Below are positions 1-64,000 of a stretch of DNA of 64,000 bases, in pieces (positions within the stretch are counted from its first letter, which is position 1; every line of letters begins with the position of its first letter). The position numbers and the translations under genes were made by a program. The stretch spans positions 32,001 to 96,000 of the IMG/VR virus record IMGVR_UViG_3300021138_000007; one strand, given 5' to 3'. The notes below the pieces were generated by a model, which saw only the letters and a program-made list of their open reading frames with translations, ran no database searches and was not told the DNA's origin. This DNA is from a virus.

Positions 1-201
1 CCATTCATGAAGCTCATCTGCAATAATAGTCTCTTGATTAGAAAATGTTACTTTATAACAAGGTCTGTTATATTGAAACTCAGTGACTCCAGTGATTTTT
101 GTAGGAAGACCATCAGGTCCATAAACATAATCACCTACATTCAATTTTGCCATTGTGCTCCAACCATTTGTTGTCAACATAGGAGTATTAATATCAAGAG
201 C
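1..201 (-). mobile_element. Intein N-terminal splicing region in the terminase P-loop (Ala1, class 3-like)
   Basis: ALDINTPMLTTNGWSTMAKLNVGDYVYGPDG...CYKVTFSNQETIIADELHEW: blocks A and B, with Ala1 and a block-B HxW. Confidence 0.85.
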
Positions 202-930
202 TTTTCCAGAACGTCTTCCGAGTATTAAAAGCAATTCTTGAAATTTACATCCTTGTGAATTTTTATCTTCAACTTGTTTTCTTAATTCTTGGTCAAATTC
301 TAAATCATATAAAAGATCACGTTCAGTTGTGTAATTATCAAACAATTCTCTTTCCATTAATTTTTTAACAGTAGAGAGCTTTTTTTCACTTGATGCTTTA
401 TCAAGTTCATGTGCATATCGACTTTCTCTTACTTCATCAGGTAAGCGATTACAAGCCAAACAAGGTGCATTTCTAACAGCAAAAATTGAGTTTAAATTCT
501 TTCCATCTTTTCTTGCTTTCCAAGTGGCAACTTCATTATCTTTTACATAACTCCAAACACAACCATCACATCCCGCATTAATTCTTTCTTCAGCAGGAAC
601 ATCTTCAATTTCAAGATGCTGATTGCCTTCTGAACCCATATAAAAACATTTTAAAATCAAACGTTGCCAAGGATAAGGTGTTAATTTACAGAAATATGGA
701 TGCTCTAAAAAAGTAACAATATCCACTATTTGATCTGGATTAAATCTTGTTTTTTCTGGAGTATTTGGCGGAGCCACTTCAGAACGAGGGATGGGTAGTA
801 TTTCATAATCAAACCCATCCGTGTCTTCATATTGTTGAGAAAATGTTTCATCTAATGCAGCAAGTTGTCTGATTAAATCTTCATTTTTATTATCTTGTCT
901 GCGTTGTGATGTTGAATTTTTACGTGCCAT
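1..930 (-). CDS. terL: Terminase large subunit, N-terminal part (runs off the window), interrupted by an intein
   Basis: Manual translation from ATG 930: MARKNSTS...KLTPYPWQRLILK...ELLLILGRRSGK|ALDINTP; adenine-binding Q motif (YPWQ) and terminase-type Walker A GRRSGK. Missing from the ORF track because it lacks a stop in the window. Confidence 0.85.
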   Translation of the reverse strand, partial: MARKNSTSQRRQDNKNEDLIRQLAALDETFSQQYEDTDGFDYEILPIPRSEVAPPNTPEKTRFNPDQIVDIVTFLEHPYFCKLTPYPWQRLILKCFYMGSEGNQHLEIEDVPAEERINAGCDGCVWSYVKDNEVATWKARKDGKNLNSIFAVRNAPCLACNRLPDEVRESRYAHELDKASSEKKLSTVKKLMERELFDNYTTERDLLYDLEFDQELRKQVEDKNSQGCKFQELLLILGRRSGKALDINTPMLTTNGWSTMAKLNVGDYVYGPDGLPTKITGVTEFQYNRPCYKVTFSNQETIIADELHEW

Positions 931-932
931 TT

Positions 933-1688
933 TTAAATATTGCTAGATAATCTATCTCGCAACTCCTTAACTTTATTTACGATAACCTTTTTATCAGATT
1001 CGTATATCATATTATCATGAATGTCCATCAAAACTTCAAATATATTGAATTTACTTGCATCATTTAATGCTGCATCTCTTTTTTCTTTAAGATCAAGCAT
1101 ACGAGAAATAAGTCTTTCAATCATGGAAGAACGTTTGATTTTTAATTCAGGATTTTTAGTACAATCAATTGCTCGAATGTCATCAATTTCAACCAATAAA
1201 GCAATCATTGCTAATTCGTGTTCTCTGAAAAGCCATTTTTCAATATCTTTAGTGCGTTTATCATAAGCATCAATGCCTTTCATTGATATTTTTGTAAAAT
1301 TACAATGCTGTTCCATATGGGTTTGCACTTGCACCCAATTTAATTTAGCATTAAAATATTTTGCAAAAAAGTTAACAACTCTTTGTGGTTTTCTACCTTC
1401 ATCCAAATAAACATGTTCTGCTAATGTTCGATAAGGAGAAGTACATATTGAACATCTTGGTTCATGAAATTTTGGATAATCTTGATCCGCAAAATCATCA
1501 GGCGGAAGTGGTATTACTGGATTATCATCAATTGTTAATGATCTAAAAGGGCGCAAATTAACCAATTCTTCATCAGGTATATCTAAATTCGATAATTCTG
1601 GTTTTTCATATACAACAATTGTTTCTACAATATCAGCTTCCGCATTGATATTTAATATTTCTTCATTTTTATTCAAAGGTTCCTCCAT
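933..1688 (-). CDS. Hypothetical zinc-binding protein, possible small terminase subunit
   Basis: CSIC...HxxxH motif plus helical C-terminus; ends 2 nt before the terL start; TerS call is positional only. Confidence 0.4.
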   Translation of the reverse strand: MEEPLNKNEEILNINAEADIVETIVVYEKPELSNLDIPDEELVNLRPFRSLTIDDNPVIPLPPDDFADQDYPKFHEPRCSICTSPYRTLAEHVYLDEGRKPQRVVNFFAKYFNAKLNWVQVQTHMEQHCNFTKISMKGIDAYDKRTKDIEKWLFREHELAMIALLVEIDDIRAIDCTKNPELKIKRSSMIERLISRMLDLKEKRDAALNDASKFNIFEVLMDIHDNMIYESDKKVIVNKVKELRDRLSSNI

Positions 1689-1786
1689 GTATAAATATTT
1701 ATACTTAAGTCTAACTTATACAAACAAAAATACCTTGCTTTTCAGAATAGAAAAAACTACTCAAAAAACAAGGTATTTTAGAAGAA

Positions 1787-2581
1787 TTAACCAACAATTG
1801 CGCGAGTTAATCGTGCGTGTGGAGAAACTGTATCAGCAACTTTTACGAGATATTCATCTGCTAAACCGAACTGTGCAAAATTTCCTTTTTGGAATCTTGA
1901 TCCAGAACTAGTGCCAGATTCTAAATCAACATCAATAACGCCTTTCGCAGTAGAAACTTTATATTGTCCTTCTGATTCGGCTTTAAAAATTCGAGCTTGG
2001 GTTTTTTCTGCAAGCAAAACACTATTAAGCATAGCTTCTTCAATCCAAGGTTTTAATTCACCATGAAGTGTTTCGAGTGCAAATTTATCCTCTTTTGCAG
2101 CTTTTACAAGTCTACTAAAAGAGTCCAGACCCTTACGAGATAAACGCATAATCGGCTGTTCTCCAGTGGTTAATAAATTAATAAACTCATTGGTTGCAGT
2201 TGATTTTAAAGTATCTTCAATAATAGGAGCAACATCATTGTACTTAGTGGGCACAACCATAGCAGTGCGCTGTGGTTTATATGATGTTTGGGCTGTGACA
2301 ACTTCATAAACGTCTTCGACAGCAGCTTTAGCAATAGCCATGCTATAACCATCAGCAATCATCATATCAATTGCTTCATTTTCGTTGAAATCACGGCTCT
2401 TTAATTGCTGTGCTACTTGCGCAGCAACAATTCGCTCACCCTGGTCGTTTTTACGCAAACTGTTGCGCCAATTGTAAATCATGTCATCTGTTTGAGTAGA
2501 TTCAGAATAAGTCGTTCCAAGCACTGTTGTACTCTCCTTGGTATAAACCGTTTTTGTCTCTTTTACACGGCAAAATTTCAT
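1787..2581 (-). CDS. Hypothetical protein (possible virion protein)
   Basis: 264-aa ORF; no recognised domain. Confidence 0.55.
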   Translation of the reverse strand: MKFCRVKETKTVYTKESTTVLGTTYSESTQTDDMIYNWRNSLRKNDQGERIVAAQVAQQLKSRDFNENEAIDMMIADGYSMAIAKAAVEDVYEVVTAQTSYKPQRTAMVVPTKYNDVAPIIEDTLKSTATNEFINLLTTGEQPIMRLSRKGLDSFSRLVKAAKEDKFALETLHGELKPWIEEAMLNSVLLAEKTQARIFKAESEGQYKVSTAKGVIDVDLESGTSSGSRFQKGNFAQFGLADEYLVKVADTVSPHARLTRAIVG

Positions 2582-2633
2582 GCAGTAAAAGGGTATATAT
2601 AATATATTAGATATTTATAAAGGAATATTCCTT

Positions 2634-3230
2634 TTATATGATAAAATCTTCAGAAATTAATTCTTTTATTTTATGAATAGCTCTTTGAAGCCTTTTACAA
2701 AATGAAGCCTGTGTAATATTTAATTTAGCAGCAGCTTCGACTTGAGTATAATTCTGAAAAAAATACAAATCAATCGCCTCTTTTTGTCTAGGATTCATTT
2801 TATTAAGGGCATTATTGATCAATTCTGTATATTTGATTTTATTGAATGGATCACCATCATCTGTGGGTTGCCATGATTCAGGCATTTCGCTAAATGTAAT
2901 TTCTTCTATACCATTGCCAGAAGTATTTTGGCCCAAAAATTGTTTTCTGCATCTTGATAAAATGATATAATCAATTCGAGTGGAAAGAAAATAACTAAAA
3001 TATGATAATTCTGGGTCATATTGCATAGCAATTTGATGTAAAGCTAAAATAGATTCTTGTTCTACATCTTCTTTATACTTGATCAACTTTGAATCTTTGC
3101 TTAAACATCGAGAAACAGACGCTTTTAAAAGCGGATCATAAAATTCACATAATTCAGATAAAGCTTCTGAATCATCCAACTTAACTTTATTTACAAGTTC
3201 ATTTATATAAAAATAATGACTTTCTAACAA
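2634..3230 (-). CDS. Sigma-70 family RNA polymerase sigma factor (regions 2 and 4)
   Basis: EDVEQESILAL...YDPELSYFSYFL (region 2); MNPRQKEAIDLYFFQNYTQVEAAAKLNITQ (region 4 HTH). Confidence 0.85.
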   Translation of the reverse strand: MLESHYFYINELVNKVKLDDSEALSELCEFYDPLLKASVSRCLSKDSKLIKYKEDVEQESILALHQIAMQYDPELSYFSYFLSTRIDYIILSRCRKQFLGQNTSGNGIEEITFSEMPESWQPTDDGDPFNKIKYTELINNALNKMNPRQKEAIDLYFFQNYTQVEAAAKLNITQASFCKRLQRAIHKIKELISEDFII

Positions 3231-3307
3231 ATTAATACCCTCAAAATATTATACTGTTAAAAAGTCATTATTGCCTGCAATGATCACATTTTTAATGATT
3301 GTTTAAC

Positions 3308-4441
3308 TTACACAATCATTGGTTTTAGAGGTTGTAAGTAAATTTTAGCACTAGATAGAGCTAAAGCTAAATATGGATAAACGATTTCCGTTGATATACC
3401 ATTTCTTAAATCCATTAATGCATTAAGAACGGCTTGATATTGCCCTGTCAATTTATTTATATTTGTTTCATTACAACTTTCTATTGCTTTAATTACTCTA
3501 TATGTATTTACAATATTAACTTTGGGCAAGTTTTCTAAAGGAATAGGTTCCCAATTATTATCAAGATATTTCCCATATGTATTTGCTTCTGATAATTTAT
3601 CCACAATATCATTTGGATTTGATATGCCACAGTCCAAATGCGTTTTAACATCAATCAAAAATTCAATTTGTGACAACAAAAGCCATAAAGAACTTTCTGA
3701 AGATTTTTCATATAACATGGAATGCAAAAATCGATAAATGCTAGAGCTATTACCAGAATTACACGTAGATATAAAAGACCAAACATCTTTTGAATGATCA
3801 AATTTGCAAATATTTTTCACATAATCAACAGTAATTTTACTCTTTTCGTATTTACATAAACAAATTAATTTATCTAACTCGGATTCCAGAACATCTAAAT
3901 CGTAAATCTCTTGATCTTTTTTAGTTGAGCCAGACTTTATCTTTTGAATAGATGTAGGAGCATTATTCAAAAGATAAAGTAAAGCATCATTTTCTATAGT
4001 CACACCAACGCCAGATTGCCACTCCATTAAATGTGATTTAAGACCATTTCTATCGCCAGCAATAATAAATGGGCAATACATAATACGCTTGGCCTTATTT
4101 GCCGCAGTGGTGAAACCCATACGACCATCCAAAGAATCTCCAGGTGTGCTTATAACCAAAGCAGGAACTGTTAATAAATTATCATTGATAATTTCAGCAA
4201 TCACTTTTATTTGATTTGCTGAAGGATTGTTAATCCACACAGCGGGAATTTCCTCAAAAAAATTACTAGCCGTTAAATGTGTGCGTAAGTCAGAGCAAGA
4301 ATCATTTTTGTCTAACCTTACTTTTGATTTAGCGCCCGATTCTTGTATGATTGAATATGACAATAGCCTCACCATGCAGGGATCGCCTCCATAAATATGA
4401 ACGCGATCCCAACAGGTACTAATCTTCGTTTTCTTCGTCAT
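3308..4441 (-). CDS. holA: DNA polymerase III delta subunit-like clamp loader
   Basis: DLDVLESELDKL...ITVDYVKNI...DVWSFI pattern typical of delta; adjacent to dnaN and dnaX; true start may be internal. Confidence 0.7.
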   Translation of the reverse strand: MTKKTKISTCWDRVHIYGGDPCMVRLLSYSIIQESGAKSKVRLDKNDSCSDLRTHLTASNFFEEIPAVWINNPSANQIKVIAEIINDNLLTVPALVISTPGDSLDGRMGFTTAANKAKRIMYCPFIIAGDRNGLKSHLMEWQSGVGVTIENDALLYLLNNAPTSIQKIKSGSTKKDQEIYDLDVLESELDKLICLCKYEKSKITVDYVKNICKFDHSKDVWSFISTCNSGNSSSIYRFLHSMLYEKSSESSLWLLLSQIEFLIDVKTHLDCGISNPNDIVDKLSEANTYGKYLDNNWEPIPLENLPKVNIVNTYRVIKAIESCNETNINKLTGQYQAVLNALMDLRNGISTEIVYPYLALALSSAKIYLQPLKPMIV

Positions 4442-5600
4442 CGGTCTCTTCTACGTTATCTTCTTCGTCTTCGTCGTCATTTTTAAGAACTCTAAACAAT
4501 AGATGTTCGTAATTATCTTGTTTAAGAACTAATCCCATAGTATCTGTGGAAATTTCAATAAATGAAAGAATTACCCAAGGTTCTGTGATTGATTCTAGAC
4601 CTTGATGTAAATATTTACACACAACACGAATTTCCGCCTTACCATCTTGCTCCTGAGTAGTTACAGATAATTGAGCCGCTCCGCGATCCTTTTCAAGAGC
4701 TGAAATTTTTAATCCTTTATCAGAAAGATTTAAAACAACAGAACTGTCTTTTGCCAGCATAGAAATCATTTTTACAGCACTTAACAAATCACCCTTGCTA
4801 ATTTTTGCACTAGCAACTTCTTTTTTGCTTAAAATTGCACTAAAAGAATTAAACGGTTTATTGATGCTGTTTTCTAAACTTGTTGTAAAAACAACGTCAT
4901 CCCACTCTAACCTGACATGTTTATTTGTTGATCTAACTAATACATCATCAACGTTCTCTAAAAGCTTAGATAAAATAATCGCAGTTTCTCGAGGTAATAA
5001 AAACTCCACAGGAGGATGATTAATATCATCAATCTCTATTTGATATGAAGATAAGCGAAAATGTTTATCGGTGGATTCGGCGCTCAAAGATTTGCCGTCT
5101 AACTTGAGTTTAACAGCAGTGTATGGAGTATCACTATTAATGACAGAAACACAAAATGCAGTGTGCTTTAAAGCCGCAGAAAGTGTTTTACCAGAAATGT
5201 TAAAAGAATTCGAAGGTTTAGTAAAGCTATAGGGTATAAAACTATCTATATCTCCTGTTGGTAATAGGAATTTGGATTTTTTGTCAAGTGATTGAATTAA
5301 AAATTCCGCAGTACCCGAATTATAGATAAATTCAATTTCTTCTTCTTTAAATGAATTAATAAGTTCTACAATAGCTTGTCCAGAAACAGTAAAACCTTCT
5401 TTCTCATCAGCTTCAAGATCATCACACGGAAGCGCGATTGTTTGTTCTGCTGTTGTACTTATGGAAGAAACATAAAGTTGTCCATTTTTTTCTTGAAAAA
5501 GAAAATCAGAATCTGCACTGTTTTTTGCTTTTGTATTACATGTTTGTAAAGCTTGTTTTAATGTCCACAATGCAACAGTACGTGTTAAAGTAAATTTCAT
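4419..5600 (-). CDS. dnaN: DNA polymerase III beta sliding clamp
   Basis: MKFTL start, STDKHFRLS (ATDGHRL-like), three-domain length, acidic tail. Confidence 0.85.
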   Translation of the reverse strand: MKFTLTRTVALWTLKQALQTCNTKAKNSADSDFLFQEKNGQLYVSSISTTAEQTIALPCDDLEADEKEGFTVSGQAIVELINSFKEEEIEFIYNSGTAEFLIQSLDKKSKFLLPTGDIDSFIPYSFTKPSNSFNISGKTLSAALKHTAFCVSVINSDTPYTAVKLKLDGKSLSAESTDKHFRLSSYQIEIDDINHPPVEFLLPRETAIILSKLLENVDDVLVRSTNKHVRLEWDDVVFTTSLENSINKPFNSFSAILSKKEVASAKISKGDLLSAVKMISMLAKDSSVVLNLSDKGLKISALEKDRGAAQLSVTTQEQDGKAEIRVVCKYLHQGLESITEPWVILSFIEISTDTMGLVLKQDNYEHLLFRVLKNDDEDEEDNVEETDDEENED

Positions 5601-5655
5601 ATTTTTTGTTCCTTAAAATAATGCATACTATATTATCGAACCTTTTTGACTAAAT

Positions 5656-6306
5656 TTAAGGCCAATTTTCACTTTCTTCTTTTTCAAGAAGGAATTGGCT
5701 ATAAACTTCTTTAGCTTTTTTGCGTATTCTAGTTAATGCATTATCAACAGCTTTTTGCTGAATACCTAATCTTTCTGCTATATCTTTATAGGTGGAATCG
5801 TAGGCACACTCAGAATAAACTGCTTCTTCTAACATTGTTAATTTTTCACACAATCTTTGACTAATTTCCCTATATTCATCTTGAGCCAACATATTGTCTG
5901 TAATGGAAATACCATCGTCTTGTATGGTATTTGCTAAAGATTGTACCATATCATCGTCTGTAATAATTAAAGGCGCATCTAAAGAAATAGCCAAATTGTG
6001 ATGTTTATACTTAAAGCGGAATGATTGAGTTAAAGAAGTTTTTAATTGCCTTTTAACACAAACGTTAATAGCAAAATTCTCCCAACTTGCTCCGCCTTCT
6101 TCTTCAAAAGCATTTACTGCTTTTGAAACAGCAATTCTGCATTCTTGTAAAATGTCTTCTTTGTCTAAACCTGCTATATATATACTAGATGCAATCTTTT
6201 TTAGCTTAGGCTCTAAGCTTTTAAGAAGGCTATCAAATGATGCATTGTCGCCATTTTTGGCGGATCGGATTAATAATAATGTCCGTATATCGTGATTGTT
6301 TGACAA
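5656..6306 (-). CDS. sigH: SigH-like RNA polymerase sigma factor
   Basis: YIAGLDKEDILQE, CVKRQL, ISLD and YKDIAERL...KAVDNALTRIRKK are diagnostic of the SigH group. Confidence 0.85.
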   Translation of the reverse strand: MSNNHDIRTLLLIRSAKNGDNASFDSLLKSLEPKLKKIASSIYIAGLDKEDILQECRIAVSKAVNAFEEEGGASWENFAINVCVKRQLKTSLTQSFRFKYKHHNLAISLDAPLIITDDDMVQSLANTIQDDGISITDNMLAQDEYREISQRLCEKLTMLEEAVYSECAYDSTYKDIAERLGIQQKAVDNALTRIRKKAKEVYSQFLLEKEESENWP

Positions 6307-6383
6307 TCTTTTCTCCTCACGGCATTCAAACGCATATAAAACTTTATGTTTACTTTAACGTTTGAGGCCGCGAGAAAAAATTT

Positions 6384-7472
6384 CTAAGCAGTCTCCTTAT
6401 CTTTAGACTTTGCAAACGAATCAATAACTTTTAACAGTCCAGCTTTAACTGCCAAATCTGCCGTAACATTCTGCCGTATTTTATTTATTATCTCAAATAA
6501 ACTATCTATCATTACCACAATTTGTTGTGGTGGAAACATATTATACAATTGATTTACTTCAAAATCTCTTTCTTCTTCAGAAATTTTCAATAATCTATAT
6601 TCAACAAGTTTCATTAGATTACGTGCTGATTCTTCTATGAGCATAGATAAGTCTCTGCCTTCGTTGTGTGCTTGCTCAATAATCTTAAAAGCATTGGCTC
6701 TTTTACATTCTCCAATTGCTTTTAATAAATCAATAGAAAGCATTTTTGGTCCTCTGCCAATAATAGCACGAATGTTGACTTCATTAATACCAATATCCTT
6801 GCTTTGTTCTAAAATAACAAGTGCTGTACGACTGGACCCTTGTGATGATTCTACAATTAATTTCAATGCATTTTCTTCATAATCATATCCTTCTAATTCG
6901 CATACGCGCTTCAAAATTCTTAATTGATCTTTATCGGATACGCGAGTAAGTTGATGCCATTGACAGCGACTTCTAATAGCAGGAATTACCTTTGTTGGAT
7001 CAGTAGTACAAAGAAAGAATACTACATATTCAGGTGGCTCTTCAACTGTTTTAAGTAATGATTCTTGGGCGGCTTTAGTGAGATTATGAGATTCATCCAT
7101 AATGAAAATTCGATAATTGCCTTGCGAAGGCGTGATGCGCATTTTCTCTGCAATCATCTGACGTGCTTCATCTACACCGCCATTTGTCGCACAGTTGATT
7201 TCCATTACATCTCTATGTCGATCATTTTTAATAGATTTGCAATTTGAACATGTATTGCAAGGGTTTATATCTCCTTCTGCTCTTTGTTCGCACATTAGGG
7301 CCATAGCCATGATTCTTGCCAGAGTAGTTTTACCTGTTCCTGGAGGTCCAGAAAATAAATAGGCAGAAACAGTATTGTCTAAAGCCAATTGTGCTTTTAA
7401 AACTTTAGCTACATGTTCCTGCGCAACATCTTCAAAATAAGTTGGTCGATATTTATTGTATAGTGTTATCAT
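6384..7472 (-). CDS. dnaX: DNA polymerase III gamma/tau subunit
   Basis: LYNKYRP, GPPGTGKTT, Cys4 zinc module, MDESH, IRSRC (SRC motif). Confidence 0.95.
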   Translation of the reverse strand: MITLYNKYRPTYFEDVAQEHVAKVLKAQLALDNTVSAYLFSGPPGTGKTTLARIMAMALMCEQRAEGDINPCNTCSNCKSIKNDRHRDVMEINCATNGGVDEARQMIAEKMRITPSQGNYRIFIMDESHNLTKAAQESLLKTVEEPPEYVVFFLCTTDPTKVIPAIRSRCQWHQLTRVSDKDQLRILKRVCELEGYDYEENALKLIVESSQGSSRTALVILEQSKDIGINEVNIRAIIGRGPKMLSIDLLKAIGECKRANAFKIIEQAHNEGRDLSMLIEESARNLMKLVEYRLLKISEEERDFEVNQLYNMFPPQQIVVMIDSLFEIINKIRQNVTADLAVKAGLLKVIDSFAKSKDKETA

Positions 7473-7545
7473 AATTTGATATTTTAGTTGTTTTTACTTG
7501 AAAATTGTCGGAGAATATTCAAATTCTCCGACAATTTTCAAGAAG

Positions 7546-8052
7546 TTATAGTGTTGAATCTGATTCGTCTTCTTCTTCCAAAGGTGGAGGAGGAATAGGC
7601 AGTGGATCATCCGCAAGCATATCAGGCAAAGTATCGCTCTTTTCCCAGTATGGGCCAATGTGTGCTAAAGACATGTATTCTTGGATAAATCCATGATCTT
7701 GAATATCATATTTCTTTAATTTGCCATCCATAGCTGGCTCAACATTACATAGCAACTTAAATACAGCCCATTGCTTTGAACTTGGACCTAATTGCGACCA
7801 TTCGTTACCCCAGGCCGACAAACAGTATAACTTATGATTTTTGCCATCTTTAGCAAGAATTGCCTTTACCCAAGGATTAGAAATTCCACTAAGAGAAATT
7901 ACTTTAGCTTTCTTAGGCTTGTCGCCAATCATCTCTGCAAAATAAATAAGTTCCAAGTCAATGTGACCGAGAAATAGATAATAACGATCTTTAAGTTTAG
8001 TTGCTAATTCTAGCAATTCGTGTGATTCAATATATGTTACGTCTTTTGCCAT
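7546..8052 (-). CDS. Phage metallopeptidase-like fold protein, apparently lacking HExxH
   Basis: WSQLGPSSKQWAVFKLLCNV...KKYDIQD resembles WxxL...ALxxHELxH...HDxE of phage metallopeptidases, without the zinc ligands. Confidence 0.4.
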   Translation of the reverse strand: MAKDVTYIESHELLELATKLKDRYYLFLGHIDLELIYFAEMIGDKPKKAKVISLSGISNPWVKAILAKDGKNHKLYCLSAWGNEWSQLGPSSKQWAVFKLLCNVEPAMDGKLKKYDIQDHGFIQEYMSLAHIGPYWEKSDTLPDMLADDPLPIPPPPLEEEDESDSTL

Positions 8053-8126
8053 TTTTATTTTTCCGTGTGCTCAATTGAGCTATTTTTATTATCGTGCTTT
8101 TTTGTTAATTTATTTGATATTTTGAT

Positions 8127-8603
8127 TTAATTAGTGCCTGTAGAACCGAATCCGCCTGAACGATTAGATTGATTTCGATTTAAATTGTCGTCAAAATCCT
8201 CAACTAATTCAACTTCAGGAAGTTGATTAAGCACCATCTGTGCGATTCGATCACCGCGATTAACAACGAAAGGCTGTTTGCCTTCATTGCGAAGTAAAAC
8301 TACAATTTCAAATTTTTCTCCATCGCCATCGTAGTCAGCGTCCACAGTTCCTGGAGTATTCTGAACAGTAATTTGATGCTTAAAAGCCAAGCCAGAACGT
8401 GGACGTATTTGCAATTCGTAATTTGCAGGAAATCTTGTATTAATTCCTGTTTTAATAGGGTGCATCTCATTCGGAGGAATAATTACAGACTCACCTTCTG
8501 GCGTCCAAGCATATAAATCAAATCCAGAGGATAAATCACTACCACGAGTTGGCAATGTTGCTCCATCTCTAAAACGACGTACTTTAAGTAAAGCTTTATT
8601 CAT
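8127..8603 (-). CDS. dut: Trimeric dUTPase
   Basis: SGFDL, RPRSGLA, GTVDADY, RIAQ and RSGGFGSTG (motifs I-V). Confidence 0.97.
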   Translation of the reverse strand: MNKALLKVRRFRDGATLPTRGSDLSSGFDLYAWTPEGESVIIPPNEMHPIKTGINTRFPANYELQIRPRSGLAFKHQITVQNTPGTVDADYDGDGEKFEIVVLLRNEGKQPFVVNRGDRIAQMVLNQLPEVELVEDFDDNLNRNQSNRSGGFGSTGTN

Positions 8604-9030
8604 TATTATTATTGTTCCTTTTATATTTAAATTTTTCTTTAGGTTTTAATACAATTTCTTCTGTATTTGTATCAATATTTGGTTTATTTTTGATGTTTTT
8701 AGGTTTATTTTTAAGTAACATTTCCGCTGTTACTTCCTGTTCTTTTGGATCAACCAATAACCTAACAGGGTCAGTTCTTGATCTTAATTGTGTCGCAAAA
8801 TTAATCATTTCTTTAGAAGTTAATGGGCGATTAAGACCAATTAGTTTTTGTATATCTTCTTGAGATAAAGGCGCACGAAATAGTTTTTTAGTTTCTATTT
8901 CTCTTAATAGAAGAATTATGCTATTAGCATAACCTGGAGATTCATCGTCAGTTTCTGAGTGATCTTCAATAAATTCTTCTACTTGCGCATCAATAATTTT
9001 GCAAGTCACTTCTCTTAGTGCATTAGTCAT
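8596..9030 (-). CDS. Hypothetical protein
   Basis: 144-aa ORF with a Shine-Dalgarno (GGTAGGA), overlapping the dut start. Confidence 0.6.
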   Translation of the reverse strand: MTNALREVTCKIIDAQVEEFIEDHSETDDESPGYANSIILLLREIETKKLFRAPLSQEDIQKLIGLNRPLTSKEMINFATQLRSRTDPVRLLVDPKEQEVTAEMLLKNKPKNIKNKPNIDTNTEEIVLKPKEKFKYKRNNNNNE

Positions 9031-9102
9031 ATTATTCCTACCTTTTGTTTTTTAATGATAAAATATCTTTCTAATTTTAATTTAGAAAGATATTTTATAC
9101 AA

Positions 9103-9645
9103 CTAGGAAGTGTGTTTAGGCATAATGACCATTGTCATGAATTTACCTTCTAATTTAATAGGTGTTTCTACTTGAGCCTGATCTTTAAGCCATTCTACGA
9201 GTTTATTGAATTTTTCTTCACCGATTTTAGGGTGTTGAAGTTCTCTTGTTGAGAATTTACATGTGAATTTAATTTTATCTCCTTCTTTAAGTAAATTCTC
9301 TGATTTATTTGCAATTGTGCGCAAATCATGATCCGCAATATTGGGACCAAATTTTAACTCTTTTGTCTCTTGAATGTGTTTGCGATTCTCTCGTTTGCGT
9401 TTAGATTCAAGATATTTAAGCTTTCCATAATCAGCAATTTTGCAGACAGGAGGATTTGCACTTTCGGATACAAGAATTAAGTCTAGGCTTTTTTCTCTAG
9501 CCATATTAAGTGCTTGCCTTGATGTCATAAGGCCAATTACTTTACCTTCAGCATCAACAACTCTCATATCTGGGATACGGAGTAAACGTTCATTGATGTT
9601 AGGTGCTGGTTCACGTCGAGGTCGATTGTTATTAAATTGAGAAAT
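9103..9645 (-). CDS. infC: Translation initiation factor IF-3 with ATT start codon
   Basis: LDLILVS...PPVCKIADYGKLKY, KELKF, GDKIK; frame extends 26 codons upstream of the tracked ATG (through NINER) to ATT 9645, 6 nt after AAGGAG. Confidence 0.93.
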   Translation of the reverse strand: MSQFNNNRPRREPAPNINERLLRIPDMRVVDAEGKVIGLMTSRQALNMAREKSLDLILVSESANPPVCKIADYGKLKYLESKRKRENRKHIQETKELKFGPNIADHDLRTIANKSENLLKEGDKIKFTCKFSTRELQHPKIGEEKFNKLVEWLKDQAQVETPIKLEGKFMTMVIMPKHTS

Positions 9646-9710
9646 GGTAAACTCCTTTATTTTTCATAATTATATATACGCTCATTGAGTGCAAAAAATT
9701 ACACTCTTTT

Positions 9711-9743
9711 AAAGAAAAGGGAGAGATTTTCTCCCTTTTCTTT
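9711..9743 (-). terminator. Intrinsic terminator after nrdJ
   Basis: AAAGAAAAGGGAGA-N5-TCTCCCTTTTCTTT hairpin just past the stop at 9747. Confidence 0.7.
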
Positions 9744-9746
9744 AAA

Positions 9747-12700
9747 TTAACTACACTTACTGTTTCCACAGTTTAAACAGACATGACAACCCTCTTGGAA
9801 AATAAGTTTTTCTCCACACTCAGGACATCTTTCACCTGAAGCTGTGCCATCAACAACATATTTCTTCAATTGTCGTGCCATGACTTTTCCAAAGCTATAA
9901 AGACCAGAATCTTTATCTTTACTTAATTGATCTACAATAACAGAGACAGGTACACCGTGTCTAAGCATTGTTGAGATGGTTCTAGTTGCCCAAGCATAAT
10001 CTCCATCGTTAAAGGCTACAGAAATATCTTTAACCTTGATTTCATCATCCTCGTCTCCTATAACAAGATCATAATAATTGGCTTTATTTTTATTAGCGGT
10101 TTTATCTGTCTTGCGTTTAATGATTGTACCAGTTTTATATTTTTTAGGTAATTCAACATGTTCACTTAAACCACCAAATACTTCATAAGGACGACCATTA
10201 TGAAGGCCGATAAGAATAGTCCATTTCTGACCATCTATATTGCTATGCATAATGTCGCAAGGAAGAACTTCTGGTCGCTTAGGCGCATGATTATCTACAA
10301 TATTGTCAGTATTATCACTTTCAGCAGAAACAAGAACACCTGTTCTACTACCATCTACATAAACAGTTACACCCTTTAAGCCATGTTTCCAAGAATGATA
10401 ATATAATTCAGCAACTGTTTCAGGAGTTGTTCCCATAGGCAAATTGATAGTGGAACTAATTCCATGATCAATGTACTTTTGAATTACACCTTGAATTTCA
10501 ACACGCCGCAAACCATTGATATCTCCAGCTTGAACGAAATAATCTGGAAGAATTGCGGACAATTCCGAAGACCATTCGCTATTAGGCTTAGTATTTTGAA
10601 TTACTTGCCATTTTTCATTAGCTTCAGTATTCAATTCAAAATATTCTTTAAGGGTAGGATGGAACACCATATAATGTTCCCATTTATCGCCATTCTGATC
10701 CACAAAATCAATTCTTGCATCTGGATCAGATGGATTAATTTTCTTGCGTCTCATGTAAAAATACATAAATACTGGTTCAAGTCCAGAACTAGTTTGTGAT
10801 TCAATAGAAACACTTCCCGTGGGAGCCATTGTAAGAATTGCGATATTTCGTCTTCCGTATTTTGCCATTTTTTCTTGAAGCCAACTTGGAAGTCTCTTAA
10901 TAAATTCACAATCTTTCTCGGTTTCCCAATCAAACGCTGGAAATGCCCCGCGTTCTTTAGCTAATTCAACTGATTCATCGTATGCAGTATTTCTAAATAC
11001 CTCAAATACTTGATCTACAAAAGCAATTGCTTCATCACTATCATAACGAATTTTTAGACAAGTCAAGGCATCTGCCAAGGCGTGATCTCCTAAACCTATT
11101 CGTCTACCCAATTCAGCGGCCTCTCTAAGTTTAGTGAAAACACGCTTTTCATCTTCGTCGTTAACATTATCAATAATATTAGTTAAATATTCAATTTCTA
11201 ATTCAACAATATTATCCATAACTCGGACGCCTTCTCTAACTTTTTCTCGATATAAATTAAAGTCAAAATAAGCATCATCTTGAAAAGGATTTTTGACATA
11301 ATTCTTTAAATTTAATGTTGTTAAACGACAAGAATCATATGCACTCAAGCCGATTTCTGAGCAGTTATGAACATAAAATCCGTTACAGTCAAAAGCTGAA
11401 ATTTCTGGGATAGTACAATCAAAAACATCTTCAAAGCCTCGACTAACAATTTCTTCAACTTCTACCAAGAAAGACTCTTTATTTGGAGTTCTTTTATATT
11501 CTGAAATTATATTTTCAAGCTTTGATTGTTTGTATTCATCAGTAAAGCCAATTTTATCATTGTATCTTATAATATTATCATTTGCAATGCAAAGTGAATG
11601 AATTGTATGACACCAATAAGATGAAGTTCCACCATTCCCATCAGGCAATGAATAATATCCCTCTAATCTACGGTTTTTATAAATTGTTGAAATAATACCC
11701 AATCGCGCAAGCATTCTTTGAACAATTTCTAATCCTTCTAAATTGGTAGAAGCCAATCTAATGCTAACACCTTTTTCTTGTGTGCCTTCAACGCTACCAT
11801 CAGCATCCATCCATCCTCGAATAAATCCTCTAGTAAAATCAGAAGAAGATTTTTCTACTAATTCATTAAACGTTTTAGATTGGTTCATTACGCCATATTT
11901 TTCAGCAAATTTACCAAGGTTTTTAGAGCTAACACGACTGAAAACATCATTTGTATGCCCAGCCATATCTGATCTTCCGCCAACAGTTTTATGTAATAAA
12001 GAAACTGCTTTAGCTAATAAATCTTTCTGATTAGTACCCCAGTAATCGAGATTTGCTGTGCCATCTTTTTCAATGTTGCCATCGACAATAAGATTGCCTA
12101 GTAGCCAACCTTCTTCAAAAGTTCCTTCGCCATCCCACTCAAAATTTAAGTGTTGATGAAGAACAATTTTATCTCCAGGAATTAGTTCTCCAACTTCTCT
12201 CCAAACTAATTCGGGTGCTTTTCTACCTTGCTTTCTTGAAACTAAAACAGGGTGATTGGAAGTAGCTGGAAGCATAAATCCTTCTTTTGTTCGAACTTCA
12301 AAAACTTCTTTATATCCTGTCGCAAAAAATCCATCTTCTGTTGAACTATATGATGTTCCGTTGACAATAGCATTAAATTGTTTGTTAATTAAATCATTTA
12401 CTAAACGAGGACCATCTTGTGTAGTAGTCCATGCATCTTTAGGAACACAAGGATTCACGCAAATAGTTTTAAACTGCGGATAGCAATGGGCTGGAAGATT
12501 AGAAGTGTAGTTATCCCAGAAAATAATGCCTGGTTCGGCTGTAGCACAAGCAGAGCTATTAATCAACATCCAAAGCTCATTAGCATTGAATTTCTTAAGT
12601 ACTCTTCGTTCAGATGAATCATTTGAATACCACATTTGATAAGCAACAGTTCCTGATTGTTCTGCTGTAACTTCAACCCATTTGCCACCTTTGTTTAAAA

Positions 12701-13550
12701 CATCTTGAACATCGCATTCAACCAATTCTAATTCTTCACAGGTTTCACAAGGCCATTTTGTTATCCATTCTGTTTTAGCTTCTACGGCTTGCATAAATTC
12801 ATCTGTAAGCATAATAGAAACATTAGCACCAGTTACTTTAGAGCGATCATGCTTCATGGTAACAAATCGATCAATATCAGGATGAAGAACATTTAATGTT
12901 TCCATCAAAGCGCCGCGTCGTCCATTTTGACCGATCATACGGCACACATTAGAATAATAATCTGCAAAACTCCAAGCTCCAGTTGAAGTTCCAGCAGAAT
13001 TGCTTACAACAGAATTTTCAGGTCGAAGAGTAGATAAATCTAAACCAACTCCAGCTCTGCGCTTAAATAAATTGGCTAAATCCTTACCAGTATCCATAAT
13101 GCCAGATACCATATCTTTAGGACTTTGAACAACTACACAGTTAGACAGAGAAACTCTAACAAATGGGTTGCCAGTACCATACATAGGACTGCCCTGAGGT
13201 ACAATATATTTAAAATGATCAAATGAATCATAATATTTATTGTATCTAGATTCATAAACAGACAATTGCTGCTCGTTTAAATCTGTAAATTTTAATTCTT
13301 TACCATAGAAGAAATGAACATCTTTCATGGCAATTTCAGAAGCCAAACGCTTATGCATATCAGCAGGGGTTAATTCACAGAAATTATTTTCTGATGCTTT
13401 TGGGTTGCGTAAAGCGTATTTGGTGATAAATGTCGATGTGGCAAGTTCATCGCCGCCAAAATATTTTAAAGTTTCTTGATATACCTCATTTTTGGAGTAT
13501 TTAGCATGTTGTGCTAATACTGTTGGGGTTAATACGTCTGATTGATTCAC
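9747..13550 (-). CDS. nrdJ: Class II (B12-dependent) ribonucleotide reductase with intein
   Basis: SLSNC, GRRGALM, EPG, NP|CSEI, APTG, GVTVYVDGSR, C-terminal Zn ribbon. Confidence 0.93.
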   Translation of the reverse strand: MNQSDVLTPTVLAQHAKYSKNEVYQETLKYFGGDELATSTFITKYALRNPKASENNFCELTPADMHKRLASEIAMKDVHFFYGKELKFTDLNEQQLSVYESRYNKYYDSFDHFKYIVPQGSPMYGTGNPFVRVSLSNCVVVQSPKDMVSGIMDTGKDLANLFKRRAGVGLDLSTLRPENSVVSNSAGTSTGAWSFADYYSNVCRMIGQNGRRGALMETLNVLHPDIDRFVTMKHDRSKVTGANVSIMLTDEFMQAVEAKTEWITKWPCETCEELELVECDVQDVLNKGGKWVEVTAEQSGTVAYQMWYSNDSSERRVLKKFNANELWMLINSSACATAEPGIIFWDNYTSNLPAHCYPQFKTICVNPCVPKDAWTTTQDGPRLVNDLINKQFNAIVNGTSYSSTEDGFFATGYKEVFEVRTKEGFMLPATSNHPVLVSRKQGRKAPELVWREVGELIPGDKIVLHQHLNFEWDGEGTFEEGWLLGNLIVDGNIEKDGTANLDYWGTNQKDLLAKAVSLLHKTVGGRSDMAGHTNDVFSRVSSKNLGKFAEKYGVMNQSKTFNELVEKSSSDFTRGFIRGWMDADGSVEGTQEKGVSIRLASTNLEGLEIVQRMLARLGIISTIYKNRRLEGYYSLPDGNGGTSSYWCHTIHSLCIANDNIIRYNDKIGFTDEYKQSKLENIISEYKRTPNKESFLVEVEEIVSRGFEDVFDCTIPEISAFDCNGFYVHNCSEIGLSAYDSCRLTTLNLKNYVKNPFQDDAYFDFNLYREKVREGVRVMDNIVELEIEYLTNIIDNVNDEDEKRVFTKLREAAELGRRIGLGDHALADALTCLKIRYDSDEAIAFVDQVFEVFRNTAYDESVELAKERGAFPAFDWETEKDCEFIKRLPSWLQEKMAKYGRRNIAILTMAPTGSVSIESQTSSGLEPVFMYFYMRRKKINPSDPDARIDFVDQNGDKWEHYMVFHPTLKEYFELNTEANEKWQVIQNTKPNSEWSSELSAILPDYFVQAGDINGLRRVEIQGVIQKYIDHGISSTINLPMGTTPETVAELYYHSWKHGLKGVTVYVDGSRTGVLVSAESDNTDNIVDNHAPKRPEVLPCDIMHSNIDGQKWTILIGLHNGRPYEVFGGLSEHVELPKKYKTGTIIKRKTDKTANKNKANYYDLVIGDEDDEIKVKDISVAFNDGDYAWATRTISTMLRHGVPVSVIVDQLSKDKDSGLYSFGKVMARQLKKYVVDGTASGERCPECGEKLIFQEGCHVCLNCGNSKCS
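11364..12449 (-). mobile_element. 362-aa intein with LAGLIDADG homing endonuclease at the RNR active-site NPC
   Basis: Starts CVPKDAW, block B ATSNHPV, LLGNLIVDG and FIRGWMDADG, ends GFYVHN before the catalytic CSEI. Confidence 0.95.
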
Positions 13551-13689
13551 TAAAAATCTCCTTATTTATGTCGTTTCGTTATTTAAACGTACTTATGACG
13601 AAACGCTTAACGAATGACTCAATATAGTTTCGTGCATTTTTTGTCATTTTTATATTGTTATAGATAATTTTGGCGCTCACGAAGCAAAA

Positions 13690-14208
13690 TTATTCTCGTG
13701 TAGCGCCACATTTTAAACATTCGTCCCACGGAAATGAATTTTCACTCCCACAGTTACTACATTCAGTAAATAAATCCTTATCAGCATAACGGAAAAAACG
13801 GATACACCCTTCTATATTTTTTCTCGCCACTAAATTGTTTTTTAATAAAATTAACAATTCTTTTTTAACAATATCATCCCTAGTATCTAAAACTTGAGAA
13901 AGTAAATTAGCAGCTTTATTTAAAGCAATATTCAATAAATGTTCTGCCTTTTTATCGTCGGATGTAATATTGTTATTTCTAATTACAGGTTGTCCCGTAC
14001 ACCCCTTTGCTGATGTTTGAATCGCATTCCATGAAGCAGTTGCGTCTATATTAAAATACGTTTTTTCTTCCTGATTTTCCTGTCCTAAAACAATAGTTTT
14101 TTCAAGATTTTCAAACGGATTTTTTCCAGTTTTTAGATACAAATGGAGAGCAGAACGTCTCTCCATTTGTATCTTTTTATCATTAAAATTAAAATTAAAA
14201 TTATTCAT
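13690..14208 (-). CDS. Hypothetical protein with C-terminal zinc ribbon
   Basis: CSNC...CLKC. Confidence 0.6.
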   Translation of the reverse strand: MNNFNFNFNDKKIQMERRSALHLYLKTGKNPFENLEKTIVLGQENQEEKTYFNIDATASWNAIQTSAKGCTGQPVIRNNNITSDDKKAEHLLNIALNKAANLLSQVLDTRDDIVKKELLILLKNNLVARKNIEGCIRFFRYADKDLFTECSNCGSENSFPWDECLKCGATRE

Positions 14209-14229
14209 AGAATATTATGATTTTTTCTT

Positions 14230-14565
14230 TTAAACAGCACATTTTACAGGAATTGAGAATATTCTCGTGCATATTCCTCGCGCCCATTTGCCATTAATTT
14301 CAGTATCATACTCGCTCTGTCTCATGACAAGAACTGCGCTTTGTTGTTTACTTTCAGCTATATTGGATGCCATTCTGAATGCTGTCATCGCAATATAAAG
14401 AGATTTAGGACCAATGGTTTCTAATTTCACATATTCATTGTCTTCTAATACATGTAGAATTGCTCTTGATAAACCAACAGGATCAGTTGGATTATCGTTG
14501 CCGCCGCGAACACGAATAGTGTTTTTCTTTTTATCTACTGTGTTCTTATCTTCAATTAATTCCAT
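14230..14565 (-). CDS. spoVS: SpoVS-family (Alba-like nucleic-acid-binding) protein
   Basis: IRV...TDPVGLSRAILHVL...VKLETIGPKSLYIAMTAFRMA follows the SpoVS pattern; start placed at ATG 14565 after GGAAGG. Confidence 0.7.
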   Translation of the reverse strand: MELIEDKNTVDKKKNTIRVRGGNDNPTDPVGLSRAILHVLEDNEYVKLETIGPKSLYIAMTAFRMASNIAESKQQSAVLVMRQSEYDTEINGKWARGICTRIFSIPVKCAV

Positions 14566-14570
14566 ATTTT

Positions 14571-15569
14571 TTAACCTTCCAAACCACATAAATACATGGT
14601 GTCTTTTAATCGTTCTAATTCACGTTCAAACTCTTCTTGAGTACAATTATACAAATTTGAATCATATATACAATTGGATGATGTGCCATTAAGAATTCTC
14701 TCAATGATTAATCTTTGAATATCTGTTAAATCGTGTGCCAATAATTTGTCCACACTAGTTTCTTCGCTTGTGTTATCATATAAATTGGTCTCTTCATCAT
14801 CAGAATCTTGAGAATAAACACTTAAAGGACGAGAACTTAAAGTAACATAATTAGGATACATTTCCTGGAATCTATCGAAAAGATAAGTACTGTGTTTAGA
14901 TAATAAATGTTTTTTAAGATTATTTGTGATTGTGTTTTGTTTACATTCATCACATGAATTATCTAAATTATGATCACAATGAAATGATTTAGGAGTTTTG
15001 TAAGAAATACAGAATGGACATTGAGTTAAAGTTTCTAAATCATATCCAAATTTAGACATTTGTTCCCATAAGAGATCAGAATGGTTTGTAAGTAAATGAG
15101 TCGAGAGAGGATTGCACCAGGCTTCACAAATTGGGCATTTGGAAGATAAATTTCTTTTGCCGCTGGCATCAGCTTTTACCATATTGGTATATTTATTAGC
15201 GAGACAAGACCAAAAATAATTTTTAAATTCACCACTCCCTCCATATTTGCTTTCAGGTCTAACATTTCTGGGTTTCCATGATGTTAAAGCAGTGCAAAAG
15301 ATAAATAAGAAATCCTGGACAAAATCTTCCCTTGTGTCGTACAAATAACGATATTGAAACCATTTTTGTACCCAATTAAGAGGTTGATATAAACGACAAA
15401 CACGCTCGTAAGCAACACTGATATTGGCTTTGTTATTTTCATTAATTGCTTTTTGATAGGCAATAATGGCATCTTCAAGTTGCTTTTGATTTTCAAGCGT
15501 TTCCTGCAAATCAGATATTTTATTATTGCGATTTTTCTTTAATCGCGTGACTTTATTCTTTTCAGGCAT
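14571..15569 (-). CDS. Divergent sigma-factor-like protein with inserted Cys/His zinc fingers
   Basis: Region 2-like REDFVQD...ALTSWKP...FKNYFWSCLANKYTNM; CPIC..HLLTNH; CPFC...HLLSKH; region 4-like LTDIQRLII. Confidence 0.55.
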   Translation of the reverse strand: MPEKNKVTRLKKNRNNKISDLQETLENQKQLEDAIIAYQKAINENNKANISVAYERVCRLYQPLNWVQKWFQYRYLYDTREDFVQDFLFIFCTALTSWKPRNVRPESKYGGSGEFKNYFWSCLANKYTNMVKADASGKRNLSSKCPICEAWCNPLSTHLLTNHSDLLWEQMSKFGYDLETLTQCPFCISYKTPKSFHCDHNLDNSCDECKQNTITNNLKKHLLSKHSTYLFDRFQEMYPNYVTLSSRPLSVYSQDSDDEETNLYDNTSEETSVDKLLAHDLTDIQRLIIERILNGTSSNCIYDSNLYNCTQEEFERELERLKDTMYLCGLEG

Positions 15570-15789
15570 TAACTTTCCTCATATATAATTGTGAGGTATT
15601 AATACATTATTAAACTAATGGCATATAAAGAAAGTTGTGTGTCAATTGACGATATTTTATTGAAGTTGTAAGTTTAAAACAGTACTATTACCTTAATGAT
15701 AAATGGCGAAACACTTGATCTCACCACTAATATTATTATGGTAAGATCAAGTGTTTATTGTTAATCTATTTAAGTTATTTTTTAATAAT

Positions 15790-17616
15790 TTAGTCTAATA
15801 TTTTAATATCTTCTAAAGTCATTGATAAATTCACTTGATTCCTAAATGTATCCATATTTAACGTGTATACTACACTTACTTTAGTTCCGATTGGATATAG
15901 ATCAATATCCGCGCCTTTACGCCATGCTAATGCATTGATCCATTTAACATCTTTTAAATCACCATGAACATCTTTTACATCATAAGCGTCTGCTAGACGT
16001 AATTTTAAATGTTTACCATCTGAAAGTGTTTCAGATTTGATAACAATCAAGTTTTCTGTTAAATATAAAGGATTCTCATGCATTGCACCAAAAGGAGCTA
16101 ACTTACTAATTGCATCATAAAATTTAACATTGATATCCGAGAAAGAAACTAATGCATCAATGTTTATAATGCGCTCTGGTACTGCATGTTGTCCTGCGGC
16201 ATAAGTGTTTAATGCTTTGCGCAGTTTATCCATGTTTTCAGCAGGTAAAGTAAATCCAGCAGCAAAAGCGTGACCGCCACAAACAACGGAACCATCATCG
16301 CGCTTTAAAAAACAATCCCAAACTTCAGGTGATTGTAAAGCTTGAAGAATATTGAATGTTTTAACACTACGACAGCTTCCTTTAGCTAATCCAGTCTCTT
16401 CATCAATAGAACAAACTAAAGCTGGACGAGAAAATTTTTCTGCAAGCTTTCCAGCAACCAATCCAATTAGTCCAGGATGCCAACCTTTAGCTCCAACTAC
16501 AATAATGTATTCATTATCTAAATCATAAGTTTTTTCAACTAAAGCAATAGCTTCGGCAGTAACTTGTTCTTGCTGACTTTGGCGTCTTCTGTTTGCTGTA
16601 TCTAATTGTAATGCCTTAGCTTTTGCTCTACCCTCATTAGTTTCAATTAATAAATCAAGAGCAACTCCAGCGTCATCTAAACGCCCTATCGCGTTGATAC
16701 GAGGTCCTAATTGAAAACCAATATTCATAGTCGAAACGCCCTTTTGAACGTCTGCAACTTTAAGTAATTCTTGAATACCTGGTTTACTGGTATTTGAAAG
16801 AGCTTGACATCCTAAATGAACTAAAACACGATTTTCGTCCAACATTGGAGCCACGTCAGCTACAGTGCCGAGTGCTACATATTCTATTAAATCATGGAAA
16901 AGTTCTTTGACATTAAGTCCTCTTCTTTGCCCTAGCGCCATCATAACTTTAAAAGCAATACCAACTCCAGCTAAATCATCAAATGGATATCGTTGAAAAT
17001 CTTCTGTGGCATATTCTGCAAAATGTTCACCAGGATATTTAGGATCATCTCTATTAGGATTTACCACACCAATACAGTCAGGTATTTTGCCATCTATAGT
17101 AGGATGGTGGTGATCTGTAATAATCAAATCTAATCCATGTTTTTTAGCATATTCTGCCGCTTCAAAAGCAACAATTCCGCAGTCAACGCTCATAAGCAAA
17201 TCTGCGCCAGCTTCTAATGCTTTTTCAACGCTTTTAACCTTAATATCATAACCGTCTTTGATTCTATGAGGAGCGTGATATGCAAAATTTGCACCGAGTT
17301 TTCTTAACGCTGTTACGACAACACTGGTTGCTGTAACACCATCTACGTCATAGTCACCCCAGACAAAAATCTTTTCATTATTATCTAAAGCTTTCTCAAG
17401 TCTATTAATAACTGGTTTAATATCTGGCAATAACCAAGGATTATGTAACTTTGACATAGTTAATTTGACAAAATCATTATAATCCTCAACTGTACGTATA
17501 TTTCTATTAATGTAGACTTTAGCGGCTGACAATGGTATACGTAAATCATCAGCTAAATCTGCCGCTTCATCTCTTGATATTTTTTTAAGATTCCAAATTG
17601 TTTTTATTTCTTGCAT
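15790..17616 (-). CDS. recJ: Single-stranded DNA exonuclease RecJ
   Basis: GDYDVDG, VDCG, TDHH, GTVADV, GPRINAIGR, GGHAFAAG, APFG. Confidence 0.97.
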   Translation of the reverse strand: MQEIKTIWNLKKISRDEAADLADDLRIPLSAAKVYINRNIRTVEDYNDFVKLTMSKLHNPWLLPDIKPVINRLEKALDNNEKIFVWGDYDVDGVTATSVVVTALRKLGANFAYHAPHRIKDGYDIKVKSVEKALEAGADLLMSVDCGIVAFEAAEYAKKHGLDLIITDHHHPTIDGKIPDCIGVVNPNRDDPKYPGEHFAEYATEDFQRYPFDDLAGVGIAFKVMMALGQRRGLNVKELFHDLIEYVALGTVADVAPMLDENRVLVHLGCQALSNTSKPGIQELLKVADVQKGVSTMNIGFQLGPRINAIGRLDDAGVALDLLIETNEGRAKAKALQLDTANRRRQSQQEQVTAEAIALVEKTYDLDNEYIIVVGAKGWHPGLIGLVAGKLAEKFSRPALVCSIDEETGLAKGSCRSVKTFNILQALQSPEVWDCFLKRDDGSVVCGGHAFAAGFTLPAENMDKLRKALNTYAAGQHAVPERIINIDALVSFSDINVKFYDAISKLAPFGAMHENPLYLTENLIVIKSETLSDGKHLKLRLADAYDVKDVHGDLKDVKWINALAWRKGADIDLYPIGTKVSVVYTLNMDTFRNQVNLSMTLEDIKILD

Positions 17617-17619
17617 TTA

Positions 17620-18078
17620 TTATTCCTTATCAGGCAAGTAAATATACTCAATACCTGATGTTTTTAATATTTCAAAACTGTAATCGTTTTCAATAGGAGT
17701 TAAACTGATTACTTTTATGACTCCTGCTCCAGCAATTATTCTCGCGCATGTATGGCATGGGCGATGTGTGGTATAAATAACAGAATCTATTGTACTAACA
17801 CCCGCTCTAGCCGCTTGAATAATTAAATTTTGTTCTGCGTGTATAGTTCGAATACATCGTCCAGTTTCTTCCTCAATAAGACAACCTGCGTCTACGCAAT
17901 GAGGATGACCAGGAGGAGAACCATTGTATCCAGTTGCTAAAATTCTGCAATCTTTAACAAGAAGTGCTCCTACTTTTCGAGAAGAACACGTTGCTCTTGA
18001 CGCAATATGTTTAGCACATTGCATAAAATAATCATCCCAAGATAATCTATCCATTGTCTTCCTCGTCTGATAAATCAT
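17620..18078 (-). CDS. dCMP deaminase (ComEB-like)
   Basis: TGYNG, HAEQN, PCHTC. Confidence 0.93.
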   Translation of the reverse strand: MIYQTRKTMDRLSWDDYFMQCAKHIASRATCSSRKVGALLVKDCRILATGYNGSPPGHPHCVDAGCLIEEETGRCIRTIHAEQNLIIQAARAGVSTIDSVIYTTHRPCHTCARIIAGAGVIKVISLTPIENDYSFEILKTSGIEYIYLPDKE

Positions 18079-18373
18079 TTATGTATTTTACTAAACCGTT
18101 AATTTCAGCATCACTCACAGGTGGTTTTAATGTTTCAAAATCAAATTTTGCGAAGTAAAAGGGGATATTTATTGACTTTACTTCTGCGTACCAAGATTCA
18201 AATGATTCATCGGAAGGATAAACAGTTAATTCTTTTTTTCTCACATCAAATGTTAATGTTAAAACAAAATATGTCCATCCCAAACAATCATAAAACTCAT
18301 AATATCCAACTAACCAATTTCCATCTCCCTCTTTCCCAGAGGGAGGCGTTTTAGTCCAAGTTAAATCCATCAT
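18047..18373 (-). CDS. Hypothetical protein
   Basis: 108-aa ORF overlapping both neighbours. Confidence 0.5.
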   Translation of the reverse strand: MMDLTWTKTPPSGKEGDGNWLVGYYEFYDCLGWTYFVLTLTFDVRKKELTVYPSDESFESWYAEVKSINIPFYFAKFDFETLKPPVSDAEINGLVKYINDLSDEEDNG

Positions 18374-19161
18374 GCCACCTTAATTTTTAATTCCTCTGTA
18401 TTGTCAACAATCATTTGTTCAATACCCAATCTTAATTGTTTACTGCCATATTTCAAAACAAATTCATCTGGATCATATCCTTTAGGCAAATACACCACAT
18501 GCAATTTCAAATCGGCTTCTTCGATGATAGGTTTTGATCTTATTACAGCCTGTTCACCCGCATCATCTGCATCTAACATTAAAACAACATGATCACAATA
18601 GCGCTTAATTAAAGCCACATGATATTGAGATAATGCTGTGCCACAAATTGCGGCAGTATTACCCATATTTTTAGATGAAAGCACCAATGCGTCTAAGTAT
18701 CCTTCTACTAGATTGATATAATTACGTTTTCGAATTATTTCTTTACCTTCATATAGATTAAAAAGATGTCTTTGTTTAGGATATGGTTCATTAATCCATT
18801 TGCCTTTATTCCATTTATCAATTTTGTCTTTTGCTTGTGCTGGTTCATGTCCGAATGCATCCCATAAAGCATTATGTGTTAATTCTTGCATAGCTTCATA
18901 CTTTCTGCCAGCAAATGCGATAATTGTTCCGTGTACATCTCTAATAGGCACTATAATACGTCCTTTTAATAAGGGGAACCAATGTCTTGAATAAGGAGGG
19001 CAAAAACCCATTCTTCCTTGTTCAATTAATTCTTTTTTGATTCCGCGTTCATTAACGTATTCTAATGCTTTTTCATTGCTCAACAATTCTCTGGAGAATT
19101 GTTGAGATATTTGTTCTCCAGTTAATAGAGTAGGAGAAGCTTTAGGATCAATAACAGTCAT
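18370..19161 (-). CDS. dnaG: DNA primase catalytic core (Toprim) without zinc-binding domain
   Basis: RIIVPIRD...AFAGR, VEGYLD, CGTAL, LDADDAG, GYDPDE; start placed at ATG 19161 behind a CGATAAT box. Confidence 0.9.
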   Translation of the reverse strand: MTVIDPKASPTLLTGEQISQQFSRELLSNEKALEYVNERGIKKELIEQGRMGFCPPYSRHWFPLLKGRIIVPIRDVHGTIIAFAGRKYEAMQELTHNALWDAFGHEPAQAKDKIDKWNKGKWINEPYPKQRHLFNLYEGKEIIRKRNYINLVEGYLDALVLSSKNMGNTAAICGTALSQYHVALIKRYCDHVVLMLDADDAGEQAVIRSKPIIEEADLKLHVVYLPKGYDPDEFVLKYGSKQLRLGIEQMIVDNTEELKIKVA

Positions 19162-19245
19162 ATATGTATTATCGTGCAATTATTATCAAAAAAGATGTCT
19201 ATTTTTCAATAAACATCTTTTTTGAAAGACTATTTGAAAAGTATT

Positions 19246-20553
19246 TTACTCTTCATCTTCATCTTCGATTTCTTGTTGATCTTGTTCTTCTTGATACTGC
19301 ATAATCACTTCGTCTGGAATTTCATATTCATCATCCACTTCTGGAGTATAAATCTTTTCAGAAGGATTATTCAAAGCATTATTAATGGCATCGACTGCCA
19401 TTGGAGTAAGCTTAAGCCTATTGCAAATCCATTCAAACGCTGTATCAGCTTTAACTCCCCTTGGCATTTTCAAAGGAGCAGGTTCTTTCTGCAACATTTC
19501 AATAAATTCAATAGCATCCTTAGATTCAAGAACTTCTCCAGTATCATCGTTAACATACTTAAATACTTTGCGAGTTTCTTTAATAAATTCTTTAGGTTTG
19601 CTATTTTTAGCTTTAAACATAAATTCATCAATAGGATTAGATTCTGCCTTACCAAACATAATAGGAAATTCGCACTTCAGACCTGGAGTGCCATATCTTG
19701 TTTTCATAACAAGCAGTTTTGACTTTCCACCAATGACTTCTTCTTTACCTTCATCATTTTTTCTCACAATTAAGCCTTCTTTGCCACCAATTTTATTGAT
19801 CCAAAGTCTCATGTGCGTAAAGTAATTAATAGAATTACCGCCAGAACTACCTAATTGGAATGTTCCTTTTTGCTTACCAGAACTAATATATAGCTGATTG
19901 ATATAAACACAAATCGTCCCAGCTTTAGCGCATTCAGCAACTAAACGACTAGACAAACGTTTCATGAATCTTGCGTGAATACCAATAGTTTGAGCATCGC
20001 CCAATGTTTTTACATATTCTTCTGATGGAATTAATGCTGTGATAGAGTCTACTACAACAACATCATATAAACCACTAGATACAACAAATTTAATCATTTC
20101 ACCATATTGCTCTGCTGTAGCAATATTTTCAAATAGTGTGAAAAGATTAGGATCATAGATTTTTACGCCCAAACTTTCTGCGCGTGGAGGATAAAATGAG
20201 TTTTCAATATTAAAAAAGCAAGCTCGTTTTCCTTCTGCATTTGCTTGTGCCATTAATTTATAGGCAAGATAAGTTTTACCCGACTGAGATTCTCCACAAA
20301 ACTCAATAAGTGTGCCTTTAGGAATGCCCATGCCTTCACCAAGTACAGCATCTACTTCCATTTGTCCTGTAGATAAGAATTCAACTGGGATATATCCACC
20401 GCCCATCTTTAAACAATTTTTATCTATGTTTAAAGATTTCATCTTTGCTTCCATGTTTTTTACAAAATCAAGGAATTGCGATTGGCTTGTATCTTTATCT
20501 GCCTTGGGTTTTTCTGATTTTTTACCTTTATCGTCTTTTGCCATTATATTCAC
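19246..20553 (-). CDS. recA: RecA recombinase
   Basis: STG...GIPKG..IEFCGESQSGKT, VVVDSITAL, INQ, SSGG. Confidence 0.92.
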   Translation of the reverse strand: MNIMAKDDKGKKSEKPKADKDTSQSQFLDFVKNMEAKMKSLNIDKNCLKMGGGYIPVEFLSTGQMEVDAVLGEGMGIPKGTLIEFCGESQSGKTYLAYKLMAQANAEGKRACFFNIENSFYPPRAESLGVKIYDPNLFTLFENIATAEQYGEMIKFVVSSGLYDVVVVDSITALIPSEEYVKTLGDAQTIGIHARFMKRLSSRLVAECAKAGTICVYINQLYISSGKQKGTFQLGSSGGNSINYFTHMRLWINKIGGKEGLIVRKNDEGKEEVIGGKSKLLVMKTRYGTPGLKCEFPIMFGKAESNPIDEFMFKAKNSKPKEFIKETRKVFKYVNDDTGEVLESKDAIEFIEMLQKEPAPLKMPRGVKADTAFEWICNRLKLTPMAVDAINNALNNPSEKIYTPEVDDEYEIPDEVIMQYQEEQDQQEIEDEDEE

Positions 20554-20570
20554 CTAAATTTAGAATGTTA

Positions 20571-20600
20571 AAAGTATAGCCAGAATTCTGGCTATACTTT
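20571..20600 (-). terminator. Intrinsic terminator after putative ssb
   Basis: AAAGTATAGCCAGAA/TTCTGGCTATACTTT palindrome. Confidence 0.7.
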
Positions 20601-20610
20601 TGTTTAGAGA

Positions 20611-21615
20611 TTAACCCCAGACTTCATCTTCTTCACTGCTTTCTTCGCTGAAAGGATTAGACTCCTCTGCTACTGTCGCAGTTTTAGCTTTAGCCTTTGC
20701 AGGCTTAGATGCTACTGGTGCTACGGTGGATTCGCTATCTTCGTCTTCGTCAGCATTAGCAGTAATAGTCATTTCATGTGACTTTGTGCTTTCTTCTGTG
20801 GTTCGGATTGGTGCGAACTTATAGATGCGCGATAATGGGTATCCATAGGTGTAGAAATCTTCCCAATCTGGGAATGGAGTATCTGCGAGATTGTACTCTG
20901 CGTCTTTACGAAGTTTAGCATCTTCTGCTTTTTCAGCAAGATATTCGCTTCGCTTTTCTTCCAATTCTTCTGGCTTAGGCTCATTGATTTTTCGGAACAT
21001 CTCAATTTCTTCATCTGTTAATCGAGTTTTCTTGTTCTTAATATTTACTTCATACTCAACCTTGCCGATCTTTTTGTCATTGTACTTAGCAATGATTTCA
21101 ATTTCATGTGCATATCGTCCGCCCATAAATGTGATAAGCTTATCGCTATCATCATACTTTTCCTTAACATTTTCGCGGTGGTTGGCAAGCTCTGCCTTGG
21201 TAATTTCTTTAAAAATAGAACTACCCTTCTTGAGAATCTTAGGTACAGAAGTACCGTCAGGAAGTCTTAAAAGACAATTTTGAGCGTACTGAGGATTAGG
21301 TCGATAACCCAATGCATACCAAGGACATTCGTCCTTGTTCTTTAAACCAACACGAGTGAGCGACTTATTAAGCTCTGCATCTGGGAAAGGAACAGCGGTT
21401 GGAGTTGTTTTGCCATCTTTATTAGGATCGGGCAATTCTTGAAGATTGTTATATTCAACAAAATCAATAGGAAAACCAACAAGGCGAATCGTAACTTCTT
21501 TAGTTTCTCCCTTGCCTACTTTAAGATCAAGTAGAGAATCTTTGAGAGATGTGCGATTGTTGTTTGAATTAGTTCGTTCTTGAACTGATTTGGGTGTAAC
21601 TGTACGTATTGACAT
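20611..21615 (-). CDS. Putative single-stranded DNA-binding protein (phage type)
   Basis: OB-like beta core, long acidic tail ending EEDEVWG, strong SD, own terminator, adjacent to recA. Confidence 0.6.
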   Translation of the reverse strand: MSIRTVTPKSVQERTNSNNNRTSLKDSLLDLKVGKGETKEVTIRLVGFPIDFVEYNNLQELPDPNKDGKTTPTAVPFPDAELNKSLTRVGLKNKDECPWYALGYRPNPQYAQNCLLRLPDGTSVPKILKKGSSIFKEITKAELANHRENVKEKYDDSDKLITFMGGRYAHEIEIIAKYNDKKIGKVEYEVNIKNKKTRLTDEEIEMFRKINEPKPEELEEKRSEYLAEKAEDAKLRKDAEYNLADTPFPDWEDFYTYGYPLSRIYKFAPIRTTEESTKSHEMTITANADEDEDSESTVAPVASKPAKAKAKTATVAEESNPFSEESSEEDEVWG

Positions 21616-21862
21616 ATATTTCTCCTTTGAGTCAGTAATTGATTATAACGCTATCTGATTTTTGGAATCAATTGATTCTACAGACTTTGCATTTTTCGAT
21701 TACTCTGGACTAATTATCGTGCTTTTTTCTAAATTTCATTACTGATTTTTAGAATATGTGAATTTTTTACTTCACATTATTATTTTCTACAAATGAATAG
21801 TTTTATCCTTTACATTTGTAGAAAATAATTAATATTATTATGGAAATATTTTCCATAAATTG

Positions 21863-22636
21863 TTAAACTAAATTACGAGTTTTGATTTTTATTTCGGGTT
21901 TTTTATTAAAACCAACAGATTTATTTCTGTTAAATCCAACATCGACATATTTATCATCTTTTGACTTTTCGTATTCATCATCTAACATACGATTATAAGA
22001 TACTGCATTTCCAATATTAACATCATTATTGTTAATTTTTGCTATATTATGTCTTTCATACATCAGACTTTTCATATTTTCAGATGCAAAAGTTAAGCTG
22101 GATTTACATTCAATTAAATACTTTAATTGCGCTTTTGCATTTGTTGCTAACGCAAGCCATGTAAATACCATAAATGAAGCATTTGCATCTTTATCACCCT
22201 TTGTTCCAGTATAAAGTTTATGGGCCATTTCTTTAAGCGATTTATGTGCTTCATTTAAGAATTCACTTCTTCTATATGCAATATCAATCAATGTAGTTAA
22301 TCGGAAATTATATGCTATCAATCTTGAATAAGTTTCAGCAATGTCTTCATATTCTGTATTAACTTCACTTGGAATTGAAAAATCCCAAGAAGAAATCTCA
22401 GCTTCAATTTGATCTCTCTCAAATGTGGGCATCATTTCATATATATTTTGACACATTTTAACACATTCTACATATTCTTCTTTTGTTATGCCTTTTAATC
22501 TATTTTTGGCTTCTGATGTAAAATCATATGTACTGCCATATAAATCTAATGGCTCTATTTCAATTTTAGGCTCTTCAAGAATGTCTTGAGATTGATCAAT
22601 CTCAAGACATTCTTCTTCTAATTCTTCATCTAACAT
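21863..22636 (-). CDS. Hypothetical helical/coiled-coil protein
   Basis: 257-aa ORF abutting the dnaE stop. Confidence 0.55.
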   Translation of the reverse strand: MLDEELEEECLEIDQSQDILEEPKIEIEPLDLYGSTYDFTSEAKNRLKGITKEEYVECVKMCQNIYEMMPTFERDQIEAEISSWDFSIPSEVNTEYEDIAETYSRLIAYNFRLTTLIDIAYRRSEFLNEAHKSLKEMAHKLYTGTKGDKDANASFMVFTWLALATNAKAQLKYLIECKSSLTFASENMKSLMYERHNIAKINNNDVNIGNAVSYNRMLDDEYEKSKDDKYVDVGFNRNKSVGFNKKPEIKIKTRNLV

Positions 22637-25600
22637 TTATTCATCTCCAAAGAAATTACGTGTATTGATACGAGGTTTGGTTTTCTTCACAATTGGATTG
22701 CGAATACTTGTGCGCTCATTTTTAGACGCAATACTATCTAAATCATCAGAATCATTAATTAAAGAATCTGTGGATTTGTATTTCATATTGGCTTGTTTTT
22801 TAAGGCGTTTTTCTTCTTCTCCGCGAATATGAACTAATTCGTCCCAAATTTCCATAAAAACTTCTGTTTCAGTTGTTTTCGATGCTTCAGGGAAACAATC
22901 TAAAGCTCCACCAATAAATAATGATTCAACTGTTCCTCTATTTGGCCTTGCAACCCAACAAAGTTGTTTGAGCGATTCATAAGGTTGATTAGCAATAATA
23001 GTTTCTGCCATACTACCAACACCCTTAATTGATGTTAGGGGCATAAGAATGTCACCATGTTTATTAACGGTTGTTTGCATACCAGATTCATTAACATTTG
23101 GATTCAAAACATTGATCCGCTCCGTTTTACATTCTTTTTCATAAATAGCCTTCTTTGTTTCATCATTCTGATCTGTCTGCAAACATGCTGCCATCCATTC
23201 CGAAGGATAGTAATATCTCAGCCATGCAGTCCAATAAGAAAGAATCGCATAAGCACAAGCATGTGATCTATTAAAAGCATAACCACTAAATTTTTCCATT
23301 AATTGAAGCAAATTATTCACAACTTGCGCATCTACTCCACGAGCAATAGCTTTTTCTCTAAATAATTTGGTGATCTTATCAAAAAGCACAGGGTCTTTCT
23401 TTGACACAGCCTTTCTTAGTTTATCTGTTTCATCCCAGTCAAATCCTGCAAGATCACGAGCTAAAAACATAGCTTGCTCCTGATATACCATGATGCCATA
23501 GGTAACTTCAAGATGTTTTTTAATGATAGGATGATCATATTTAATAGCATCAGGATTTTTCTTACCAAGAGCATAATCTGGGATGTAAGCCATAGGGCCA
23601 GGACGATAAAGCGCGGCAACTGCAATTAAGTCTTCAGTATTAGAAGCATTAACATCTTGTAATGCTTTTTGCATTCCGCCTGAAGCAAATTGGAATACAG
23701 TTGATGTTTTACCTGTGGCATAAATATTTTTGAACACTTTAGGGTCTTCAAGAGGAATATCTGCGGGATCAATATCTTTACCGTGACGTTTTTTAATTAA
23801 TTCCAAAGCATATGACAATGTGTGTAAAGTCGAAAGCCCTAAATAGTCGTATTTTACAGCACCAACACGTTCTACACTTTTCATATCGTAGCCTGAACAT
23901 AAAGTGCCTTTAGAGTTTTCGATAGGTACATGATTACATAATGAATCATTAGCAATTAAAATACCACCAGCATGAACACCTAAATTGGAAATGGTTCCAA
24001 CAAGTTTACGTGCAATTGCAATTTCTTCTGGATATTGACGTGCCCAAGATGCAAATTCAGGACTTTCCTGTAAAGCGTCGTCTAATGTTGTGCCAGGTCT
24101 GCCAGGAATGGTCTTACTGACAACTTGAGCCATTTGGTGTGTTTTGTCTTTCCATTTGGCATTAAACTTTTCTGATGTCTTTAAAACGCCAATAACAGCG
24201 GCTTTAGCACCATAAGTGCCCCAGGTACCAATATTCTTTACTTTATCCTGTCCAAAATAAGAAGAGGCCCATGCAAATGCTTCACTTCTACGAGAATCGT
24301 CAATGTCCGTATCTACGTCAGGAAGAGTCGCAACTTTCTTGACTTTTAATCCACTTTCTGGCTTTTCATCTGTAATACCAAGAAAATATGCAATCCATGA
24401 ATTAGATTCATTCTTTTGCTTAGTGATTCCAGAGTTTGAAAGATGATTCATGTATGTAGCTAAACCTTGATTCTCTAAAACCCAAATTTCTTTATGAATT
24501 GCAGGCATATGAGATTCATATTCAGGATCATTTGATTTCTCTTTAACAATTTCTTTGAGTCGCCTAACAGCTTCACTTTGATCTTCTTTGCCCTTCTGTT
24601 CTTGATATTCTTTTACAGGCATCACGCTAAAATCAATTTTATATTGTTCGCCACGCCCAGGATTTAAAAATCTTTCAAACATCAAGTTCCATCGAATGGG
24701 ATCAACAGAGCAAACTTCTAATAGATAATTTAATAAACTACCCACTCCACTGCCACGAATGCCATAACGAATATTAGATTTCTTCATAAAGCATACCATT
24801 TCGTATTCAATTAAGAAGTAGTCCACAACACCCATGTTACAAACGGTTTCCCATTCATACTTCATTCGTTTGATGTATGTCGAATTTTTATCTAAACCCA
24901 ATCTCTTTAAACCATTAAATGCCAAATAAGCGAGATAAGCTTCATTTGGTTTATAATACTTAAGATTTCTTTGCCACCATGCTCGAAAATCTTCATCATT
25001 CATAGGAACATAAGCAGAAGGCAACAAATGAGGCACATCGAGTTTCATAAAATCCTCAACTCGATCTGTTAAGTTTAAAGTATTATCCAATGAATATGGC
25101 ACACTAGAAAAAATATTTTCCATTTCATTTCTGGTTTTCAAATGAAAGTTATGTGTTCCATACGCTTCTTTCTTGCCATTTTTCTTGCCAGCGATTCTAT
25201 CTTGTGATAAATCACGCATTTGGATTAGAACATCATGAATCTGCCAATCCTTTTGTTCCAAATAATGAACATCATTCGATGCAACCACTGGGATATCATA
25301 TTTTTTACCCAATTCTAAAAGTTTAGGCAAGTTATGTTCTTGTTCTGGAATGCCGTGATTTTGTATTTCGATATAGTATCTATCTCCAAAAACATCTAAA
25401 AATCGTTCTGCTACTGATTCTGCCTTCTTTTCTCCGTGTCGCAATAGAGCTTGATTTAATTCACTTGCAAGACAACCTGAAAGAGCAATAATGCCTTCAT
25501 TATGTTCCTCAATAACTTTCCAATCAACACGAGGATCATAGTAGTATCCAACTTCGGCACCAATAGAGGCAATATTCAAAAGATTACGATAACCCTTCTC

Positions 25601-25939
25601 ATTCATTGCCAATAGAGTTAAGTGATTGTGTTTAGGTCTTCCAACTGTGCCATCTTCTCTTTCTGCATGTTCTTTGAATGTCATATCAGGACAAGTGTAT
25701 ACTTCACAACCGATAATAGGTTTAATGGGGTCAGTTGCACCATCGTCTGCACGACAGGCTTCTACGAATTCAACTACTCCGCCCATTCGACCATGATCTG
25801 TAATGGCAGAAGCAATAAAACCTTCAGCCCTGGCTTTTTTAGCATAGTTCTTAGGGGAAGGCAAAGCATCTTGCACACTATAATGAGTGTGCGCATGTAA
25901 ATGTACAAATTCTTGTTTACACATATTATTATTCTCCAC
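22637..25939 (-). CDS. dnaE: DNA polymerase III alpha subunit
   Basis: PHP (HLHAHTHYS, TDHG, SNDVHY), RGSG, FERFLNP, PDVDTD, HAGG, YRPGPM, YQEQ, YAFNRSH. Confidence 0.97.
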   Translation of the reverse strand: MENNNMCKQEFVHLHAHTHYSVQDALPSPKNYAKKARAEGFIASAITDHGRMGGVVEFVEACRADDGATDPIKPIIGCEVYTCPDMTFKEHAEREDGTVGRPKHNHLTLLAMNEKGYRNLLNIASIGAEVGYYYDPRVDWKVIEEHNEGIIALSGCLASELNQALLRHGEKKAESVAERFLDVFGDRYYIEIQNHGIPEQEHNLPKLLELGKKYDIPVVASNDVHYLEQKDWQIHDVLIQMRDLSQDRIAGKKNGKKEAYGTHNFHLKTRNEMENIFSSVPYSLDNTLNLTDRVEDFMKLDVPHLLPSAYVPMNDEDFRAWWQRNLKYYKPNEAYLAYLAFNGLKRLGLDKNSTYIKRMKYEWETVCNMGVVDYFLIEYEMVCFMKKSNIRYGIRGSGVGSLLNYLLEVCSVDPIRWNLMFERFLNPGRGEQYKIDFSVMPVKEYQEQKGKEDQSEAVRRLKEIVKEKSNDPEYESHMPAIHKEIWVLENQGLATYMNHLSNSGITKQKNESNSWIAYFLGITDEKPESGLKVKKVATLPDVDTDIDDSRRSEAFAWASSYFGQDKVKNIGTWGTYGAKAAVIGVLKTSEKFNAKWKDKTHQMAQVVSKTIPGRPGTTLDDALQESPEFASWARQYPEEIAIARKLVGTISNLGVHAGGILIANDSLCNHVPIENSKGTLCSGYDMKSVERVGAVKYDYLGLSTLHTLSYALELIKKRHGKDIDPADIPLEDPKVFKNIYATGKTSTVFQFASGGMQKALQDVNASNTEDLIAVAALYRPGPMAYIPDYALGKKNPDAIKYDHPIIKKHLEVTYGIMVYQEQAMFLARDLAGFDWDETDKLRKAVSKKDPVLFDKITKLFREKAIARGVDAQVVNNLLQLMEKFSGYAFNRSHACAYAILSYWTAWLRYYYPSEWMAACLQTDQNDETKKAIYEKECKTERINVLNPNVNESGMQTTVNKHGDILMPLTSIKGVGSMAETIIANQPYESLKQLCWVARPNRGTVESLFIGGALDCFPEASKTTETEVFMEIWDELVHIRGEEEKRLKKQANMKYKSTDSLINDSDDLDSIASKNERTSIRNPIVKKTKPRINTRNFFGDE

Positions 25940-25977
25940 AGACGCCGTTGTTAGCGGTCATACATCTGTCTTAATTA

Positions 25978-26952
25978 TTATCGTTCTATTTTTCTCTTTT
26001 TTATGGAATTCTGGACAATATTTGTAGTATGCATATTTCTCCATATTCTGGCTTTAAAATCATGTCTTTGATTGCTAATACAATATGGTGATAGCATTTT
26101 TCCATTTAATATTTTCTTAGAATCCAAGTTGTAAATTTTATCTGTAAATTGTTTTGCATTAATCAAGTCATATGATTTCATATCTTTAGGTCTATGTTTT
26201 AATGGCAATCTTTGAAATTCTGGGAAAATATATGTATTGCCTAATTGTTCAACAATACCCCAATTTTCATTTACTGGCACAATTCTAGCTCCAGTGCCAA
26301 AGCATTTTAATTCGTCAAATTGCTTTGAAATTTGTTGGTATGCTTTATGTTCTGATTTTAATTTCCAATTTTCATATTTATGTAAATGATCACAAGTTGC
26401 CAATGCTGTTTTGACAGTTCTTATGCTTAAGCCAGTCCATTCGGCGATTGAAGCCGCAGTTACTGGACGACGATCTTTAAATCGTGCCGCTATTAACCCC
26501 ACTAAAAGATATTTGATGTTAGTGCTATTTGGATGTATTTCAGTGTATGGATCATTCCAAACATATTTTAAAGGTATAGAAAATGGTTCTATACGAGGCA
26601 TTGTTGGATTTAAATATTTCACTACATTTTTTACGCCTATTAATGAACAGATTTTTTGTCCATTTTTTCCACCTGGTTTATTCCAATATTTGCCAGCACC
26701 ATCTTGTATTATTTGATAAGCATATTTTTCAGTAATACCTAAAACATAGGTCAAAATTTCCAGCATTGCCTTTAAATTGAACATGCCATTTCCTCTGTGG
26801 TTAATGCCCGAAGAGTTTGCTTCTTTTATTTGATCTAAAGACCTTAAAACTGTCCAGCACGAATACAAATCATGTTCTTTTTTTAATAAAGCTGCTGCTG
26901 CTAATTCGGGATAAAATACAATTTGGCATTCAGATAGTTGATTATTTTTCAA
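25978..26952 (-). CDS. Hypothetical basic protein with possible HTH
   Basis: VTAASIAEWTGLSIRTVKTAL. Confidence 0.5.
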   Translation of the reverse strand: MKNNQLSECQIVFYPELAAAALLKKEHDLYSCWTVLRSLDQIKEANSSGINHRGNGMFNLKAMLEILTYVLGITEKYAYQIIQDGAGKYWNKPGGKNGQKICSLIGVKNVVKYLNPTMPRIEPFSIPLKYVWNDPYTEIHPNSTNIKYLLVGLIAARFKDRRPVTAASIAEWTGLSIRTVKTALATCDHLHKYENWKLKSEHKAYQQISKQFDELKCFGTGARIVPVNENWGIVEQLGNTYIFPEFQRLPLKHRPKDMKSYDLINAKQFTDKIYNLDSKKILNGKMLSPYCISNQRHDFKARIWRNMHTTNIVQNSIKKRKIER

Positions 26953-27266
26953 TTATTATTTTCCTCCTGCAAAGAAAGCCAAACATTAGCCATTCGTTCT
27001 AATTCCTTTTCAGCGCCTGATATAAGTAAATAAGCCAATGCTTCGCCTTCTGATAAATTTTGAGCCGCACTGACCATTTTTTGTGCCATAGCTACTCTTC
27101 CAGCAAATGGGGCTAAAACAGTTAAACTTAATCCTATTTTATCAGGTGGTTGTAAAGATAGTTCGCGTAATTCTTCTGCTAATTTACCGACTTTATTATT
27201 GTCATTTTTGGATTGTTGTGATTTAGAAGTTTTTTCTTTAACAACTACTGGTTTCGATTTCATCAT
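26949..27266 (-). CDS. Hypothetical protein
   Basis: 105-aa ORF within the replication operon. Confidence 0.5.
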   Translation of the reverse strand: MMKSKPVVVKEKTSKSQQSKNDNNKVGKLAEELRELSLQPPDKIGLSLTVLAPFAGRVAMAQKMVSAAQNLSEGEALAYLLISGAEKELERMANVWLSLQEENNN

Positions 27267-27951
27267 TTTTATGTTCCTCTTTATATCTTTTCAGATGTTC
27301 ACGAATAGTTGTACCGATTTCTTTCCAAATTTTATTAAGTTCTTTATGATTTTCATTCATCATTGCATCGTCAATGCGAGAATAGATTTCATCAACAATT
27401 GCAATTTCTTCTGGATCATAATTAACTTTTCTTTCAAAATCTTTAAGTCTTTGCGCTGTTGAACGTAAATACTCTACTTCACTAATTGCACCTGGTAAAT
27501 CAGTTTCTCCACTTCTATATTTTAATTGTTCGTCAAACAAACTTTCTATTTGACGAACAATTCTTCCACGGTTTGCATCATCATCAAGATTTAATTCAAA
27601 GTTGGTGATTTCAGCAAGTTTAATAACTGCTTCAAAAAAAGATAATCCTTCTACAGCTCGAATGAAATTTAATATATTCCCCTTTTGACCACATCCAAAA
27701 CAATTGTATCTTCCTTCTTCTGGATTAACTCCGAAAGAAGGAGTACTATCTCTATGATTTGGCATAGGGCAATTGCTAGAATACCAGCCATTTGAACCTG
27801 GCATAAGTAATAAATCATATTCATTAACTAAAATATCAACAATGTTTGCTGATGCAAGTAATTCTTGAATTAAATGATCAGAAACTTGATTTAGTTTTTT
27901 ACGATTTATTTTTTCTTCGCCTAAAATTTCTTTAACAGTTAATTTTTTCAT
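27238..27951 (-). CDS. Stand-alone primase CHC2 zinc-finger domain protein
   Basis: CPMPNHRDSTPSF...YNCFGCGQKGNILNFI...LSFFEAV. Confidence 0.9.
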   Translation of the reverse strand: MKKLTVKEILGEEKINRKKLNQVSDHLIQELLASANIVDILVNEYDLLLMPGSNGWYSSNCPMPNHRDSTPSFGVNPEEGRYNCFGCGQKGNILNFIRAVEGLSFFEAVIKLAEITNFELNLDDDANRGRIVRQIESLFDEQLKYRSGETDLPGAISEVEYLRSTAQRLKDFERKVNYDPEEIAIVDEIYSRIDDAMMNENHKELNKIWKEIGTTIREHLKRYKEEHKNDEIETSSC

Positions 27952-27954
27952 AAA

Positions 27955-29487
27955 TTATGTCCAATTATCTTCATCTATTTCATTGATTTCATCGTCGCTT
28001 GGTAAATGTAATATCAAGTCGTCCATCGAAGTGTCTTCTTCCACAGTATTATGAACTTTTTTAACTCTGTTGTCACTTGAACTTGACGAAGTTGCTGATT
28101 CTCTGCGCAAATGTTCTGGCTGATCTTCTTCTGGAATGGGATATATTCTATTATAAACTGGATCAACCCTTGCCGCGAAAGGATCAAACATCGCATCACG
28201 CATCTTAACAGGATGATAAATATTTCTACCAAACTGCTTGTCAGGTTCTACTCCAATTACAAAGTGAGCAAGGTGAATTAATCTTTGATCTCCAGATGCC
28301 GCATCTTGGAAAAATCCAGATGCTTTACCGTTTTCTTTACGTTGTCTGCTTTCTTTAATTGCTTCTCGGTTTACCTGTTGTGCAGTTAAGAACGGAATTT
28401 GATATCTTTTAGCTAACGCAAAAAGTTTTTCAACAGCATCGCCCTGTTTTTCCCAAGGTTTTGCGTCTCTTCTTGAAGTGCGTGTTGTCATATTCCCAAT
28501 ATAGTCAACAACTACCATATCTGGCATGCCTTTAGTCGCAATTAATTCTTTAATTCTAGAATCAATATATTCAGGAGTTGGGTCTTCCATATTGACATCG
28601 TATTCAAAATAGGGAGAAGTATCATTACACATTTTCTCTATCATATTAATGATACGATAATCATCTTTGGGTGTTGATTTTAAATCACGATATGGAACTT
28701 CATACATTAAAGACAAATGTCTTAATAAACAAAGCCAAAGCGACATTTCAAATGAAAAATAAAGTATCTTTTTGCCATATACTTGATTGGCATACAATGC
28801 CCAGTTTAACATTTGAATACTTTTACCACCAGAAGAAGGGGCCAAAAGAACAATAAGTTGCCCTGGCATCCAACCTAAAGTCACATCATCAATTTGGGGC
28901 AATCCGCAAGGAATACCTCTAAATTTATCTGGATGATTGGCTCTTTTCTCGAATTCCTCTTTAAAGTAAGGAGCGGCTTCAGAAATATCTAAACTCTGTT
29001 TGTCAACAATAAATTCGCTTTTCATATCTCGAATAGTTTCAAGACGTTCTTGGCACATTGATAAACACTCTTCTATACCTTTATCAATCAAATATTCATG
29101 AGCATCTTTGAACATTTCATTCATTAATTTCATGCAATATCTATCTTTCAACTGTGTTATAATTTCATACAAATCATTTTCATCGACATCAATTTCTTCT
29201 AATTTTGCCCAAAGTGTGATATATTTACCACGACTTTTATCTTTAACTTGTTCTTCAATTAATCTGTTTTCTAAAACCAATTGAGTCATCAATGATCCGC
29301 CAGATTTCTCATAATAATCTCGCAATAATCCAAATAATTTTGAATGATGACTAACTTTTGAACCCTCTTGAACAAATTGAAAATGGTCCGCTGTAATATT
29401 ACAAGCAAGCATTCTATCAACAGCTTTAGCGCTAGTTGTCAAATGTCGCAATGCAATTAGTTCTAATTCTTCTTGATCTAATTTCAT
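27955..29487 (-). CDS. dnaB: Replicative helicase, DnaB-like
   Basis: APSSGGKS, FSFEM, VVVDYI, AQQVNR, KMR. Confidence 0.92.
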   Translation of the reverse strand: MKLDQEELELIALRHLTTSAKAVDRMLACNITADHFQFVQEGSKVSHHSKLFGLLRDYYEKSGGSLMTQLVLENRLIEEQVKDKSRGKYITLWAKLEEIDVDENDLYEIITQLKDRYCMKLMNEMFKDAHEYLIDKGIEECLSMCQERLETIRDMKSEFIVDKQSLDISEAAPYFKEEFEKRANHPDKFRGIPCGLPQIDDVTLGWMPGQLIVLLAPSSGGKSIQMLNWALYANQVYGKKILYFSFEMSLWLCLLRHLSLMYEVPYRDLKSTPKDDYRIINMIEKMCNDTSPYFEYDVNMEDPTPEYIDSRIKELIATKGMPDMVVVDYIGNMTTRTSRRDAKPWEKQGDAVEKLFALAKRYQIPFLTAQQVNREAIKESRQRKENGKASGFFQDAASGDQRLIHLAHFVIGVEPDKQFGRNIYHPVKMRDAMFDPFAARVDPVYNRIYPIPEEDQPEHLRRESATSSSSSDNRVKKVHNTVEEDTSMDDLILHLPSDDEINEIDEDNWT

Positions 29488-29537
29488 ATTAATCCTCTAC
29501 TCGGTTTGTTAATTTTTAGCAGATAAACCGAGATTTT

Positions 29538-30323
29538 TTATTTTTTAGGTGTTGGTAATTCAATTCGGAATAATTCGTTATTGTAATAATTATCCCAAAC
29601 TGGACCAGATTTCAGTTTGACATTATAATCTGAAGTAATAATCATAGGCTTATTTGCTTTCTCTCTCGCCGCGATTAATGAGTCTAACTGAAATAGGAAA
29701 TGTTTTTGTTCTAATCCATAATCATGTAATCCATCAATAATGATTAAATCTAAATAAGTAAAATCTTCAATGAGACTTTTCTGTTCTTCTCTGCTATCAA
29801 AATTAATTAGATTTCTAACAATATCAACATTCCAATCATAATATCTGACAGTCATGCCTAATTCAACGGCATGTTTCGCCACAATAGCGGCCAACATAGT
29901 TTTACCACTATTATTGCCCCCAACGAGTAATAATGATCGTAACTTAATTCTAAAATTCAATTCATTATTGACTATTGTTAAAAATTCTCCATCAACAACT
30001 TTCTCAAGATTCTTGATGTAAAATTGCATAATCATTTTAACTTTTTTCTTTATGGGTTTTGATACGCCCAAATCGTCTCCAAAAGCATCTTGGTTTAAAT
30101 TCCAATGTTCTTTGAGATTTAAGTGCCAAAATGATTTTGGTATAGATGCTTCTTCATAAGCGTGATATAATTCTTTTTTCTTTTGACATACACACGTATT
30201 TGCTTCTTTATTGTCATTTAATAAATAACCTTTATCTTTGCAAATATCACATTTATGAAGGTTCTCAGAAGCATCAAACATTGAAATAAATTCCAATTCT
30301 TGTTCGGTTAAATTTTCTTTCAT
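29538..30323 (-). CDS. DnaC/IstB-like helicase loader ATPase
   Basis: CDIC...CVC, ASIP, GGNNSGKT, LIIIDGL, IITSD; next to dnaB. Confidence 0.8.
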   Translation of the reverse strand: MKENLTEQELEFISMFDASENLHKCDICKDKGYLLNDNKEANTCVCQKKKELYHAYEEASIPKSFWHLNLKEHWNLNQDAFGDDLGVSKPIKKKVKMIMQFYIKNLEKVVDGEFLTIVNNELNFRIKLRSLLLVGGNNSGKTMLAAIVAKHAVELGMTVRYYDWNVDIVRNLINFDSREEQKSLIEDFTYLDLIIIDGLHDYGLEQKHFLFQLDSLIAAREKANKPMIITSDYNVKLKSGPVWDNYYNNELFRIELPTPKK

Positions 30324-32005
30324 AATTCTTCTTCGTCCTCAATTTTATCTATATTAGCCATAATTTGCTTCTTGTCTTTAGCTGTTTGCTGAATAATCGG
30401 CTCAATTATTCGCGGAATAGAAGCATTTCTCGCACGTTGCTCTGCCCAATTTCTAAGCTCATCAATATTTTCTTTCATCATCACAGCAATGGGTATTGTG
30501 GAAAGCAAAGCATGCTCTATATCTATAGTGGTCAGATTACGCTTCGATTCACTAAAACTTTTATATAATGCTGAAACAATTGATGCTTCAATTTCAGCAC
30601 CAGTATATCCCGAACTCTTTCTTGCCAAACGATGAACATCAAAATCTTCAGGATTCCGATTCATCTTTGATAAATGTATCCTAAAAATATCTTTACGATC
30701 TTCTTCCGAGGGCAAGTCAACAAAAAATATCTCATCAAACCTACCCTTTCTTAGTAATTCGGGTGGTAATTGTGAAACATTATTCGCAGTTGCCACAACA
30801 TATACTGGAGATGTTTTTTCTTGCATCCAGGTTAAGATAGTGGCAAAAACACGGGAAGTGGTGCCACCATCCGTTTGATTAGATGACGCTATGCCAGATA
30901 AAGCTTTATCAATTTCGTCAGCCCATAAAATACAAGGAGCAATAGATTCTGCAACTTTAATAACTGAACGAATATTTTCTTCTGATTGCCCAACATAACT
31001 TCCTAAAACTTTACCCATATCTAATCGCAATAAAGGTAAATTATAAGCGGACGCTATCGCTTTTGCACACAGACTTTTGCCGCCACCCTGAATACCAATC
31101 ATCAATAAACCTTTGGGATTTGCTGGTAATCCGTATTCAACTGCTTCTCGTGTAAATGCATCTTTGCGCTCATTAAGCCATTTTTTAAGCTCTTGTAAAC
31201 CACCAACACTATTTAAATCAGTATCAACATCAATCCACTCAATTACGCCACTTTTGCGAATAACATCACGTTTTTTAGAGGCAATTGTTTTTGGGTCCAT
31301 GCATGGTTGCGTTAGCATCATATAAGTTGTAATATATTCAACCTCTGTGAGCGTTAAACCCAGAAATGCACGTATGATTTCATCCATTTCATAAGAATCA
31401 TATTTTGTTTTAAAATTTGCCGCAAGCTCTTTATGTTTTTCAGCATGATTGAGCATATTGGAGATTTTATCCTCAATATGCTCTTTCTCAGGCAAAGGCC
31501 AATCAATAACAGACGCAATTTTTTCTAATTCTGGAGGAAGAAAAAGATTAGTGCCAAGAAATACAATCGTCTTATGTTGGCCTTTGTTTAATTCACAAAA
31601 ATTTCTAATCTGCCTAATGATTGTATGTTCAATATTATTTGGATTTCCATAATATCCAATATACTTATGAAAGTCTTTTAAAACTAAAATTAAATAACTG
31701 CCATTAGATGATGTTTTTTGTGTTTGAAACCAAGTTATAACATTTGCAGCATCATAAAAATCGTTTCCTAAATCAAAGCTTGGATCATCACAAGACAATC
31801 CCGTGGCAACATCCCATTGAATAATAGTCCAATTTCTAGATTTACCTTGAGAATTTGGACGAATAGCAATCTCTTTCATAGTTTGAAGAATTCTTTCTTC
31901 TTCATGGCTGATGATCGAAATTAAAGGTCTATTGGAACGAACTTGCCAATCAAATTCGCGCATCGCTTGGCGATGACGAGTTATCGTTTTATTTTCTGAT
32001 GTCAT
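30320..32005 (-). CDS. AAA+ ATPase, Ycf46-like
   Basis: VGGLQELKKWL, PKGLLMIGIQGGGKS, DEIDK, ATAN, LPPELLRKGRFDEIFFVDLP. Confidence 0.93.
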   Translation of the reverse strand: MTSENKTITRHRQAMREFDWQVRSNRPLISIISHEEERILQTMKEIAIRPNSQGKSRNWTIIQWDVATGLSCDDPSFDLGNDFYDAANVITWFQTQKTSSNGSYLILVLKDFHKYIGYYGNPNNIEHTIIRQIRNFCELNKGQHKTIVFLGTNLFLPPELEKIASVIDWPLPEKEHIEDKISNMLNHAEKHKELAANFKTKYDSYEMDEIIRAFLGLTLTEVEYITTYMMLTQPCMDPKTIASKKRDVIRKSGVIEWIDVDTDLNSVGGLQELKKWLNERKDAFTREAVEYGLPANPKGLLMIGIQGGGKSLCAKAIASAYNLPLLRLDMGKVLGSYVGQSEENIRSVIKVAESIAPCILWADEIDKALSGIASSNQTDGGTTSRVFATILTWMQEKTSPVYVVATANNVSQLPPELLRKGRFDEIFFVDLPSEEDRKDIFRIHLSKMNRNPEDFDVHRLARKSSGYTGAEIEASIVSALYKSFSESKRNLTTIDIEHALLSTIPIAVMMKENIDELRNWAEQRARNASIPRIIEPIIQQTAKDKKQIMANIDKIEDEEEL

Positions 32006-32021
32006 GTTTTATTATCGTGCG

Positions 32022-32810
32022 TTATCTGCGTCTTTTTGGTGATTGTTTTTTCTTTAGTGGTGTGGTCGCCCCATAATCTGATAAACCATAATACCAATTC
32101 ATAAAATCACTACCTTTAGTTAAATCAATTTGAGAAGTTGCAGGATCAATAGATATGATTCTTTGTCCACCATAATATTTATTTCTAGCAGCGTCAGCAT
32201 ATTTTATGGCATTAGCAAATTGATTTGCTAAATGAGCGCCATTATTAATGTTTTTTAGTATCCATTCATAATATTCATTGAGCGTTTTGCCATTGCCAAC
32301 TTTTGATATTAAATATTCGGGTAAACTATTATAATCAATTATAACACCCGCTTGATCTGAGGATTCATTTTGATTAATTTGATTTTGCCATTTTTGCAAA
32401 TTTTCCGATGTTTGTTTTTCAATTAATGCATCTTGATCGGTATTTACATATGAAGTTTTATCCTCAGTTAAAGGATAATCTTTAATGTTTTCCTGTCGAT
32501 TACTGTTTAAATAATCCCATAGTTGTTTATATGTTGAATTTTGATTGTTACCAAGCCATGTATATTGAGCAGCATAATCTTTGCTTAGCCGATTGATTGC
32601 ATCCACAGGAGACATATTAGAATAGCCCTGTGTATTATAAACATTAATAATATATTGCAATTGCTGATTTAAATCATTTGTCTGAATTTGTGTTTGATTA
32701 TTAGAATTATTATTAGGTACATTGGTATTTTCAGCAGGATATTGAGATGGCTGATTTTGAGTCATCTGTTGTGAAACTGGACCATATTGTTGTGAAAATT
32801 TATACCACAT
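32022..32810 (-). CDS. MWY-leader protein (Q/N-rich), putative virion protein
   Basis: Start reassigned to MWYKFSQ, 9 nt behind an AGGA-N18-GAAT motif. Confidence 0.6.
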   Translation of the reverse strand: MWYKFSQQYGPVSQQMTQNQPSQYPAENTNVPNNNSNNQTQIQTNDLNQQLQYIINVYNTQGYSNMSPVDAINRLSKDYAAQYTWLGNNQNSTYKQLWDYLNSNRQENIKDYPLTEDKTSYVNTDQDALIEKQTSENLQKWQNQINQNESSDQAGVIIDYNSLPEYLISKVGNGKTLNEYYEWILKNINNGAHLANQFANAIKYADAARNKYYGGQRIISIDPATSQIDLTKGSDFMNWYYGLSDYGATTPLKKKQSPKRRR

Positions 32811-32845
32811 ATTTAATGTATTCCTCAATTTATATTGAATCTCCT

Positions 32846-33559
32846 TTAAATAGGAGTGAATTCTTCTATGAGCTGTTTGTATTGGGGACTCCAAACACGA
32901 TCACGAAAAGATAACATAACTTTGCGTAATTCAGACCAGCAATGCCAAAATTCTTTAGCATATTCCTTGCAAATTTCGCGTTCTTGTTCTACGGATTTAT
33001 TTAAAGCGCTTTCATATTCATGGTATCTTGGGTTTCTTGAATTCCATATAGGAGCATTAGGCAAATCATATTGTTTCCAATGCTGCGTGAAATCATCATC
33101 TCTTACCATGCTATTAATAGCATTTTCGTCCAACTCTTTTAATCTTTGATCAATTTCTTGGATTTTATTAATGTATTTCTCAATATCAATATCCTTGTAA
33201 AACATATGTTCATACAAATACATAAAAGTAGGCATACCTTTTTTAATTGATTGTAATCTTAGTATTTGGCAAGCAAAAGCTATGCCTTGATAATGATCTA
33301 ATGCTTGCCCTTCATAATAATGAAAATCGCCCTCTGATCTGGGGTTATTAACGTCTATTTGAGTAATATTATCATCATAATCATCTGGTACAGGAGCGTT
33401 AACTTTAATGGCTTTAAAACCCCGAGATGATAAATCTAATTCTTTGCCAGTAGAAAGTGCGTCCATAATATCATGGACGGCATCATCTATTCTTACTTCT
33501 TTATTTAATTCGTTTAAATCATAAGAATCATTCGCAATTTTAATTACTCTATACCACAT
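32846..33559 (-). CDS. MWY-leader protein
   Basis: Begins MWYRVIKIA, 9 nt behind AGGA-N18-CAAT. Confidence 0.6.
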   Translation of the reverse strand: MWYRVIKIANDSYDLNELNKEVRIDDAVHDIMDALSTGKELDLSSRGFKAIKVNAPVPDDYDDNITQIDVNNPRSEGDFHYYEGQALDHYQGIAFACQILRLQSIKKGMPTFMYLYEHMFYKDIDIEKYINKIQEIDQRLKELDENAINSMVRDDDFTQHWKQYDLPNAPIWNSRNPRYHEYESALNKSVEQEREICKEYAKEFWHCWSELRKVMLSFRDRVWSPQYKQLIEEFTPI

Positions 33560-33594
33560 ATTTAATATATTGAATATGACAAAACAAAAATCCT

Positions 33595-34461
33595 TTAAGG
33601 GGATTTCAGTTTGTCATATTGTGAAAGAGATTTACCTTTATAATCTTCGTCTCTCCACCAATTTTCATGATGAAAACGAGAAACATAAGTTTCAAATCGG
33701 TTGCGCCAATCTAATAGCACAAAATCTTCTGGATACGGAGATAAAATGATCGATTTATTAATCATTTCAGTAAATCTTTGTCTTTCTACCGAATTTCCCT
33801 TTGACAAAGTGTCAAGAAATTTTTCAATACCCGCTACAATAGCTGGCTCTTTCATACCCTGCACATTTACAAAATACGAAGCAGCGACAGGAATACCAAA
33901 TCGTAAGAAAATTTCTTTTGCTTTACCTTCTTTATTGGCCTCTTCAATCTCTTTTAAGATATCTTCTTCGCAATAAGAACGATCAACTTCGTCTTTCTCA
34001 ACTTTGGGCAATACTACATCTTGATAAAAGTAATTAACATATCTATTAATGTCTTGAATCGTAAAATGACCTTCTTTTTTTATAATATCTGAACGTCTCT
34101 TAAATGACCAATCTACAAATTTTTTGGTCCATTCTTTTTTCTCTAACCCTGTAGAAGTAAAAAACTTGAAAATTTCTTTAAAAGTTGTCATATCTGAACG
34201 ATACATAACGCGATAATTGCCATTTGTTTCTTCTTGATATTTTTGAGCAAAATATTCCACAAACACTTTCGGCGTCCATTGCTTGATATTATCAGGGAAT
34301 ACCTTATTCCTGTCAGAAATAATCTCGCCCAAGGTGAGTTCGTTTTTCTTCTTTTTAAAAGGATTTGATAATTCTCCCTGTGCAGGAATGGATGTTTTCA
34401 TTATGTTTTTAATTATTGTTTTTGATTGATCTTCTTTAGTTTGTCTCATTTTCTTCTTCAA
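33595..34461 (-). CDS. Hypothetical protein
   Basis: 288-aa ORF; start uncertain. Confidence 0.6.
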   Translation of the reverse strand: MKKKMRQTKEDQSKTIIKNIMKTSIPAQGELSNPFKKKKNELTLGEIISDRNKVFPDNIKQWTPKVFVEYFAQKYQEETNGNYRVMYRSDMTTFKEIFKFFTSTGLEKKEWTKKFVDWSFKRRSDIIKKEGHFTIQDINRYVNYFYQDVVLPKVEKDEVDRSYCEEDILKEIEEANKEGKAKEIFLRFGIPVAASYFVNVQGMKEPAIVAGIEKFLDTLSKGNSVERQRFTEMINKSIILSPYPEDFVLLDWRNRFETYVSRFHHENWWRDEDYKGKSLSQYDKLKSP

Positions 34462-35209
34462 TAGATTCTATGTCATACTCATAATCATAATCGACAATAG
34501 AATGTTCTTCCATTTTATTCTTTAATTCTTCGTAAGTTATGTTTTCAACGTCAGCAATCCCATTCTCTTTTTTAACATAAATTATGTTATCAGCAATTTG
34601 CCCAAATACTTCAGCCTTATGTGTGGCGAAAATAATCTGTCTACCAGTTTCATCAGCTATGTATCTCAAAAATTGGGCAATTTTCTCCAATTTAGAGTCA
34701 TTGCTGATACTCTTATATGCCTCATCTAAAAGCAATGGGCCTTCATAGCCTTGCCACTCCAAGGCGGCAATACGCAATGCGAATGAAACAGTTTCAATAA
34801 CACCGCCACCACGCTCACCAAATAAACCTGTTGCAAATTCTTTACCTTTAAAATCGCTTACAACCTGTATATCCATATTGAAACCAGTTGATTTACCAGC
34901 AGCGCGTTTTTCATCATAAGTATTGAATTTTAATTTATAATCTGAACCATAAACAATTTTCAAAGCACTTGTTCCCATTGATTCAATAGCATCAATGGCT
35001 TGTTTGCGGCGCTCAAAAATTTCTGATTGTAAAAAGTTTTTAGCCTTTTCGTTAAGAATTTGTTCTTCTTTATATTTGGACACTAAAGCTTTTTCTTCTT
35101 CCAGACTTTTTTCAAGCTGTTCTTTTGCACCCTGGCGTTTAGCTAATTGACTAGAACAATTAGCTAAATCATTTTTTATATTTTCCCAACTTGTTAATAC
35201 TTCTGTCAT
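34436..35209 (-). CDS. sbcC: SbcC/Rad50 C-terminal half (signature, Walker B, H-loop)
   Basis: Coiled coil, then RGGG...SFALRIA, LLLDEAY, IFATH; no Walker A. Confidence 0.85.
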   Translation of the reverse strand: MTEVLTSWENIKNDLANCSSQLAKRQGAKEQLEKSLEEEKALVSKYKEEQILNEKAKNFLQSEIFERRKQAIDAIESMGTSALKIVYGSDYKLKFNTYDEKRAAGKSTGFNMDIQVVSDFKGKEFATGLFGERGGGVIETVSFALRIAALEWQGYEGPLLLDEAYKSISNDSKLEKIAQFLRYIADETGRQIIFATHKAEVFGQIADNIIYVKKENGIADVENITYEELKNKMEEHSIVDYDYEYDIESIEEENETN

Positions 35210-35217
35210 AATCTCAC

Positions 35218-35955
35218 TTAAATTATTGCTTTTACTCTTTTAATATTTTGCATATTATGAAACATACAACCGAACTTAGATTTAGCTATAATGCACGATT
35301 TTTCGGTTTCAGGATCATAACCGCCAGTTAATACCCAATCTGATCTAATAGGCATAATTCCAGTGAGTTCTGATGATGGAATCGAATAAACCATTGTCTG
35401 CTTAATGCCATTATTTAAAGGACATAAATTGTATTCTGTAAAACTATCGTTTAATTTATGATTTAAATATTTATTGCAAATAATTGATTTAGTCAAATCA
35501 GAAACTAAATGATCTTTTAATTGTTTTTTATCTGAAATAACTGGACAATCAGCAATTGCAGAATCTAATCCAAAAGTTAAAATACGATTCTCGTATTTTA
35601 AAATTGCCTGAAACATATATTTGATTTGCTTATAAATTTGTTGTTCTTTCATTTCTGGATCAAAATCAAAGTTTCTTGTAATAATATGTTCTGGACAACC
35701 AACAGAAATATTTGTATTACTTACAAAACCTTTGGCATATTTACTTCCTGGCTGCAACATTGATACTTTTCTGGACGAATCAAGACAATATACGGAATGA
35801 GCCAGAGGAGTAAGAAAATCAGTAGACAATAACTTTCTCAAATATGATTCCTTAAGCAATGGTTCCAACTCTTTATTTGCTTTTGATAAAGCTCGACTCA
35901 TTTCCTCATCAAATTCAGGAAATACTGCCAGTGTCATATGACCTTGTATTCTCAT
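35218..35955 (-). CDS. Hypothetical protein, possibly a degenerate major-capsid-like paralog
   Basis: QAILKYENRIL...GIMPIRSD...KFGCMFHN recalls HK97-fold capsid C-termini; from recall only. Confidence 0.35.
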   Translation of the reverse strand: MRIQGHMTLAVFPEFDEEMSRALSKANKELEPLLKESYLRKLLSTDFLTPLAHSVYCLDSSRKVSMLQPGSKYAKGFVSNTNISVGCPEHIITRNFDFDPEMKEQQIYKQIKYMFQAILKYENRILTFGLDSAIADCPVISDKKQLKDHLVSDLTKSIICNKYLNHKLNDSFTEYNLCPLNNGIKQTMVYSIPSSELTGIMPIRSDWVLTGGYDPETEKSCIIAKSKFGCMFHNMQNIKRVKAII

Positions 35956-36218
35956 TACTTTCCTCCCATTAAAGATGCTAATCTTGGTTTTAATTTTTCC
36001 ATTGATTCTTGCATTTCTAAAGCAATATCATTTATTTTTTGTTCCAATTCTTTAGGGACACAATCAAAATTGTCTTTGATTTCATTTGTTAATTCATCAT
36101 ATTGTGGTTTAAGCTCATTAAGTTGTTTTTCCAAAATGGTTACTTCTGTTTTAGCTTGATTTCTTAGTTCTTGTAATTTTTTAAAATCTTCTTGAATTTC
36201 TTCTAAATTTATTTCCAT
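35955..36218 (-). CDS. Small coiled-coil protein
   Basis: Heptad-rich 87 aa with SD, directly after sbcD. Confidence 0.65.
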   Translation of the reverse strand: MEINLEEIQEDFKKLQELRNQAKTEVTILEKQLNELKPQYDELTNEIKDNFDCVPKELEQKINDIALEMQESMEKLKPRLASLMGGK

Positions 36219-36226
36219 GTGATCCT

Positions 36227-37198
36227 CTATTTGTTATCATTAACTTCTTTTAAAGCTGTAATAGCTTTATCAATAACTTTTGTATCAATTGATTTAATAG
36301 TTCCAGCTTTTCTTAGATTTTCATATTTGTCGCCAGTGCTATTAATTATGGCGATTTGAGACACCTGTTTCAAAAATTGTCTTTTATCTGTTTGAATGTC
36401 TTTTTTGTTTTGTATTTGACTTACTTTAAATATCTCTTTTGCTGGCAGGGCTGATTTTAATGCGATATATTTATAGTCAACTTTTGTTGCATCTAAATTA
36501 TGATCCATTAACAATACTTTAATGTCACGAGACATATTTTCTTTTGTAGCAGCATTTCTACCAACATTACCAGGATTAATAAACAATTTACCATCTTTGC
36601 GTTTTTGTTCCATAGGCATATGCACATGACCAGCAATAACTACATTTGTTCCTTTGCCCAAAGGAACATCTTCAAACATGATAAATTTGCCAAATATTTT
36701 TTGTGTCACAATACTTGCATGTGCTACCCAAATCGGATATTGCTTTTTTTGAAACAATCCTTTTGAAATATTTTCTTCTATATGAGGTTCAAAATGAGCG
36801 AACCCAATTCCATATTGAGAAACAGCATCCACTTTTTCAAGATAACCAGCAATTAAAAGACTGCCTAAAGTTGACTCATGAAGCCTCTGAGGATCGTGTT
36901 TAATATCATGATTGCCAACACAAACGTATTTATCGAACAACCACTTGTCGCCATTTGGTTGTTCTTTTAATACTTGCATAATTTTATTGCGGCAACTGCC
37001 TCCAACCTCAATTCGGTTGAAAATATCACCCAGGAATACAATATAATCGCAATTATTATCTCTTGCAATTTCTAAACATTCAAGTAATTCCGCAACTGTG
37101 GCGTTTTCATAATTATCATTTCTTGATGGCAAATTGGCAGAATCACAATGATTGTCCCCAATATATAAACCCCTAAACGTTTTTTTATTTAATGCCAC
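36227..37198 (-). CDS. sbcD: SbcD/Mre11 metallophosphoesterase nuclease
   Basis: GDNH, LGDIF, GNHD, AH, GHVH, NPG. Confidence 0.92.
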   Translation of the reverse strand: MALNKKTFRGLYIGDNHCDSANLPSRNDNYENATVAELLECLEIARDNNCDYIVFLGDIFNRIEVGGSCRNKIMQVLKEQPNGDKWLFDKYVCVGNHDIKHDPQRLHESTLGSLLIAGYLEKVDAVSQYGIGFAHFEPHIEENISKGLFQKKQYPIWVAHASIVTQKIFGKFIMFEDVPLGKGTNVVIAGHVHMPMEQKRKDGKLFINPGNVGRNAATKENMSRDIKVLLMDHNLDATKVDYKYIALKSALPAKEIFKVSQIQNKKDIQTDKRQFLKQVSQIAIINSTGDKYENLRKAGTIKSIDTKVIDKAITALKEVNDNK

Positions 37199-38369
37199 AA
37201 TTATCCTCCATCAATGGCCGATCACATTTATCGCACCATAAATTGTTTTTCTTCATATGTTTTTTAAGTTTTTCTAGTTCTTTGTCACAATCTTGTAATT
37301 TGCTTGTCCATACTTTAATTTCCGATTGATATTTATCTTGTTTTTGATTTAATTTATTCAGTTTAGACACAAGTTCTTGGGCTAAATCACATTTACTATT
37401 TAATTCATCGAGTCTAGAAAATATCTCTGTATTTTCATCATTGAAAAAAATCTTGATATTTTTCAATTTCTTTACTTGAGATTCTCTTTGGGATTCAAAT
37501 AATTTGTATTTATTCAATAAGCTATTTGCTAAACTTATTTTTGTATTTAACTTTTCCAGTTCATCAAATTCATTGGAATAACTCATTATTAACTTTGCTC
37601 TATCTATTTGTGATTTTAAACTTCTGGCTTGTTGCATTAACTGATTTTTCTTAAACAATAAATTATTTCCAAGATTTAACAAATCCCCCAAATCATCAAT
37701 TTCTTTAGCATCTAGCTTTAACTGAGCAAGTCTTTTTAATTTAATGGGAACGTCATTATACTCTTCCAACGACTGCTCAATCCTTTGTACTCTTGCCTCA
37801 GATGATTTCGCTTCTTTAGCGGCAGAATTCGCAGATGATTGTAAATTCTTAACAGCCTCTTCGTAATCACTAATTCCCGTTAAATCTGAAAGAACACGAG
37901 GAATTTCTGTGCTTGTCAAAGACACAATGAACAAATTTCCCATTTGTTCTGCATATGATACAGGACCATGAGAATCAATAATTGGTGGATTACCCAATGC
38001 TTCTAATGCCTCTTTGGGCAAAGAACTACCTATTTTCTCGCATACGCGCTCTTCACCATCAGGATAAGTTATATGAACAATATTTCGATCACCTTTAATG
38101 CGATGCACAACATGATTATCAGAAAACCATAAAGCTACACGAGCTTCTTTCTCTCCACAATGAATAAATGAATTATTCTTTGGTTGATTGTGAAGCGCGA
38201 AATTTAAGCCTCTCAATAAAGCTGATTTACCCACATCAGACGATCCCGTAATAATGTTAATCCCTGGAGTGAACGTTACCGTCGTATCTTTATGATCTTG
38301 AAAATTCTCAATATGAGCTTTCTTAATGTAACGCTTTGTTTTAATAGTTCCATCTGTGCTGTCAGACAT
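37185..38369 (-). CDS. sbcC: SbcC/Rad50 N-terminal half ending at the zinc hook
   Basis: IENFQDH, GSSDVGKS, Q-loop, coiled coil, terminal CDKC. Confidence 0.88.
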   Translation of the reverse strand: MSDSTDGTIKTKRYIKKAHIENFQDHKDTTVTFTPGINIITGSSDVGKSALLRGLNFALHNQPKNNSFIHCGEKEARVALWFSDNHVVHRIKGDRNIVHITYPDGEERVCEKIGSSLPKEALEALGNPPIIDSHGPVSYAEQMGNLFIVSLTSTEIPRVLSDLTGISDYEEAVKNLQSSANSAAKEAKSSEARVQRIEQSLEEYNDVPIKLKRLAQLKLDAKEIDDLGDLLNLGNNLLFKKNQLMQQARSLKSQIDRAKLIMSYSNEFDELEKLNTKISLANSLLNKYKLFESQRESQVKKLKNIKIFFNDENTEIFSRLDELNSKCDLAQELVSKLNKLNQKQDKYQSEIKVWTSKLQDCDKELEKLKKHMKKNNLWCDKCDRPLMEDNCGIK

Positions 38370-38379
38370 AATACCTCAT

Positions 38380-39024
38380 CTATATTGCTTCTTCTAAAGA
38401 TAAAGAAAAAACAATTCCTGCAAAAAAGTTGTTTAAAGCATTTTCACGCTTAATGTTTTCAATACTATTATTGTGCAAAGTATCATAGATTTGTATATAT
38501 TTTATTGAAAATTCGTGAAGCAAAGTAATTGCGGCTGTTACAACACAATCACAATGATTGCTTGCAGGCACGTAAATTCGGTTACATCTGGGACATTCAA
38601 TTTTCCTAATATCTAAAACAGGACTCGCCCGTAGAGTCGAATAATCTCTTGGAAAATGCTCATTCGTTTTTAAATGAACAAAAAAGCATTGATGCATTGT
38701 GCTATATGAAGCATATTTAACTTTTCCTACAATTAAATCATTATAAAAAATATCAACTAACTCAGGCTTGTATTTCAATAAATTTTCTTGACTAACAACA
38801 TATCCATCATGACTAATATAATTAGAGATAAATAAAGGAATTTTTTTACTATTGTCATTGAGAGATATAATACTTCCTGTTTTGTATGTAAAATCAGCAT
38901 TCATAAAAAGGATTATAGGCTGTAAATATAGAAATTTTCCAATGATGGTACAAATTAAATTAGACAGGGATATGTTAGTTGAAGAATTGTATAGCCTACG
39001 TGCTTTGATTCCAACAGAAATCAA
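38380..39024 (-). CDS. Hypothetical protein with CxxC (start probably internal)
   Basis: CPRC...HCDC; 5' part overlaps an opposite-strand gene. Confidence 0.4.
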   Translation of the reverse strand: MISVGIKARRLYNSSTNISLSNLICTIIGKFLYLQPIILFMNADFTYKTGSIISLNDNSKKIPLFISNYISHDGYVVSQENLLKYKPELVDIFYNDLIVGKVKYASYSTMHQCFFVHLKTNEHFPRDYSTLRASPVLDIRKIECPRCNRIYVPASNHCDCVVTAAITLLHEFSIKYIQIYDTLHNNSIENIKRENALNNFFAGIVFSLSLEEAI

Positions 39025-39130
39025 TGAAGCTAATACAAAACTTATGGATATTATTCTTTTGGTTCAAAATGCTCCAGTGGATACAAATCAAGCATCATAC
39101 CCTAGAATAAACGGCAGAAGAAGAGGCTAA
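38942..39130 (+). CDS. Small hypothetical protein
   Basis: MMVQIKLDRD..., starting 7 nt after AGGA-N18-GAAA. Confidence 0.5.
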   Translation: MMVQIKLDRDMLVEELYSLRALIPTEINEANTKLMDIILLVQNAPVDTNQASYPRINGRRRG

Positions 39131-39133
39131 AAA

Positions 39134-39523
39134 TTGAACGAATTTCAAACAGCTATAAAACTTGCTCATCATTTAGATGCAACGGGGAATTACCATCTCG
39201 CTGATGAAATTGATCACATTTTGATAAAATATGCGCAAAATGCCATTTTACCTGGCAATAATCAAACATATGATCAACAAATTAATCAAATTAACCAAAA
39301 TTTAGTAACAATGGATAGAAACTATAGCAATATGTTTAATTTGTTCAAATTACAACTTAATAGAATTATTCAGCAAATGAATAATACACCAGGAGCGTCT
39401 CCGTCAACAGCAACTTCGGCAGGAGCACCTTCGGCAACTGAATCACAACCAGTAAATAATCCTACAAACAATCCAAATATTAATGTTCCTTCTGGTGGAA
39501 CTGTTAATATCAATACTTTATAG
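39134..39523 (+). CDS. Putative head-associated protein with IKLAxxLDxxGxYxxADEID N-terminal module
   Basis: Module ends in KYAQ; a similar module occurs in 48809..49309. Confidence 0.55.
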   Translation: MNEFQTAIKLAHHLDATGNYHLADEIDHILIKYAQNAILPGNNQTYDQQINQINQNLVTMDRNYSNMFNLFKLQLNRIIQQMNNTPGASPSTATSAGAPSATESQPVNNPTNNPNINVPSGGTVNINTL

Positions 39524-39822
39524 TGAATGGTATGAAATTAAAAGAACTCAAATCTATACAGGAAAAAGCTTTAATCAATGAAGCAACTATCGCAGATGTT
39601 ATTATGATCGTAAGCGAACATTTTGTTTCGTCTAGTGAACATAATAAAAAAACTAATGCGTTGCTTGAAAAGATTTTAGATAATCAAAACAAATTGTTAT
39701 CTAAAATTGAAACATTGGAAACATATGTACTTTCGCCAATTTATCAAGGGATTTTCGAAGAAGAGGAAGAAGAAATTCCTTCCTCTTCTTCGGAGGAAAA
39801 TGAAGAGGAAGAGGAAGATTAA
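39523..39822 (+). CDS. Hypothetical protein with acidic tail
   Basis: ORF track. Confidence 0.5.
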   Translation: MNGMKLKELKSIQEKALINEATIADVIMIVSEHFVSSSEHNKKTNALLEKILDNQNKLLSKIETLETYVLSPIYQGIFEEEEEEIPSSSSEENEEEEED

Positions 39823-40631
39823 AATTTCTTTCTAACTCTGATAGGAGGAAGCAAAATTTCTGAACTCTTTTGGGTAAACTTTTGCTTGTTTGCAGTGGCC
39901 TGTAAATCAGCTAAATTTAAATCAATACGAAACTTCTTGTCTGTAGCCAAACAACAATAAATGCCGTCACCGACAGGATATACATCAGAAGTATTAGTGA
40001 AAGGAGAAAGTATTTCCCACTCTCCATTATCTAAAGCCACAATGGTTCCAAAAGGCAATGTACTTCGAGTATTAGTCTCTACAACAGCATCGCCAGATAA
40101 TGTATCATAATCTTTACTGATCATTCCTAAACGACGTTTTCCTTCAATACTTAAATCTTCGTTTTCAATATCGTCTAACATATCAATATCGTCCATAATC
40201 AAAGTGCGCTCTTGAATGTTACCATTTTTATCTTTAGTTAAAACTTTAGCAACATTATCCCCATTGTCTGAAACGCTATTGGCATTTAATTCCTTAAATA
40301 AAGCATCTGTAATTGCGTTATGTTGTTTAATCTGCTCGTCATTTAAAACAGGCTCAACAGTTTTCACATGATTTAATTCTCCATAAAGAACTAATGCTCT
40401 CATTGCCATAGAAGCAAAATCTGCCTGTGCGTCTTCTTTAACAGCATTAATGCAAGCCTGAGCAATTCTTGCCGCTGCCAATAAACCGCCAGTAGGCATA
40501 ACTCCCACTTGATCCATAAAATGCTTCTTTAAAGCATTTAAAACAATTTGCTCTTCATTACTTAATCCAGAAGTTTGAATCTTTGATTCAAATAATGCCT
40601 GTCCACGTTGCTGATTGTAATCTAATGTCAT
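39819..40631 (-). CDS. Hypothetical protein
   Basis: 270-aa ORF with GGAG SD. Confidence 0.65.
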   Translation of the reverse strand: MTLDYNQQRGQALFESKIQTSGLSNEEQIVLNALKKHFMDQVGVMPTGGLLAAARIAQACINAVKEDAQADFASMAMRALVLYGELNHVKTVEPVLNDEQIKQHNAITDALFKELNANSVSDNGDNVAKVLTKDKNGNIQERTLIMDDIDMLDDIENEDLSIEGKRRLGMISKDYDTLSGDAVVETNTRSTLPFGTIVALDNGEWEILSPFTNTSDVYPVGDGIYCCLATDKKFRIDLNLADLQATANKQKFTQKSSEILLPPIRVRKKF

Positions 40632-40652
40632 TTTTGTTTTTCTCCATTAATA

Positions 40653-41285
40653 ATGTTAATTTATACAAAATTTGCCATTATTAATGGAGAGGTGATGTGT
40701 ATGAGTAGGAATCCAGCGTATAATGCGTTTTTAAATAAAGTAAATGAAACAATTGTCAATGAGGCTGAAAATAACTTTTTTGGAAAAGTTCCGAAACAAA
40801 ACGTAATTCAAGATGGAACAGCTATTACAAAAGCTATGCTTATTACTTATGAAGCTAAAGACACAGATTACGCCAGTAATGGTAAACCTATGGGTAATTT
40901 GAGACTATCAGAAAAAATGGGAATTGCACCCTGGAAAGCTGTATTACTTAGAATGAGTGATAAATTAAGCAGAATCGAAAGCTTTATTCAAAGAGGCGAA
41001 TATTCTGTTGAAGATGAAAAAGTCACAGATACACTTATTGACTTTGCAAACTATGCATTGCTAGGAAGATGTTTATTTGATGAATATTTTGAAGATCAAA
41101 AAACAAACAATGTTTTAGATGCTCAAACAAATTGGCTCAGTTTGTCATATCTGTGTGTGAAATCAAAACTACTTTATGAATATAACAAAAATGAAGAATA
41201 TGAAACAATAAAGTGGAGCCAAAATAATTGGGAACAAGTTAAATATTACTTTGAACTTCTTTGTGAATTCGCAAGAAGCGTATAA
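40653..41285 (+). CDS. DUF1599-like nucleotide-modification-associated (MazG-like) protein
   Basis: KDTDYA...VLLRMSDKLSRI...EKVTDTLIDFANYALL; real start probably near 40695-40701. Confidence 0.75.
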   Translation: MLIYTKFAIINGEVMCMSRNPAYNAFLNKVNETIVNEAENNFFGKVPKQNVIQDGTAITKAMLITYEAKDTDYASNGKPMGNLRLSEKMGIAPWKAVLLRMSDKLSRIESFIQRGEYSVEDEKVTDTLIDFANYALLGRCLFDEYFEDQKTNNVLDAQTNWLSLSYLCVKSKLLYEYNKNEEYETIKWSQNNWEQVKYYFELLCEFARSV

Positions 41286-41310
41286 CGGAATCATTAATAC
41301 TATCCTTTGT

Positions 41311-41336
41311 AGGAATTTAAGCTATTATGGAAGAAT
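41311..41336 (+). promoter_or_regulatory. SigH-type (putative late) promoter
   Basis: AGGA-N18-GAAT upstream of 41375. Confidence 0.6.
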
Positions 41337-41374
41337 ATTCTTTTATAATAGCTTAAGCTTAAATAGAGGATAAT

Positions 41375-42238
41375 ATGCCCATTTTACCACCAGAACTTAT
41401 ATCGACTTGGTATATTATGTATGATACCAGTACAGGTAATCCTACATATAGACTATTAGAAAATTGGTCTGAATCACAATCACAATCTGTTACGCCTAAA
41501 CCGCTCTTGCAAGGTGATATAGGTACGCATGTAATGGATATTGGAGGGATTAAATATACAACAACAATTAATTCTCCTGTTGTGATTGTGGAAACTAATG
41601 GAGGAACAGATATTACATCTGTTTTTGATTTATTATTAACTAGCTTTAATGTTATTTTTGATCCAACATTACAAAGCGATCCAAATCTTACTTATATTCT
41701 TAAATCAGCCGCCATAAACATAAGACAAGAAGGCGTTACTGTGGACTTAACATATTGGTCTAGCCAACCAGGAGCATTTCAACCAGCTTACATTAGCCCA
41801 TTTGATTTTATCGCAAGAACAGCTAGATTTTATGATACTACCTTCGTGGTTAATGATTCAGACGTCACTGGTAATTATCAAATTATAACTGGCTCAATCA
41901 ATATTGATGTGAATTTATCTGAAAATTATTTTATTAATACAGGTTCACAATTGCCTTATTTTGGTATACAGGGTTACACTGTTAAAGGTAATGTGGATAT
42001 ATTGGCGACACCTATCACCAATACCTCTAATAATATCTTTGATAGGTTTTTTGTTACAGCACAAAGTCCTGGTATATTAAATACAATTAATGCCAATACA
42101 TCATTAAAAATTGGCAACGTACAATTAAATTTAGGGCAAACTAGCGTAGTCAATAATTCAAGTATTAAAATGTCACCTAATCAACCAACTACAGTGAAAT
42201 TAGAATTCAACTCTTATGTTAGATATACATCTGTATAA
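41375..42238 (+). CDS. Putative virion structural protein (tail-tube-like)
   Basis: Beta-rich, T/N/S-rich, low charge; preceded by SD and putative late promoter. Confidence 0.4.
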   Translation: MPILPPELISTWYIMYDTSTGNPTYRLLENWSESQSQSVTPKPLLQGDIGTHVMDIGGIKYTTTINSPVVIVETNGGTDITSVFDLLLTSFNVIFDPTLQSDPNLTYILKSAAINIRQEGVTVDLTYWSSQPGAFQPAYISPFDFIARTARFYDTTFVVNDSDVTGNYQIITGSINIDVNLSENYFINTGSQLPYFGIQGYTVKGNVDILATPITNTSNNIFDRFFVTAQSPGILNTINANTSLKIGNVQLNLGQTSVVNNSSIKMSPNQPTTVKLEFNSYVRYTSV

Positions 42239-42836
42239 TTGTTGTACTATGCCTAAAAAGACAAAGAAAACTAAACCAAAAGCTCCCACTGTTAAAAAAG
42301 CTTTTGTGTTTCACACAGTGACACCAGAAGAAAACTTACCAGATGGATCATTGCTTCTGAAATTTACCATTCCTGGAAGACCAGCAACTAAAAAAACACA
42401 CCAAAGAATTGTTAGACTTGGTGGTTTTAATCGCATACTTCCCTCTATACAATATGAAAAATATGAAAAAGAATGCAAAAAATACTGTGAAGATGTTTGG
42501 AAGAAAATAGGTAAACCACCTATGGATTTTGGAGTTTCAGTATGTATAAAAATTGCTGTTGATACTTGGGTGCTGGGAGATGTAACTGGATATCAACAAG
42601 CAATAGGAGATATTCTTGAAAAACATGGAGTCATAGCAGATGATATGTGGATTCATTGGACAGATGAAGATACTCATACGATGTTGGAACCAGATAAAGT
42701 CAATCCAAGAGTTGAAATTACTATCAGAAGATTTAGACATCCTAAAGAAAATTATAGAATTCAACAAGAAAATGACGAAAATAGAAAAATAGCTAAAAGA
42801 TTAGCCAAAAATAAGGATCAAGATGGCACAACTTAA
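42216..42836 (+). CDS. rusA: RusA-like Holliday junction resolvase
   Basis: FTIPGRPATKK...DVTGYQQAIGDIL...IADD...NPRVEITI. Confidence 0.75.
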   Translation: MLDIHLYNCCTMPKKTKKTKPKAPTVKKAFVFHTVTPEENLPDGSLLLKFTIPGRPATKKTHQRIVRLGGFNRILPSIQYEKYEKECKKYCEDVWKKIGKPPMDFGVSVCIKIAVDTWVLGDVTGYQQAIGDILEKHGVIADDMWIHWTDEDTHTMLEPDKVNPRVEITIRRFRHPKENYRIQQENDENRKIAKRLAKNKDQDGTT

Positions 42837-43152
42837 AACAATTAATATTATTGATATCAAAGGCTTGAACGATGATGAAATTATAGAAGTCGCTCAAAAT
42901 TTAGAAGATGATGATCCAAGTACACTTTACTTTTTAGTATCATTTGAACTTCAATTTTCTCTAGAAGAACAAGATAATAAAACATTGCTGACGCTTGAAA
43001 TCAAAGACGCAGAACAAAGCGATTTTGAAAATTTCGTCTACAATTTGGCGTATGTACCTGATTATTATGATGATTTGATCATTAAAGTCATTAATGCGGA
43101 TCAATATAATACCGATAAACTCGAAGGATTTACAATCAAAGAAGAAAAATGA
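42823..43152 (+). CDS. Acidic hypothetical protein
   Basis: ORF track; SD AAGGA. Confidence 0.55.
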   Translation: MAQLKTINIIDIKGLNDDEIIEVAQNLEDDDPSTLYFLVSFELQFSLEEQDNKTLLTLEIKDAEQSDFENFVYNLAYVPDYYDDLIIKVINADQYNTDKLEGFTIKEEK

Positions 43153-43159
43153 TAGATGT

Positions 43160-43429
43160 ATGGTAGAAATTTTTACATTCGAGCAATTTTCAGATGATAA
43201 AATCAAATTAATGTGGAATACCCTTTATAATCTCTACATTATTAAAGACAAACCTGTGGGGTGGAAATTAACTCCTCCATTCCTTGATTCTCTTTGTGTG
43301 TTGCTTAATGTTCCAACAGAACCTACATATAATTTAATTTTGAAAGAAAAATTTTTGGGTGTAGGAATTGATATAACAACTAAACAACCTTGCTTGATTG
43401 GAGAAAATGGTTTTTTTGTTCTATATTAA
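43160..43429 (+). CDS. Hypothetical protein
   Basis: Internal ATG (MVEIF) of tracked ORF 43094..43429, just after the upstream stop. Confidence 0.45.
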   Translation: MVEIFTFEQFSDDKIKLMWNTLYNLYIIKDKPVGWKLTPPFLDSLCVLLNVPTEPTYNLILKEKFLGVGIDITTKQPCLIGENGFFVLY

Positions 43430-43433
43430 TATT

Positions 43434-43490
43434 TAAAAATTCCTTCATAATCCCAAGCTTTTTAGGCTTGGGATTATGAAGGAATTTTTA
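43434..43490. terminator. Long perfect hairpin, probable bidirectional terminator
   Basis: 25-bp perfect inverted repeat with 7-nt loop between convergent genes. Confidence 0.7.
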
Positions 43491-43501
43491 TTTCAACAAT
43501 A

Positions 43502-44062
43502 CTAAACGTTTTCACTACTTAATTTCTTTGTAATAGGATTATATATAATAATGTGCTTGTTCTTTTTACGAGCATACTCTACACAATTATAAGTTCCACC
43601 CTTGGGATTTCCATCAAATACAGCTAACAAAGTATCTGATTGATCCACCATATAATGGTTTCGCGCATGTAACCAACCAACAACACTGCGATCATGATTG
43701 TAAACAGCAGCATCCTCGGCATCTAAAAGCTCATCTAAACTATATACACGCTTTTCACTCACAACATAAATAGTATCAGAATTTTGAGCAATATTTACCC
43801 AATTATTTACATGCCTGTCTGTCCATGATTTCTTTGTTTGACCAATAAAAGGCACAGCGGCAACCAAATTAATGTCATCCCGAAACTGCTTTTCTTCTAC
43901 TAAAATTTTACCAGCAATCTGATCTACGCCAATCGCCATACCAGTGTAAAAAGTTCGATAATCTTTATTAAGTGAAGAACGTATCAAACGACGCAATGCT
44001 TCCTCAACCAATAAATCTTTCCCATAAAGATTGCGATGACCTGTAAATGCGAGAGTTTTCAT
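43502..44062 (-). CDS. SLOG-family protein (YspA/DUF1273-like)
   Basis: AFTGHR, GMAIGVD, VPF, RNHYMVD...AVFDG..GGT. Confidence 0.88.
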   Translation of the reverse strand: MKTLAFTGHRNLYGKDLLVEEALRRLIRSSLNKDYRTFYTGMAIGVDQIAGKILVEEKQFRDDINLVAAVPFIGQTKKSWTDRHVNNWVNIAQNSDTIYVVSEKRVYSLDELLDAEDAAVYNHDRSVVGWLHARNHYMVDQSDTLLAVFDGNPKGGTYNCVEYARKKNKHIIIYNPITKKLSSENV

Positions 44063-44216
44063 AAAAACTTCTACGCTCTTTATTCTTCTAAAATTGTTAT
44101 TTTCAAATACATTTTTAGAAAAAACTGCCTATAATTAAATGTTCATGAAAAAATTGTATAAACATTTATATACGAAACCCTTTCGTGAATAAATTGAAAT
44201 GAGGTATATACCAAAA

Positions 44217-44570
44217 ATGATTCCACAAGATATTCTCAACGACATGGATTCTGATACTCTTCCAGAAACTACAGTGACTGCGCAGCCTGTAATTAGCGAT
44301 GAAGATTATCAGAGACTTGCTGTTCTCCGTAATACAATTATCGCTCTTAAAGCCGATAAATCAGATATCGCTGATGCTATCGAAGCCCGTAAACTTGCGC
44401 TACAGGAAGCCGAAGATGCATTGCTGTCTGTGAAAACACAGATTGAAGAAAATGCTAAAAAGCTTCAGGAAACGCTCGATGAAGTCATCGGGCCACTTGG
44501 TCTTGAAGGACAATTCCAAATTGCAGATGACTCCCCGCACTACGTAACTCCTATGTCTGCTCAACAGTAA
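44217..44570 (+). CDS. Small acidic coiled-coil protein
   Basis: GAGG SD before MIPQD; terminator hairpin near 44583-44624. Confidence 0.6.
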   Translation: MIPQDILNDMDSDTLPETTVTAQPVISDEDYQRLAVLRNTIIALKADKSDIADAIEARKLALQEAEDALLSVKTQIEENAKKLQETLDEVIGPLGLEGQFQIADDSPHYVTPMSAQQ

Positions 44571-44641
44571 GAAAATTCTTACAAATTAAAATAGCATCAT
44601 AGAGATATGATGCTATTTTAATTTAAGGTATACTAAAAATT

Positions 44642-45253
44642 ATGAACTTCGATTTATCATTATTTATTAGAGAAAGTAATTTAATTGATCCACAACCTGA
44701 TCAAAACGGTGGAGTCATTCCTGGCGCATTGCCAGGTGATCTACTTTATGATAATCAGAAAAATGCGTGGGATTATATAGAATCAATTAAAAATGATAAA
44801 CAATGGACAAAAGATGTACCACTGAATATACATCGCCTACTTACAAAAGATGTGCCATTTTTTGAATATAATAACTTTTCAGGAAAATATCGCACTTATA
44901 ATGTAACAGTAGGAGGTCACGCATGCCCTGCTTTTTATACCGTTCCAGGATTAATGGAAGATATATTAATACCGAAAATTAATCAACTCTTTAAAGGAGT
45001 GGAAATAGGAAAAATTGATAAAGATGTCGCCGCATGGTGGGTACATAACTGTTTTGAATGCATTCACCCATTCGTAGATGGAAATGGAAGAACAGGAAGA
45101 TTAATGCTTAATGCTTTTCTTTTAGCCAATCAAGGCGAACCCGAAATCGTGTACTTTAATAAAAGATTCGAGTACTATAATAAAATACAAACATTTAGAA
45201 ATGAAAGATTTGGAGATATTCTTAATGAATACTATGAAAAATTTGTATCCTAA
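44642..45253 (+). CDS. Fic-domain protein
   Basis: Canonical HPFVDGNGRTGR. Confidence 0.95.
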   Translation: MNFDLSLFIRESNLIDPQPDQNGGVIPGALPGDLLYDNQKNAWDYIESIKNDKQWTKDVPLNIHRLLTKDVPFFEYNNFSGKYRTYNVTVGGHACPAFYTVPGLMEDILIPKINQLFKGVEIGKIDKDVAAWWVHNCFECIHPFVDGNGRTGRLMLNAFLLANQGEPEIVYFNKRFEYYNKIQTFRNERFGDILNEYYEKFVS

Positions 45254-45270
45254 AGAACGATAATAAATAT

Positions 45271-45957
45271 ATGAAAACTTATACTATTAGCCCCAGTGAC
45301 TTAACATTCCTTTGGAAATCAAAAAGATGCTTTTATCTTAAATATGCACTTAATATCCAAAGACCAAGAATGCCCTTTCCACAAATATTTAATGAAATTG
45401 ATGCATTAATGAAAGCAGAATTTAAAGATAAAAATCTTAATGACTTACATCCAAGTCTTCCAAAAGCAAAAGTATTAGATTTAAGTGAATGGGTGGAGAG
45501 TGTACCTTTTGCTGTTCCAGAATATGATATGCAAATTGTTATTAGAGGCAAAGTTGATACTGTTATTCAATTTGAAGATAATACATATGGCATTGTTGAT
45601 AATAAAACTGCAAAAGTAGATAAACTTGAAGACTATAAATTAGCCATGAATGCATATGCATTTGCAACAGAACATTCAGCGGAAAAAGAAAAATATGGTA
45701 AAAAAGATTTATCTATATCGCCAATTAGTAAATTGGGTTTGATTGTATATGAACCAAATCTTTTCACACTAGAACAAGAAGGCAATCTAAAAGGATCAAT
45801 TCATTGGGTGGAAATAGAAAAAAATACAGATGCATTTCTTAAATTTTTAGGAAAAAGAGTTGCACCACTTCTTGCACAAAAAGAAGTACCCGCACCAGAA
45901 GAAAATGATGAATGGTATAAATATGTAGAAAACTTTTACGTATCAACAGAGGAATAA
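45271..45957 (+). CDS. PD-(D/E)XK nuclease superfamily protein
   Basis: ISPSDL, GKVD...IVDNKT...AYAF. Confidence 0.8.
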   Translation: MKTYTISPSDLTFLWKSKRCFYLKYALNIQRPRMPFPQIFNEIDALMKAEFKDKNLNDLHPSLPKAKVLDLSEWVESVPFAVPEYDMQIVIRGKVDTVIQFEDNTYGIVDNKTAKVDKLEDYKLAMNAYAFATEHSAEKEKYGKKDLSISPISKLGLIVYEPNLFTLEQEGNLKGSIHWVEIEKNTDAFLKFLGKRVAPLLAQKEVPAPEENDEWYKYVENFYVSTEE

Positions 45958-45959
45958 AT

Positions 45960-46235
45960 ATGAAAATTATGCAATTCCAATTGTTTAAAGAATTAACAAA
46001 AAATTGGTATGAATATCCCAAAAATGTTAGAAGAAAACAACTGCTATATTTATTAAAACCTAAAACATATTTTGATGTTCTGCGCTTAACAATAACAAGA
46101 AAAGCAAAATATCAACTATTTGATCCTTTTTTATGCTATGATATAATTAAAACAGGAATGTATGGACAAACATATAGCGCAGACATACATGTTGCACCAA
46201 TGATACCGTGTATTAAAAATAATGATGATAAATAA
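45960..46235 (+). CDS. Hypothetical protein
   Basis: ORF track; SD GAGGA. Confidence 0.45.
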   Translation: MKIMQFQLFKELTKNWYEYPKNVRRKQLLYLLKPKTYFDVLRLTITRKAKYQLFDPFLCYDIIKTGMYGQTYSADIHVAPMIPCIKNNDDK

Positions 46236-46830
46236 AGATTTAATTGAAGTTAATTTGAAATATGATATCTACGATTACAAAAATGCTTTAAACATATTGC
46301 AAAAAAATTATGCCAAAGAGTATAATGAAATAATCGAATGTTTAAAATTGATCGTAATATCGAAAGATGATATTGTTGAGAATGGAGGTAATCAATCTAA
46401 TATTGCAAAAAATATTAAATCAATATTTAAAAATAAATATTGGAAAGATGAATGTCAAATATCTGCAAAAATTAGCGATCATGATATATACACTTCACAT
46501 CATATAGATTTGTTTAAAAATAATATTGCTATAGAAGTGGAATGGAATAATAAAGATACTTTTTTCGACAGAGATATTCTAAACAATAACAAACTCTATA
46601 ACAAAGAGAAAATTTCACTGGCTGTAATTATTACAAGGAGCGATGATTTACAAGAAGTTTTTAATATACTAAATAAAGGAACTTCGTATGGAAGTTCCAC
46701 TACACATATAGGTAAAATTAAAAACAAATTACTAGGAACAGAATGCCCAACAATTGTATTTGGCATAAAGCCAGAATTGATTTCTGAACAGCAATTTGAA
46801 AAACAAAAATCTCTCTTCGATTATTTTTAA
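46222..46830 (+). CDS. BglII/BstYI-family restriction endonuclease-like protein, no adjacent methyltransferase
   Basis: GGN.S.IA, HHIDLFKNNIAIEVEWNNKDTFFDRD, VIITRSDDLQ, YGSSTTH. Confidence 0.8.
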   Translation: MMINKDLIEVNLKYDIYDYKNALNILQKNYAKEYNEIIECLKLIVISKDDIVENGGNQSNIAKNIKSIFKNKYWKDECQISAKISDHDIYTSHHIDLFKNNIAIEVEWNNKDTFFDRDILNNNKLYNKEKISLAVIITRSDDLQEVFNILNKGTSYGSSTTHIGKIKNKLLGTECPTIVFGIKPELISEQQFEKQKSLFDYF

Positions 46831-46846
46831 TAATAAAAGAATAACT

Positions 46847-47449
46847 ATGAAAAAACAAGAACTAGATCAAATAATTAAAAGAAGAGGAATTCTATCAGAA
46901 GGACAAATTGAAGAACAATTTCCTAGAAGAAGATTCTCTCCCTCTATATCAAGAGATGTGTACTATGGAGCAAATGTTCCAGTGCAAGTCCTGTCAAGAT
47001 GGGTGATGGGATTAACTACGCATGATTCACCGTATATCGTAATCTCTATCACCGATCCTGGACAAAATCAATCACCAGACGAACAAGATCATGCGAAAAT
47101 TCCTCAATCTCCAAATCTTAAAGCTATTCTCCCAGTATCATTCTATGATACGAATATAGATTATGAAAATGAAGAAAAAACTTATCCATGTATCAATGAT
47201 CAACAAGCTGCAAGAATTGCTAAATTCTTGATGCAACATATAGTAAATAATAAACAAACTCCTATTGTGGTTTGTCATTGTGAAGCTGGTATTTCAAGAA
47301 GTTCTGGACTCGCGGCGGCGATAGTTAAATTCTTTGATGATGATAATGATGGGATGTGGATTTCTAATCATTTTTATCCCAATATGACGGTATTTATTAA
47401 AGTGTTTAATGCTCTTCAAAATGAATACATTAATTCGAAAAAGAAATAA
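46847..47449 (+). CDS. Protein tyrosine/dual-specificity phosphatase-like protein
   Basis: ISITDP, HCEAGISRS (CX5R), PN. Confidence 0.85.
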   Translation: MKKQELDQIIKRRGILSEGQIEEQFPRRRFSPSISRDVYYGANVPVQVLSRWVMGLTTHDSPYIVISITDPGQNQSPDEQDHAKIPQSPNLKAILPVSFYDTNIDYENEEKTYPCINDQQAARIAKFLMQHIVNNKQTPIVVCHCEAGISRSSGLAAAIVKFFDDDNDGMWISNHFYPNMTVFIKVFNALQNEYINSKKK

Positions 47450-47483
47450 ATTCTCATAAGGTTAAATTGTATAATTTAATCTT

Positions 47484-48773
47484 ATGAGAATAGGTGTGAT
47501 TGGAACAGGATATGTCGGACTTGTACATGCGGCTGTAATGGCTGAAATTGGACATGAAGTTCTTTGCGCTGATATTGATTTTGATAAAATAAATCAGCTT
47601 AGAAAAGGCGAATGCCCTATCTATGAACCAGGACTTCATGAACTTCTTGTTGCACATACAAAAAATGATAGGATATTCTATACTAGTGATATTCTACAAT
47701 GTGCTAAATATGCAGATATTATCTTTATATGTGTTGGAACTCCCCCAAATAAAGACGGATCACCAAATCTTTCCTTTGTGCAAGATGTAGCACAAACAAT
47801 AGCTAAAGCAATTGATAAATATAAAATCATTGTTAATAAATCTACTGTTCCAGTGGGTACTGCTAAATTAGTCTCTAATATCATAAAACAACATCAAATT
47901 ACTCCAGCGCCATTTGATGTTGTAAGTAATCCAGAATTCCTTCGAGAAGGTAACGCCGTCAAAGACGCCTTCAATGGAGATAGAATCGTTATAGGAAGCA
48001 ATTCATGGAAAGCATCAGATGAAATGATGCAACTCTATGCTCAACTTAATACACGAATACTTATTACTGATACTGAAAGCGCCGAAATGATCAAATATGC
48101 CGCTAATGCATTTCTTGCACTTAAAATAAGCTTTATTAACTCTGTGGCAGATATATGCGAACAAACTGGAGCGAATGTAGAAGAAGTAGCAAGAGGTATT
48201 GGAAGCGATTCTAGAATTGGATCACAATTTCTTAAAGCAGGACTTGGATATGGAGGATCATGTTTTGGTAAAGATGTAGACGCATTTATTCATCTGGCAG
48301 ATCAATATGATATCGATTTTAATATCCTTAAAGCAACTAAATTAGTAAATCAAAATCGAACTGCTAAATTTATTGAAAGAATTAGAGAACAACTTTCTTC
48401 ATTAAATGATAGAAATATTGCAGTACTAGGATTGTCTTTTAAACCAAATACTGATGATATGAGAGATGCTAAATCTATTCCTTTAATTAAACAATTAATT
48501 CAAGAAGGAGCATTTGTAAAAGCATACGATCCTGTTGCGATTCCACAAGCCAGAAAACTAATCCCAAATATTACATACGCTAAAGATGCATATGATGCAT
48601 GTGAAACAGCAGACGCTGTGATTATATGTACTGAATGGGATGAATTTAAACAACTTGAATGGGAATATATAGCTAATAATATGCGTGACCCAATTATGTT
48701 TGATGGAAGGAATATGTTTGAAAAAGAAGAAATAGAAAAATTAGGGTGGAGCTATTTTAGTATAGGAAGATAA
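47484..48773 (+). CDS. ugd: UDP-glucose 6-dehydrogenase
   Basis: GTGYVG, CVGTP, KSTVP, NPEFLREG, GYGGSCF, FKPNTDDMR, DGRN. Confidence 0.97.
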   Translation: MRIGVIGTGYVGLVHAAVMAEIGHEVLCADIDFDKINQLRKGECPIYEPGLHELLVAHTKNDRIFYTSDILQCAKYADIIFICVGTPPNKDGSPNLSFVQDVAQTIAKAIDKYKIIVNKSTVPVGTAKLVSNIIKQHQITPAPFDVVSNPEFLREGNAVKDAFNGDRIVIGSNSWKASDEMMQLYAQLNTRILITDTESAEMIKYAANAFLALKISFINSVADICEQTGANVEEVARGIGSDSRIGSQFLKAGLGYGGSCFGKDVDAFIHLADQYDIDFNILKATKLVNQNRTAKFIERIREQLSSLNDRNIAVLGLSFKPNTDDMRDAKSIPLIKQLIQEGAFVKAYDPVAIPQARKLIPNITYAKDAYDACETADAVIICTEWDEFKQLEWEYIANNMRDPIMFDGRNMFEKEEIEKLGWSYFSIGR

Positions 48774-48789
48774 AGCTCCAATAAAGAAT
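48764..48789 (+). promoter_or_regulatory. SigH-type (putative late) promoter
   Basis: AGGA-N18-GAAT, then SD and ATG 48809. Confidence 0.6.
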
Positions 48790-48808
48790 ATAAATACAGG
48801 AGCTTAAA

Positions 48809-49309
48809 ATGAGTCAACAAACAACAGTAAAAATAGCAGAAGTCCTTGGGCAAATGAATGGAGTAATTAACTCTATGGAAGAACAAGGATTATTCGAAGA
48901 AGCAAATGCTTTGAATAAAGTATTTCATAAAATTGCTTGCGATAATTGTCAATGCGGAACTGAAGAATCCACAAATATGACACAACAATTTAGTAATGAA
49001 ATGTCTAATCAAGACGAACCAGATTTTGAAGTCGAAATGGCACATAATCAACTTAGCACAGCGAAAAGAGCAATTCAACAATTACAAGAAACACTTGGTG
49101 TTCATGAAAAAAATCTTCCTGCCTGGGTGCAGTCTAAACTTACAACTGCTGTTGATTATTTAGATACTATTAGCGATTATATGAAAAGCGATAAAGATGG
49201 CGTAGAAATGGAAGATAATGAAGCCGTTCCTATGAAAGCTAAATCATTCAATATGACTGTAGATTCACCTAAAACATCTGCCCCTGCATTCAAGATCACA
49301 GTTGAATAA
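48809..49309 (+). CDS. Putative head-associated protein
   Basis: GLFEEANAL...KIA module and MAHNQL...LPAWVQSKLT.A.DYL phage domain. Confidence 0.55.
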   Translation: MSQQTTVKIAEVLGQMNGVINSMEEQGLFEEANALNKVFHKIACDNCQCGTEESTNMTQQFSNEMSNQDEPDFEVEMAHNQLSTAKRAIQQLQETLGVHEKNLPAWVQSKLTTAVDYLDTISDYMKSDKDGVEMEDNEAVPMKAKSFNMTVDSPKTSAPAFKITVE

Positions 49310-49334
49310 CTTTTAAGAAGAAATAGGAAATTTC

Positions 49335-49652
49335 CTATTTCTTCTTAAAAAATCCCTTCTTACTCTCTAATTCTAAAATCTTAGCCTCTAATTGATCATT
49401 CTTGGCAAGTAATTTTGCAACTTTATCCTTTAATTCAATCACTTCCTCAGGATCATCACTTGCGTCATCACTAATAGTCCAAATATTGCTATGATTATTA
49501 GGGCATTGAAAATTCTTTCCATCAGTCCTGCGGCGACGATAAAAATCTTTTGTAACACCAAATTTAATGCAACATGTTGCACATGTTATTGGAATTAAAT
49601 CATCATCGTCAAATTGATTTAAATATTCTTGAGTTGCTTTGCTTAATCTCAT
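49335..49652 (-). CDS. Zinc-binding hypothetical protein
   Basis: CATC...CPNNH plus coiled coil. Confidence 0.6.
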   Translation of the reverse strand: MRLSKATQEYLNQFDDDDLIPITCATCCIKFGVTKDFYRRRRTDGKNFQCPNNHSNIWTISDDASDDPEEVIELKDKVAKLLAKNDQLEAKILELESKKGFFKKK

Positions 49653-49703
49653 ATGTTTTTCTCTTTAAAGGTATGTTTAATTGTAAAATGTAATTATTGT
49701 ATT

Positions 49704-50150
49704 ATGTGGTATAGGAATAAGCATAAATATAGAATTTCTCATGATTTAAATGAAGTTGATAGAATTGCGGACATTGTAAGTAAAATGAATCCATATACTC
49801 CTCAACAACACTTTGATCTTTTGACAAAACCATTGCCGCAAATATCTGAATCTGCTTCCGTAGAAGAAAGACTTAAACATATTGCTGATAATAACTTTAT
49901 CAGGATATATAATAGTATTCATCCTCAAATTTATATTTTCCCAAGTGAATCAGTAGGCAAATGGAGATATTTTTTATATGATCCCAAACATCTTAAAAGA
50001 ATAATGAATGAAGATTATTATGAAACACTTACCACGCCTTTTAATCTAGATTATCCATTAGAAGAAGTTTATAGCTGGTGTCATAAACAATATCCAACAG
50101 CATTAATTGATCATTTTGATTCGGAAGAAGAAGCTATTCAAGACTCATAA
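49704..50150 (+). CDS. MWY-leader protein
   Basis: MWYRNKHKYRIS, 9 nt behind AGGT-N18-TAAT. Confidence 0.55.
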   Translation: MWYRNKHKYRISHDLNEVDRIADIVSKMNPYTPQQHFDLLTKPLPQISESASVEERLKHIADNNFIRIYNSIHPQIYIFPSESVGKWRYFLYDPKHLKRIMNEDYYETLTTPFNLDYPLEEVYSWCHKQYPTALIDHFDSEEEAIQDS

Positions 50151-50544
50151 GTTTTTTGCTTAATTCAATATTCAATTTATTAGGAAATTTTAACTTTAAA
50201 TTTTGTAAAAAACTTCGTTTACTAGGCTGTCGAAAATAAATATAAATATTATATTTGTCTTTGTCTTCTTGAGGAATCTTTAAACCTATAACTGTAGAGT
50301 CTGAATATACTAATTCACAATCTTTACCAAATTGTTTATAAATATGATCATCTACAATAATGCTAAAGTCTCCATAATAAGATGGCCCACTCAATATTCG
50401 TGTTTGAGGATGATAGGGAACAAATTTAATATCTACATAAACTACATTCCCAACACCATACCCGCCATGATATATCCACAAATATTTATCATGATTAACA
50501 TTCATTAATGTTAAAATTTTGTTCAAAGCTTTATCTATTTTCAT
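50134..50544 (-). CDS. Hypothetical protein
   Basis: ORF track; coupled to the upstream gene. Confidence 0.5.
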   Translation of the reverse strand: MKIDKALNKILTLMNVNHDKYLWIYHGGYGVGNVVYVDIKFVPYHPQTRILSGPSYYGDFSIIVDDHIYKQFGKDCELVYSDSTVIGLKIPQEDKDKYNIYIYFRQPSKRSFLQNLKLKFPNKLNIELSKKLMSLE

Positions 50545-51053
50545 TAGCTTCCTCGATAAAGAATGCCCTGAATGTATTCATATTTACCTTTGCATTCACG
50601 AGCGTCTGCAAGAGCATCATGCTTATTTCCTGTAGTTGGCAAAATGAACTTTTCAATACCTTCTTGCTTACGCCATTGCTGAATGTCACGCACAAACATA
50701 GGCCAAGTCTTCGGTAAATCAAGCATTTTGCCATATAATTGACATAACACCACCCAATCATATGAAGCATAATCTGCCCAGAATTCAGGATTTTTCCCGA
50801 CAAATTCAATAATGTCTTTCGCTATCTGTTTTCTGGTCTTCCAAACAGGAGAGTCCTCTTGCGGTAAATGACAAATGACATTGTCTTGTAGCCATTTATC
50901 TTTAAGAATACGATCCCAATCTGCGTCAATAACACAAGCGTAATATTCTCTGTTATCTTCACTAACAATCGCAATTGAAATTAATTCAATTGTTTTACCA
51001 TCTTCTAAAAATTCTGTATCAAAAAAGTATTTAATCTTCTTGCTCCTCTTCAT
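50544..51053 (-). CDS. DEDDh 3'-5' exonuclease (Rv2179c/RNase AS-like)
   Basis: FFDTEF, LISIAIV, YASYDWV, HDALADAR. Confidence 0.9.
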   Translation of the reverse strand: MKRSKKIKYFFDTEFLEDGKTIELISIAIVSEDNREYYACVIDADWDRILKDKWLQDNVICHLPQEDSPVWKTRKQIAKDIIEFVGKNPEFWADYASYDWVVLCQLYGKMLDLPKTWPMFVRDIQQWRKQEGIEKFILPTTGNKHDALADARECKGKYEYIQGILYRGS

Positions 51054-51396
51054 CTGTGTCTTTTGTATTTGCTAATAAATCCTCATAAGTTTTAATTGCA
51101 TTCTCAATAGTGGCAATTTGATTCTTAATCTGGTCAATATTAAAATCACCTTCATCAGCCTTCACGTTATCATAACGCACTACTGATTCTACTAAAGTTA
51201 ATTCTAACTTGGAGAAATATAACATTTCATTTAAAAATTGTAACTTTAAATTAATGCCACCGCGATTTGAATCATACATGGCTTTCACCCTGCCATATTC
51301 AACACCAGCATAAATAACTAAATTAATAGCCTGTTTAGATGTTAACTGAACAGGATATTTGACTTCTTCTGCATATAATTCTTCAATGTTTTTCAT
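51031..51396 (-). CDS. Hypothetical protein
   Basis: ORF track. Confidence 0.55.
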   Translation of the reverse strand: MKNIEELYAEEVKYPVQLTSKQAINLVIYAGVEYGRVKAMYDSNRGGINLKLQFLNEMLYFSKLELTLVESVVRYDNVKADEGDFNIDQIKNQIATIENAIKTYEDLLANTKDTDEEEQED

Positions 51397-51554
51397 TTTT
51401 TACCCTTAATATATACTACGTGAATTCATCAATAATGTTAGCATCCCTAATGCCTCGATATGTCCCATACATCAAAGCAATTATAGTGATCATTATATAT
51501 GTGAAACTAAATACTAATTCAAGCGCCATTGCTTTATTTTTTATTGAAATTCAA

Positions 51555-52202
51555 CTACCATTCAGAATGAATTTCAATAAAACTCCAAATATTTATTAAC
51601 TTTTTATACATCATGATTTCCAGTGTATTACAATTAGCACTGGAAATTTCCACAATTACAAAATGACCTTCTTCTGTAACTTTACGACCAACAGATGAAA
51701 CTCTGACATGCAATGGATTAATGTTTAAAGTTATATTCTCTTTCTTAGCTTCAGAAATAACATCCTCTAAAGCTTTTTCGGCATCTTCGCGCAAATATTG
51801 AAATAATTGTTCATCATTTAATTTCACGCCATCACGATAATGAATTCCTTTAGCAGATTCTTCTAATTCGAATTGCTTCATATCAAGCTTTCGCATTTCA
51901 TTAATAGAAATACCTTCATACCAATCGCTCCCGTATAAATCTTGAAGATATTTATCATAATCAGCAATGCTTTTTGGAGAATCTACTAAATCAGAATTAG
52001 GAGAAGCATCTAATTCTATTTCATAACTACCCGCTTCATAATATCCATCGATGTCATTATATCTTCCATGTTCATTTAAATACCATTTTCTTACCGTTCT
52101 TGTAGGACGTGTAGCTACAGCGTCGGCTTTTTCTTTACTGGAATAAACGCCGAGAATTGTAGTGGATTCTATATCATTAATATAAGCAATATGTAATTTC
52201 AT
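51555..52202 (-). CDS. Hypothetical protein
   Basis: ILGVYSSKEKA motif common in small phage proteins. Confidence 0.55.
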   Translation of the reverse strand: MKLHIAYINDIESTTILGVYSSKEKADAVATRPTRTVRKWYLNEHGRYNDIDGYYEAGSYEIELDASPNSDLVDSPKSIADYDKYLQDLYGSDWYEGISINEMRKLDMKQFELEESAKGIHYRDGVKLNDEQLFQYLREDAEKALEDVISEAKKENITLNINPLHVRVSSVGRKVTEEGHFVIVEISSANCNTLEIMMYKKLINIWSFIEIHSEW

Positions 52203-52744
52203 TTTATATCATAATCGATCAAACGATCTATATTTATTCTTATTATAGCAAATCTTTCTTCAAAATCTCCTACGATAATATCACCAAAATCGTTATCAAA
52301 AAACTTCCAACCATTTGAAGTTTTTTCAAATGATAAACTGTTAATTTTATATTCATTTAAAATGTGCTTAATATGCTCTAAAAATGAATTAACGTAGTCT
52401 TGTGATATATTTAGTATCACTGCCCCAAATTCAGTAAATTCCCTATAATTTCCGTGCTTTGGACGTGTGTTTTTAAGCCAACACTGTGTTACATAAAAGT
52501 ATCTATGTTCTTCAGCACTAACATAGTCTAAATAATCCCTGATTGTATCTTTCCCAGTCTGTCGTAAATATACATTGCTTTTTTCAATTTGATAAGAATG
52601 TAATAAATCTACTTTAGGATAAGTTTCAAATGATTGTAGACATATTTCTTGAAAACCAACTAAATCTAAACCACTAATCAAAGTATTAATTAATGATCTT
52701 TTGTGTTTTTCTCTTTTGGTGTCAAAACTCATTGTCTTCCTCAA
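52199..52744 (-). CDS. Degenerate class II aminoacyl-tRNA synthetase (HisRS/HisZ-like) core fragment
   Basis: GFQEI (motif 1), YLRQTG, YFYVTQCW..TRPKHGNYREFTEFGAVI (motif 2-like). Confidence 0.55.
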   Translation of the reverse strand: MRKTMSFDTKREKHKRSLINTLISGLDLVGFQEICLQSFETYPKVDLLHSYQIEKSNVYLRQTGKDTIRDYLDYVSAEEHRYFYVTQCWLKNTRPKHGNYREFTEFGAVILNISQDYVNSFLEHIKHILNEYKINSLSFEKTSNGWKFFDNDFGDIIVGDFEERFAIIRINIDRLIDYDIK

Positions 52745-53090
52745 TAATTACTTCAGGCGATTCAACATTAAATTCAGCTCTCCAACGATTGAATGCCTCT
52801 AATACATCTGGAGCTAAATAAACTACTTCTATAGAACGACGCAATTCTGTAATGCCATCACGAGCTATTCGACGCAACTGAACGACTCCAACAAATCCAG
52901 ATGTCTTCAACTCTTTTAGATATTCTACTTCAATATTATCAGCCTCATCTTTAACATCATATAAAGCTAATAATTCCCATCCAGATTCATCTTTAAAATT
53001 TGGTTCACGCTTATCTAAACGTGTGTCTTCAAATTCAATACGTAATTCTTTTTTACGCATTTGTATCATTTTCATTTGTTTCTCTGTCAT
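52722..53090 (-). CDS. Hypothetical protein
   Basis: ORF track. Confidence 0.55.
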   Translation of the reverse strand: MTEKQMKMIQMRKKELRIEFEDTRLDKREPNFKDESGWELLALYDVKDEADNIEVEYLKELKTSGFVGVVQLRRIARDGITELRRSIEVVYLAPDVLEAFNRWRAEFNVESPEVIIEEDNEF

Positions 53091-54058
53091 AATGTATATA
53101 CTTCCTTATTGGCATTTTCAAAACAATTTATTTCTACTTGAATTTGATTTAAAGTTCCAACAGTTTTGCTACACATAGATTGTAATATTGATAATACTTG
53201 TTTATTTTGCTGAAGTAATATATCAGTATCATCAATTAAATTATATGCACTTTGAATTTCTTGTATCGAATTTGTCGCGCCGTAAATTACATTGAGTTTT
53301 TGAGCCATAGATTCAATAGGTGCAATTATATCAATGGCTTCTTGTTTTTGTATGAGTAGTTTATTTTGTTGCTCTTTTAATTTCACAATACAATCATTCG
53401 CTGTTTCAATGCGAGATAATGTCAATATAGACATTTCATCTTCTTGCACTTCAACTGAATGTTGCAAACTACTGACAATATCATGAAGTTTATTTATATG
53501 TTTTGAAATTTTATTGTAACTTTCATCAATTGTTTTTATTAAATCATGGCTTTTTTGTATAGGTTCATTTGTTAAATAATCAATAACTTTTTTAATTATA
53601 TTTGCATCATATGCATTAAAATCTAAAATATTATTTTCTAATTTAAATTCCTTTTCATATTTATGCTTTTTAATACTGTAATATATTGAACTTATGAATC
53701 CATACCTATGATAAAAAATAGGAGGAAAATATTTCGAATCTTGGTATGCATTTAGTACCATACCAATGAACATACCCGTTAATACAAAGCCAATAATCAA
53801 ATTAACAACAAAATGACCTAGATAATCTGGAAAAGTCACGGGATTATCAACAATATGATAATGATGCGCAATATACCAAGAAATTCCAGTCATCCAAATT
53901 ATAATATCTCCAAATACACCGATTTGAAAAGCTTCATTTGCAACAACTATTTTATCGTGCATTGAATTTTCTTGTTTTTTTGATAAAATTTCGCATGCAA
54001 TAGCCTCTTTATATAAAGTCTCAATATCTATATCAGTATTCATTTCTAAAGTATTCAT
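53087..54058 (-). CDS. Membrane protein with C-terminal coiled coil (paralog of 54055..55077)
   Basis: Two hydrophobic segments; shared YL..PIQ...LI..IDES, LT..RI..A and AI.P...MA..LN. Confidence 0.65.
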   Translation of the reverse strand: MNTLEMNTDIDIETLYKEAIACEILSKKQENSMHDKIVVANEAFQIGVFGDIIIWMTGISWYIAHHYHIVDNPVTFPDYLGHFVVNLIIGFVLTGMFIGMVLNAYQDSKYFPPIFYHRYGFISSIYYSIKKHKYEKEFKLENNILDFNAYDANIIKKVIDYLTNEPIQKSHDLIKTIDESYNKISKHINKLHDIVSSLQHSVEVQEDEMSILTLSRIETANDCIVKLKEQQNKLLIQKQEAIDIIAPIESMAQKLNVIYGATNSIQEIQSAYNLIDDTDILLQQNKQVLSILQSMCSKTVGTLNQIQVEINCFENANKEVYTL

Positions 54059-55077
54059 GATATTTTTTCAATCTCCAATTGAGCGCCAACATAACAGTCT
54101 AAATCCCTGCGGATATTATTAATACGAGACATAGTATGATTACATATTGCGTTAATGCTATCAATCGCGGCACAATTTTGAGCAATAAGAACTTTATTGT
54201 CATCGACAACATTCATCATTATATTAATCTCATTTATCATATTTGTAACAGTGCTAAGAGCATTTAGACGATCCGCCATCTTCTTTAATGGCTCAATAGC
54301 ATTATTAACTTCATTTTTCTGATTTTTAAATATAACCAACTGATCTTTAAGCTTTTGAGAACACAATTGAGCCATATCAATCCGATTTTGAGTTAATTCA
54401 CTAATTGCATCTTTATTGTTATCAAAAGTTAAGCGAACTTTCATATTTTTAACTAATTGATCAATCTTGGATATTTGATTGTCTGTTGATCGAATTGATT
54501 CATCAATTGATGAAATTAAATTATCAGCTTCTTGGATGGGGAATTTTAATAAATATTTAGATACAGTATCAATAACTTCAGGATCATATATATTTATTTC
54601 CTGAGTCGTATTAGGTATTTCGATATTTTGCTTTTTGATAATTAAAGATACAATTAAAGACATAATACCATGCACTCGATAATCATACGACAAATGACCA
54701 GGAGTATATCTACCTAAAGCAATATTGTCTAAAACAAGAATGGAAAATAAAGTTGTAAATATAGCACCTTCTCCAGCCAGACAATATGCCCACCAACCGA
54801 ATAATCCAAAGTAAAAATTAACTGCGGCAAAAATTGTAATAGCATTATAAGAAAATAGATCAAGACTATTAAATATACCAAAAATAGCTTTCCATATCTT
54901 TTGCGAATTGTCTAGTTTATTTTTCCATTTATTAATTTGTTTGATTCTACTATCATATGTATCAATTTCCTCATTTTTAAACTGGGACTCTTCTGACTTT
55001 GCTTTTTTATATAAAGCAATAATATCAGATTCAACAAGATAGTTGGTAAAATCAATTTGCTCTAATGCTAAACTCAT
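54055..55077 (-). CDS. Membrane protein with C-terminal coiled coil (paralog of 53087..54058)
   Basis: Same architecture and motifs; ATGA-coupled to its paralog. Confidence 0.65.
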   Translation of the reverse strand: MSLALEQIDFTNYLVESDIIALYKKAKSEESQFKNEEIDTYDSRIKQINKWKNKLDNSQKIWKAIFGIFNSLDLFSYNAITIFAAVNFYFGLFGWWAYCLAGEGAIFTTLFSILVLDNIALGRYTPGHLSYDYRVHGIMSLIVSLIIKKQNIEIPNTTQEINIYDPEVIDTVSKYLLKFPIQEADNLISSIDESIRSTDNQISKIDQLVKNMKVRLTFDNNKDAISELTQNRIDMAQLCSQKLKDQLVIFKNQKNEVNNAIEPLKKMADRLNALSTVTNMINEINIMMNVVDDNKVLIAQNCAAIDSINAICNHTMSRINNIRRDLDCYVGAQLEIEKIS

Positions 55078-55589
55078 TTTAATAATTCCCTGACATTGCT
55101 CAATTTATTTAATTCTTGCCCACTCAATGTCACATATCCATTATCGGATGTTTTGCTGCGCAATACATTAAAAAAACTAATGTTATCATCATATTTACCA
55201 CATCGCTTGAGATAACGCTTATAAATTGAATTTCCAAATTTATTTTTAGAATGAACCCTGGAAAGAATATCCGACGATGTGACAGCAGGAACACCAAATA
55301 ACTTTAAATATTTCCGCCAACCATTAATGCGATCTATTTCAAGATTTATAAGATGAGCAAATTCACGACGTAAAATATTATCGTTCTTTACAGATAATTC
55401 ACGAACGAGACTGTCAACAAATACCTTGCGCACACGATAAAAACTATCATGGGACAAATTATTGCCGTTCATCAACAAACCCTCAACCACTAAATTGTCT
55501 GACAAAATTTCGTTTTCTAACATAACACTTTCTACGATCTTTTTGAATAAAAAGTTTTTCCTGAAAATTGCACACGAATAAATAGGCAA
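55074..55589 (-). CDS. Hypothetical protein
   Basis: ORF track; start probably internal. Confidence 0.45.
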   Translation of the reverse strand: MPIYSCAIFRKNFLFKKIVESVMLENEILSDNLVVEGLLMNGNNLSHDSFYRVRKVFVDSLVRELSVKNDNILRREFAHLINLEIDRINGWRKYLKLFGVPAVTSSDILSRVHSKNKFGNSIYKRYLKRCGKYDDNISFFNVLRSKTSDNGYVTLSGQELNKLSNVRELLK

Positions 55590-55647
55590 TTATATACTGT
55601 TAGTATAGAAAAAGAACTTTGTTAAATAATGAGAGAAAAATCTCTCA

Positions 55648-56478
55648 TTATTTAACATAATTGAAACAATAATATCTTAATGTACTTCGTAATAAATCAT
55701 TATAGTCACGATATACTGGATGTAACCAATAAGGATGCATCCTTTGAATATTATCTAAATCATTTATGTTTAAATAAGGACGATAACGAACATAATTACT
55801 ACTAGATGAAATTAATTGATAACCCTCTAACGCTATTATTGTTGGAAAAATAAACTCAATGGCAACACACATGTCATCTATTAAATCTAAAAATTCAACT
55901 AAATTTGTTTTATCACAAAATGAAATTAAACTTCTAATAGCTTTTCTACTGTAACTTGTACTTGGAAAAAAACATAAATAAAATGAATTACTGTCAATTT
56001 CATCTAAAGAATAATATTTACTTAAAAATTCAATGAGATGATAACGGTTTTTGAACATATTGTGATCTTTTAACCAATCTTCATTATATTCAAATATCCT
56101 GAAACAATTCCCATATATTCCCCAATAAGGATAAAATTGTACTGCGGAACGTATGTGATCAATATATCCAGAACGTAATAATAATTGATCTGAATCTATA
56201 AATGTGATAATGTCGTAATCAAAATTTAATTCACAATAACGCATGCAATCTAAAACATAATTATGAACATTTGCCCATTCTTGATGTGTAGAATTGGGAT
56301 AGAATACTATACGAGAATGATAACTTAATAACTCATCCCTGTGAAACTCTAAAAATTGATCATAACTACCGTCATATATCAATATGATAGAACTATTGTC
56401 AAAATATGATATGTTTTTTAACATATCAATAACACAATCTAAACACTCGTGAAAAGAAATGACGTAAATGTGATCCAT
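55648..56478 (-). CDS. Glycosyltransferase-like (GT-A) protein
   Basis: ILIYDG, FIDSDQL (DxD), EFIFPT, HPV. Confidence 0.5.
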   Translation of the reverse strand: MDHIYVISFHECLDCVIDMLKNISYFDNSSIILIYDGSYDQFLEFHRDELLSYHSRIVFYPNSTHQEWANVHNYVLDCMRYCELNFDYDIITFIDSDQLLLRSGYIDHIRSAVQFYPYWGIYGNCFRIFEYNEDWLKDHNMFKNRYHLIEFLSKYYSLDEIDSNSFYLCFFPSTSYSRKAIRSLISFCDKTNLVEFLDLIDDMCVAIEFIFPTIIALEGYQLISSSSNYVRYRPYLNINDLDNIQRMHPYWLHPVYRDYNDLLRSTLRYYCFNYVK

Positions 56479-56556
56479 AATATCTTTATACGATTTTGCG
56501 ATAACTTTATCTTGTCATAAAAAGGATTCAATAACAGTAAGTTGAAAATAATTAAT

Positions 56557-57267
56557 ATGTGGTATAGATTCGCAATGATAAGAACTGCAAATGAATATTG
56601 GTTCTATGATAATAATGTCGAATATGCAGACGGAGATGTCGGTGATAAAGATCATGAAATGATCGCTGAAGATTATATACTAAACCAATTTATACCATAT
56701 GAAAGATTGCCAGAATTTAATGATGAATATGGACTTACTCAAGAAAAATTAGAAACCTCTGCTGCCAGAAATTATAATTTCATTGAATATTTAACAAATA
56801 AATATCAACTGCCTGAACAAGAAATAATCGATAATATCTATGAATATAATTATATCAATTGGCTCTTGACTGGAGATGATACTTTGCAAACTCCACAAAG
56901 TAAAGAATTATTTTCAGCACTATACGATCCAAGAAAATATGCCTTGGAAAAATTAGGATGGATACGTGTCCGAGGAAATAATATACAAACACAAAATTTA
57001 GATCAAAATCATTTAGATGAAATCATAAATGGTTTGCAAGAAATTTATGGCGAAGATTATGATGAAGGATTTGATGAGAAAATTAATAATAAAAAATTTA
57101 CAATCGAAGTATTAGGTAATAGAAAAACACTACATGATGTTCCATACTGGGAAATTGCTGATGGAAGCGTAAGAAAAAGATTACAAGAAAAAGTTGAAGA
57201 CTATCTACCAACTAATAGATTTAATCCGTATTCGAATACTCCTGGATATAAATATACAGGAGGATAA
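56557..57267 (+). CDS. MWY-leader acidic protein
   Basis: MWYRFAMIRTA, 9 nt behind AGGA-N17-GAAA. Confidence 0.6.
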   Translation: MWYRFAMIRTANEYWFYDNNVEYADGDVGDKDHEMIAEDYILNQFIPYERLPEFNDEYGLTQEKLETSAARNYNFIEYLTNKYQLPEQEIIDNIYEYNYINWLLTGDDTLQTPQSKELFSALYDPRKYALEKLGWIRVRGNNIQTQNLDQNHLDEIINGLQEIYGEDYDEGFDEKINNKKFTIEVLGNRKTLHDVPYWEIADGSVRKRLQEKVEDYLPTNRFNPYSNTPGYKYTGG

Positions 57268-57304
57268 TTATTAATGTATCTGAAACTTTTAAAAGGAAAA
57301 GAAA

Positions 57305-57709
57305 ATGTGGTATAAATTTGCACAAGAAATAATAAATGAACCACTAAACACCATAGAGGAAAATAAACAAAATCCAGAAGATTTTGCAAACTATCTGGCA
57401 AATAAATATAATGCAGCCATTCGATTGTATTTAACAAATAGAAATGATCTGAAATTAGACCATTTAGTCGTTCCTAAAGAACTAAGAAAACAAGGTATAG
57501 GATCATCAATTATGCGCGAAATAATAGACTATGCAGATAAAAATCAATATAGACTAATACTTACAACAGCCTCAAAAGATCAATACTTTGGCACTACATC
57601 ATCTGGAAGATTGAAAAAGTTCTATAAACAATTTGGACTTAAAGAAAATAAAGGAAAAGATTATTCTATCTCGGAAAATATGTTCAGATTACCAGCCAAA
57701 TGTAAATAA
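57305..57709 (+). CDS. GNAT acetyltransferase with MWY leader
   Basis: MWYKFAQ; VPKELRKQGIGS (acetyl-CoA motif), LKKFYKQFG. Confidence 0.85.
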   Translation: MWYKFAQEIINEPLNTIEENKQNPEDFANYLANKYNAAIRLYLTNRNDLKLDHLVVPKELRKQGIGSSIMREIIDYADKNQYRLILTTASKDQYFGTTSSGRLKKFYKQFGLKENKGKDYSISENMFRLPAKCK

Positions 57710-58097
57710 AAACAAACATATTTAACTAATTATATATTACTCCAGGGAGTCAAACGAAATCCAAAAACAAAAAAATCTAATAGCCCCCCATACCAATATT
57801 ATATTCTGCTACCTCGGAGTCCCTAAGCATTAGGTACCATATCACAAAAATTTAACTCCCCCCCCCCATACCAATCCTATTTTTAAAAACATATTTCTAA
57901 AGAACATAAAAAAGTTTTCTAAAAAATCCTAGCGATTGGAAATGCCACTTCGATTTTTTGGCGGGGGCAGGAAACACCCTTCCTTATGGAACCAAAATAA
58001 TTGACTACCCCTGGGGGTAGTATAGGAATAGTAGCATAGTAGCAATAGTAGCCATGTGGCATATACTATTATGTGGCATTAACATCTTATGGCATAA

Positions 58098-58125
58098 AAC
58101 AGTACCCTATTTCTAGGGTACTGTT
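58098..58125 (-). terminator. Hairpin downstream of 58150..58635
   Basis: AACAGTACCCTA-N4-TAGGGTACTGTT; second hairpin at about 58129-58146. Confidence 0.55.
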
Positions 58126-58149
58126 CTTAGTACCTTGCGGGGTACTGTA

Positions 58150-58635
58150 CTAGCTGAATCGTACTACGTTCTCCACCTTGAAGATGTTGAACATTGCCTG
58201 ACCTACTTCTGCTTTTGCTTCCTTTTCGGCACTATAGTCAGTGTCCTTGGCGTCTTCCGCCAACAAGTAATCGCGGATGTCATCCTTTTGTACTTCTACT
58301 CCGCCAAGAGTCCAAGTACTCGGCAATGGTCGAACAGGCAGTACTGCCAAGTACCATTGAGTACCCTTCCTCCAGAACTCGACACCGTTTACTACTTGGA
58401 CTTCTTCCACCCAAGGTTGTCGTTCTGGCGCTTCGCGTGTGCCTTCTGCTACGGCTTCCCGTACCGCTTTGGCGTTGGCATAAACGGCCTTAACATGGAA
58501 TTGCATGGCACCGATTTTGCGGATTTCTGGACCGTCATAGGATTTCTTAACCTTAGCGGGTCTGTCAGTATGAACCGTAGTAATAGCGCCACCGCGAAGG
58601 CCACCGAGAATGTCGATAATTGCTTCCTTAGTCAT
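58150..58635 (-). CDS. Cassette gene, paralog family member 1
   Basis: 161 aa, AAGGAG SD; collinear with 58954..59439 and 63538..>64000. Confidence 0.85.
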   Translation of the reverse strand: MTKEAIIDILGGLRGGAITTVHTDRPAKVKKSYDGPEIRKIGAMQFHVKAVYANAKAVREAVAEGTREAPERQPWVEEVQVVNGVEFWRKGTQWYLAVLPVRPLPSTWTLGGVEVQKDDIRDYLLAEDAKDTDYSAEKEAKAEVGQAMFNIFKVENVVRFS

Positions 58636-58953
58636 TTCTTAACTCCTTCGGTCCTGCCCCTCTTGGCTGAACCACACATAGTATACCTGATATGGTCAAG
58701 CCCTTCGCAAGCGTTGCTGAATTTATCGCAATATCACGTTTTATTTTACATCTTAAAAAACAAGGAGCGTATGCTATTTATGCAACATAATATTATAATA
58801 TAAAATAGTTAATATAAATAATTATGCAAAAAACGTCCCATTATGAATTTTAAGACGTAAAATAAATTGCTGATTTTTGAGCAATCAAATGCGTTGTCTC
58901 TATAGGGTATAATATATGTGTAGTTTACCCTAGAGGGTAGGGGTTAAAATAAC

Positions 58954-59439
58954 ATGACATTAGAAGCGATTATTGAAACACTGGATAAAAAGCGACGTGG
59001 TACAATTAGCACTGTATATTTGGACAGACCTGCACTTGTAAGAAGTAAATATCATGGTCCTGAAATTCGCAAAAAATCAGGAGTGCAGTTTTTGGCAAAA
59101 GTCGATTACTCAGACACAAATACAGTACGCCAAGCGGTTAAGAATGGCATTCGTCCTACGCCTCAAACACCGTCTTGGGTGGAAGAAGTTGTAATGCAAA
59201 AAGGTATTACATTCTGGCGCAAAAAAGATCAATGGTACCTAGTTATGGTGCCAATCAAACCACTCAAAGTAACATGGACTCTTGACGGTAATACAGTACC
59301 AAAAGAATCAATCCATGATTTTCTTCTTGCCGATGATGCAAAAGAAAGTAACTTCCAAGCAGAAAAATCAGATCGTGCAGAAAAAGGACATTCTGTTTAT
59401 ATTGTTGCTAAATTAGAAAACATCTCAAAAATGATTTAA
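58954..59439 (+). CDS. Cassette gene, paralog family member 2
   Basis: 161 aa; shares DRPA.V, GPEIRK, WVEEV, FWRK..QWYL, WTL.G and LLA.DAK with member 1. Confidence 0.85.
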   Translation: MTLEAIIETLDKKRRGTISTVYLDRPALVRSKYHGPEIRKKSGVQFLAKVDYSDTNTVRQAVKNGIRPTPQTPSWVEEVVMQKGITFWRKKDQWYLVMVPIKPLKVTWTLDGNTVPKESIHDFLLADDAKESNFQAEKSDRAEKGHSVYIVAKLENISKMI

Positions 59440-59456
59440 TCGAAACAGCGACTCCC

Positions 59457-59483
59457 AAAATCCAGTACTAAATACTGGATTTT
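59457..59483 (+). terminator. Cassette terminator abutting a minus-orientation site
   Basis: AAAATCCAGTA-N5-TACTGGATTTT. Confidence 0.7.
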
Positions 59484-59606
59484 ATTTTTGTCTTAAAATT
59501 CATGGAAGGACGATTTTTGTTACTCTCTAACAATAAGATTTATTGCTAAATTCATAGCAATAAATATCGTTCCCTCTAACGTGTGATTGGGTATAATAAA
59601 TACATT

Positions 59607-59849
59607 GTGCTGAGGACGCAGGGAAGTTATAAGTTTGCTGACACAAAAGAAACAGCAGAGTTTTGGGGATTCCTGCCTTTCTCTTACTGTTGTCAGGCTA
59701 TTAGAGACAATGTTATAATTCACGAAGCACGATATGAAATTTTTTGTCGTTCTCTAAATGATTTTGTAGCTATTGTTAAGATATGGAATGCTTTAGGAGA
59801 AATCAAGACAAAATACAGTACGATTCAATGGAGATATACGATTTGTTAG
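59607..59849 (+). CDS. Small leaderless hypothetical gene
   Basis: GGTATAAT-aaatac then ATT/GTG, the same geometry as the genes at 61114 and 63176. Confidence 0.45.
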   Translation: MLRTQGSYKFADTKETAEFWGFLPFSYCCQAIRDNVIIHEARYEIFCRSLNDFVAIVKIWNALGEIKTKYSTIQWRYTIC

Positions 59850-59948
59850 AGTGTTACTCTAACTCACTTCTTGCGATGGCATAGTATCGCAAGAAGTGAG
59901 TTAACTCCAACCCCTCAAACAAGCCCGTTGAAAAACGGGCCTTTATTG
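59838..59948 (+). repeat. Three-hairpin element, copy A
   Basis: Homologous to 61260-61363; GGCATAGT loop on an 18-bp stem; GCCCGTT/AACGGGC hairpin. Confidence 0.85.
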
Positions 59949-60046
59949 AAATAAGAGTCTTATCGTAATTTTTAAGACTCTAAAGAAAATTCGAAAAATT
60001 ATTCGAAAAATGCTCGATTTTTGTTTAGACCGTGGTATACTTATTA

Positions 60047-60209
60047 AGTCAACGATAAAGGTTGACATCGTTCAAAAGTCCATCTTAGGATGGCATTCGT
60101 CAACACAACATACGGGAAGCGCGTCCCGTAACGTGATCAACAGCTAGGTGCGAAAAAGGGCCTCACCTTGAGTCTTCTGTCAAAAGCAGAAGGAGGCCCT
60201 TTTTCTTTT
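60047..60209 (+). ncRNA. Candidate structured small RNA
   Basis: TGGTATACT extended -10 upstream, four hairpins, GC stem with U-tract, no credible ORF. Confidence 0.5.
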
Positions 60210-60304
60210 GCATTTTTATATAAATAAACGTCCCATCATGAATTTTAAGACGTAAAATAAATTGCTGATTTTTCCGCTTGCTATAAAAATAGCAATAAAA
60301 ACAC

Positions 60305-60332
60305 TTGACTTTTTAGTGTTTAGTAGTATACT
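60305..60332 (+). promoter_or_regulatory. Sigma70-type (putative early) promoter
   Basis: TTGACT-N16-TATACT; near-identical copy at 62418-62445. Confidence 0.75.
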
Positions 60333-60363
60333 AGGCTATCGCTGAGGCGAGGGAGTAAAACAG

Positions 60364-60939
60364 ATGTTTATGAAACGCGACAAGTCCGACGATTTACAGA
60401 ATGCCGCTTGTAATATCTTTGGATACAATGGTACTAAATTGAAAGCTGAGTTGGCTAAGGACAATATCGTTCAGTTGACTGACATGTATTGGCATGGTGG
60501 TACTAAAAGTTTCTATGCCATTATTGAATTGGCAACGATGAATTCAGTACCTTTGCCAAGTTTTCATCCTATGTTTGACGGTCAAGTACTTCCTGATAAG
60601 GTGGAACTTAAACCAGGATACGTACTGGTTCGCCATATTAAATTCTGCGGAAGTGATTTAGGACTTGAGTTTATCGTTCATGCTGACGACTGGAAGAATT
60701 ACGAACTTCCAGTACCCACCGAACTGAATAGGGATCAAAAGGTAGTACTTCTTTGTACTAAGTGCTATATTTCAAGTTATAGGCGCGAAGAAGCCAAAAG
60801 GTACGGTATTAAGGATTTTGACGCGATTAAGTCAGAGTTAATCGCTAAAGGACTTTTGTCCAAAATCGGAGCACTCACCGTAGAAGGTAAAAATGTTGCC
60901 AGTACTTTAGGCGACATCTATTCCTACTCTAAAAGATAA
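60364..60939 (+). CDS. Cassette gene, hypothetical (YWxGG motif, possible C-terminal winged helix)
   Basis: GGGAG SD, own promoter, terminator at about 60949-60979. Confidence 0.8.
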   Translation: MFMKRDKSDDLQNAACNIFGYNGTKLKAELAKDNIVQLTDMYWHGGTKSFYAIIELATMNSVPLPSFHPMFDGQVLPDKVELKPGYVLVRHIKFCGSDLGLEFIVHADDWKNYELPVPTELNRDQKVVLLCTKCYISSYRREEAKRYGIKDFDAIKSELIAKGLLSKIGALTVEGKNVASTLGDIYSYSKR

Positions 60940-61113
60940 GTACTAAAATAAAAGGGAAGGATATTCATCTTCCCTTTTATTTTACGTCTTAAAATCTATG
61001 ACGGGACGATTATTGTAATAAAATTAAAAAAGTATTTTCACTATGGGATTTATTGTTATTATAAAAACAACTTTTATTATACTCTTAAACGTGTTTGAGG
61101 GTATAATAAATAC

Positions 61114-61257
61114 ATGACGAATGAGGAGTTAGTAACAGAACTTCTGAAACTTAATCCTAAAGCAAAAATCAAGATTTTATCTTTGGATAGCATTGATAAT
61201 CATGATTTGGTTAAGATTTATGGAGAACAAGATGTTATTATATTCGATCATCAATAA
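61114..61257 (+). CDS. Small leaderless gene, 47 aa (MTNEELVTELLKLNPKAKI...)
   Basis: GGTATAAT-aaatac-ATG; manual translation. Confidence 0.65.
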   Translation: MTNEELVTELLKLNPKAKIKILSLDSIDNHDLVKIYGEQDVIIFDHQ

Positions 61258-61259
61258 AA

Positions 61260-61363
61260 ACGATTTGTTAGAGTAACACTCTAACGCACATCTTGTGATT
61301 GGCATAGTAGTCACAAGTTAACTCCAACCCTCAAACAAGCCCGTTGAAAACGGGCCTTTATTG
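61260..61363 (+). repeat. Three-hairpin element, copy B
   Basis: Homologous to 59838-59948 with changed but still paired stem. Confidence 0.85.
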
Positions 61364-61525
61364 CATTTAGAGTCCCGTCATGAATTTTAAGACGTAAAAT
61401 AAATTGCTGATTTTTGAACAAGTTATTGATACTTGAAAATTGCTCGATTTCCAACAAGAAAATACGTTTACCCTATATGGTAAACTATATGCGTCTGTGC
61501 CATGAGGGGCCAACAGGGAGTTAAA

Positions 61526-62278
61526 ATGCAAGTTTTAGATATTAACCTTTCGTCAACGATTAACCAGTTTGTAGAATTTGGTGAGGTTGCTATGGAGTCC
61601 GTAGAAACCGCCGTAAAGCGGTTTGCTGGGTTGAATCTGTACTTGAAGGTATCCAACTACTCTGAAGGCGGATACGACGACGAAACAGGCAGGGAGTGGC
61701 CTTCAGGGTGGAACTCTGAAACAGCTCCGTATGACGTTAAAAACGTAGTATGGCACTGTCTTGGATTGTCCCATATGGACACTGATGCTTTTCGAGAGGA
61801 GTTCGAGTCGTGGGCTACCGCGACTGAACAGGAGTTTCTTGCGTCTGCCATCCGATGTATAGCCTATGACGATGAGAACATTCAGGCTGAATTCTTGACC
61901 CCTGAACAGTTTCAGGAACAGGAACAAGCTGAATTCGTTCGACGTATGAACCTTGAGCGAGATCGGTACGAACCTATCGCTTGTCGGTTCGCTCACAAGC
62001 ATGGAGTTAAATTTGGTACTCCCGAATTTATGTCCAAGTTGGCAGATGCTTTAAGTACTGCCGAAGAAGATGAGCAGGAACGAAGGCATGGCATGAGGGA
62101 GGACGGTTTGTGCTGTACTGGGTACGGTTTTGGTAGCGCGGCTGTAAACGAATGGTACGATTCGTACAATACTCGTTTACCTGAACTCGTCGAACTTGAG
62201 GGACTTATGGAATGGATTCAAGAATTCCAACCGCTTTTGTATTCTGTTTGGGAGTCCAGTAGACTACAAACAGCATAG
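61526..62278 (+). CDS. Cassette gene, highly acidic hypothetical protein
   Basis: GGGAG SD before ATG 61526; terminator at 62291-62322. Confidence 0.8.
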   Translation: MQVLDINLSSTINQFVEFGEVAMESVETAVKRFAGLNLYLKVSNYSEGGYDDETGREWPSGWNSETAPYDVKNVVWHCLGLSHMDTDAFREEFESWATATEQEFLASAIRCIAYDDENIQAEFLTPEQFQEQEQAEFVRRMNLERDRYEPIACRFAHKHGVKFGTPEFMSKLADALSTAEEDEQERRHGMREDGLCCTGYGFGSAAVNEWYDSYNTRLPELVELEGLMEWIQEFQPLLYSVWESSRLQTA

Positions 62279-62417
62279 TCTAAAGTACTCAATAACTAGG
62301 AATGTAAAAATTCCTAGTTATTGTTAATATATTAAAAAAAGTGTCCCGTTATGAATTTTAAGACGTAAAATAAATTGCTGATTTTTGAGTAAGCTGTAAA
62401 GATAGCAATAAAAGCAC

Positions 62418-62445
62418 TTGACTTTTTAGAGAATAGTAGTATACT
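62418..62445 (+). promoter_or_regulatory. Sigma70-type (putative early) promoter
   Basis: TTGACT-N16-TATACT. Confidence 0.75.
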
Positions 62446-62475
62446 AAGTTATCGCTTTGAGGGCGATATGGAGTA

Positions 62476-62922
62476 ATGAAAATGTTTGATCGTTTAACAG
62501 AAACCGCGCTGGTGCCTTTCACTAATGATGAACTGAATCTTCTTTTGGATCGTCACTATGGAGTCGAAAGGAGTGACGACGACGGCAAGTCGATTATCAC
62601 TGATATTTGGGATGCTGTAGCCCCTTATACAGACGTATATGCAACACTGACACACTATCACATGACGGATTGGGAACCCGCTGAGGGTGGCTGTGGCATT
62701 TGGAAGGCAGTGGAGCAAAAAGCATGGCGCGTCGATGGCACTGTTACAGAAGACGATCTGGATGCCATTAGGGACGCAATCTTGTCTTCTCTAACAGACG
62801 TGCGAACCAACGAGCAAGGTGAAATCGTAGGGTACTCAAACGACGGCGAAAAAGGTTCGTTTTCTGTTTACTTCACCGTCGGACGACCTTACGCACATAT
62901 CCCCTATTTCGGATACTGCTAA
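62476..62922 (+). CDS. Cassette gene, acidic hypothetical protein
   Basis: GGAG SD (start may be the second Met); terminator at 62926-62959. Confidence 0.8.
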   Translation: MKMFDRLTETALVPFTNDELNLLLDRHYGVERSDDDGKSIITDIWDAVAPYTDVYATLTHYHMTDWEPAEGGCGIWKAVEQKAWRVDGTVTEDDLDAIRDAILSSLTDVRTNEQGEIVGYSNDGEKGSFSVYFTVGRPYAHIPYFGYC

Positions 62923-63175
62923 GAGTTAAAAGCAAGGGAAGTAATTTCCTTGCTTTTAATTTGTGTCTTAAAATTCATGACGGGACGCTTTTTGTAAAAA
63001 AGTTAAAATTAATTATTTTTAACCATTATAATTTATTGTTATTTAAAATAGTAATAAAACGTTGTTTTATATCAATAATGGTATGATTTGTCGATTCATT
63101 CTCTAAATGATTATTTTGCCTATATTTTAGCAATAAATCGTGGATATTATTTAGAGAGTGTGATATAATAAAGAC

Positions 63176-63316
63176 ATGAAAAAGTTTATTCTTCATTGGA
63201 AAGACGGAAAGAAAGAAGAAGTGACTGGCAATGATATTGCTAGTGCCTTTAGCAATGCGGGATATTCTCAAGGCGCGATTAGAGCCTTGGATTATTACGA
63301 AGAAGTCAAGAACTAA
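63176..63316 (+). CDS. Small leaderless gene, 46 aa (MKKFILHWKDGKKEEVTG...)
   Basis: TGATATAAT-aaagac-ATG; terminator hairpin at about 63324-63357. Confidence 0.7.
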   Translation: MKKFILHWKDGKKEEVTGNDIASAFSNAGYSQGAIRALDYYEEVKN

Positions 63317-63537
63317 TATGAACTAAAAATAACATTTAGAGATAGATGTTATTTTTATTATAATGCATTTAGAGTCCCGTCATGAATTTTAAGATGTAAA
63401 ATAAAATTAAAGATATTGCTTAAATTTTAGCTCGATTTATTACTACTCGAAAATTGCTCGAAAAATGTTCGAAAACACTCGATTTTTGCCAGCATATACG
63501 GTATTATATAAGAACATAAGGATACGGAGAACAGTAA

Positions 63538-64000
63538 ATGACTACAACTGAAATCGCTACCGCACTTGAATCCAAACCGAAGGGTTCCATTTTTACTCTG
63601 GTTGTTACACGCGCAGGCAAGGTGCGAAAGTCTTATGACGGTAAACCTATCACCAAGACTTCGATCATGCAGGGAATGACAAACGTCAACTATGCTGATC
63701 GTAAACCAGTACGTGAAGCCGTCGCCAACGAGGAAAGGGATGCTCCCGAACTTCCATCCCATATTGAGGATACCTTTATGGTATCTAAGACACGATTCTG
63801 GAAGGGTAAGAACGGTAAGGAGTATTTTCCTGTCTGTCTGACTGGTAATAAGCCGCAAGCACAATGGTACTTGGATGGTGAACCAGTGGACTTGGATACC
63901 ATTAAGGATCATCTTTTGGCTTCCGAGTACGCCGAACGAAAGGACAAGGAAACCACTGAGGACAAAGGTCAGGCCCTTTTCATCGGTGTCGAAGTTTCCA
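63538..64000 (+). CDS. Cassette gene, paralog family member 3 (runs off the window)
   Basis: Manual translation MTTTEIATALESKPKGSIFTL...KVRKSYDG...VREAVA...FWKG...WYLDG...DHLLA; GGAG SD. Confidence 0.85.
   Translation, partial: MTTTEIATALESKPKGSIFTLVVTRAGKVRKSYDGKPITKTSIMQGMTNVNYADRKPVREAVANEERDAPELPSHIEDTFMVSKTRFWKGKNGKEYFPVCLTGNKPQAQWYLDGEPVDLDTIKDHLLASEYAERKDKETTEDKGQALFIGVEVS

Follow-up and report, generated by a model that had tools for sequence, protein, structure and literature searches.

A solitary BglII/BstYI-family restriction endonuclease gene in a jumbo phage whose available sequence is free of RGATCY

In phages, restriction-site avoidance takes the form of a palindrome-specific depletion that is brought about through synonymous codons and varies between related phages. 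Among the type II restriction endonucleases (REases), BstYI and BglII are accompanied by protecting N4-cytosine methylases, and Dam methylation does not block them. A phage-encoded enzyme of the Pfam family PF09195, R.Nph3I of Nitratiruptor phage NrS-3, cuts all four RGATCY sequences in vitro, is blocked by 6mA and is encoded alongside its cognate adenine methylase, M.Nph3I (PMC10734518). The genome of the temperate NrS-3 keeps 23 RGATCY sites, and its restriction-modification (R-M) system was interpreted as protection of the lysogen (PMC10734518). In A. baumannii A118, the endonuclease H0N27_10830 and the methyltransferase H0N27_10820 are associated with m6A methylation of RGATCY, and Dam methylation is protective (PMC10287943). 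A solitary REase is represented by PacI of Pseudomonas alcaligenes, which is cited as having no methylase and as being tolerated because the genome lacks its site (PMC3488263).

Here we analyse a stretch of viral DNA of 64,000 nt (the window), corresponding to positions 32001-96000 of the IMG/VR virus record IMGVR_UViG_3300021138_000007 (112,111 bp; hereafter G000). CheckV estimates the completeness of G000 at ~31%, so that about two thirds of its genome lie outside the available sequence. The DNA polymerase places G000 in a clade of freshwater jumbo phages represented by contigs of up to 379 kb. A 12-kb megablast query found no match among cultured phages, and tblastn with the DNA polymerase recovered just distant DnaE-type matches (<=36% identity). 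The closest relative is IMGVR_UViG_3300032116_000001 (378,848 bp, CheckV 100% complete; hereafter G043), with 62% polymerase identity; the two are sisters, with SH-aLRT 95, on a quick polymerase tree of which the ingroup topology alone was used, its three distant outgroups being mistranslated, with stops. Pfam matches in the stretch comprising G000 1-34000 and window 933-27951 include IF3 (both domains), UDP-galactopyranose mutase, an M24 peptidase, two LAGLIDADG_3 domains and a DUF559/MTES_1575 Vsr-like nuclease domain. The window also encodes two sigma-70-like factors with regions 2 and 4 (2634-3230 and 5656-6306, both on the minus strand) and a ribonucleotide reductase large subunit of 1,267 aa (9747-13550, minus strand) whose endonuclease-like segment at residues 477-594 suggests an intein or an inserted homing endonuclease. 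A tRNA search of the window was negative.

The first-pass annotation had assigned a BglII/BstYI-type endonuclease to one ORF of the window (Table 1), and the family profile bears this out: the ORF matches PF09195 (Endonuc-BglII) with E=7.2e-32 over model positions 1-163 of 163, scoring 110.8 bits against a cut-off of 26. Its 58 homologs, several of which carry the source name "BglII/BstYI family type II restriction endonuclease", were recovered with E values from 1e-41 to 1e-23, all at <=44% identity. The catalytic residues D96, E105 and E107 correspond to D84, E93 and Q95 of BglII in a single-sequence alignment and to D119, E128 and Q130 of BstYI in the family-profile match; they make up the D...E-x-(Q/E) motif of the PD-(D/E)XK type and are invariant or nearly so within the subfamily. 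In addition, K111 aligns with K133 of BstYI, which we take to have a role in recognising the outer base pair. In the subfamily alignment the phage enzyme retains 26 of 26 invariant columns; the EWNNKD core, SYGSSTTH and K152 are preserved. Among the 59 columns conserved at >=90%, 41 are retained and 18 deviate, the poly-Gly loop and the DRDLNNFRLL motif being among the latter; since the median member deviates at 1, the phage enzyme is the most divergent of the subfamily. A single homolog, P0018, shares derived features with it, and the two relatives recovered in a search for the P0018 contig (loci L214 and L215) are both of the ordinary kind, with a D12 methylase alongside. In P0008, a family member from A. 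baumannii that shares ~40% identity with the phage enzyme, K176 takes the position of K152. P0008 is probably the A118 enzyme, and if so, K152 matches the residue that was mutated in the A118 RE* strain (PMC10287943).

The AF2 model of the phage REase (pLDDT 85, pTM 0.84) adopts a BamHI/BglII/BstYI-like fold, and its Foldseek matches at E<=~1e-3 are solely BstYI, BglII, BamHI and OkrAI (TM 0.46-0.61), the cleavage sites of which all fall within RGATCY. Profile match, catalytic motif and predicted fold together show, at the level of sequence, that the ORF encodes an intact BglII/BstYI-family restriction endonuclease. We infer that the enzyme is active, the argument for this being conservation, and that it would cut RGATCY or a subset thereof. 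Of the NGATCN classes, the phage lacks RGATCY and CGATCG alone, and any other GATC-core specificity would thus be suicidal. The earlier annotation had cautioned that the specificity of this protein could not be assumed; that caution can be relaxed to some degree, as the A118 enzyme and R.Nph3I belong to the same Pfam family and cut RGATCY and the structural neighbours cut within it.

The first reading by eye had counted roughly 180 GATC sites in the window with none in the RGATCY context. A program count gives 191, distributed over YGATCY (78), RGATCR (61) and YGATCR (52), with RGATCY at 0. The Markov comparison that had been proposed for this word yields the same picture, with ~50, 62 and 40 occurrences expected in the window under models of order 1, 2 and 3, respectively. 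Across the entire 112,111 bp of G000, which hold 346 GATC sites, the corresponding expectations are 90, 110 and 73, and AGATCT, AGATCC, GGATCT and GGATCC are each observed 0 times; the available record is in this respect free of the site, as a solitary REase calls for. Even an independent-flank model that keeps the depleted flank frequencies predicts 43.8 RGATCY in G000, giving a probability of zero occurrences of ~1e-19. The loss can be followed at the codon level. GAT accounts for 80% of Asp codons in G000 ORFs overall, yet it is never used in the context [..R][Asp][CY.], where all 12 Asp codons are GAC; ATC for Ile was chosen in 0 of 36 cases, and TCY for Ser following AGA or GGA in 0 of 47 cases, in which RGATCY would have resulted. 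Since the GAT, ATC and TCY codons that would create the site are never chosen, the absence of RGATCY is attributable to selection and to neither chance nor mutation bias.

Among the purged words of G000, RGATCY stands first, and it is one of many. Fifty-four palindromic hexamers are expected 5 times or more, and 17 of them are at zero, as against 13 of 3,680 non-palindromic hexamers, most of which contain RGATCY or CCGG. CCGG itself occurs 0 times (50-77 expected), as do TGGCCA (0/25, observed/expected), CTGCAG (0/18), CAGCTG, CCATGG, GRGCYC, CGATCG, AGGCCT, TCGCGA, GCTAGC, GTGCAC, ACGCGT, CACGTG and GCGCGC. CTTAAG is reduced to 7 of 36 expected, and the non-palindromic CTTA/TAAG is strongly depleted as well (764 vs ~1,170 expected). 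Among the matches listed for the 112 kb of G000, no sequence-specific type II REase other than the BglII-like gene can be recognised; further orphan type II REases for the other purged sites were sought, and those matches offered just the DUF559/MTES_1575 Vsr-like and LAGLIDADG domains. Microcystis was considered as a host and rejected: its methylome includes m4C RGATCY together with GAATTC and GATATC (PMC4730716), and both of the latter words are not purged in G000. Past the end of the window, at G000 102322-103212 (plus strand), lies a gene for an ArdC-like anti-restriction protein (ArdcN E=8e-31, zincin metallopeptidase domain E=8e-36), a second anti-restriction investment beside site avoidance.

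The REase gene lies in an insertion relative to G043 (Table 1). The gene order YpsA-like, coiled-coil, Fic, PD-(D/E)XK and UDP-glucose dehydrogenase is common to both phages, the PD-(D/E)XK gene being 39% identical to its syntenic counterpart at G043 64998-64348 and the dehydrogenase gene 55% identical to G043 63859-62579. Between these two genes G043 has ~490 bp of non-homologous DNA, and no remnant of the REase was found either in this slot or in the whole G043 genome. The end of the 91-aa ORF overlaps the REase start by 14 nt; a weak homolog of this ORF is present elsewhere in G043, at 140.5 kb. The possibility that it represents a remnant controller (C) protein was rejected, as it has no HTH domain and is dissimilar to the HTH_3 controller of L215. 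The phosphatase-like ORF, which possibly starts at TTG 46796 and has a homolog at 370 kb in G043, fills the slot directly downstream of the REase in which homologous systems have an MT-A70 methylase. With a GC content of 25%, against 34% for the genome, the REase gene is not a recent arrival from a GC-rich donor. Metagenome contigs of lake and freshwater origin, from three studies (2012, 2016 and 2020), span the junction between the conserved flank and the REase, with no differences and no deletion variants. A scan for promoters and terminators performed no better than shuffles in the case of promoters. A hairpin with a perfect 20-bp stem, terminator-like on both strands, is located at window 43439-43485, between convergent genes ending at 43429 (plus strand) and 43502 (minus strand), at the edge of a block of accessory genes.

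Table 1. Location of the REase gene, its neighbours and the site-free DNA within the window
Feature	Position in the window	Strand	Evidence or remark
RGATCY-free DNA	1..64000		within purge of ~17 palindromic hexamers and CCGG
Fic/DOC family gene	44642..45253	+	PF02661 E=3e-16; syntenic in G043
PD-(D/E)XK nuclease gene, conserved upstream flank	45271..45957	+	PF12705 E=5e-6
Three-gene insertion relative to G043, 1.5 kb	45958..47483		tblastn synteny; GC 28% vs genome 34%
91-aa ORF, no assigned function	45960..46235	+	no Pfam match
Solitary BglII/BstYI-family type IIP restriction endonuclease gene	46222..46830	+	202 aa; PF09195
Weak dual-specificity-phosphatase-like ORF	46847..47449	+	DSPc E=1.4e-4, below Pfam cut-off
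UDP-glucose/GDP-mannose dehydrogenase, conserved downstream flank	47484..48773	+	PF03721, PF00984, PF03720, E 2e-66 to 1e-36

To compare this arrangement with that of related genes, 114 homologous REase loci (34 viral and 80 bacterial) were gathered and the genes adjoining the REase were clustered. An adenine methylase adjoins the REase in 101 of them, of the MT-A70 class in 91 and of the D12 class in 10; the MT-A70 partner, of ~225 aa, is directly downstream on the same strand in 71 of the 91. The phage gene was originally noted to have no flanking methyltransferase, and this stands: its neighbours are the 91-aa ORF and the phosphatase-like ORF, so that the locus lacks the linked methyltransferase of a type II R-M system, and HMMs for both the MT-A70 and the D12 partner types have zero matches in G000 or G043. 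Pfam searches of the 112 kb of G000 found none of PF01555, PF00145, PF02086, PF05063 and PF02384. The genome searches with PF05063 (MT-A70) and PF02923 (BamHI family) gave no match, with the positive controls silent too, and the absence of MT-A70 therefore rests on the custom HMM built from the 91 partner sequences. None of six methylase Pfam families was found in the complete G043. In sum, no methylase was detected in the available 112 kb of G000 (~31% of the genome) or in complete G043. RGATCY is kept in the flanks of all 13 homologous loci without an adjacent MT-A70 or D12 gene, and G000 is the sole locus among 115 that joins the lack of a methylase to the lack of RGATCY sites.

The sister phage bears directly on the origin of the site loss. 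G043 has RGATCY at 0/394 (observed/expected), CCGG at 0/519, CGATCG at 0/57, ACGCGT at 0/33 and GCGCGC at 0/46, and shows the same codon-level signature as G000 (0/116, 0/168 and 0/298); no BglII-family gene was found in it by Pfam, tblastn or a family profile with E values up to 10. Sixteen palindromic hexamers are at zero in G043, including GGGCCC (0/62), GGCGCC (0/60) and CTCGAG (0/38). Site avoidance appears to be the sole basis of protection in G043, and its scale is unusual. TGGCCA, CTGCAG, CAGCTG, CCATGG, AGGCCT and TCGCGA, purged in G000, are at normal density in G043, as would be expected of phages that each follow the restriction systems present in their respective hosts. Other members of the clade have neither the REase gene nor RGATCY avoidance: the PF09195 gene was found in 0 of the 19 searchable relatives, by a search validated on G000, G024 and G026, and RGATCY occurs at the expected density in most of them (for instance, 31 observed vs 30 expected). 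Different words are purged in different clade members; the relative IMGVR_UViG_3300007734_000743 (L046) has no GATC in 23 kb. GATC is likewise absent from 20 kb of an REase-bearing provirus locus, L029.

Two accounts of the missing sites have to be weighed. The phage's own REase might have selected RGATCY out of the genome, as the match between enzyme family and missing site could suggest; of 32 viral loci with the REase, 5 moreover show complete RGATCY loss, compared with 2 of 80 polymerase-selected ones (Fisher p=0.02), a crude association that ignores phylogeny, counts G043 as one of the two controls and is equally explained by a common cause. G043, however, is at 0/394 with neither the gene nor a remnant of it, the REase of G000 sits in an insertion between conserved genes, and, for the ~17 other palindromes and CCGG that are also purged, the matches listed for the 112 kb include no corresponding nuclease gene; we therefore give self-inflicted loss little probability. 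An ancient gain of the REase gene followed by a clean loss in G043 appears improbable. Because the gene-less sister is equally RGATCY-free, the REase profits from the missing sites and is not their cause. The initial proposal, in which avoidance of the site may shield the phage from its own enzyme, survives in so far as an intact REase, no methylase and no sites were found, and fails in its causal part; it had been made on the understanding that relatives without the gene would not avoid RGATCY equally, and G043 does. The alternative raised alongside it, avoidance of a host XhoII/BstYI-like system, has gained ground: avoidance imposed from outside is now the favoured cause, since G043 without the gene lacks the site and RGATCY is one of many purged palindromes. 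Four viral records (G024, G026, G028 and G030), phage or provirus, of 39-46 kb and ~60% GC, carry the REase with an MT-A70 methylase. Their genome-wide RGATCY counts are 2/49, 1/57, 0/43 and 0/45 (observed/expected), and they are purged of other palindromes too; they have no nucleotide similarity in common except for ~4 kb between G024 and G026. REase carriage and RGATCY loss in G043 and these four records fit a common-cause pattern, in which phages living where RGATCY restriction circulates would be selected to lose the site and would also have the chance to acquire the genes.

As to the role of the solitary enzyme, we consider it probable that host restriction purged RGATCY first, thereby enabling the phage to retain a solitary nuclease of the RGATCY type for use against unmethylated host or rival DNA. 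Restriction systems of the host population, one of them RGATCY-specific, would have removed the sites from the lineage that G000 and G043 share; an RGATCY-free genome could then carry an R gene without an M gene at no cost, and G000 would have gained its R gene after the purge, probably out of the set of R-M systems to which the avoidance itself is due. In an infected cell the enzyme, as a homodimer, would cleave RGATCY that is unmethylated, given that N6-methyladenine in GATC blocks characterised members of the family; likely targets are the chromosomes of host strains without protecting methylation and co-infecting phages or plasmids; as RGATCY is absent from it, the phage DNA would be no target. 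Hosts that impose the avoidance, if RGATCY-methylated, have protected DNA, which narrows the possible targets. The genes of G000 for nucleotide metabolism (ribonucleotide reductase, dCMP deaminase and dUTPase) and its exonuclease genes (RecJ-like, SbcC-like and PD-(D/E)XK) are compatible with recycling of host DNA, and do not prove it. What speaks against the preferred history is the divergence of the enzyme (<=44% identity, 18 of 59 conserved positions changed), through which its specificity or activity may have changed. The same long branch and deviations, poly-Gly loop and DRDLNNFRLL included, would fit a passenger or relic that is inactive or has drifted in role or specificity (for instance towards nicking, repair or a homing-like function), the site match being coincidental; such a match would not be rare, because ~31% of the testable palindromic hexamers are absent from G000. 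Yet the ORF is full-length, retains the catalytic D/E/E, the EWNNKD core, SYGSSTTH and K152, has a confidently predicted fold and was identical in sequence across the 2012-2020 samples, and RGATCY is no marginal word among those purged but the foremost. We accordingly regard a relic as unlikely, though still the least improbable of the competing accounts. That the cognate methylase of a separated R-M system is encoded in the remaining two thirds of the genome appears highly improbable: the record is ~31% complete and such systems are known in bacteria (PMC3488263), but with no target sites there is nothing for a methylase to protect, and the complete G043 has none of six methylase families and no homolog of either partner type. 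More tentatively, and short of calling it probable, we extend the preferred history to a general one, in which methylase-free REases would be an offensive tool of large lytic phages and host-imposed avoidance would license the weapon. The R gene would have been taken, without the M gene, from the kind of system that stripped the site, and the REase would shred unmethylated host chromosomes as well as rivals, including clade relatives with normal RGATCY density.

If the REase is active, it would represent a clean natural case in which a virus has separated a restriction enzyme from the methylase and directed it outward, with self and non-self told apart by a missing sequence and not by a chemical mark. 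The pair formed by G000 and G043 orders the events, the purge being earlier and the gene probably later. These predictions are easy to test, since the protein is small, its predicted site is simple and a related phage enzyme already has a published cell-free assay. In annotation, a phage REase that stands alone should not be written off as a broken R-M system; conversely, a phage nuclease and a matching missing site should not be given a causal reading without looking at relatives.

Compared with the systems described to date, the G000 locus shares with R.Nph3I a phage-encoded PF09195 endonuclease, the two being likened by Pfam family, and differs in that NrS-3 has a methylase and sites, neither of which was found in the available sequence of G000, a jumbo phage. 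With A118 it shares a BglII/BstYI-family enzyme, tied in that strain to m6A RGATCY; the A118 system, however, serves bacterial defence and includes a methylase and an HTH regulator, and the G000 REase has neither. BstYI (PDB 1SDO, 1VRR, 2P0J) and BglII (1D2I, 1DFM) are the best structural matches, with Foldseek E values of 7e-8 and 3e-6, although their identity to the phage REase is just 16-21%. The third catalytic position is Glu in the phage REase, like BamHI, and Gln in BstYI and BglII, and the subfamily of the phage enzyme pairs with adenine methylases, unlike BstYI and BglII. PacI provides the parallel of a solitary REase without a methylase in a site-free carrier, albeit on a bacterial chromosome, and PacI has an unrelated fold and a rare site of 8 bp; in G000 the site is a degenerate 6-mer of which ~100 copies are expected, and the carrier is a phage. 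Relative to phage avoidance in general, that of G000 is unusually complete (0 of ~100 expected; in G043, 0 of ~394) and is combined with a nuclease predicted to cut one of the avoided sites. RGATCY-cutting phage PF09195 enzymes with a methylase, solitary REases in site-free bacteria and site avoidance by phages are each already known singly; what is new is their combination in a methylase-free PF09195 member of a jumbo phage, together with a sister genome from which the order of events can be read.

Follow-up and report, generated by a model that had tools for sequence, protein, structure and literature searches.

The 64-kb window, that is, the whole stretch of DNA analysed here (positions 32,001 to 96,000 of the record IMGVR_UViG_3300021138_000007), appears to close with the first part of an 18-kb array of early accessory (anti-host) genes in an uncultured freshwater jumbo phage, and in this array a conserved box of ~43 bp stands at the borders between small transcription units. 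The best reading of these borders is that they are a variant of the promoter-early stem-loop (PeSL) junctions known from large phages, with an added sequence-specific box; we give about an even chance to the full account, in which a PeSL-like terminator-box-promoter junction carries a box bound by a lineage-specific protein and homologous recombination at the junctions is a by-product. The evidence supports a modular array in which the early cassettes are self-contained and gene flux is heavy, with the box as the module border. A recombinase-driven gene-shuffling machine, as proposed by an earlier sequence-only reading of the window, is not supported, as no finding shows one.

Ten copies of the box were found between 58739 and 63405, in line with the roughly ten sites reported earlier for 58740-63405; chance would produce none of them (0 over 100 shuffles). 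The genome-wide mapping proposed at that time, run on the 112-kb record, yielded 27 full copies and one truncated copy in a single 18-kb array of about 35 small genes in the early-gene region. Twenty-five of the full copies were matches with at most 8 mismatches in 32 positions, all of them between 90.8 and 108.8 kb of the record, and two diverged copies were added by eye; the other 94 kb contained no copy. Beyond the window, the next box lies at 64060 on the minus strand and is followed by 17 more copies, the last at 76831 in window numbering. The box is asymmetric (TTRCAAtAAnC-GTCCCnYCATnnATTTTAAGAYRyAAAATAAA), and its invariant blocks (GTC, CAT, TTTTAAGA, AAA and AAA) alternate with freely varying positions.

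Within the window, nine consecutive transcription-unit junctions carry one box each (Table 1); beyond it, boxes also occur at tandem, convergent and divergent junctions. The base composition shifts at about 58000, by the first array gene. The A-rich tail forms a terminator U-tract in 13 copies (T-context) and precedes a sigma-70-type promoter in 14 (P-context). GC-rich hairpins with T-runs, which are terminators as predicted from sequence, adjoin 13 boxes, and a terminator scan called several terminators that include box tails. The promoters that follow the junctions match the sigma-70 extended -10 type (TTGACT-16/17-TATACT and TGnTATA(A/C)T). Flanking hairpins and promoters are diverse and the box itself is constant. 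The -10 element lies anywhere from 13 to 96 nt away, without evident helical phasing, and the box may face either way relative to the promoter, which rules out an operator or activator site of the classical, fixed-geometry kind; the earlier objection to a plain operator also holds, since boxes occur at convergent junctions where there is no promoter to regulate.

Table 1. Features of the array within the window (window numbering; T-context and P-context as defined in the text)
Feature	Position	Strand	Remarks
First array gene, 161-aa family paralogue	58150..58635	-	50% GC
Truncated box	58739..58758	-	Only TTTTAAGATGTAAAATAAAA part left; divergent junction, left array edge
Box, P-context	58825..58867 (called at 58835)	+	A-tail, then TTGCTGATTTTTGAGCAA, then -10 TATAAT at 58908
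Cargo gene, 161 aa	58954..59439	+	Member of three-paralogue family
Box, T-context	59479..59521 (called at 59480)	-	Tail is the T-run of terminator hairpin 59457-59483
Second-type unit	59592..59940	+	GGTATAAT promoter start; no clear ORF; three-hairpin 3' element, then terminator 59923-59940
Diverged box GTCTTATCGTAATTTTTAAGACTCTAAAGAAA	59957..59988	+	The 'variant' site of the sequence-only reading
Box, P-context	60220..60262 (called at 60230)	+	Upstream of TTGACT-16-TATACT promoter 60305-60332
Cargo gene, 191 aa	60364..60939	+	No family match
Box, T-context	60975..61017 (called at 60976)	-	Fused to hairpin ~60952-60977
Leaderless mini-gene, ORF 47 aa	61102..61257	+	TATAAT 61102-61107, ATG 61114
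Box, P-context	61362..61404 (called at 61372)	+	Directly 3' of terminator 61339-61355
Cargo gene, 258 aa	61502..62278	+	47% GC; no family match
Box, P-context	62333..62375 (called at 62343)	+	With its promoter, 84% identical over 127 nt to the 60217-60343 unit; cargo unrelated
Cargo gene, 148 aa	62476..62922	+
Box, T-context	62954..62996 (called at 62955)	-	Fused to hairpin ~62931-62954
Leaderless mini-gene, ORF 46 aa	63164..63316	+	TATAAT 63164-63169, ATG 63176
Box, P-context	63364..63406 (called at 63374)	+	Then TCGAAAA-type iterons, promoter near 63503
Cargo gene, third 161-aa-family paralogue	63538..64000	+	Continues past window end to 64020

Much of the local description given by the sequence-only reading was confirmed. 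The three inverted pairs that it named do bracket promoter-SD-gene-terminator units (58834-59512, 60229-61008 and 62342-62987), the minus copies are fused to terminators with the A-rich tail serving as the T-run, and in the intervening AT-rich leaderless units the -10 box precedes the ATG by 6 nt (61102/61114 and 63164/63176). Along the array as a whole, however, bracketing by inverted pairs is no commoner than chance, and one box per junction is the simpler rule.

Five relatives were searched, two of which were judged 99-100% complete (G001 and G005); the closest complete one, G001 (IMGVR_UViG_3300032116_000001, 379 kb), has a polymerase 62% identical to that of the present phage. Cargo genes range from 26 to 50% GC and include ORFans and one ArdC-like gene, and only three are common to the arrays of this phage and G001, findings which, together with the self-contained form of the units, support the earlier proposal of an early cassette array with anti-host cargo. 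Turnover of cargo is heavy; the three shared cassettes stand in the same order in both genomes. Within the three-member 161-aa family, the best-matching copy has the opposite orientation and another place compared with G001, and a more divergent paralogue holds the syntenic place and orientation. Junction flanks are too diverged at this distance for breakpoints to be placed.

A second freshwater phage (contigs Ga0214164, with rIIA/rIIB) has the same box. Its junction modules are 83-97% identical to the present ones over 40-90 nt and constitute the only DNA similarity between the two phages, no common protein being detectable in the sequence stretches compared; this would be in keeping with gene exchange bounded by the junctions. 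The Ga0214164 copies agree in 98% of cases where a column is conserved to 90% or more in the present record, versus 56% at columns below 70%. Since the same box columns are conserved in both phages, this pattern points to base-specific selection rather than recent copying.

PeSLs are repeated motifs combining a terminator with an early promoter, are concentrated in hyperplastic regions, and mediate shuffling via homologous recombination (PMC2839356; PMC4122927). They were described in T4-type phages, namely RB49/phi1, T4/PST and KVP40/nt-1 (Arbiol et al. 2010, PMC2839356; Comeau et al. 2014, PMC4122927), with motif-bounded gain, loss or replacement of genes between close phages and mini-circles between neighbouring motifs as typical traits. 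The present array shares with them a repeated composite junction in which a terminator hairpin is joined to a strong sigma-70-type early promoter, AT-rich upstream, as judged here from sequence; a hyperplastic region whose non-core genes are small and mostly unknown, with unrelated cargo between similar junctions; and homologous-recombination genes of the phage itself, here UvsX-like, RecJ-like and SbcC-like. It differs in lineage, belonging to a jumbo phage with a DnaE-type polymerase, and in the 43-bp sequence-specific box, which is neither promoter nor hairpin and is absent from PeSLs as published. This box is found facing either way, at convergent and divergent junctions too, and has a tail that is also the U-tract of the terminator.

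In each unit of the array, promoter, gene and terminator follow one another, and every mapped junction holds one box in either orientation. We infer that the box is most likely bound by a lineage-specific DNA-binding protein acting as regulator or insulator of the early units, possibly through array-wide shut-off, as a roadblock or as a boundary, and that the A/T-rich tail would have a second job as terminator U-tract or as an A-tract preceding a promoter. With its 40-90 bp repeated about 27 times beside unrelated genes, the junction would offer portable homology, which the phage's homologous-recombination enzymes may use to exchange, delete or invert cassettes. The variable geometry of the box and its presence at convergent junctions that lack a promoter weigh against this account, as does the absence of any such box from published PeSLs, which belong to another phage group. 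For the regulatory part, a working analogy is offered by the KorB OB sites of IncP plasmids, 13-bp palindromes that are global operators acting at variable distance, and by the eukaryotic TTF-I/Reb1 sites, polar terminator or boundary sites that flank rDNA units. Common to these and the present array are one site per unit, variable distance to the promoter, and placement upstream of promoters and downstream of terminators; the box, whose binding protein is putative, has no sequence or family relation to them.

The symmetry of the box is modest. Of the five-base dyad ends described by the sequence-only reading (ACGTC-N16-GACGT), the inner three pairs are general over 30 copies (C-G in 30, T-A in 29 and G-C in 20) but the outer two mostly fail, and covariation is nil, leaving only GTC...GAC, 16 nt apart, as the general dyad part. 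The best dyad axis is not between these arms; it falls at box position 21, within the AT-rich ATTTTAAGACGTAAAAT, and is driven by AT-tracts, and the dyad score exceeds the column-shuffle mean yet stays inside the shuffle range. RNAalifold predicted no pairs on the same 30 copies, so that no conserved ssDNA or RNA fold was found. The copies are oriented at random along the array (runs test z = -0.19), with 14 runs among 27 oriented copies against 14.5 expected randomly and 27 under strict alternation.

These properties bear directly on the idea that the boxes are targets of a dedicated recombinase or transposase whose gene lies outside the fragment and which would capture, invert or reassort cassettes as a phage counterpart of integrons or pdif modules. 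The boxes do stand at module borders, SD-led foreign-looking units often lie between inverted boxes with tails inward (in G001 this applies to all three shared genes), a truncation within the box is seen in one copy, the record covers only 31% of the genome, and the inverted and displaced 161-aa family copy could be read in the same direction. We nevertheless consider this account very unlikely. For Phage_integrase, Resolvase, rve and Y1_Tnp, the absence of a recombinase gene from the window extends to the whole record; the proposed search for a phage tyrosine recombinase, when run, gave no Phage_integrase (PF00589) match in the record (G000) or the five relatives, including the two complete ones, Resolvase (PF00239) was likewise without match in these six, and rve and Y1_Tnp transposases had none in the record, G001 (complete, with its own boxed array) or G005 (complete). 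No target-site duplications or direct repeats were seen by eye beside inverted box pairs. The conserved order of the shared cassettes and the syntenic divergent paralogue also speak against it.

A tyrosine-recombinase core site (dif/pdif/lox), the type originally suspected, would have two inverted arms of ~11-13 bp around an asymmetric 6-8-bp spacer, an architecture that the box lacks; any tyrosine recombinase acting here may come from the host, as a Xer enzyme, rather than from the phage. The pdif sites that flank resistance modules on Acinetobacter plasmids are 11-6-11 dyads, strictly alternating and cut by XerC/XerD. The array resembles them in that short conserved sites punctuate small-gene modules, some between inverted copies, but with only 3 bp of dyad, random orientation and no tyrosine recombinase in the record or complete relatives, the pdif logic invoked earlier does not apply. 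With integrons the array shares single-gene cassettes, unrelated and horizontally acquired cargo, and a recurring site in between. In attC, however, the folded single-strand structure is conserved and not the sequence, and integron cassettes are promoterless, point in one direction and are served by IntI, whereas here the sequence is highly conserved with no fold, a promoter and a terminator belong to each cassette, orientation varies, and no IntI-like gene was found. A serine recombinase or invertase system and a TIR-bounded transposable cassette (MITE-like, DDE/HUH) were discarded on the Resolvase result and on the lack of rve/Y1_Tnp matches in the record, G001 and G005 and of flanking repeats, respectively.

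A pure recombination linker with no binding protein of its own, homogenised by homologous recombination and gene conversion among junctions and persisting because it promotes cassette exchange (classic PeSL behaviour and the 'linker' idea of modular phage evolution), would fit a constant box with varying partners on both sides in both orientations, box sub-families that travel with particular terminator or promoter modules, and the restriction of similarity with the Ga0214164 phage to junction modules. The homologous-recombination genes and the PeSL precedent (PMC2839356, PMC4122927) agree with it too. Conversion tracts would, however, homogenise whole stretches, whereas the same columns are conserved in another phage with adjoining columns free, and amino-acid identity among paralogous cargo has fallen to 31-47% with the flanking boxes still ~90% alike; we hold the linker to be unlikely. 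Quite unlikely, in our judgement, is a dual-use signal read by RNA polymerase alone, in which the T14-17 and A25-32 tracts form a UP-like element on one strand and a terminator U-tract on the other and the remaining positions tune termination or promoter escape. The 13 tails that are U-tracts suit this, as do three boxes adjoining a -35 element (G000 97933+ and 106681-, L007 5249+), whose A-tract at ~-39 to -46 and T-tract at ~-54 to -57 occupy what we take to be UP-element positions from the UP consensus. Most P-context boxes, on the other hand, lie 20-70 nt too far upstream for a UP element, the invariant GTC, CAT and G20 are left with no role, terminators and promoters elsewhere in the genome do without the box, and G001 uses quite a different one. 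That the box is itself a middle-class promoter, for a factor-redirected host polymerase or a phage polymerase, seems extremely unlikely: it is self-contained, asymmetric and highly conserved like phage-specific promoters, with TTRCAA at its outer end, and relatives use lineage-specific early promoters, but no acceptable -10 lies 16-19 nt from TTRCAA, transcription from half of the copies would run directly into a terminator hairpin, antisense to the adjacent gene, and box orientation is unrelated to gene direction.

The G001 box is a different 36-nt sequence, TTTATRRCTTTCYNNGATTRTGNGNCACGATCATWA, present in 21 copies on both strands, all within 34.6-59.0 kb of the 379-kb genome in the syntenic array. 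It begins with a T-run and stands between terminator hairpins and G001's own early promoter. The likeness of boxes within a genome and their divergence between genomes could reflect concerted evolution by gene conversion, which would count against the PeSL-like reading with a bound box. Confinement to the early array, occurrence on both strands and terminator-promoter placement are common to the two boxes, and the C-end of the G001 box resembles the present one (CACGATCATTA vs GGACGATTATTG; ACGATYATT), whereas most of its sequence is unlike it. In addition, a 7-3-7 dyad (GATTRTG-N3-CACGATC), absent from the present box, is part of the G001 box, which in 13-14 of 20 copies ends at a fixed distance of ~25 nt from G001's own two-box leaderless promoter.

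The record holding the window (its positions 32001-96000) is 112,111 bp long, was estimated by CheckV to be 31% complete, and encodes a DnaE-type DNA polymerase, a ribonucleotide reductase and RecJ-like, DnaB-like, UvsX-like and SbcC-like proteins. Judged by its polymerase, the phage is related to uncultured jumbo phages of 300-379 kb. Near and distant searches of the deposited phage records (INPHARED) returned neither a nucleotide match to this record (G000) nor the box, the asymmetric repeat found at the junctions of its early-gene cassettes. At about position 58,000 of the window, the GC content steps from 29-33% to 39%, marking the start of an array of short genes, each expressed on its own. 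Early accessory regions of large phages constitute a store of anti-defence and host-takeover genes and show the fastest turnover; the present array offers a clean, countable case outside the T4 group, in which one lineage-specific box delimits each transcription unit.

A 32-nt pattern of the box matched seven times in the window and never in 100 shuffles. Across the whole of G000, 25 copies with at most 8 mismatches in 32 were all located within 90.8-108.8 kb (that is, from 58.8 kb of the window to past its end), with none in the remaining 94 kb; two further diverged copies were recognized by eye and one truncated copy was also present. Pattern searches and inspection together thus place ten copies between window positions 58740 and 63405, in agreement with the figure of about 10 given by the sequence-only reading. 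The alignment of all copies with their flanks revealed an asymmetric consensus of about 43 bp, TTRCAAtAAnC-GTCCCnYCATnnATTTTAAGAYRyAAAATAAA, in which the blocks GTC, CAT, TTTTAAGA, AAA and AAA are invariant and the positions in between vary freely. Regarding the dyad ACGTC-N16-GACGT described from the sequence alone, the inner three pairs hold, whereas the outer pairs mostly fail and covariation is absent; the best dyad axis lies elsewhere, within the stretch ATTTTAAGACGTAAAAT, and is driven by an AT-tract. RNAalifold on 30 copies predicted no structure and no consensus fold for the box as RNA or single-stranded DNA, an Rfam search of the array returned nothing relevant, and tRNA calling gave none. 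A reverse-strand mini-ORF in the box (ATG-xxx-GGA-CGx-TTx-TTG-TAA) was rejected, as frame and stop vary among the copies inspected by eye.

Once all copies were oriented alike, two contexts emerged. In 13 copies the A-rich tail adjoins a GC-rich hairpin, so that its other strand forms the T-run of the converging gene's terminator; several of these box-tail terminators, with tails such as TTTATTTTGT, were also called by a terminator scan. In the other 14, the tail faces a sigma-70-type promoter that points outward from the box and has the form TTGACT-16/17-TATACT or an extended -10, TGnTATA(A/C)T. The box lies 13 to 96 nt from the -10, with neither a fixed geometry nor clear helical phasing. 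Nine consecutive transcription-unit junctions in the window have exactly one box each, and further along the array the box also occupies convergent (promoterless) and divergent junctions. Orientation along the array is random, with 14 runs among 27 copies, for an expectation of 14.5 +/- 2.5 and of 27 under strict alternation. The inverted pairs earlier reported around cassettes are real; with one randomly oriented box per junction, such bracketing pairs are often expected. Where both flanking tails point inward, the unit is SD-led and in many cases rich in GC, which gives it a foreign appearance. Where both point outward, the unit is AT-rich and its -10 box precedes the ATG by 6 nt, which agrees with the AT-rich leaderless mini-genes that had been proposed as a second module type; leaderless early genes are the usual form in both relatives examined. 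The same chassis can also carry unrelated cargo, as two modules of the window illustrate (see table).

Outside G000, the exact box was absent from the other IMG/VR records, pattern searches giving three single chance matches or none, and from GTDB genomes, indicating that the box, in exactly this form, is no repeat of the host. It is present, however, in two contigs of the JGI metagenome Ga0214164 (loci L007-L009), where both contexts, terminator and promoter, recur. This second freshwater phage carries rIIA/rIIB and, over the sequenced stretches compared, shares no detectable proteins with G000 except for one weak match; the DNA similarity is nearly all in the junction modules (83-97% over 40-90 nt). 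Columns at least 90% conserved among the G000 boxes have the same base in 98% of the Ga0214164 copies, against 56% for variable columns. The box is common to phages with unrelated cargo, and a sister phage uses another box in the same place. The closest complete relative (G001; IMGVR_UViG_3300032116_000001; 378,848 bp, polymerase 62% identical) lacks the G000 box and has one of its own, TTTATRRCTTTCYNNGATTRTGNGNCACGATCATWA, in 21 copies on both strands, all within 34.6-59.0 kb, the syntenic small-gene array. The start of this box is the T-run of a terminator hairpin, and in 13-14 of 20 copies its end lies about 25 nt before a two-box leaderless promoter, AAAAATCCCC...AATCGGATATATAA-N3-ATG. The C-ends of the two boxes resemble each other (ACGATYATT), which suggests a possible common origin. 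The two arrays have just three cargo genes in common, and their order is kept.

The layout of the array, with its repeated terminator and promoter junctions, matches that of the promoter-early stem-loops (PeSLs) of T4-type phages, in which such junctions populate hyperplastic regions and mediate modular shuffling via homologous recombination (PMC2839356; PMC4122927). Unlike PeSLs, the G000 junction has an added sequence-specific box. We see about an even chance that it represents a protein-binding PeSL-like junction, at which a lineage-specific phage DNA-binding protein would recognize the box, beyond passive homology alone. Such recognition is argued for by the column-specific conservation, by the conservation of the same columns in the second phage, by the different box at the same place in the sister phage and by the restriction of the box to the early array. 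The protein might serve in array-wide shut-off, in a roadblock or boundary function or in termination control; a search for an HU/TF1-type binder gave no PF00216 match in G000. The recurring junction would also lend itself readily to recombination by enzymes of the phage itself, which would explain both the shared chassis with unrelated cargo and the heavy cargo turnover. The reading of the box as a linker only appears unlikely when set beside the column-specific conservation. A signal that RNA polymerase reads as promoter element on one side and as terminator on the other could draw on the two contexts of the tail; given the variable distance to the -10, we find it rather improbable. The box acting as a promoter itself is hardly credible: a sigma-70 promoter within the box was rejected because no acceptable -10 lies at a suitable distance from TTRCAA. 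Should the box bind a regulator, it would offer access to the control of early anti-host genes across the whole array in jumbo phages; should it be a crossover point, the long-standing 'linker' idea of modular phage evolution would gain a testable version. Either way, the box can serve as a practical marker when metagenomes are searched for cargo arrays and new anti-defence candidates.

The remaining explanations invoke enzymes acting on the box. The sequence-only reading had inferred a site-specific gene-shuffling system, likening the boxes to tyrosine-recombinase sites and pdif arrays, and this found no support: long inverted arms, alternation, a fold, visible target duplications and the searched recombinase families were all missing. 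Specifically, Phage_integrase, Resolvase, rve and Y1_Tnp had no match in G000, in G001 (judged complete, with a boxed array) or in another relative (G005; IMGVR_UViG_3300042879_006196; 99% complete), nor did Phage_integrase and Resolvase, the two families searched there, in three further relatives; no target-site duplications were visible by eye beside inverted box pairs. A dedicated recombinase or transposase system acting on the boxes, for which the inverted pairs could speak, is accordingly very improbable. We attach a similarly small probability to the box being the site of an unrecognized phage enzyme of neither the tyrosine nor the serine type, with its gene among the ORFans or in the two-thirds of the genome that the record lacks, that would capture foreign genes as box-flanked cassettes. 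If so, the captured early-region cassettes would comprise the ArdC-like gene and other foreign genes of 26-50% GC, amounting to a phage-borne, integron-like capture of anti-defence genes by lineage-specific pairs of box and enzyme.

PHROG and Pfam searches of the cargo mostly gave no match, the exceptions being an ArdC-like anti-restriction protein and one protein each of DUF7227/GP88 and DUF6011. The ArdC-like gene reaches only about 50% identity to its best outside relatives; its homologue in the G001 array (44% identical) is flanked by that phage's own boxes. The GC content of the cargo ranges from 26 to 50%, and this spread, seen even among paralogues of a 161-aa family, points to acquisition from varied sources. 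This family, with about 200 clusters in a library of 1.8 billion proteins, is the sole cargo family with paralogues in G000 plus a homologue in the G001 array, and related-locus searches with it returned G001 only, or nothing. Its best-matching copy is inverted and displaced relative to G001, but the syntenic position, in the matching orientation, is taken by a paralogue of greater divergence, so that the arrangement provides weak evidence of cassette inversion. The structure model is confident (pLDDT 97), had no match in the PDB (Foldseek) and, by VIA, resembled no more than weakly a WYL/Sm-like barrel (Z 4.5 across some 70 residues), which gives no support to this family as the box binder.

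Coordinates of box copies, cargo genes and other elements of the array and its surroundings
Feature	Location	Description
Truncated box	window 58739-58758	
Diverged boxes	window 59957+; G000 104388+	
Shared chassis	window 60217-60343; 62330-62456	84% identical over 127 nt
161-aa paralogue	window 58150-58635(-)	50% GC
161-aa paralogue	window 58954-59439(+)	37% GC
161-aa paralogue	window 63538-64020(+)	47% GC
161-aa homologue	G001 58471-58938	in the relative's array
ArdC-like gene	L001 (locus of G000) 8322-9212 = G000 102322-103212	box-flanked cargo beyond the window; ArdcN and zincin metallopeptidase domain
Second-motif arrays	window 59985-60025, 61430-61450, 63424-63480; G000 104880-104990, 99930-99960	between some boxes and the next promoter
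Palindrome	window 59539-59564, 60278-60299, ~62395-62410	
Duplicated 3' element	window 59838-59943; 61260-61359	
Small non-coding units	G000 99306-99417; 105000-105110	beyond the window
Shared 67-nt stretch	L008 10856-10921; G000 87549-87613	87% identical, beyond the array
Ribonucleotide reductase large subunit	window 9747-13550(-)	1267 aa; insert at residues 477-594

Several other elements accompany the array. A second short motif, (T/C)TCGAAAAA(T)TG, is arrayed at a spacing of about 11-12 nt (for example TTCGAAAAATTATTCGAAAAATGCTCGATTTTTG) and has the look of iterons, or of operators for a further regulator. A palindrome, TTGCTAT-AAAA-ATAGCAA (also TTATTGCTAAATTCATAGCAATAA), just 5' of the -35 in several cassette promoters, is a candidate operator separate from the box. 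Two leaderless-type units end in copies of one 3' element, about 100-150 nt long, consisting of several hairpins followed by the terminator GCCCGTTGAAAACGGGC; the loop of one hairpin is flipped in one of the copies (GTTAGAGTGTTACTCTAAC versus GTTAGAGTAACACTCTAAC). Among the small non-coding units, each with a promoter of its own and a terminator fused to a box, one is a long closed hairpin RNA and the other contains a tRNA-like stretch with GGTTCGATTCC, not called as a tRNA by ARAGORN. The 67-nt stretch shared with the Ga0214164 phage is intergenic, upstream of the gene at window 55074-55589, and may be another shared regulatory element.

In the relatives, the early promoter of G001 between 2 and 60 kb reads AAAAATCCCC-N17-19-(A/G)ATCGGATATATAA and is unlike sigma-70; the start codon follows 3 nt on, making the genes leaderless. 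Almost all of its 42 near-perfect copies fall within the first 60 kb of the 379-kb genome. In G005, the 14.4-33 kb region holds about 71 tandem mini-genes at a spacing of about 160 nt, all starting ATGATTAATACAGATTGTGTGG (MINTDCV...) and rich in CAGGTG repeats, and 57 copies of a promoter-like word, TTTTCCAGGTTTAACACAATCTGATTATAAT, are found 4-5 nt before start codons between 12 and 68 kb. Finally, the endonuclease-like segment (PHROG 4645) inside the G000 ribonucleotide reductase large subunit suggests an intein or homing-endonuclease insertion.
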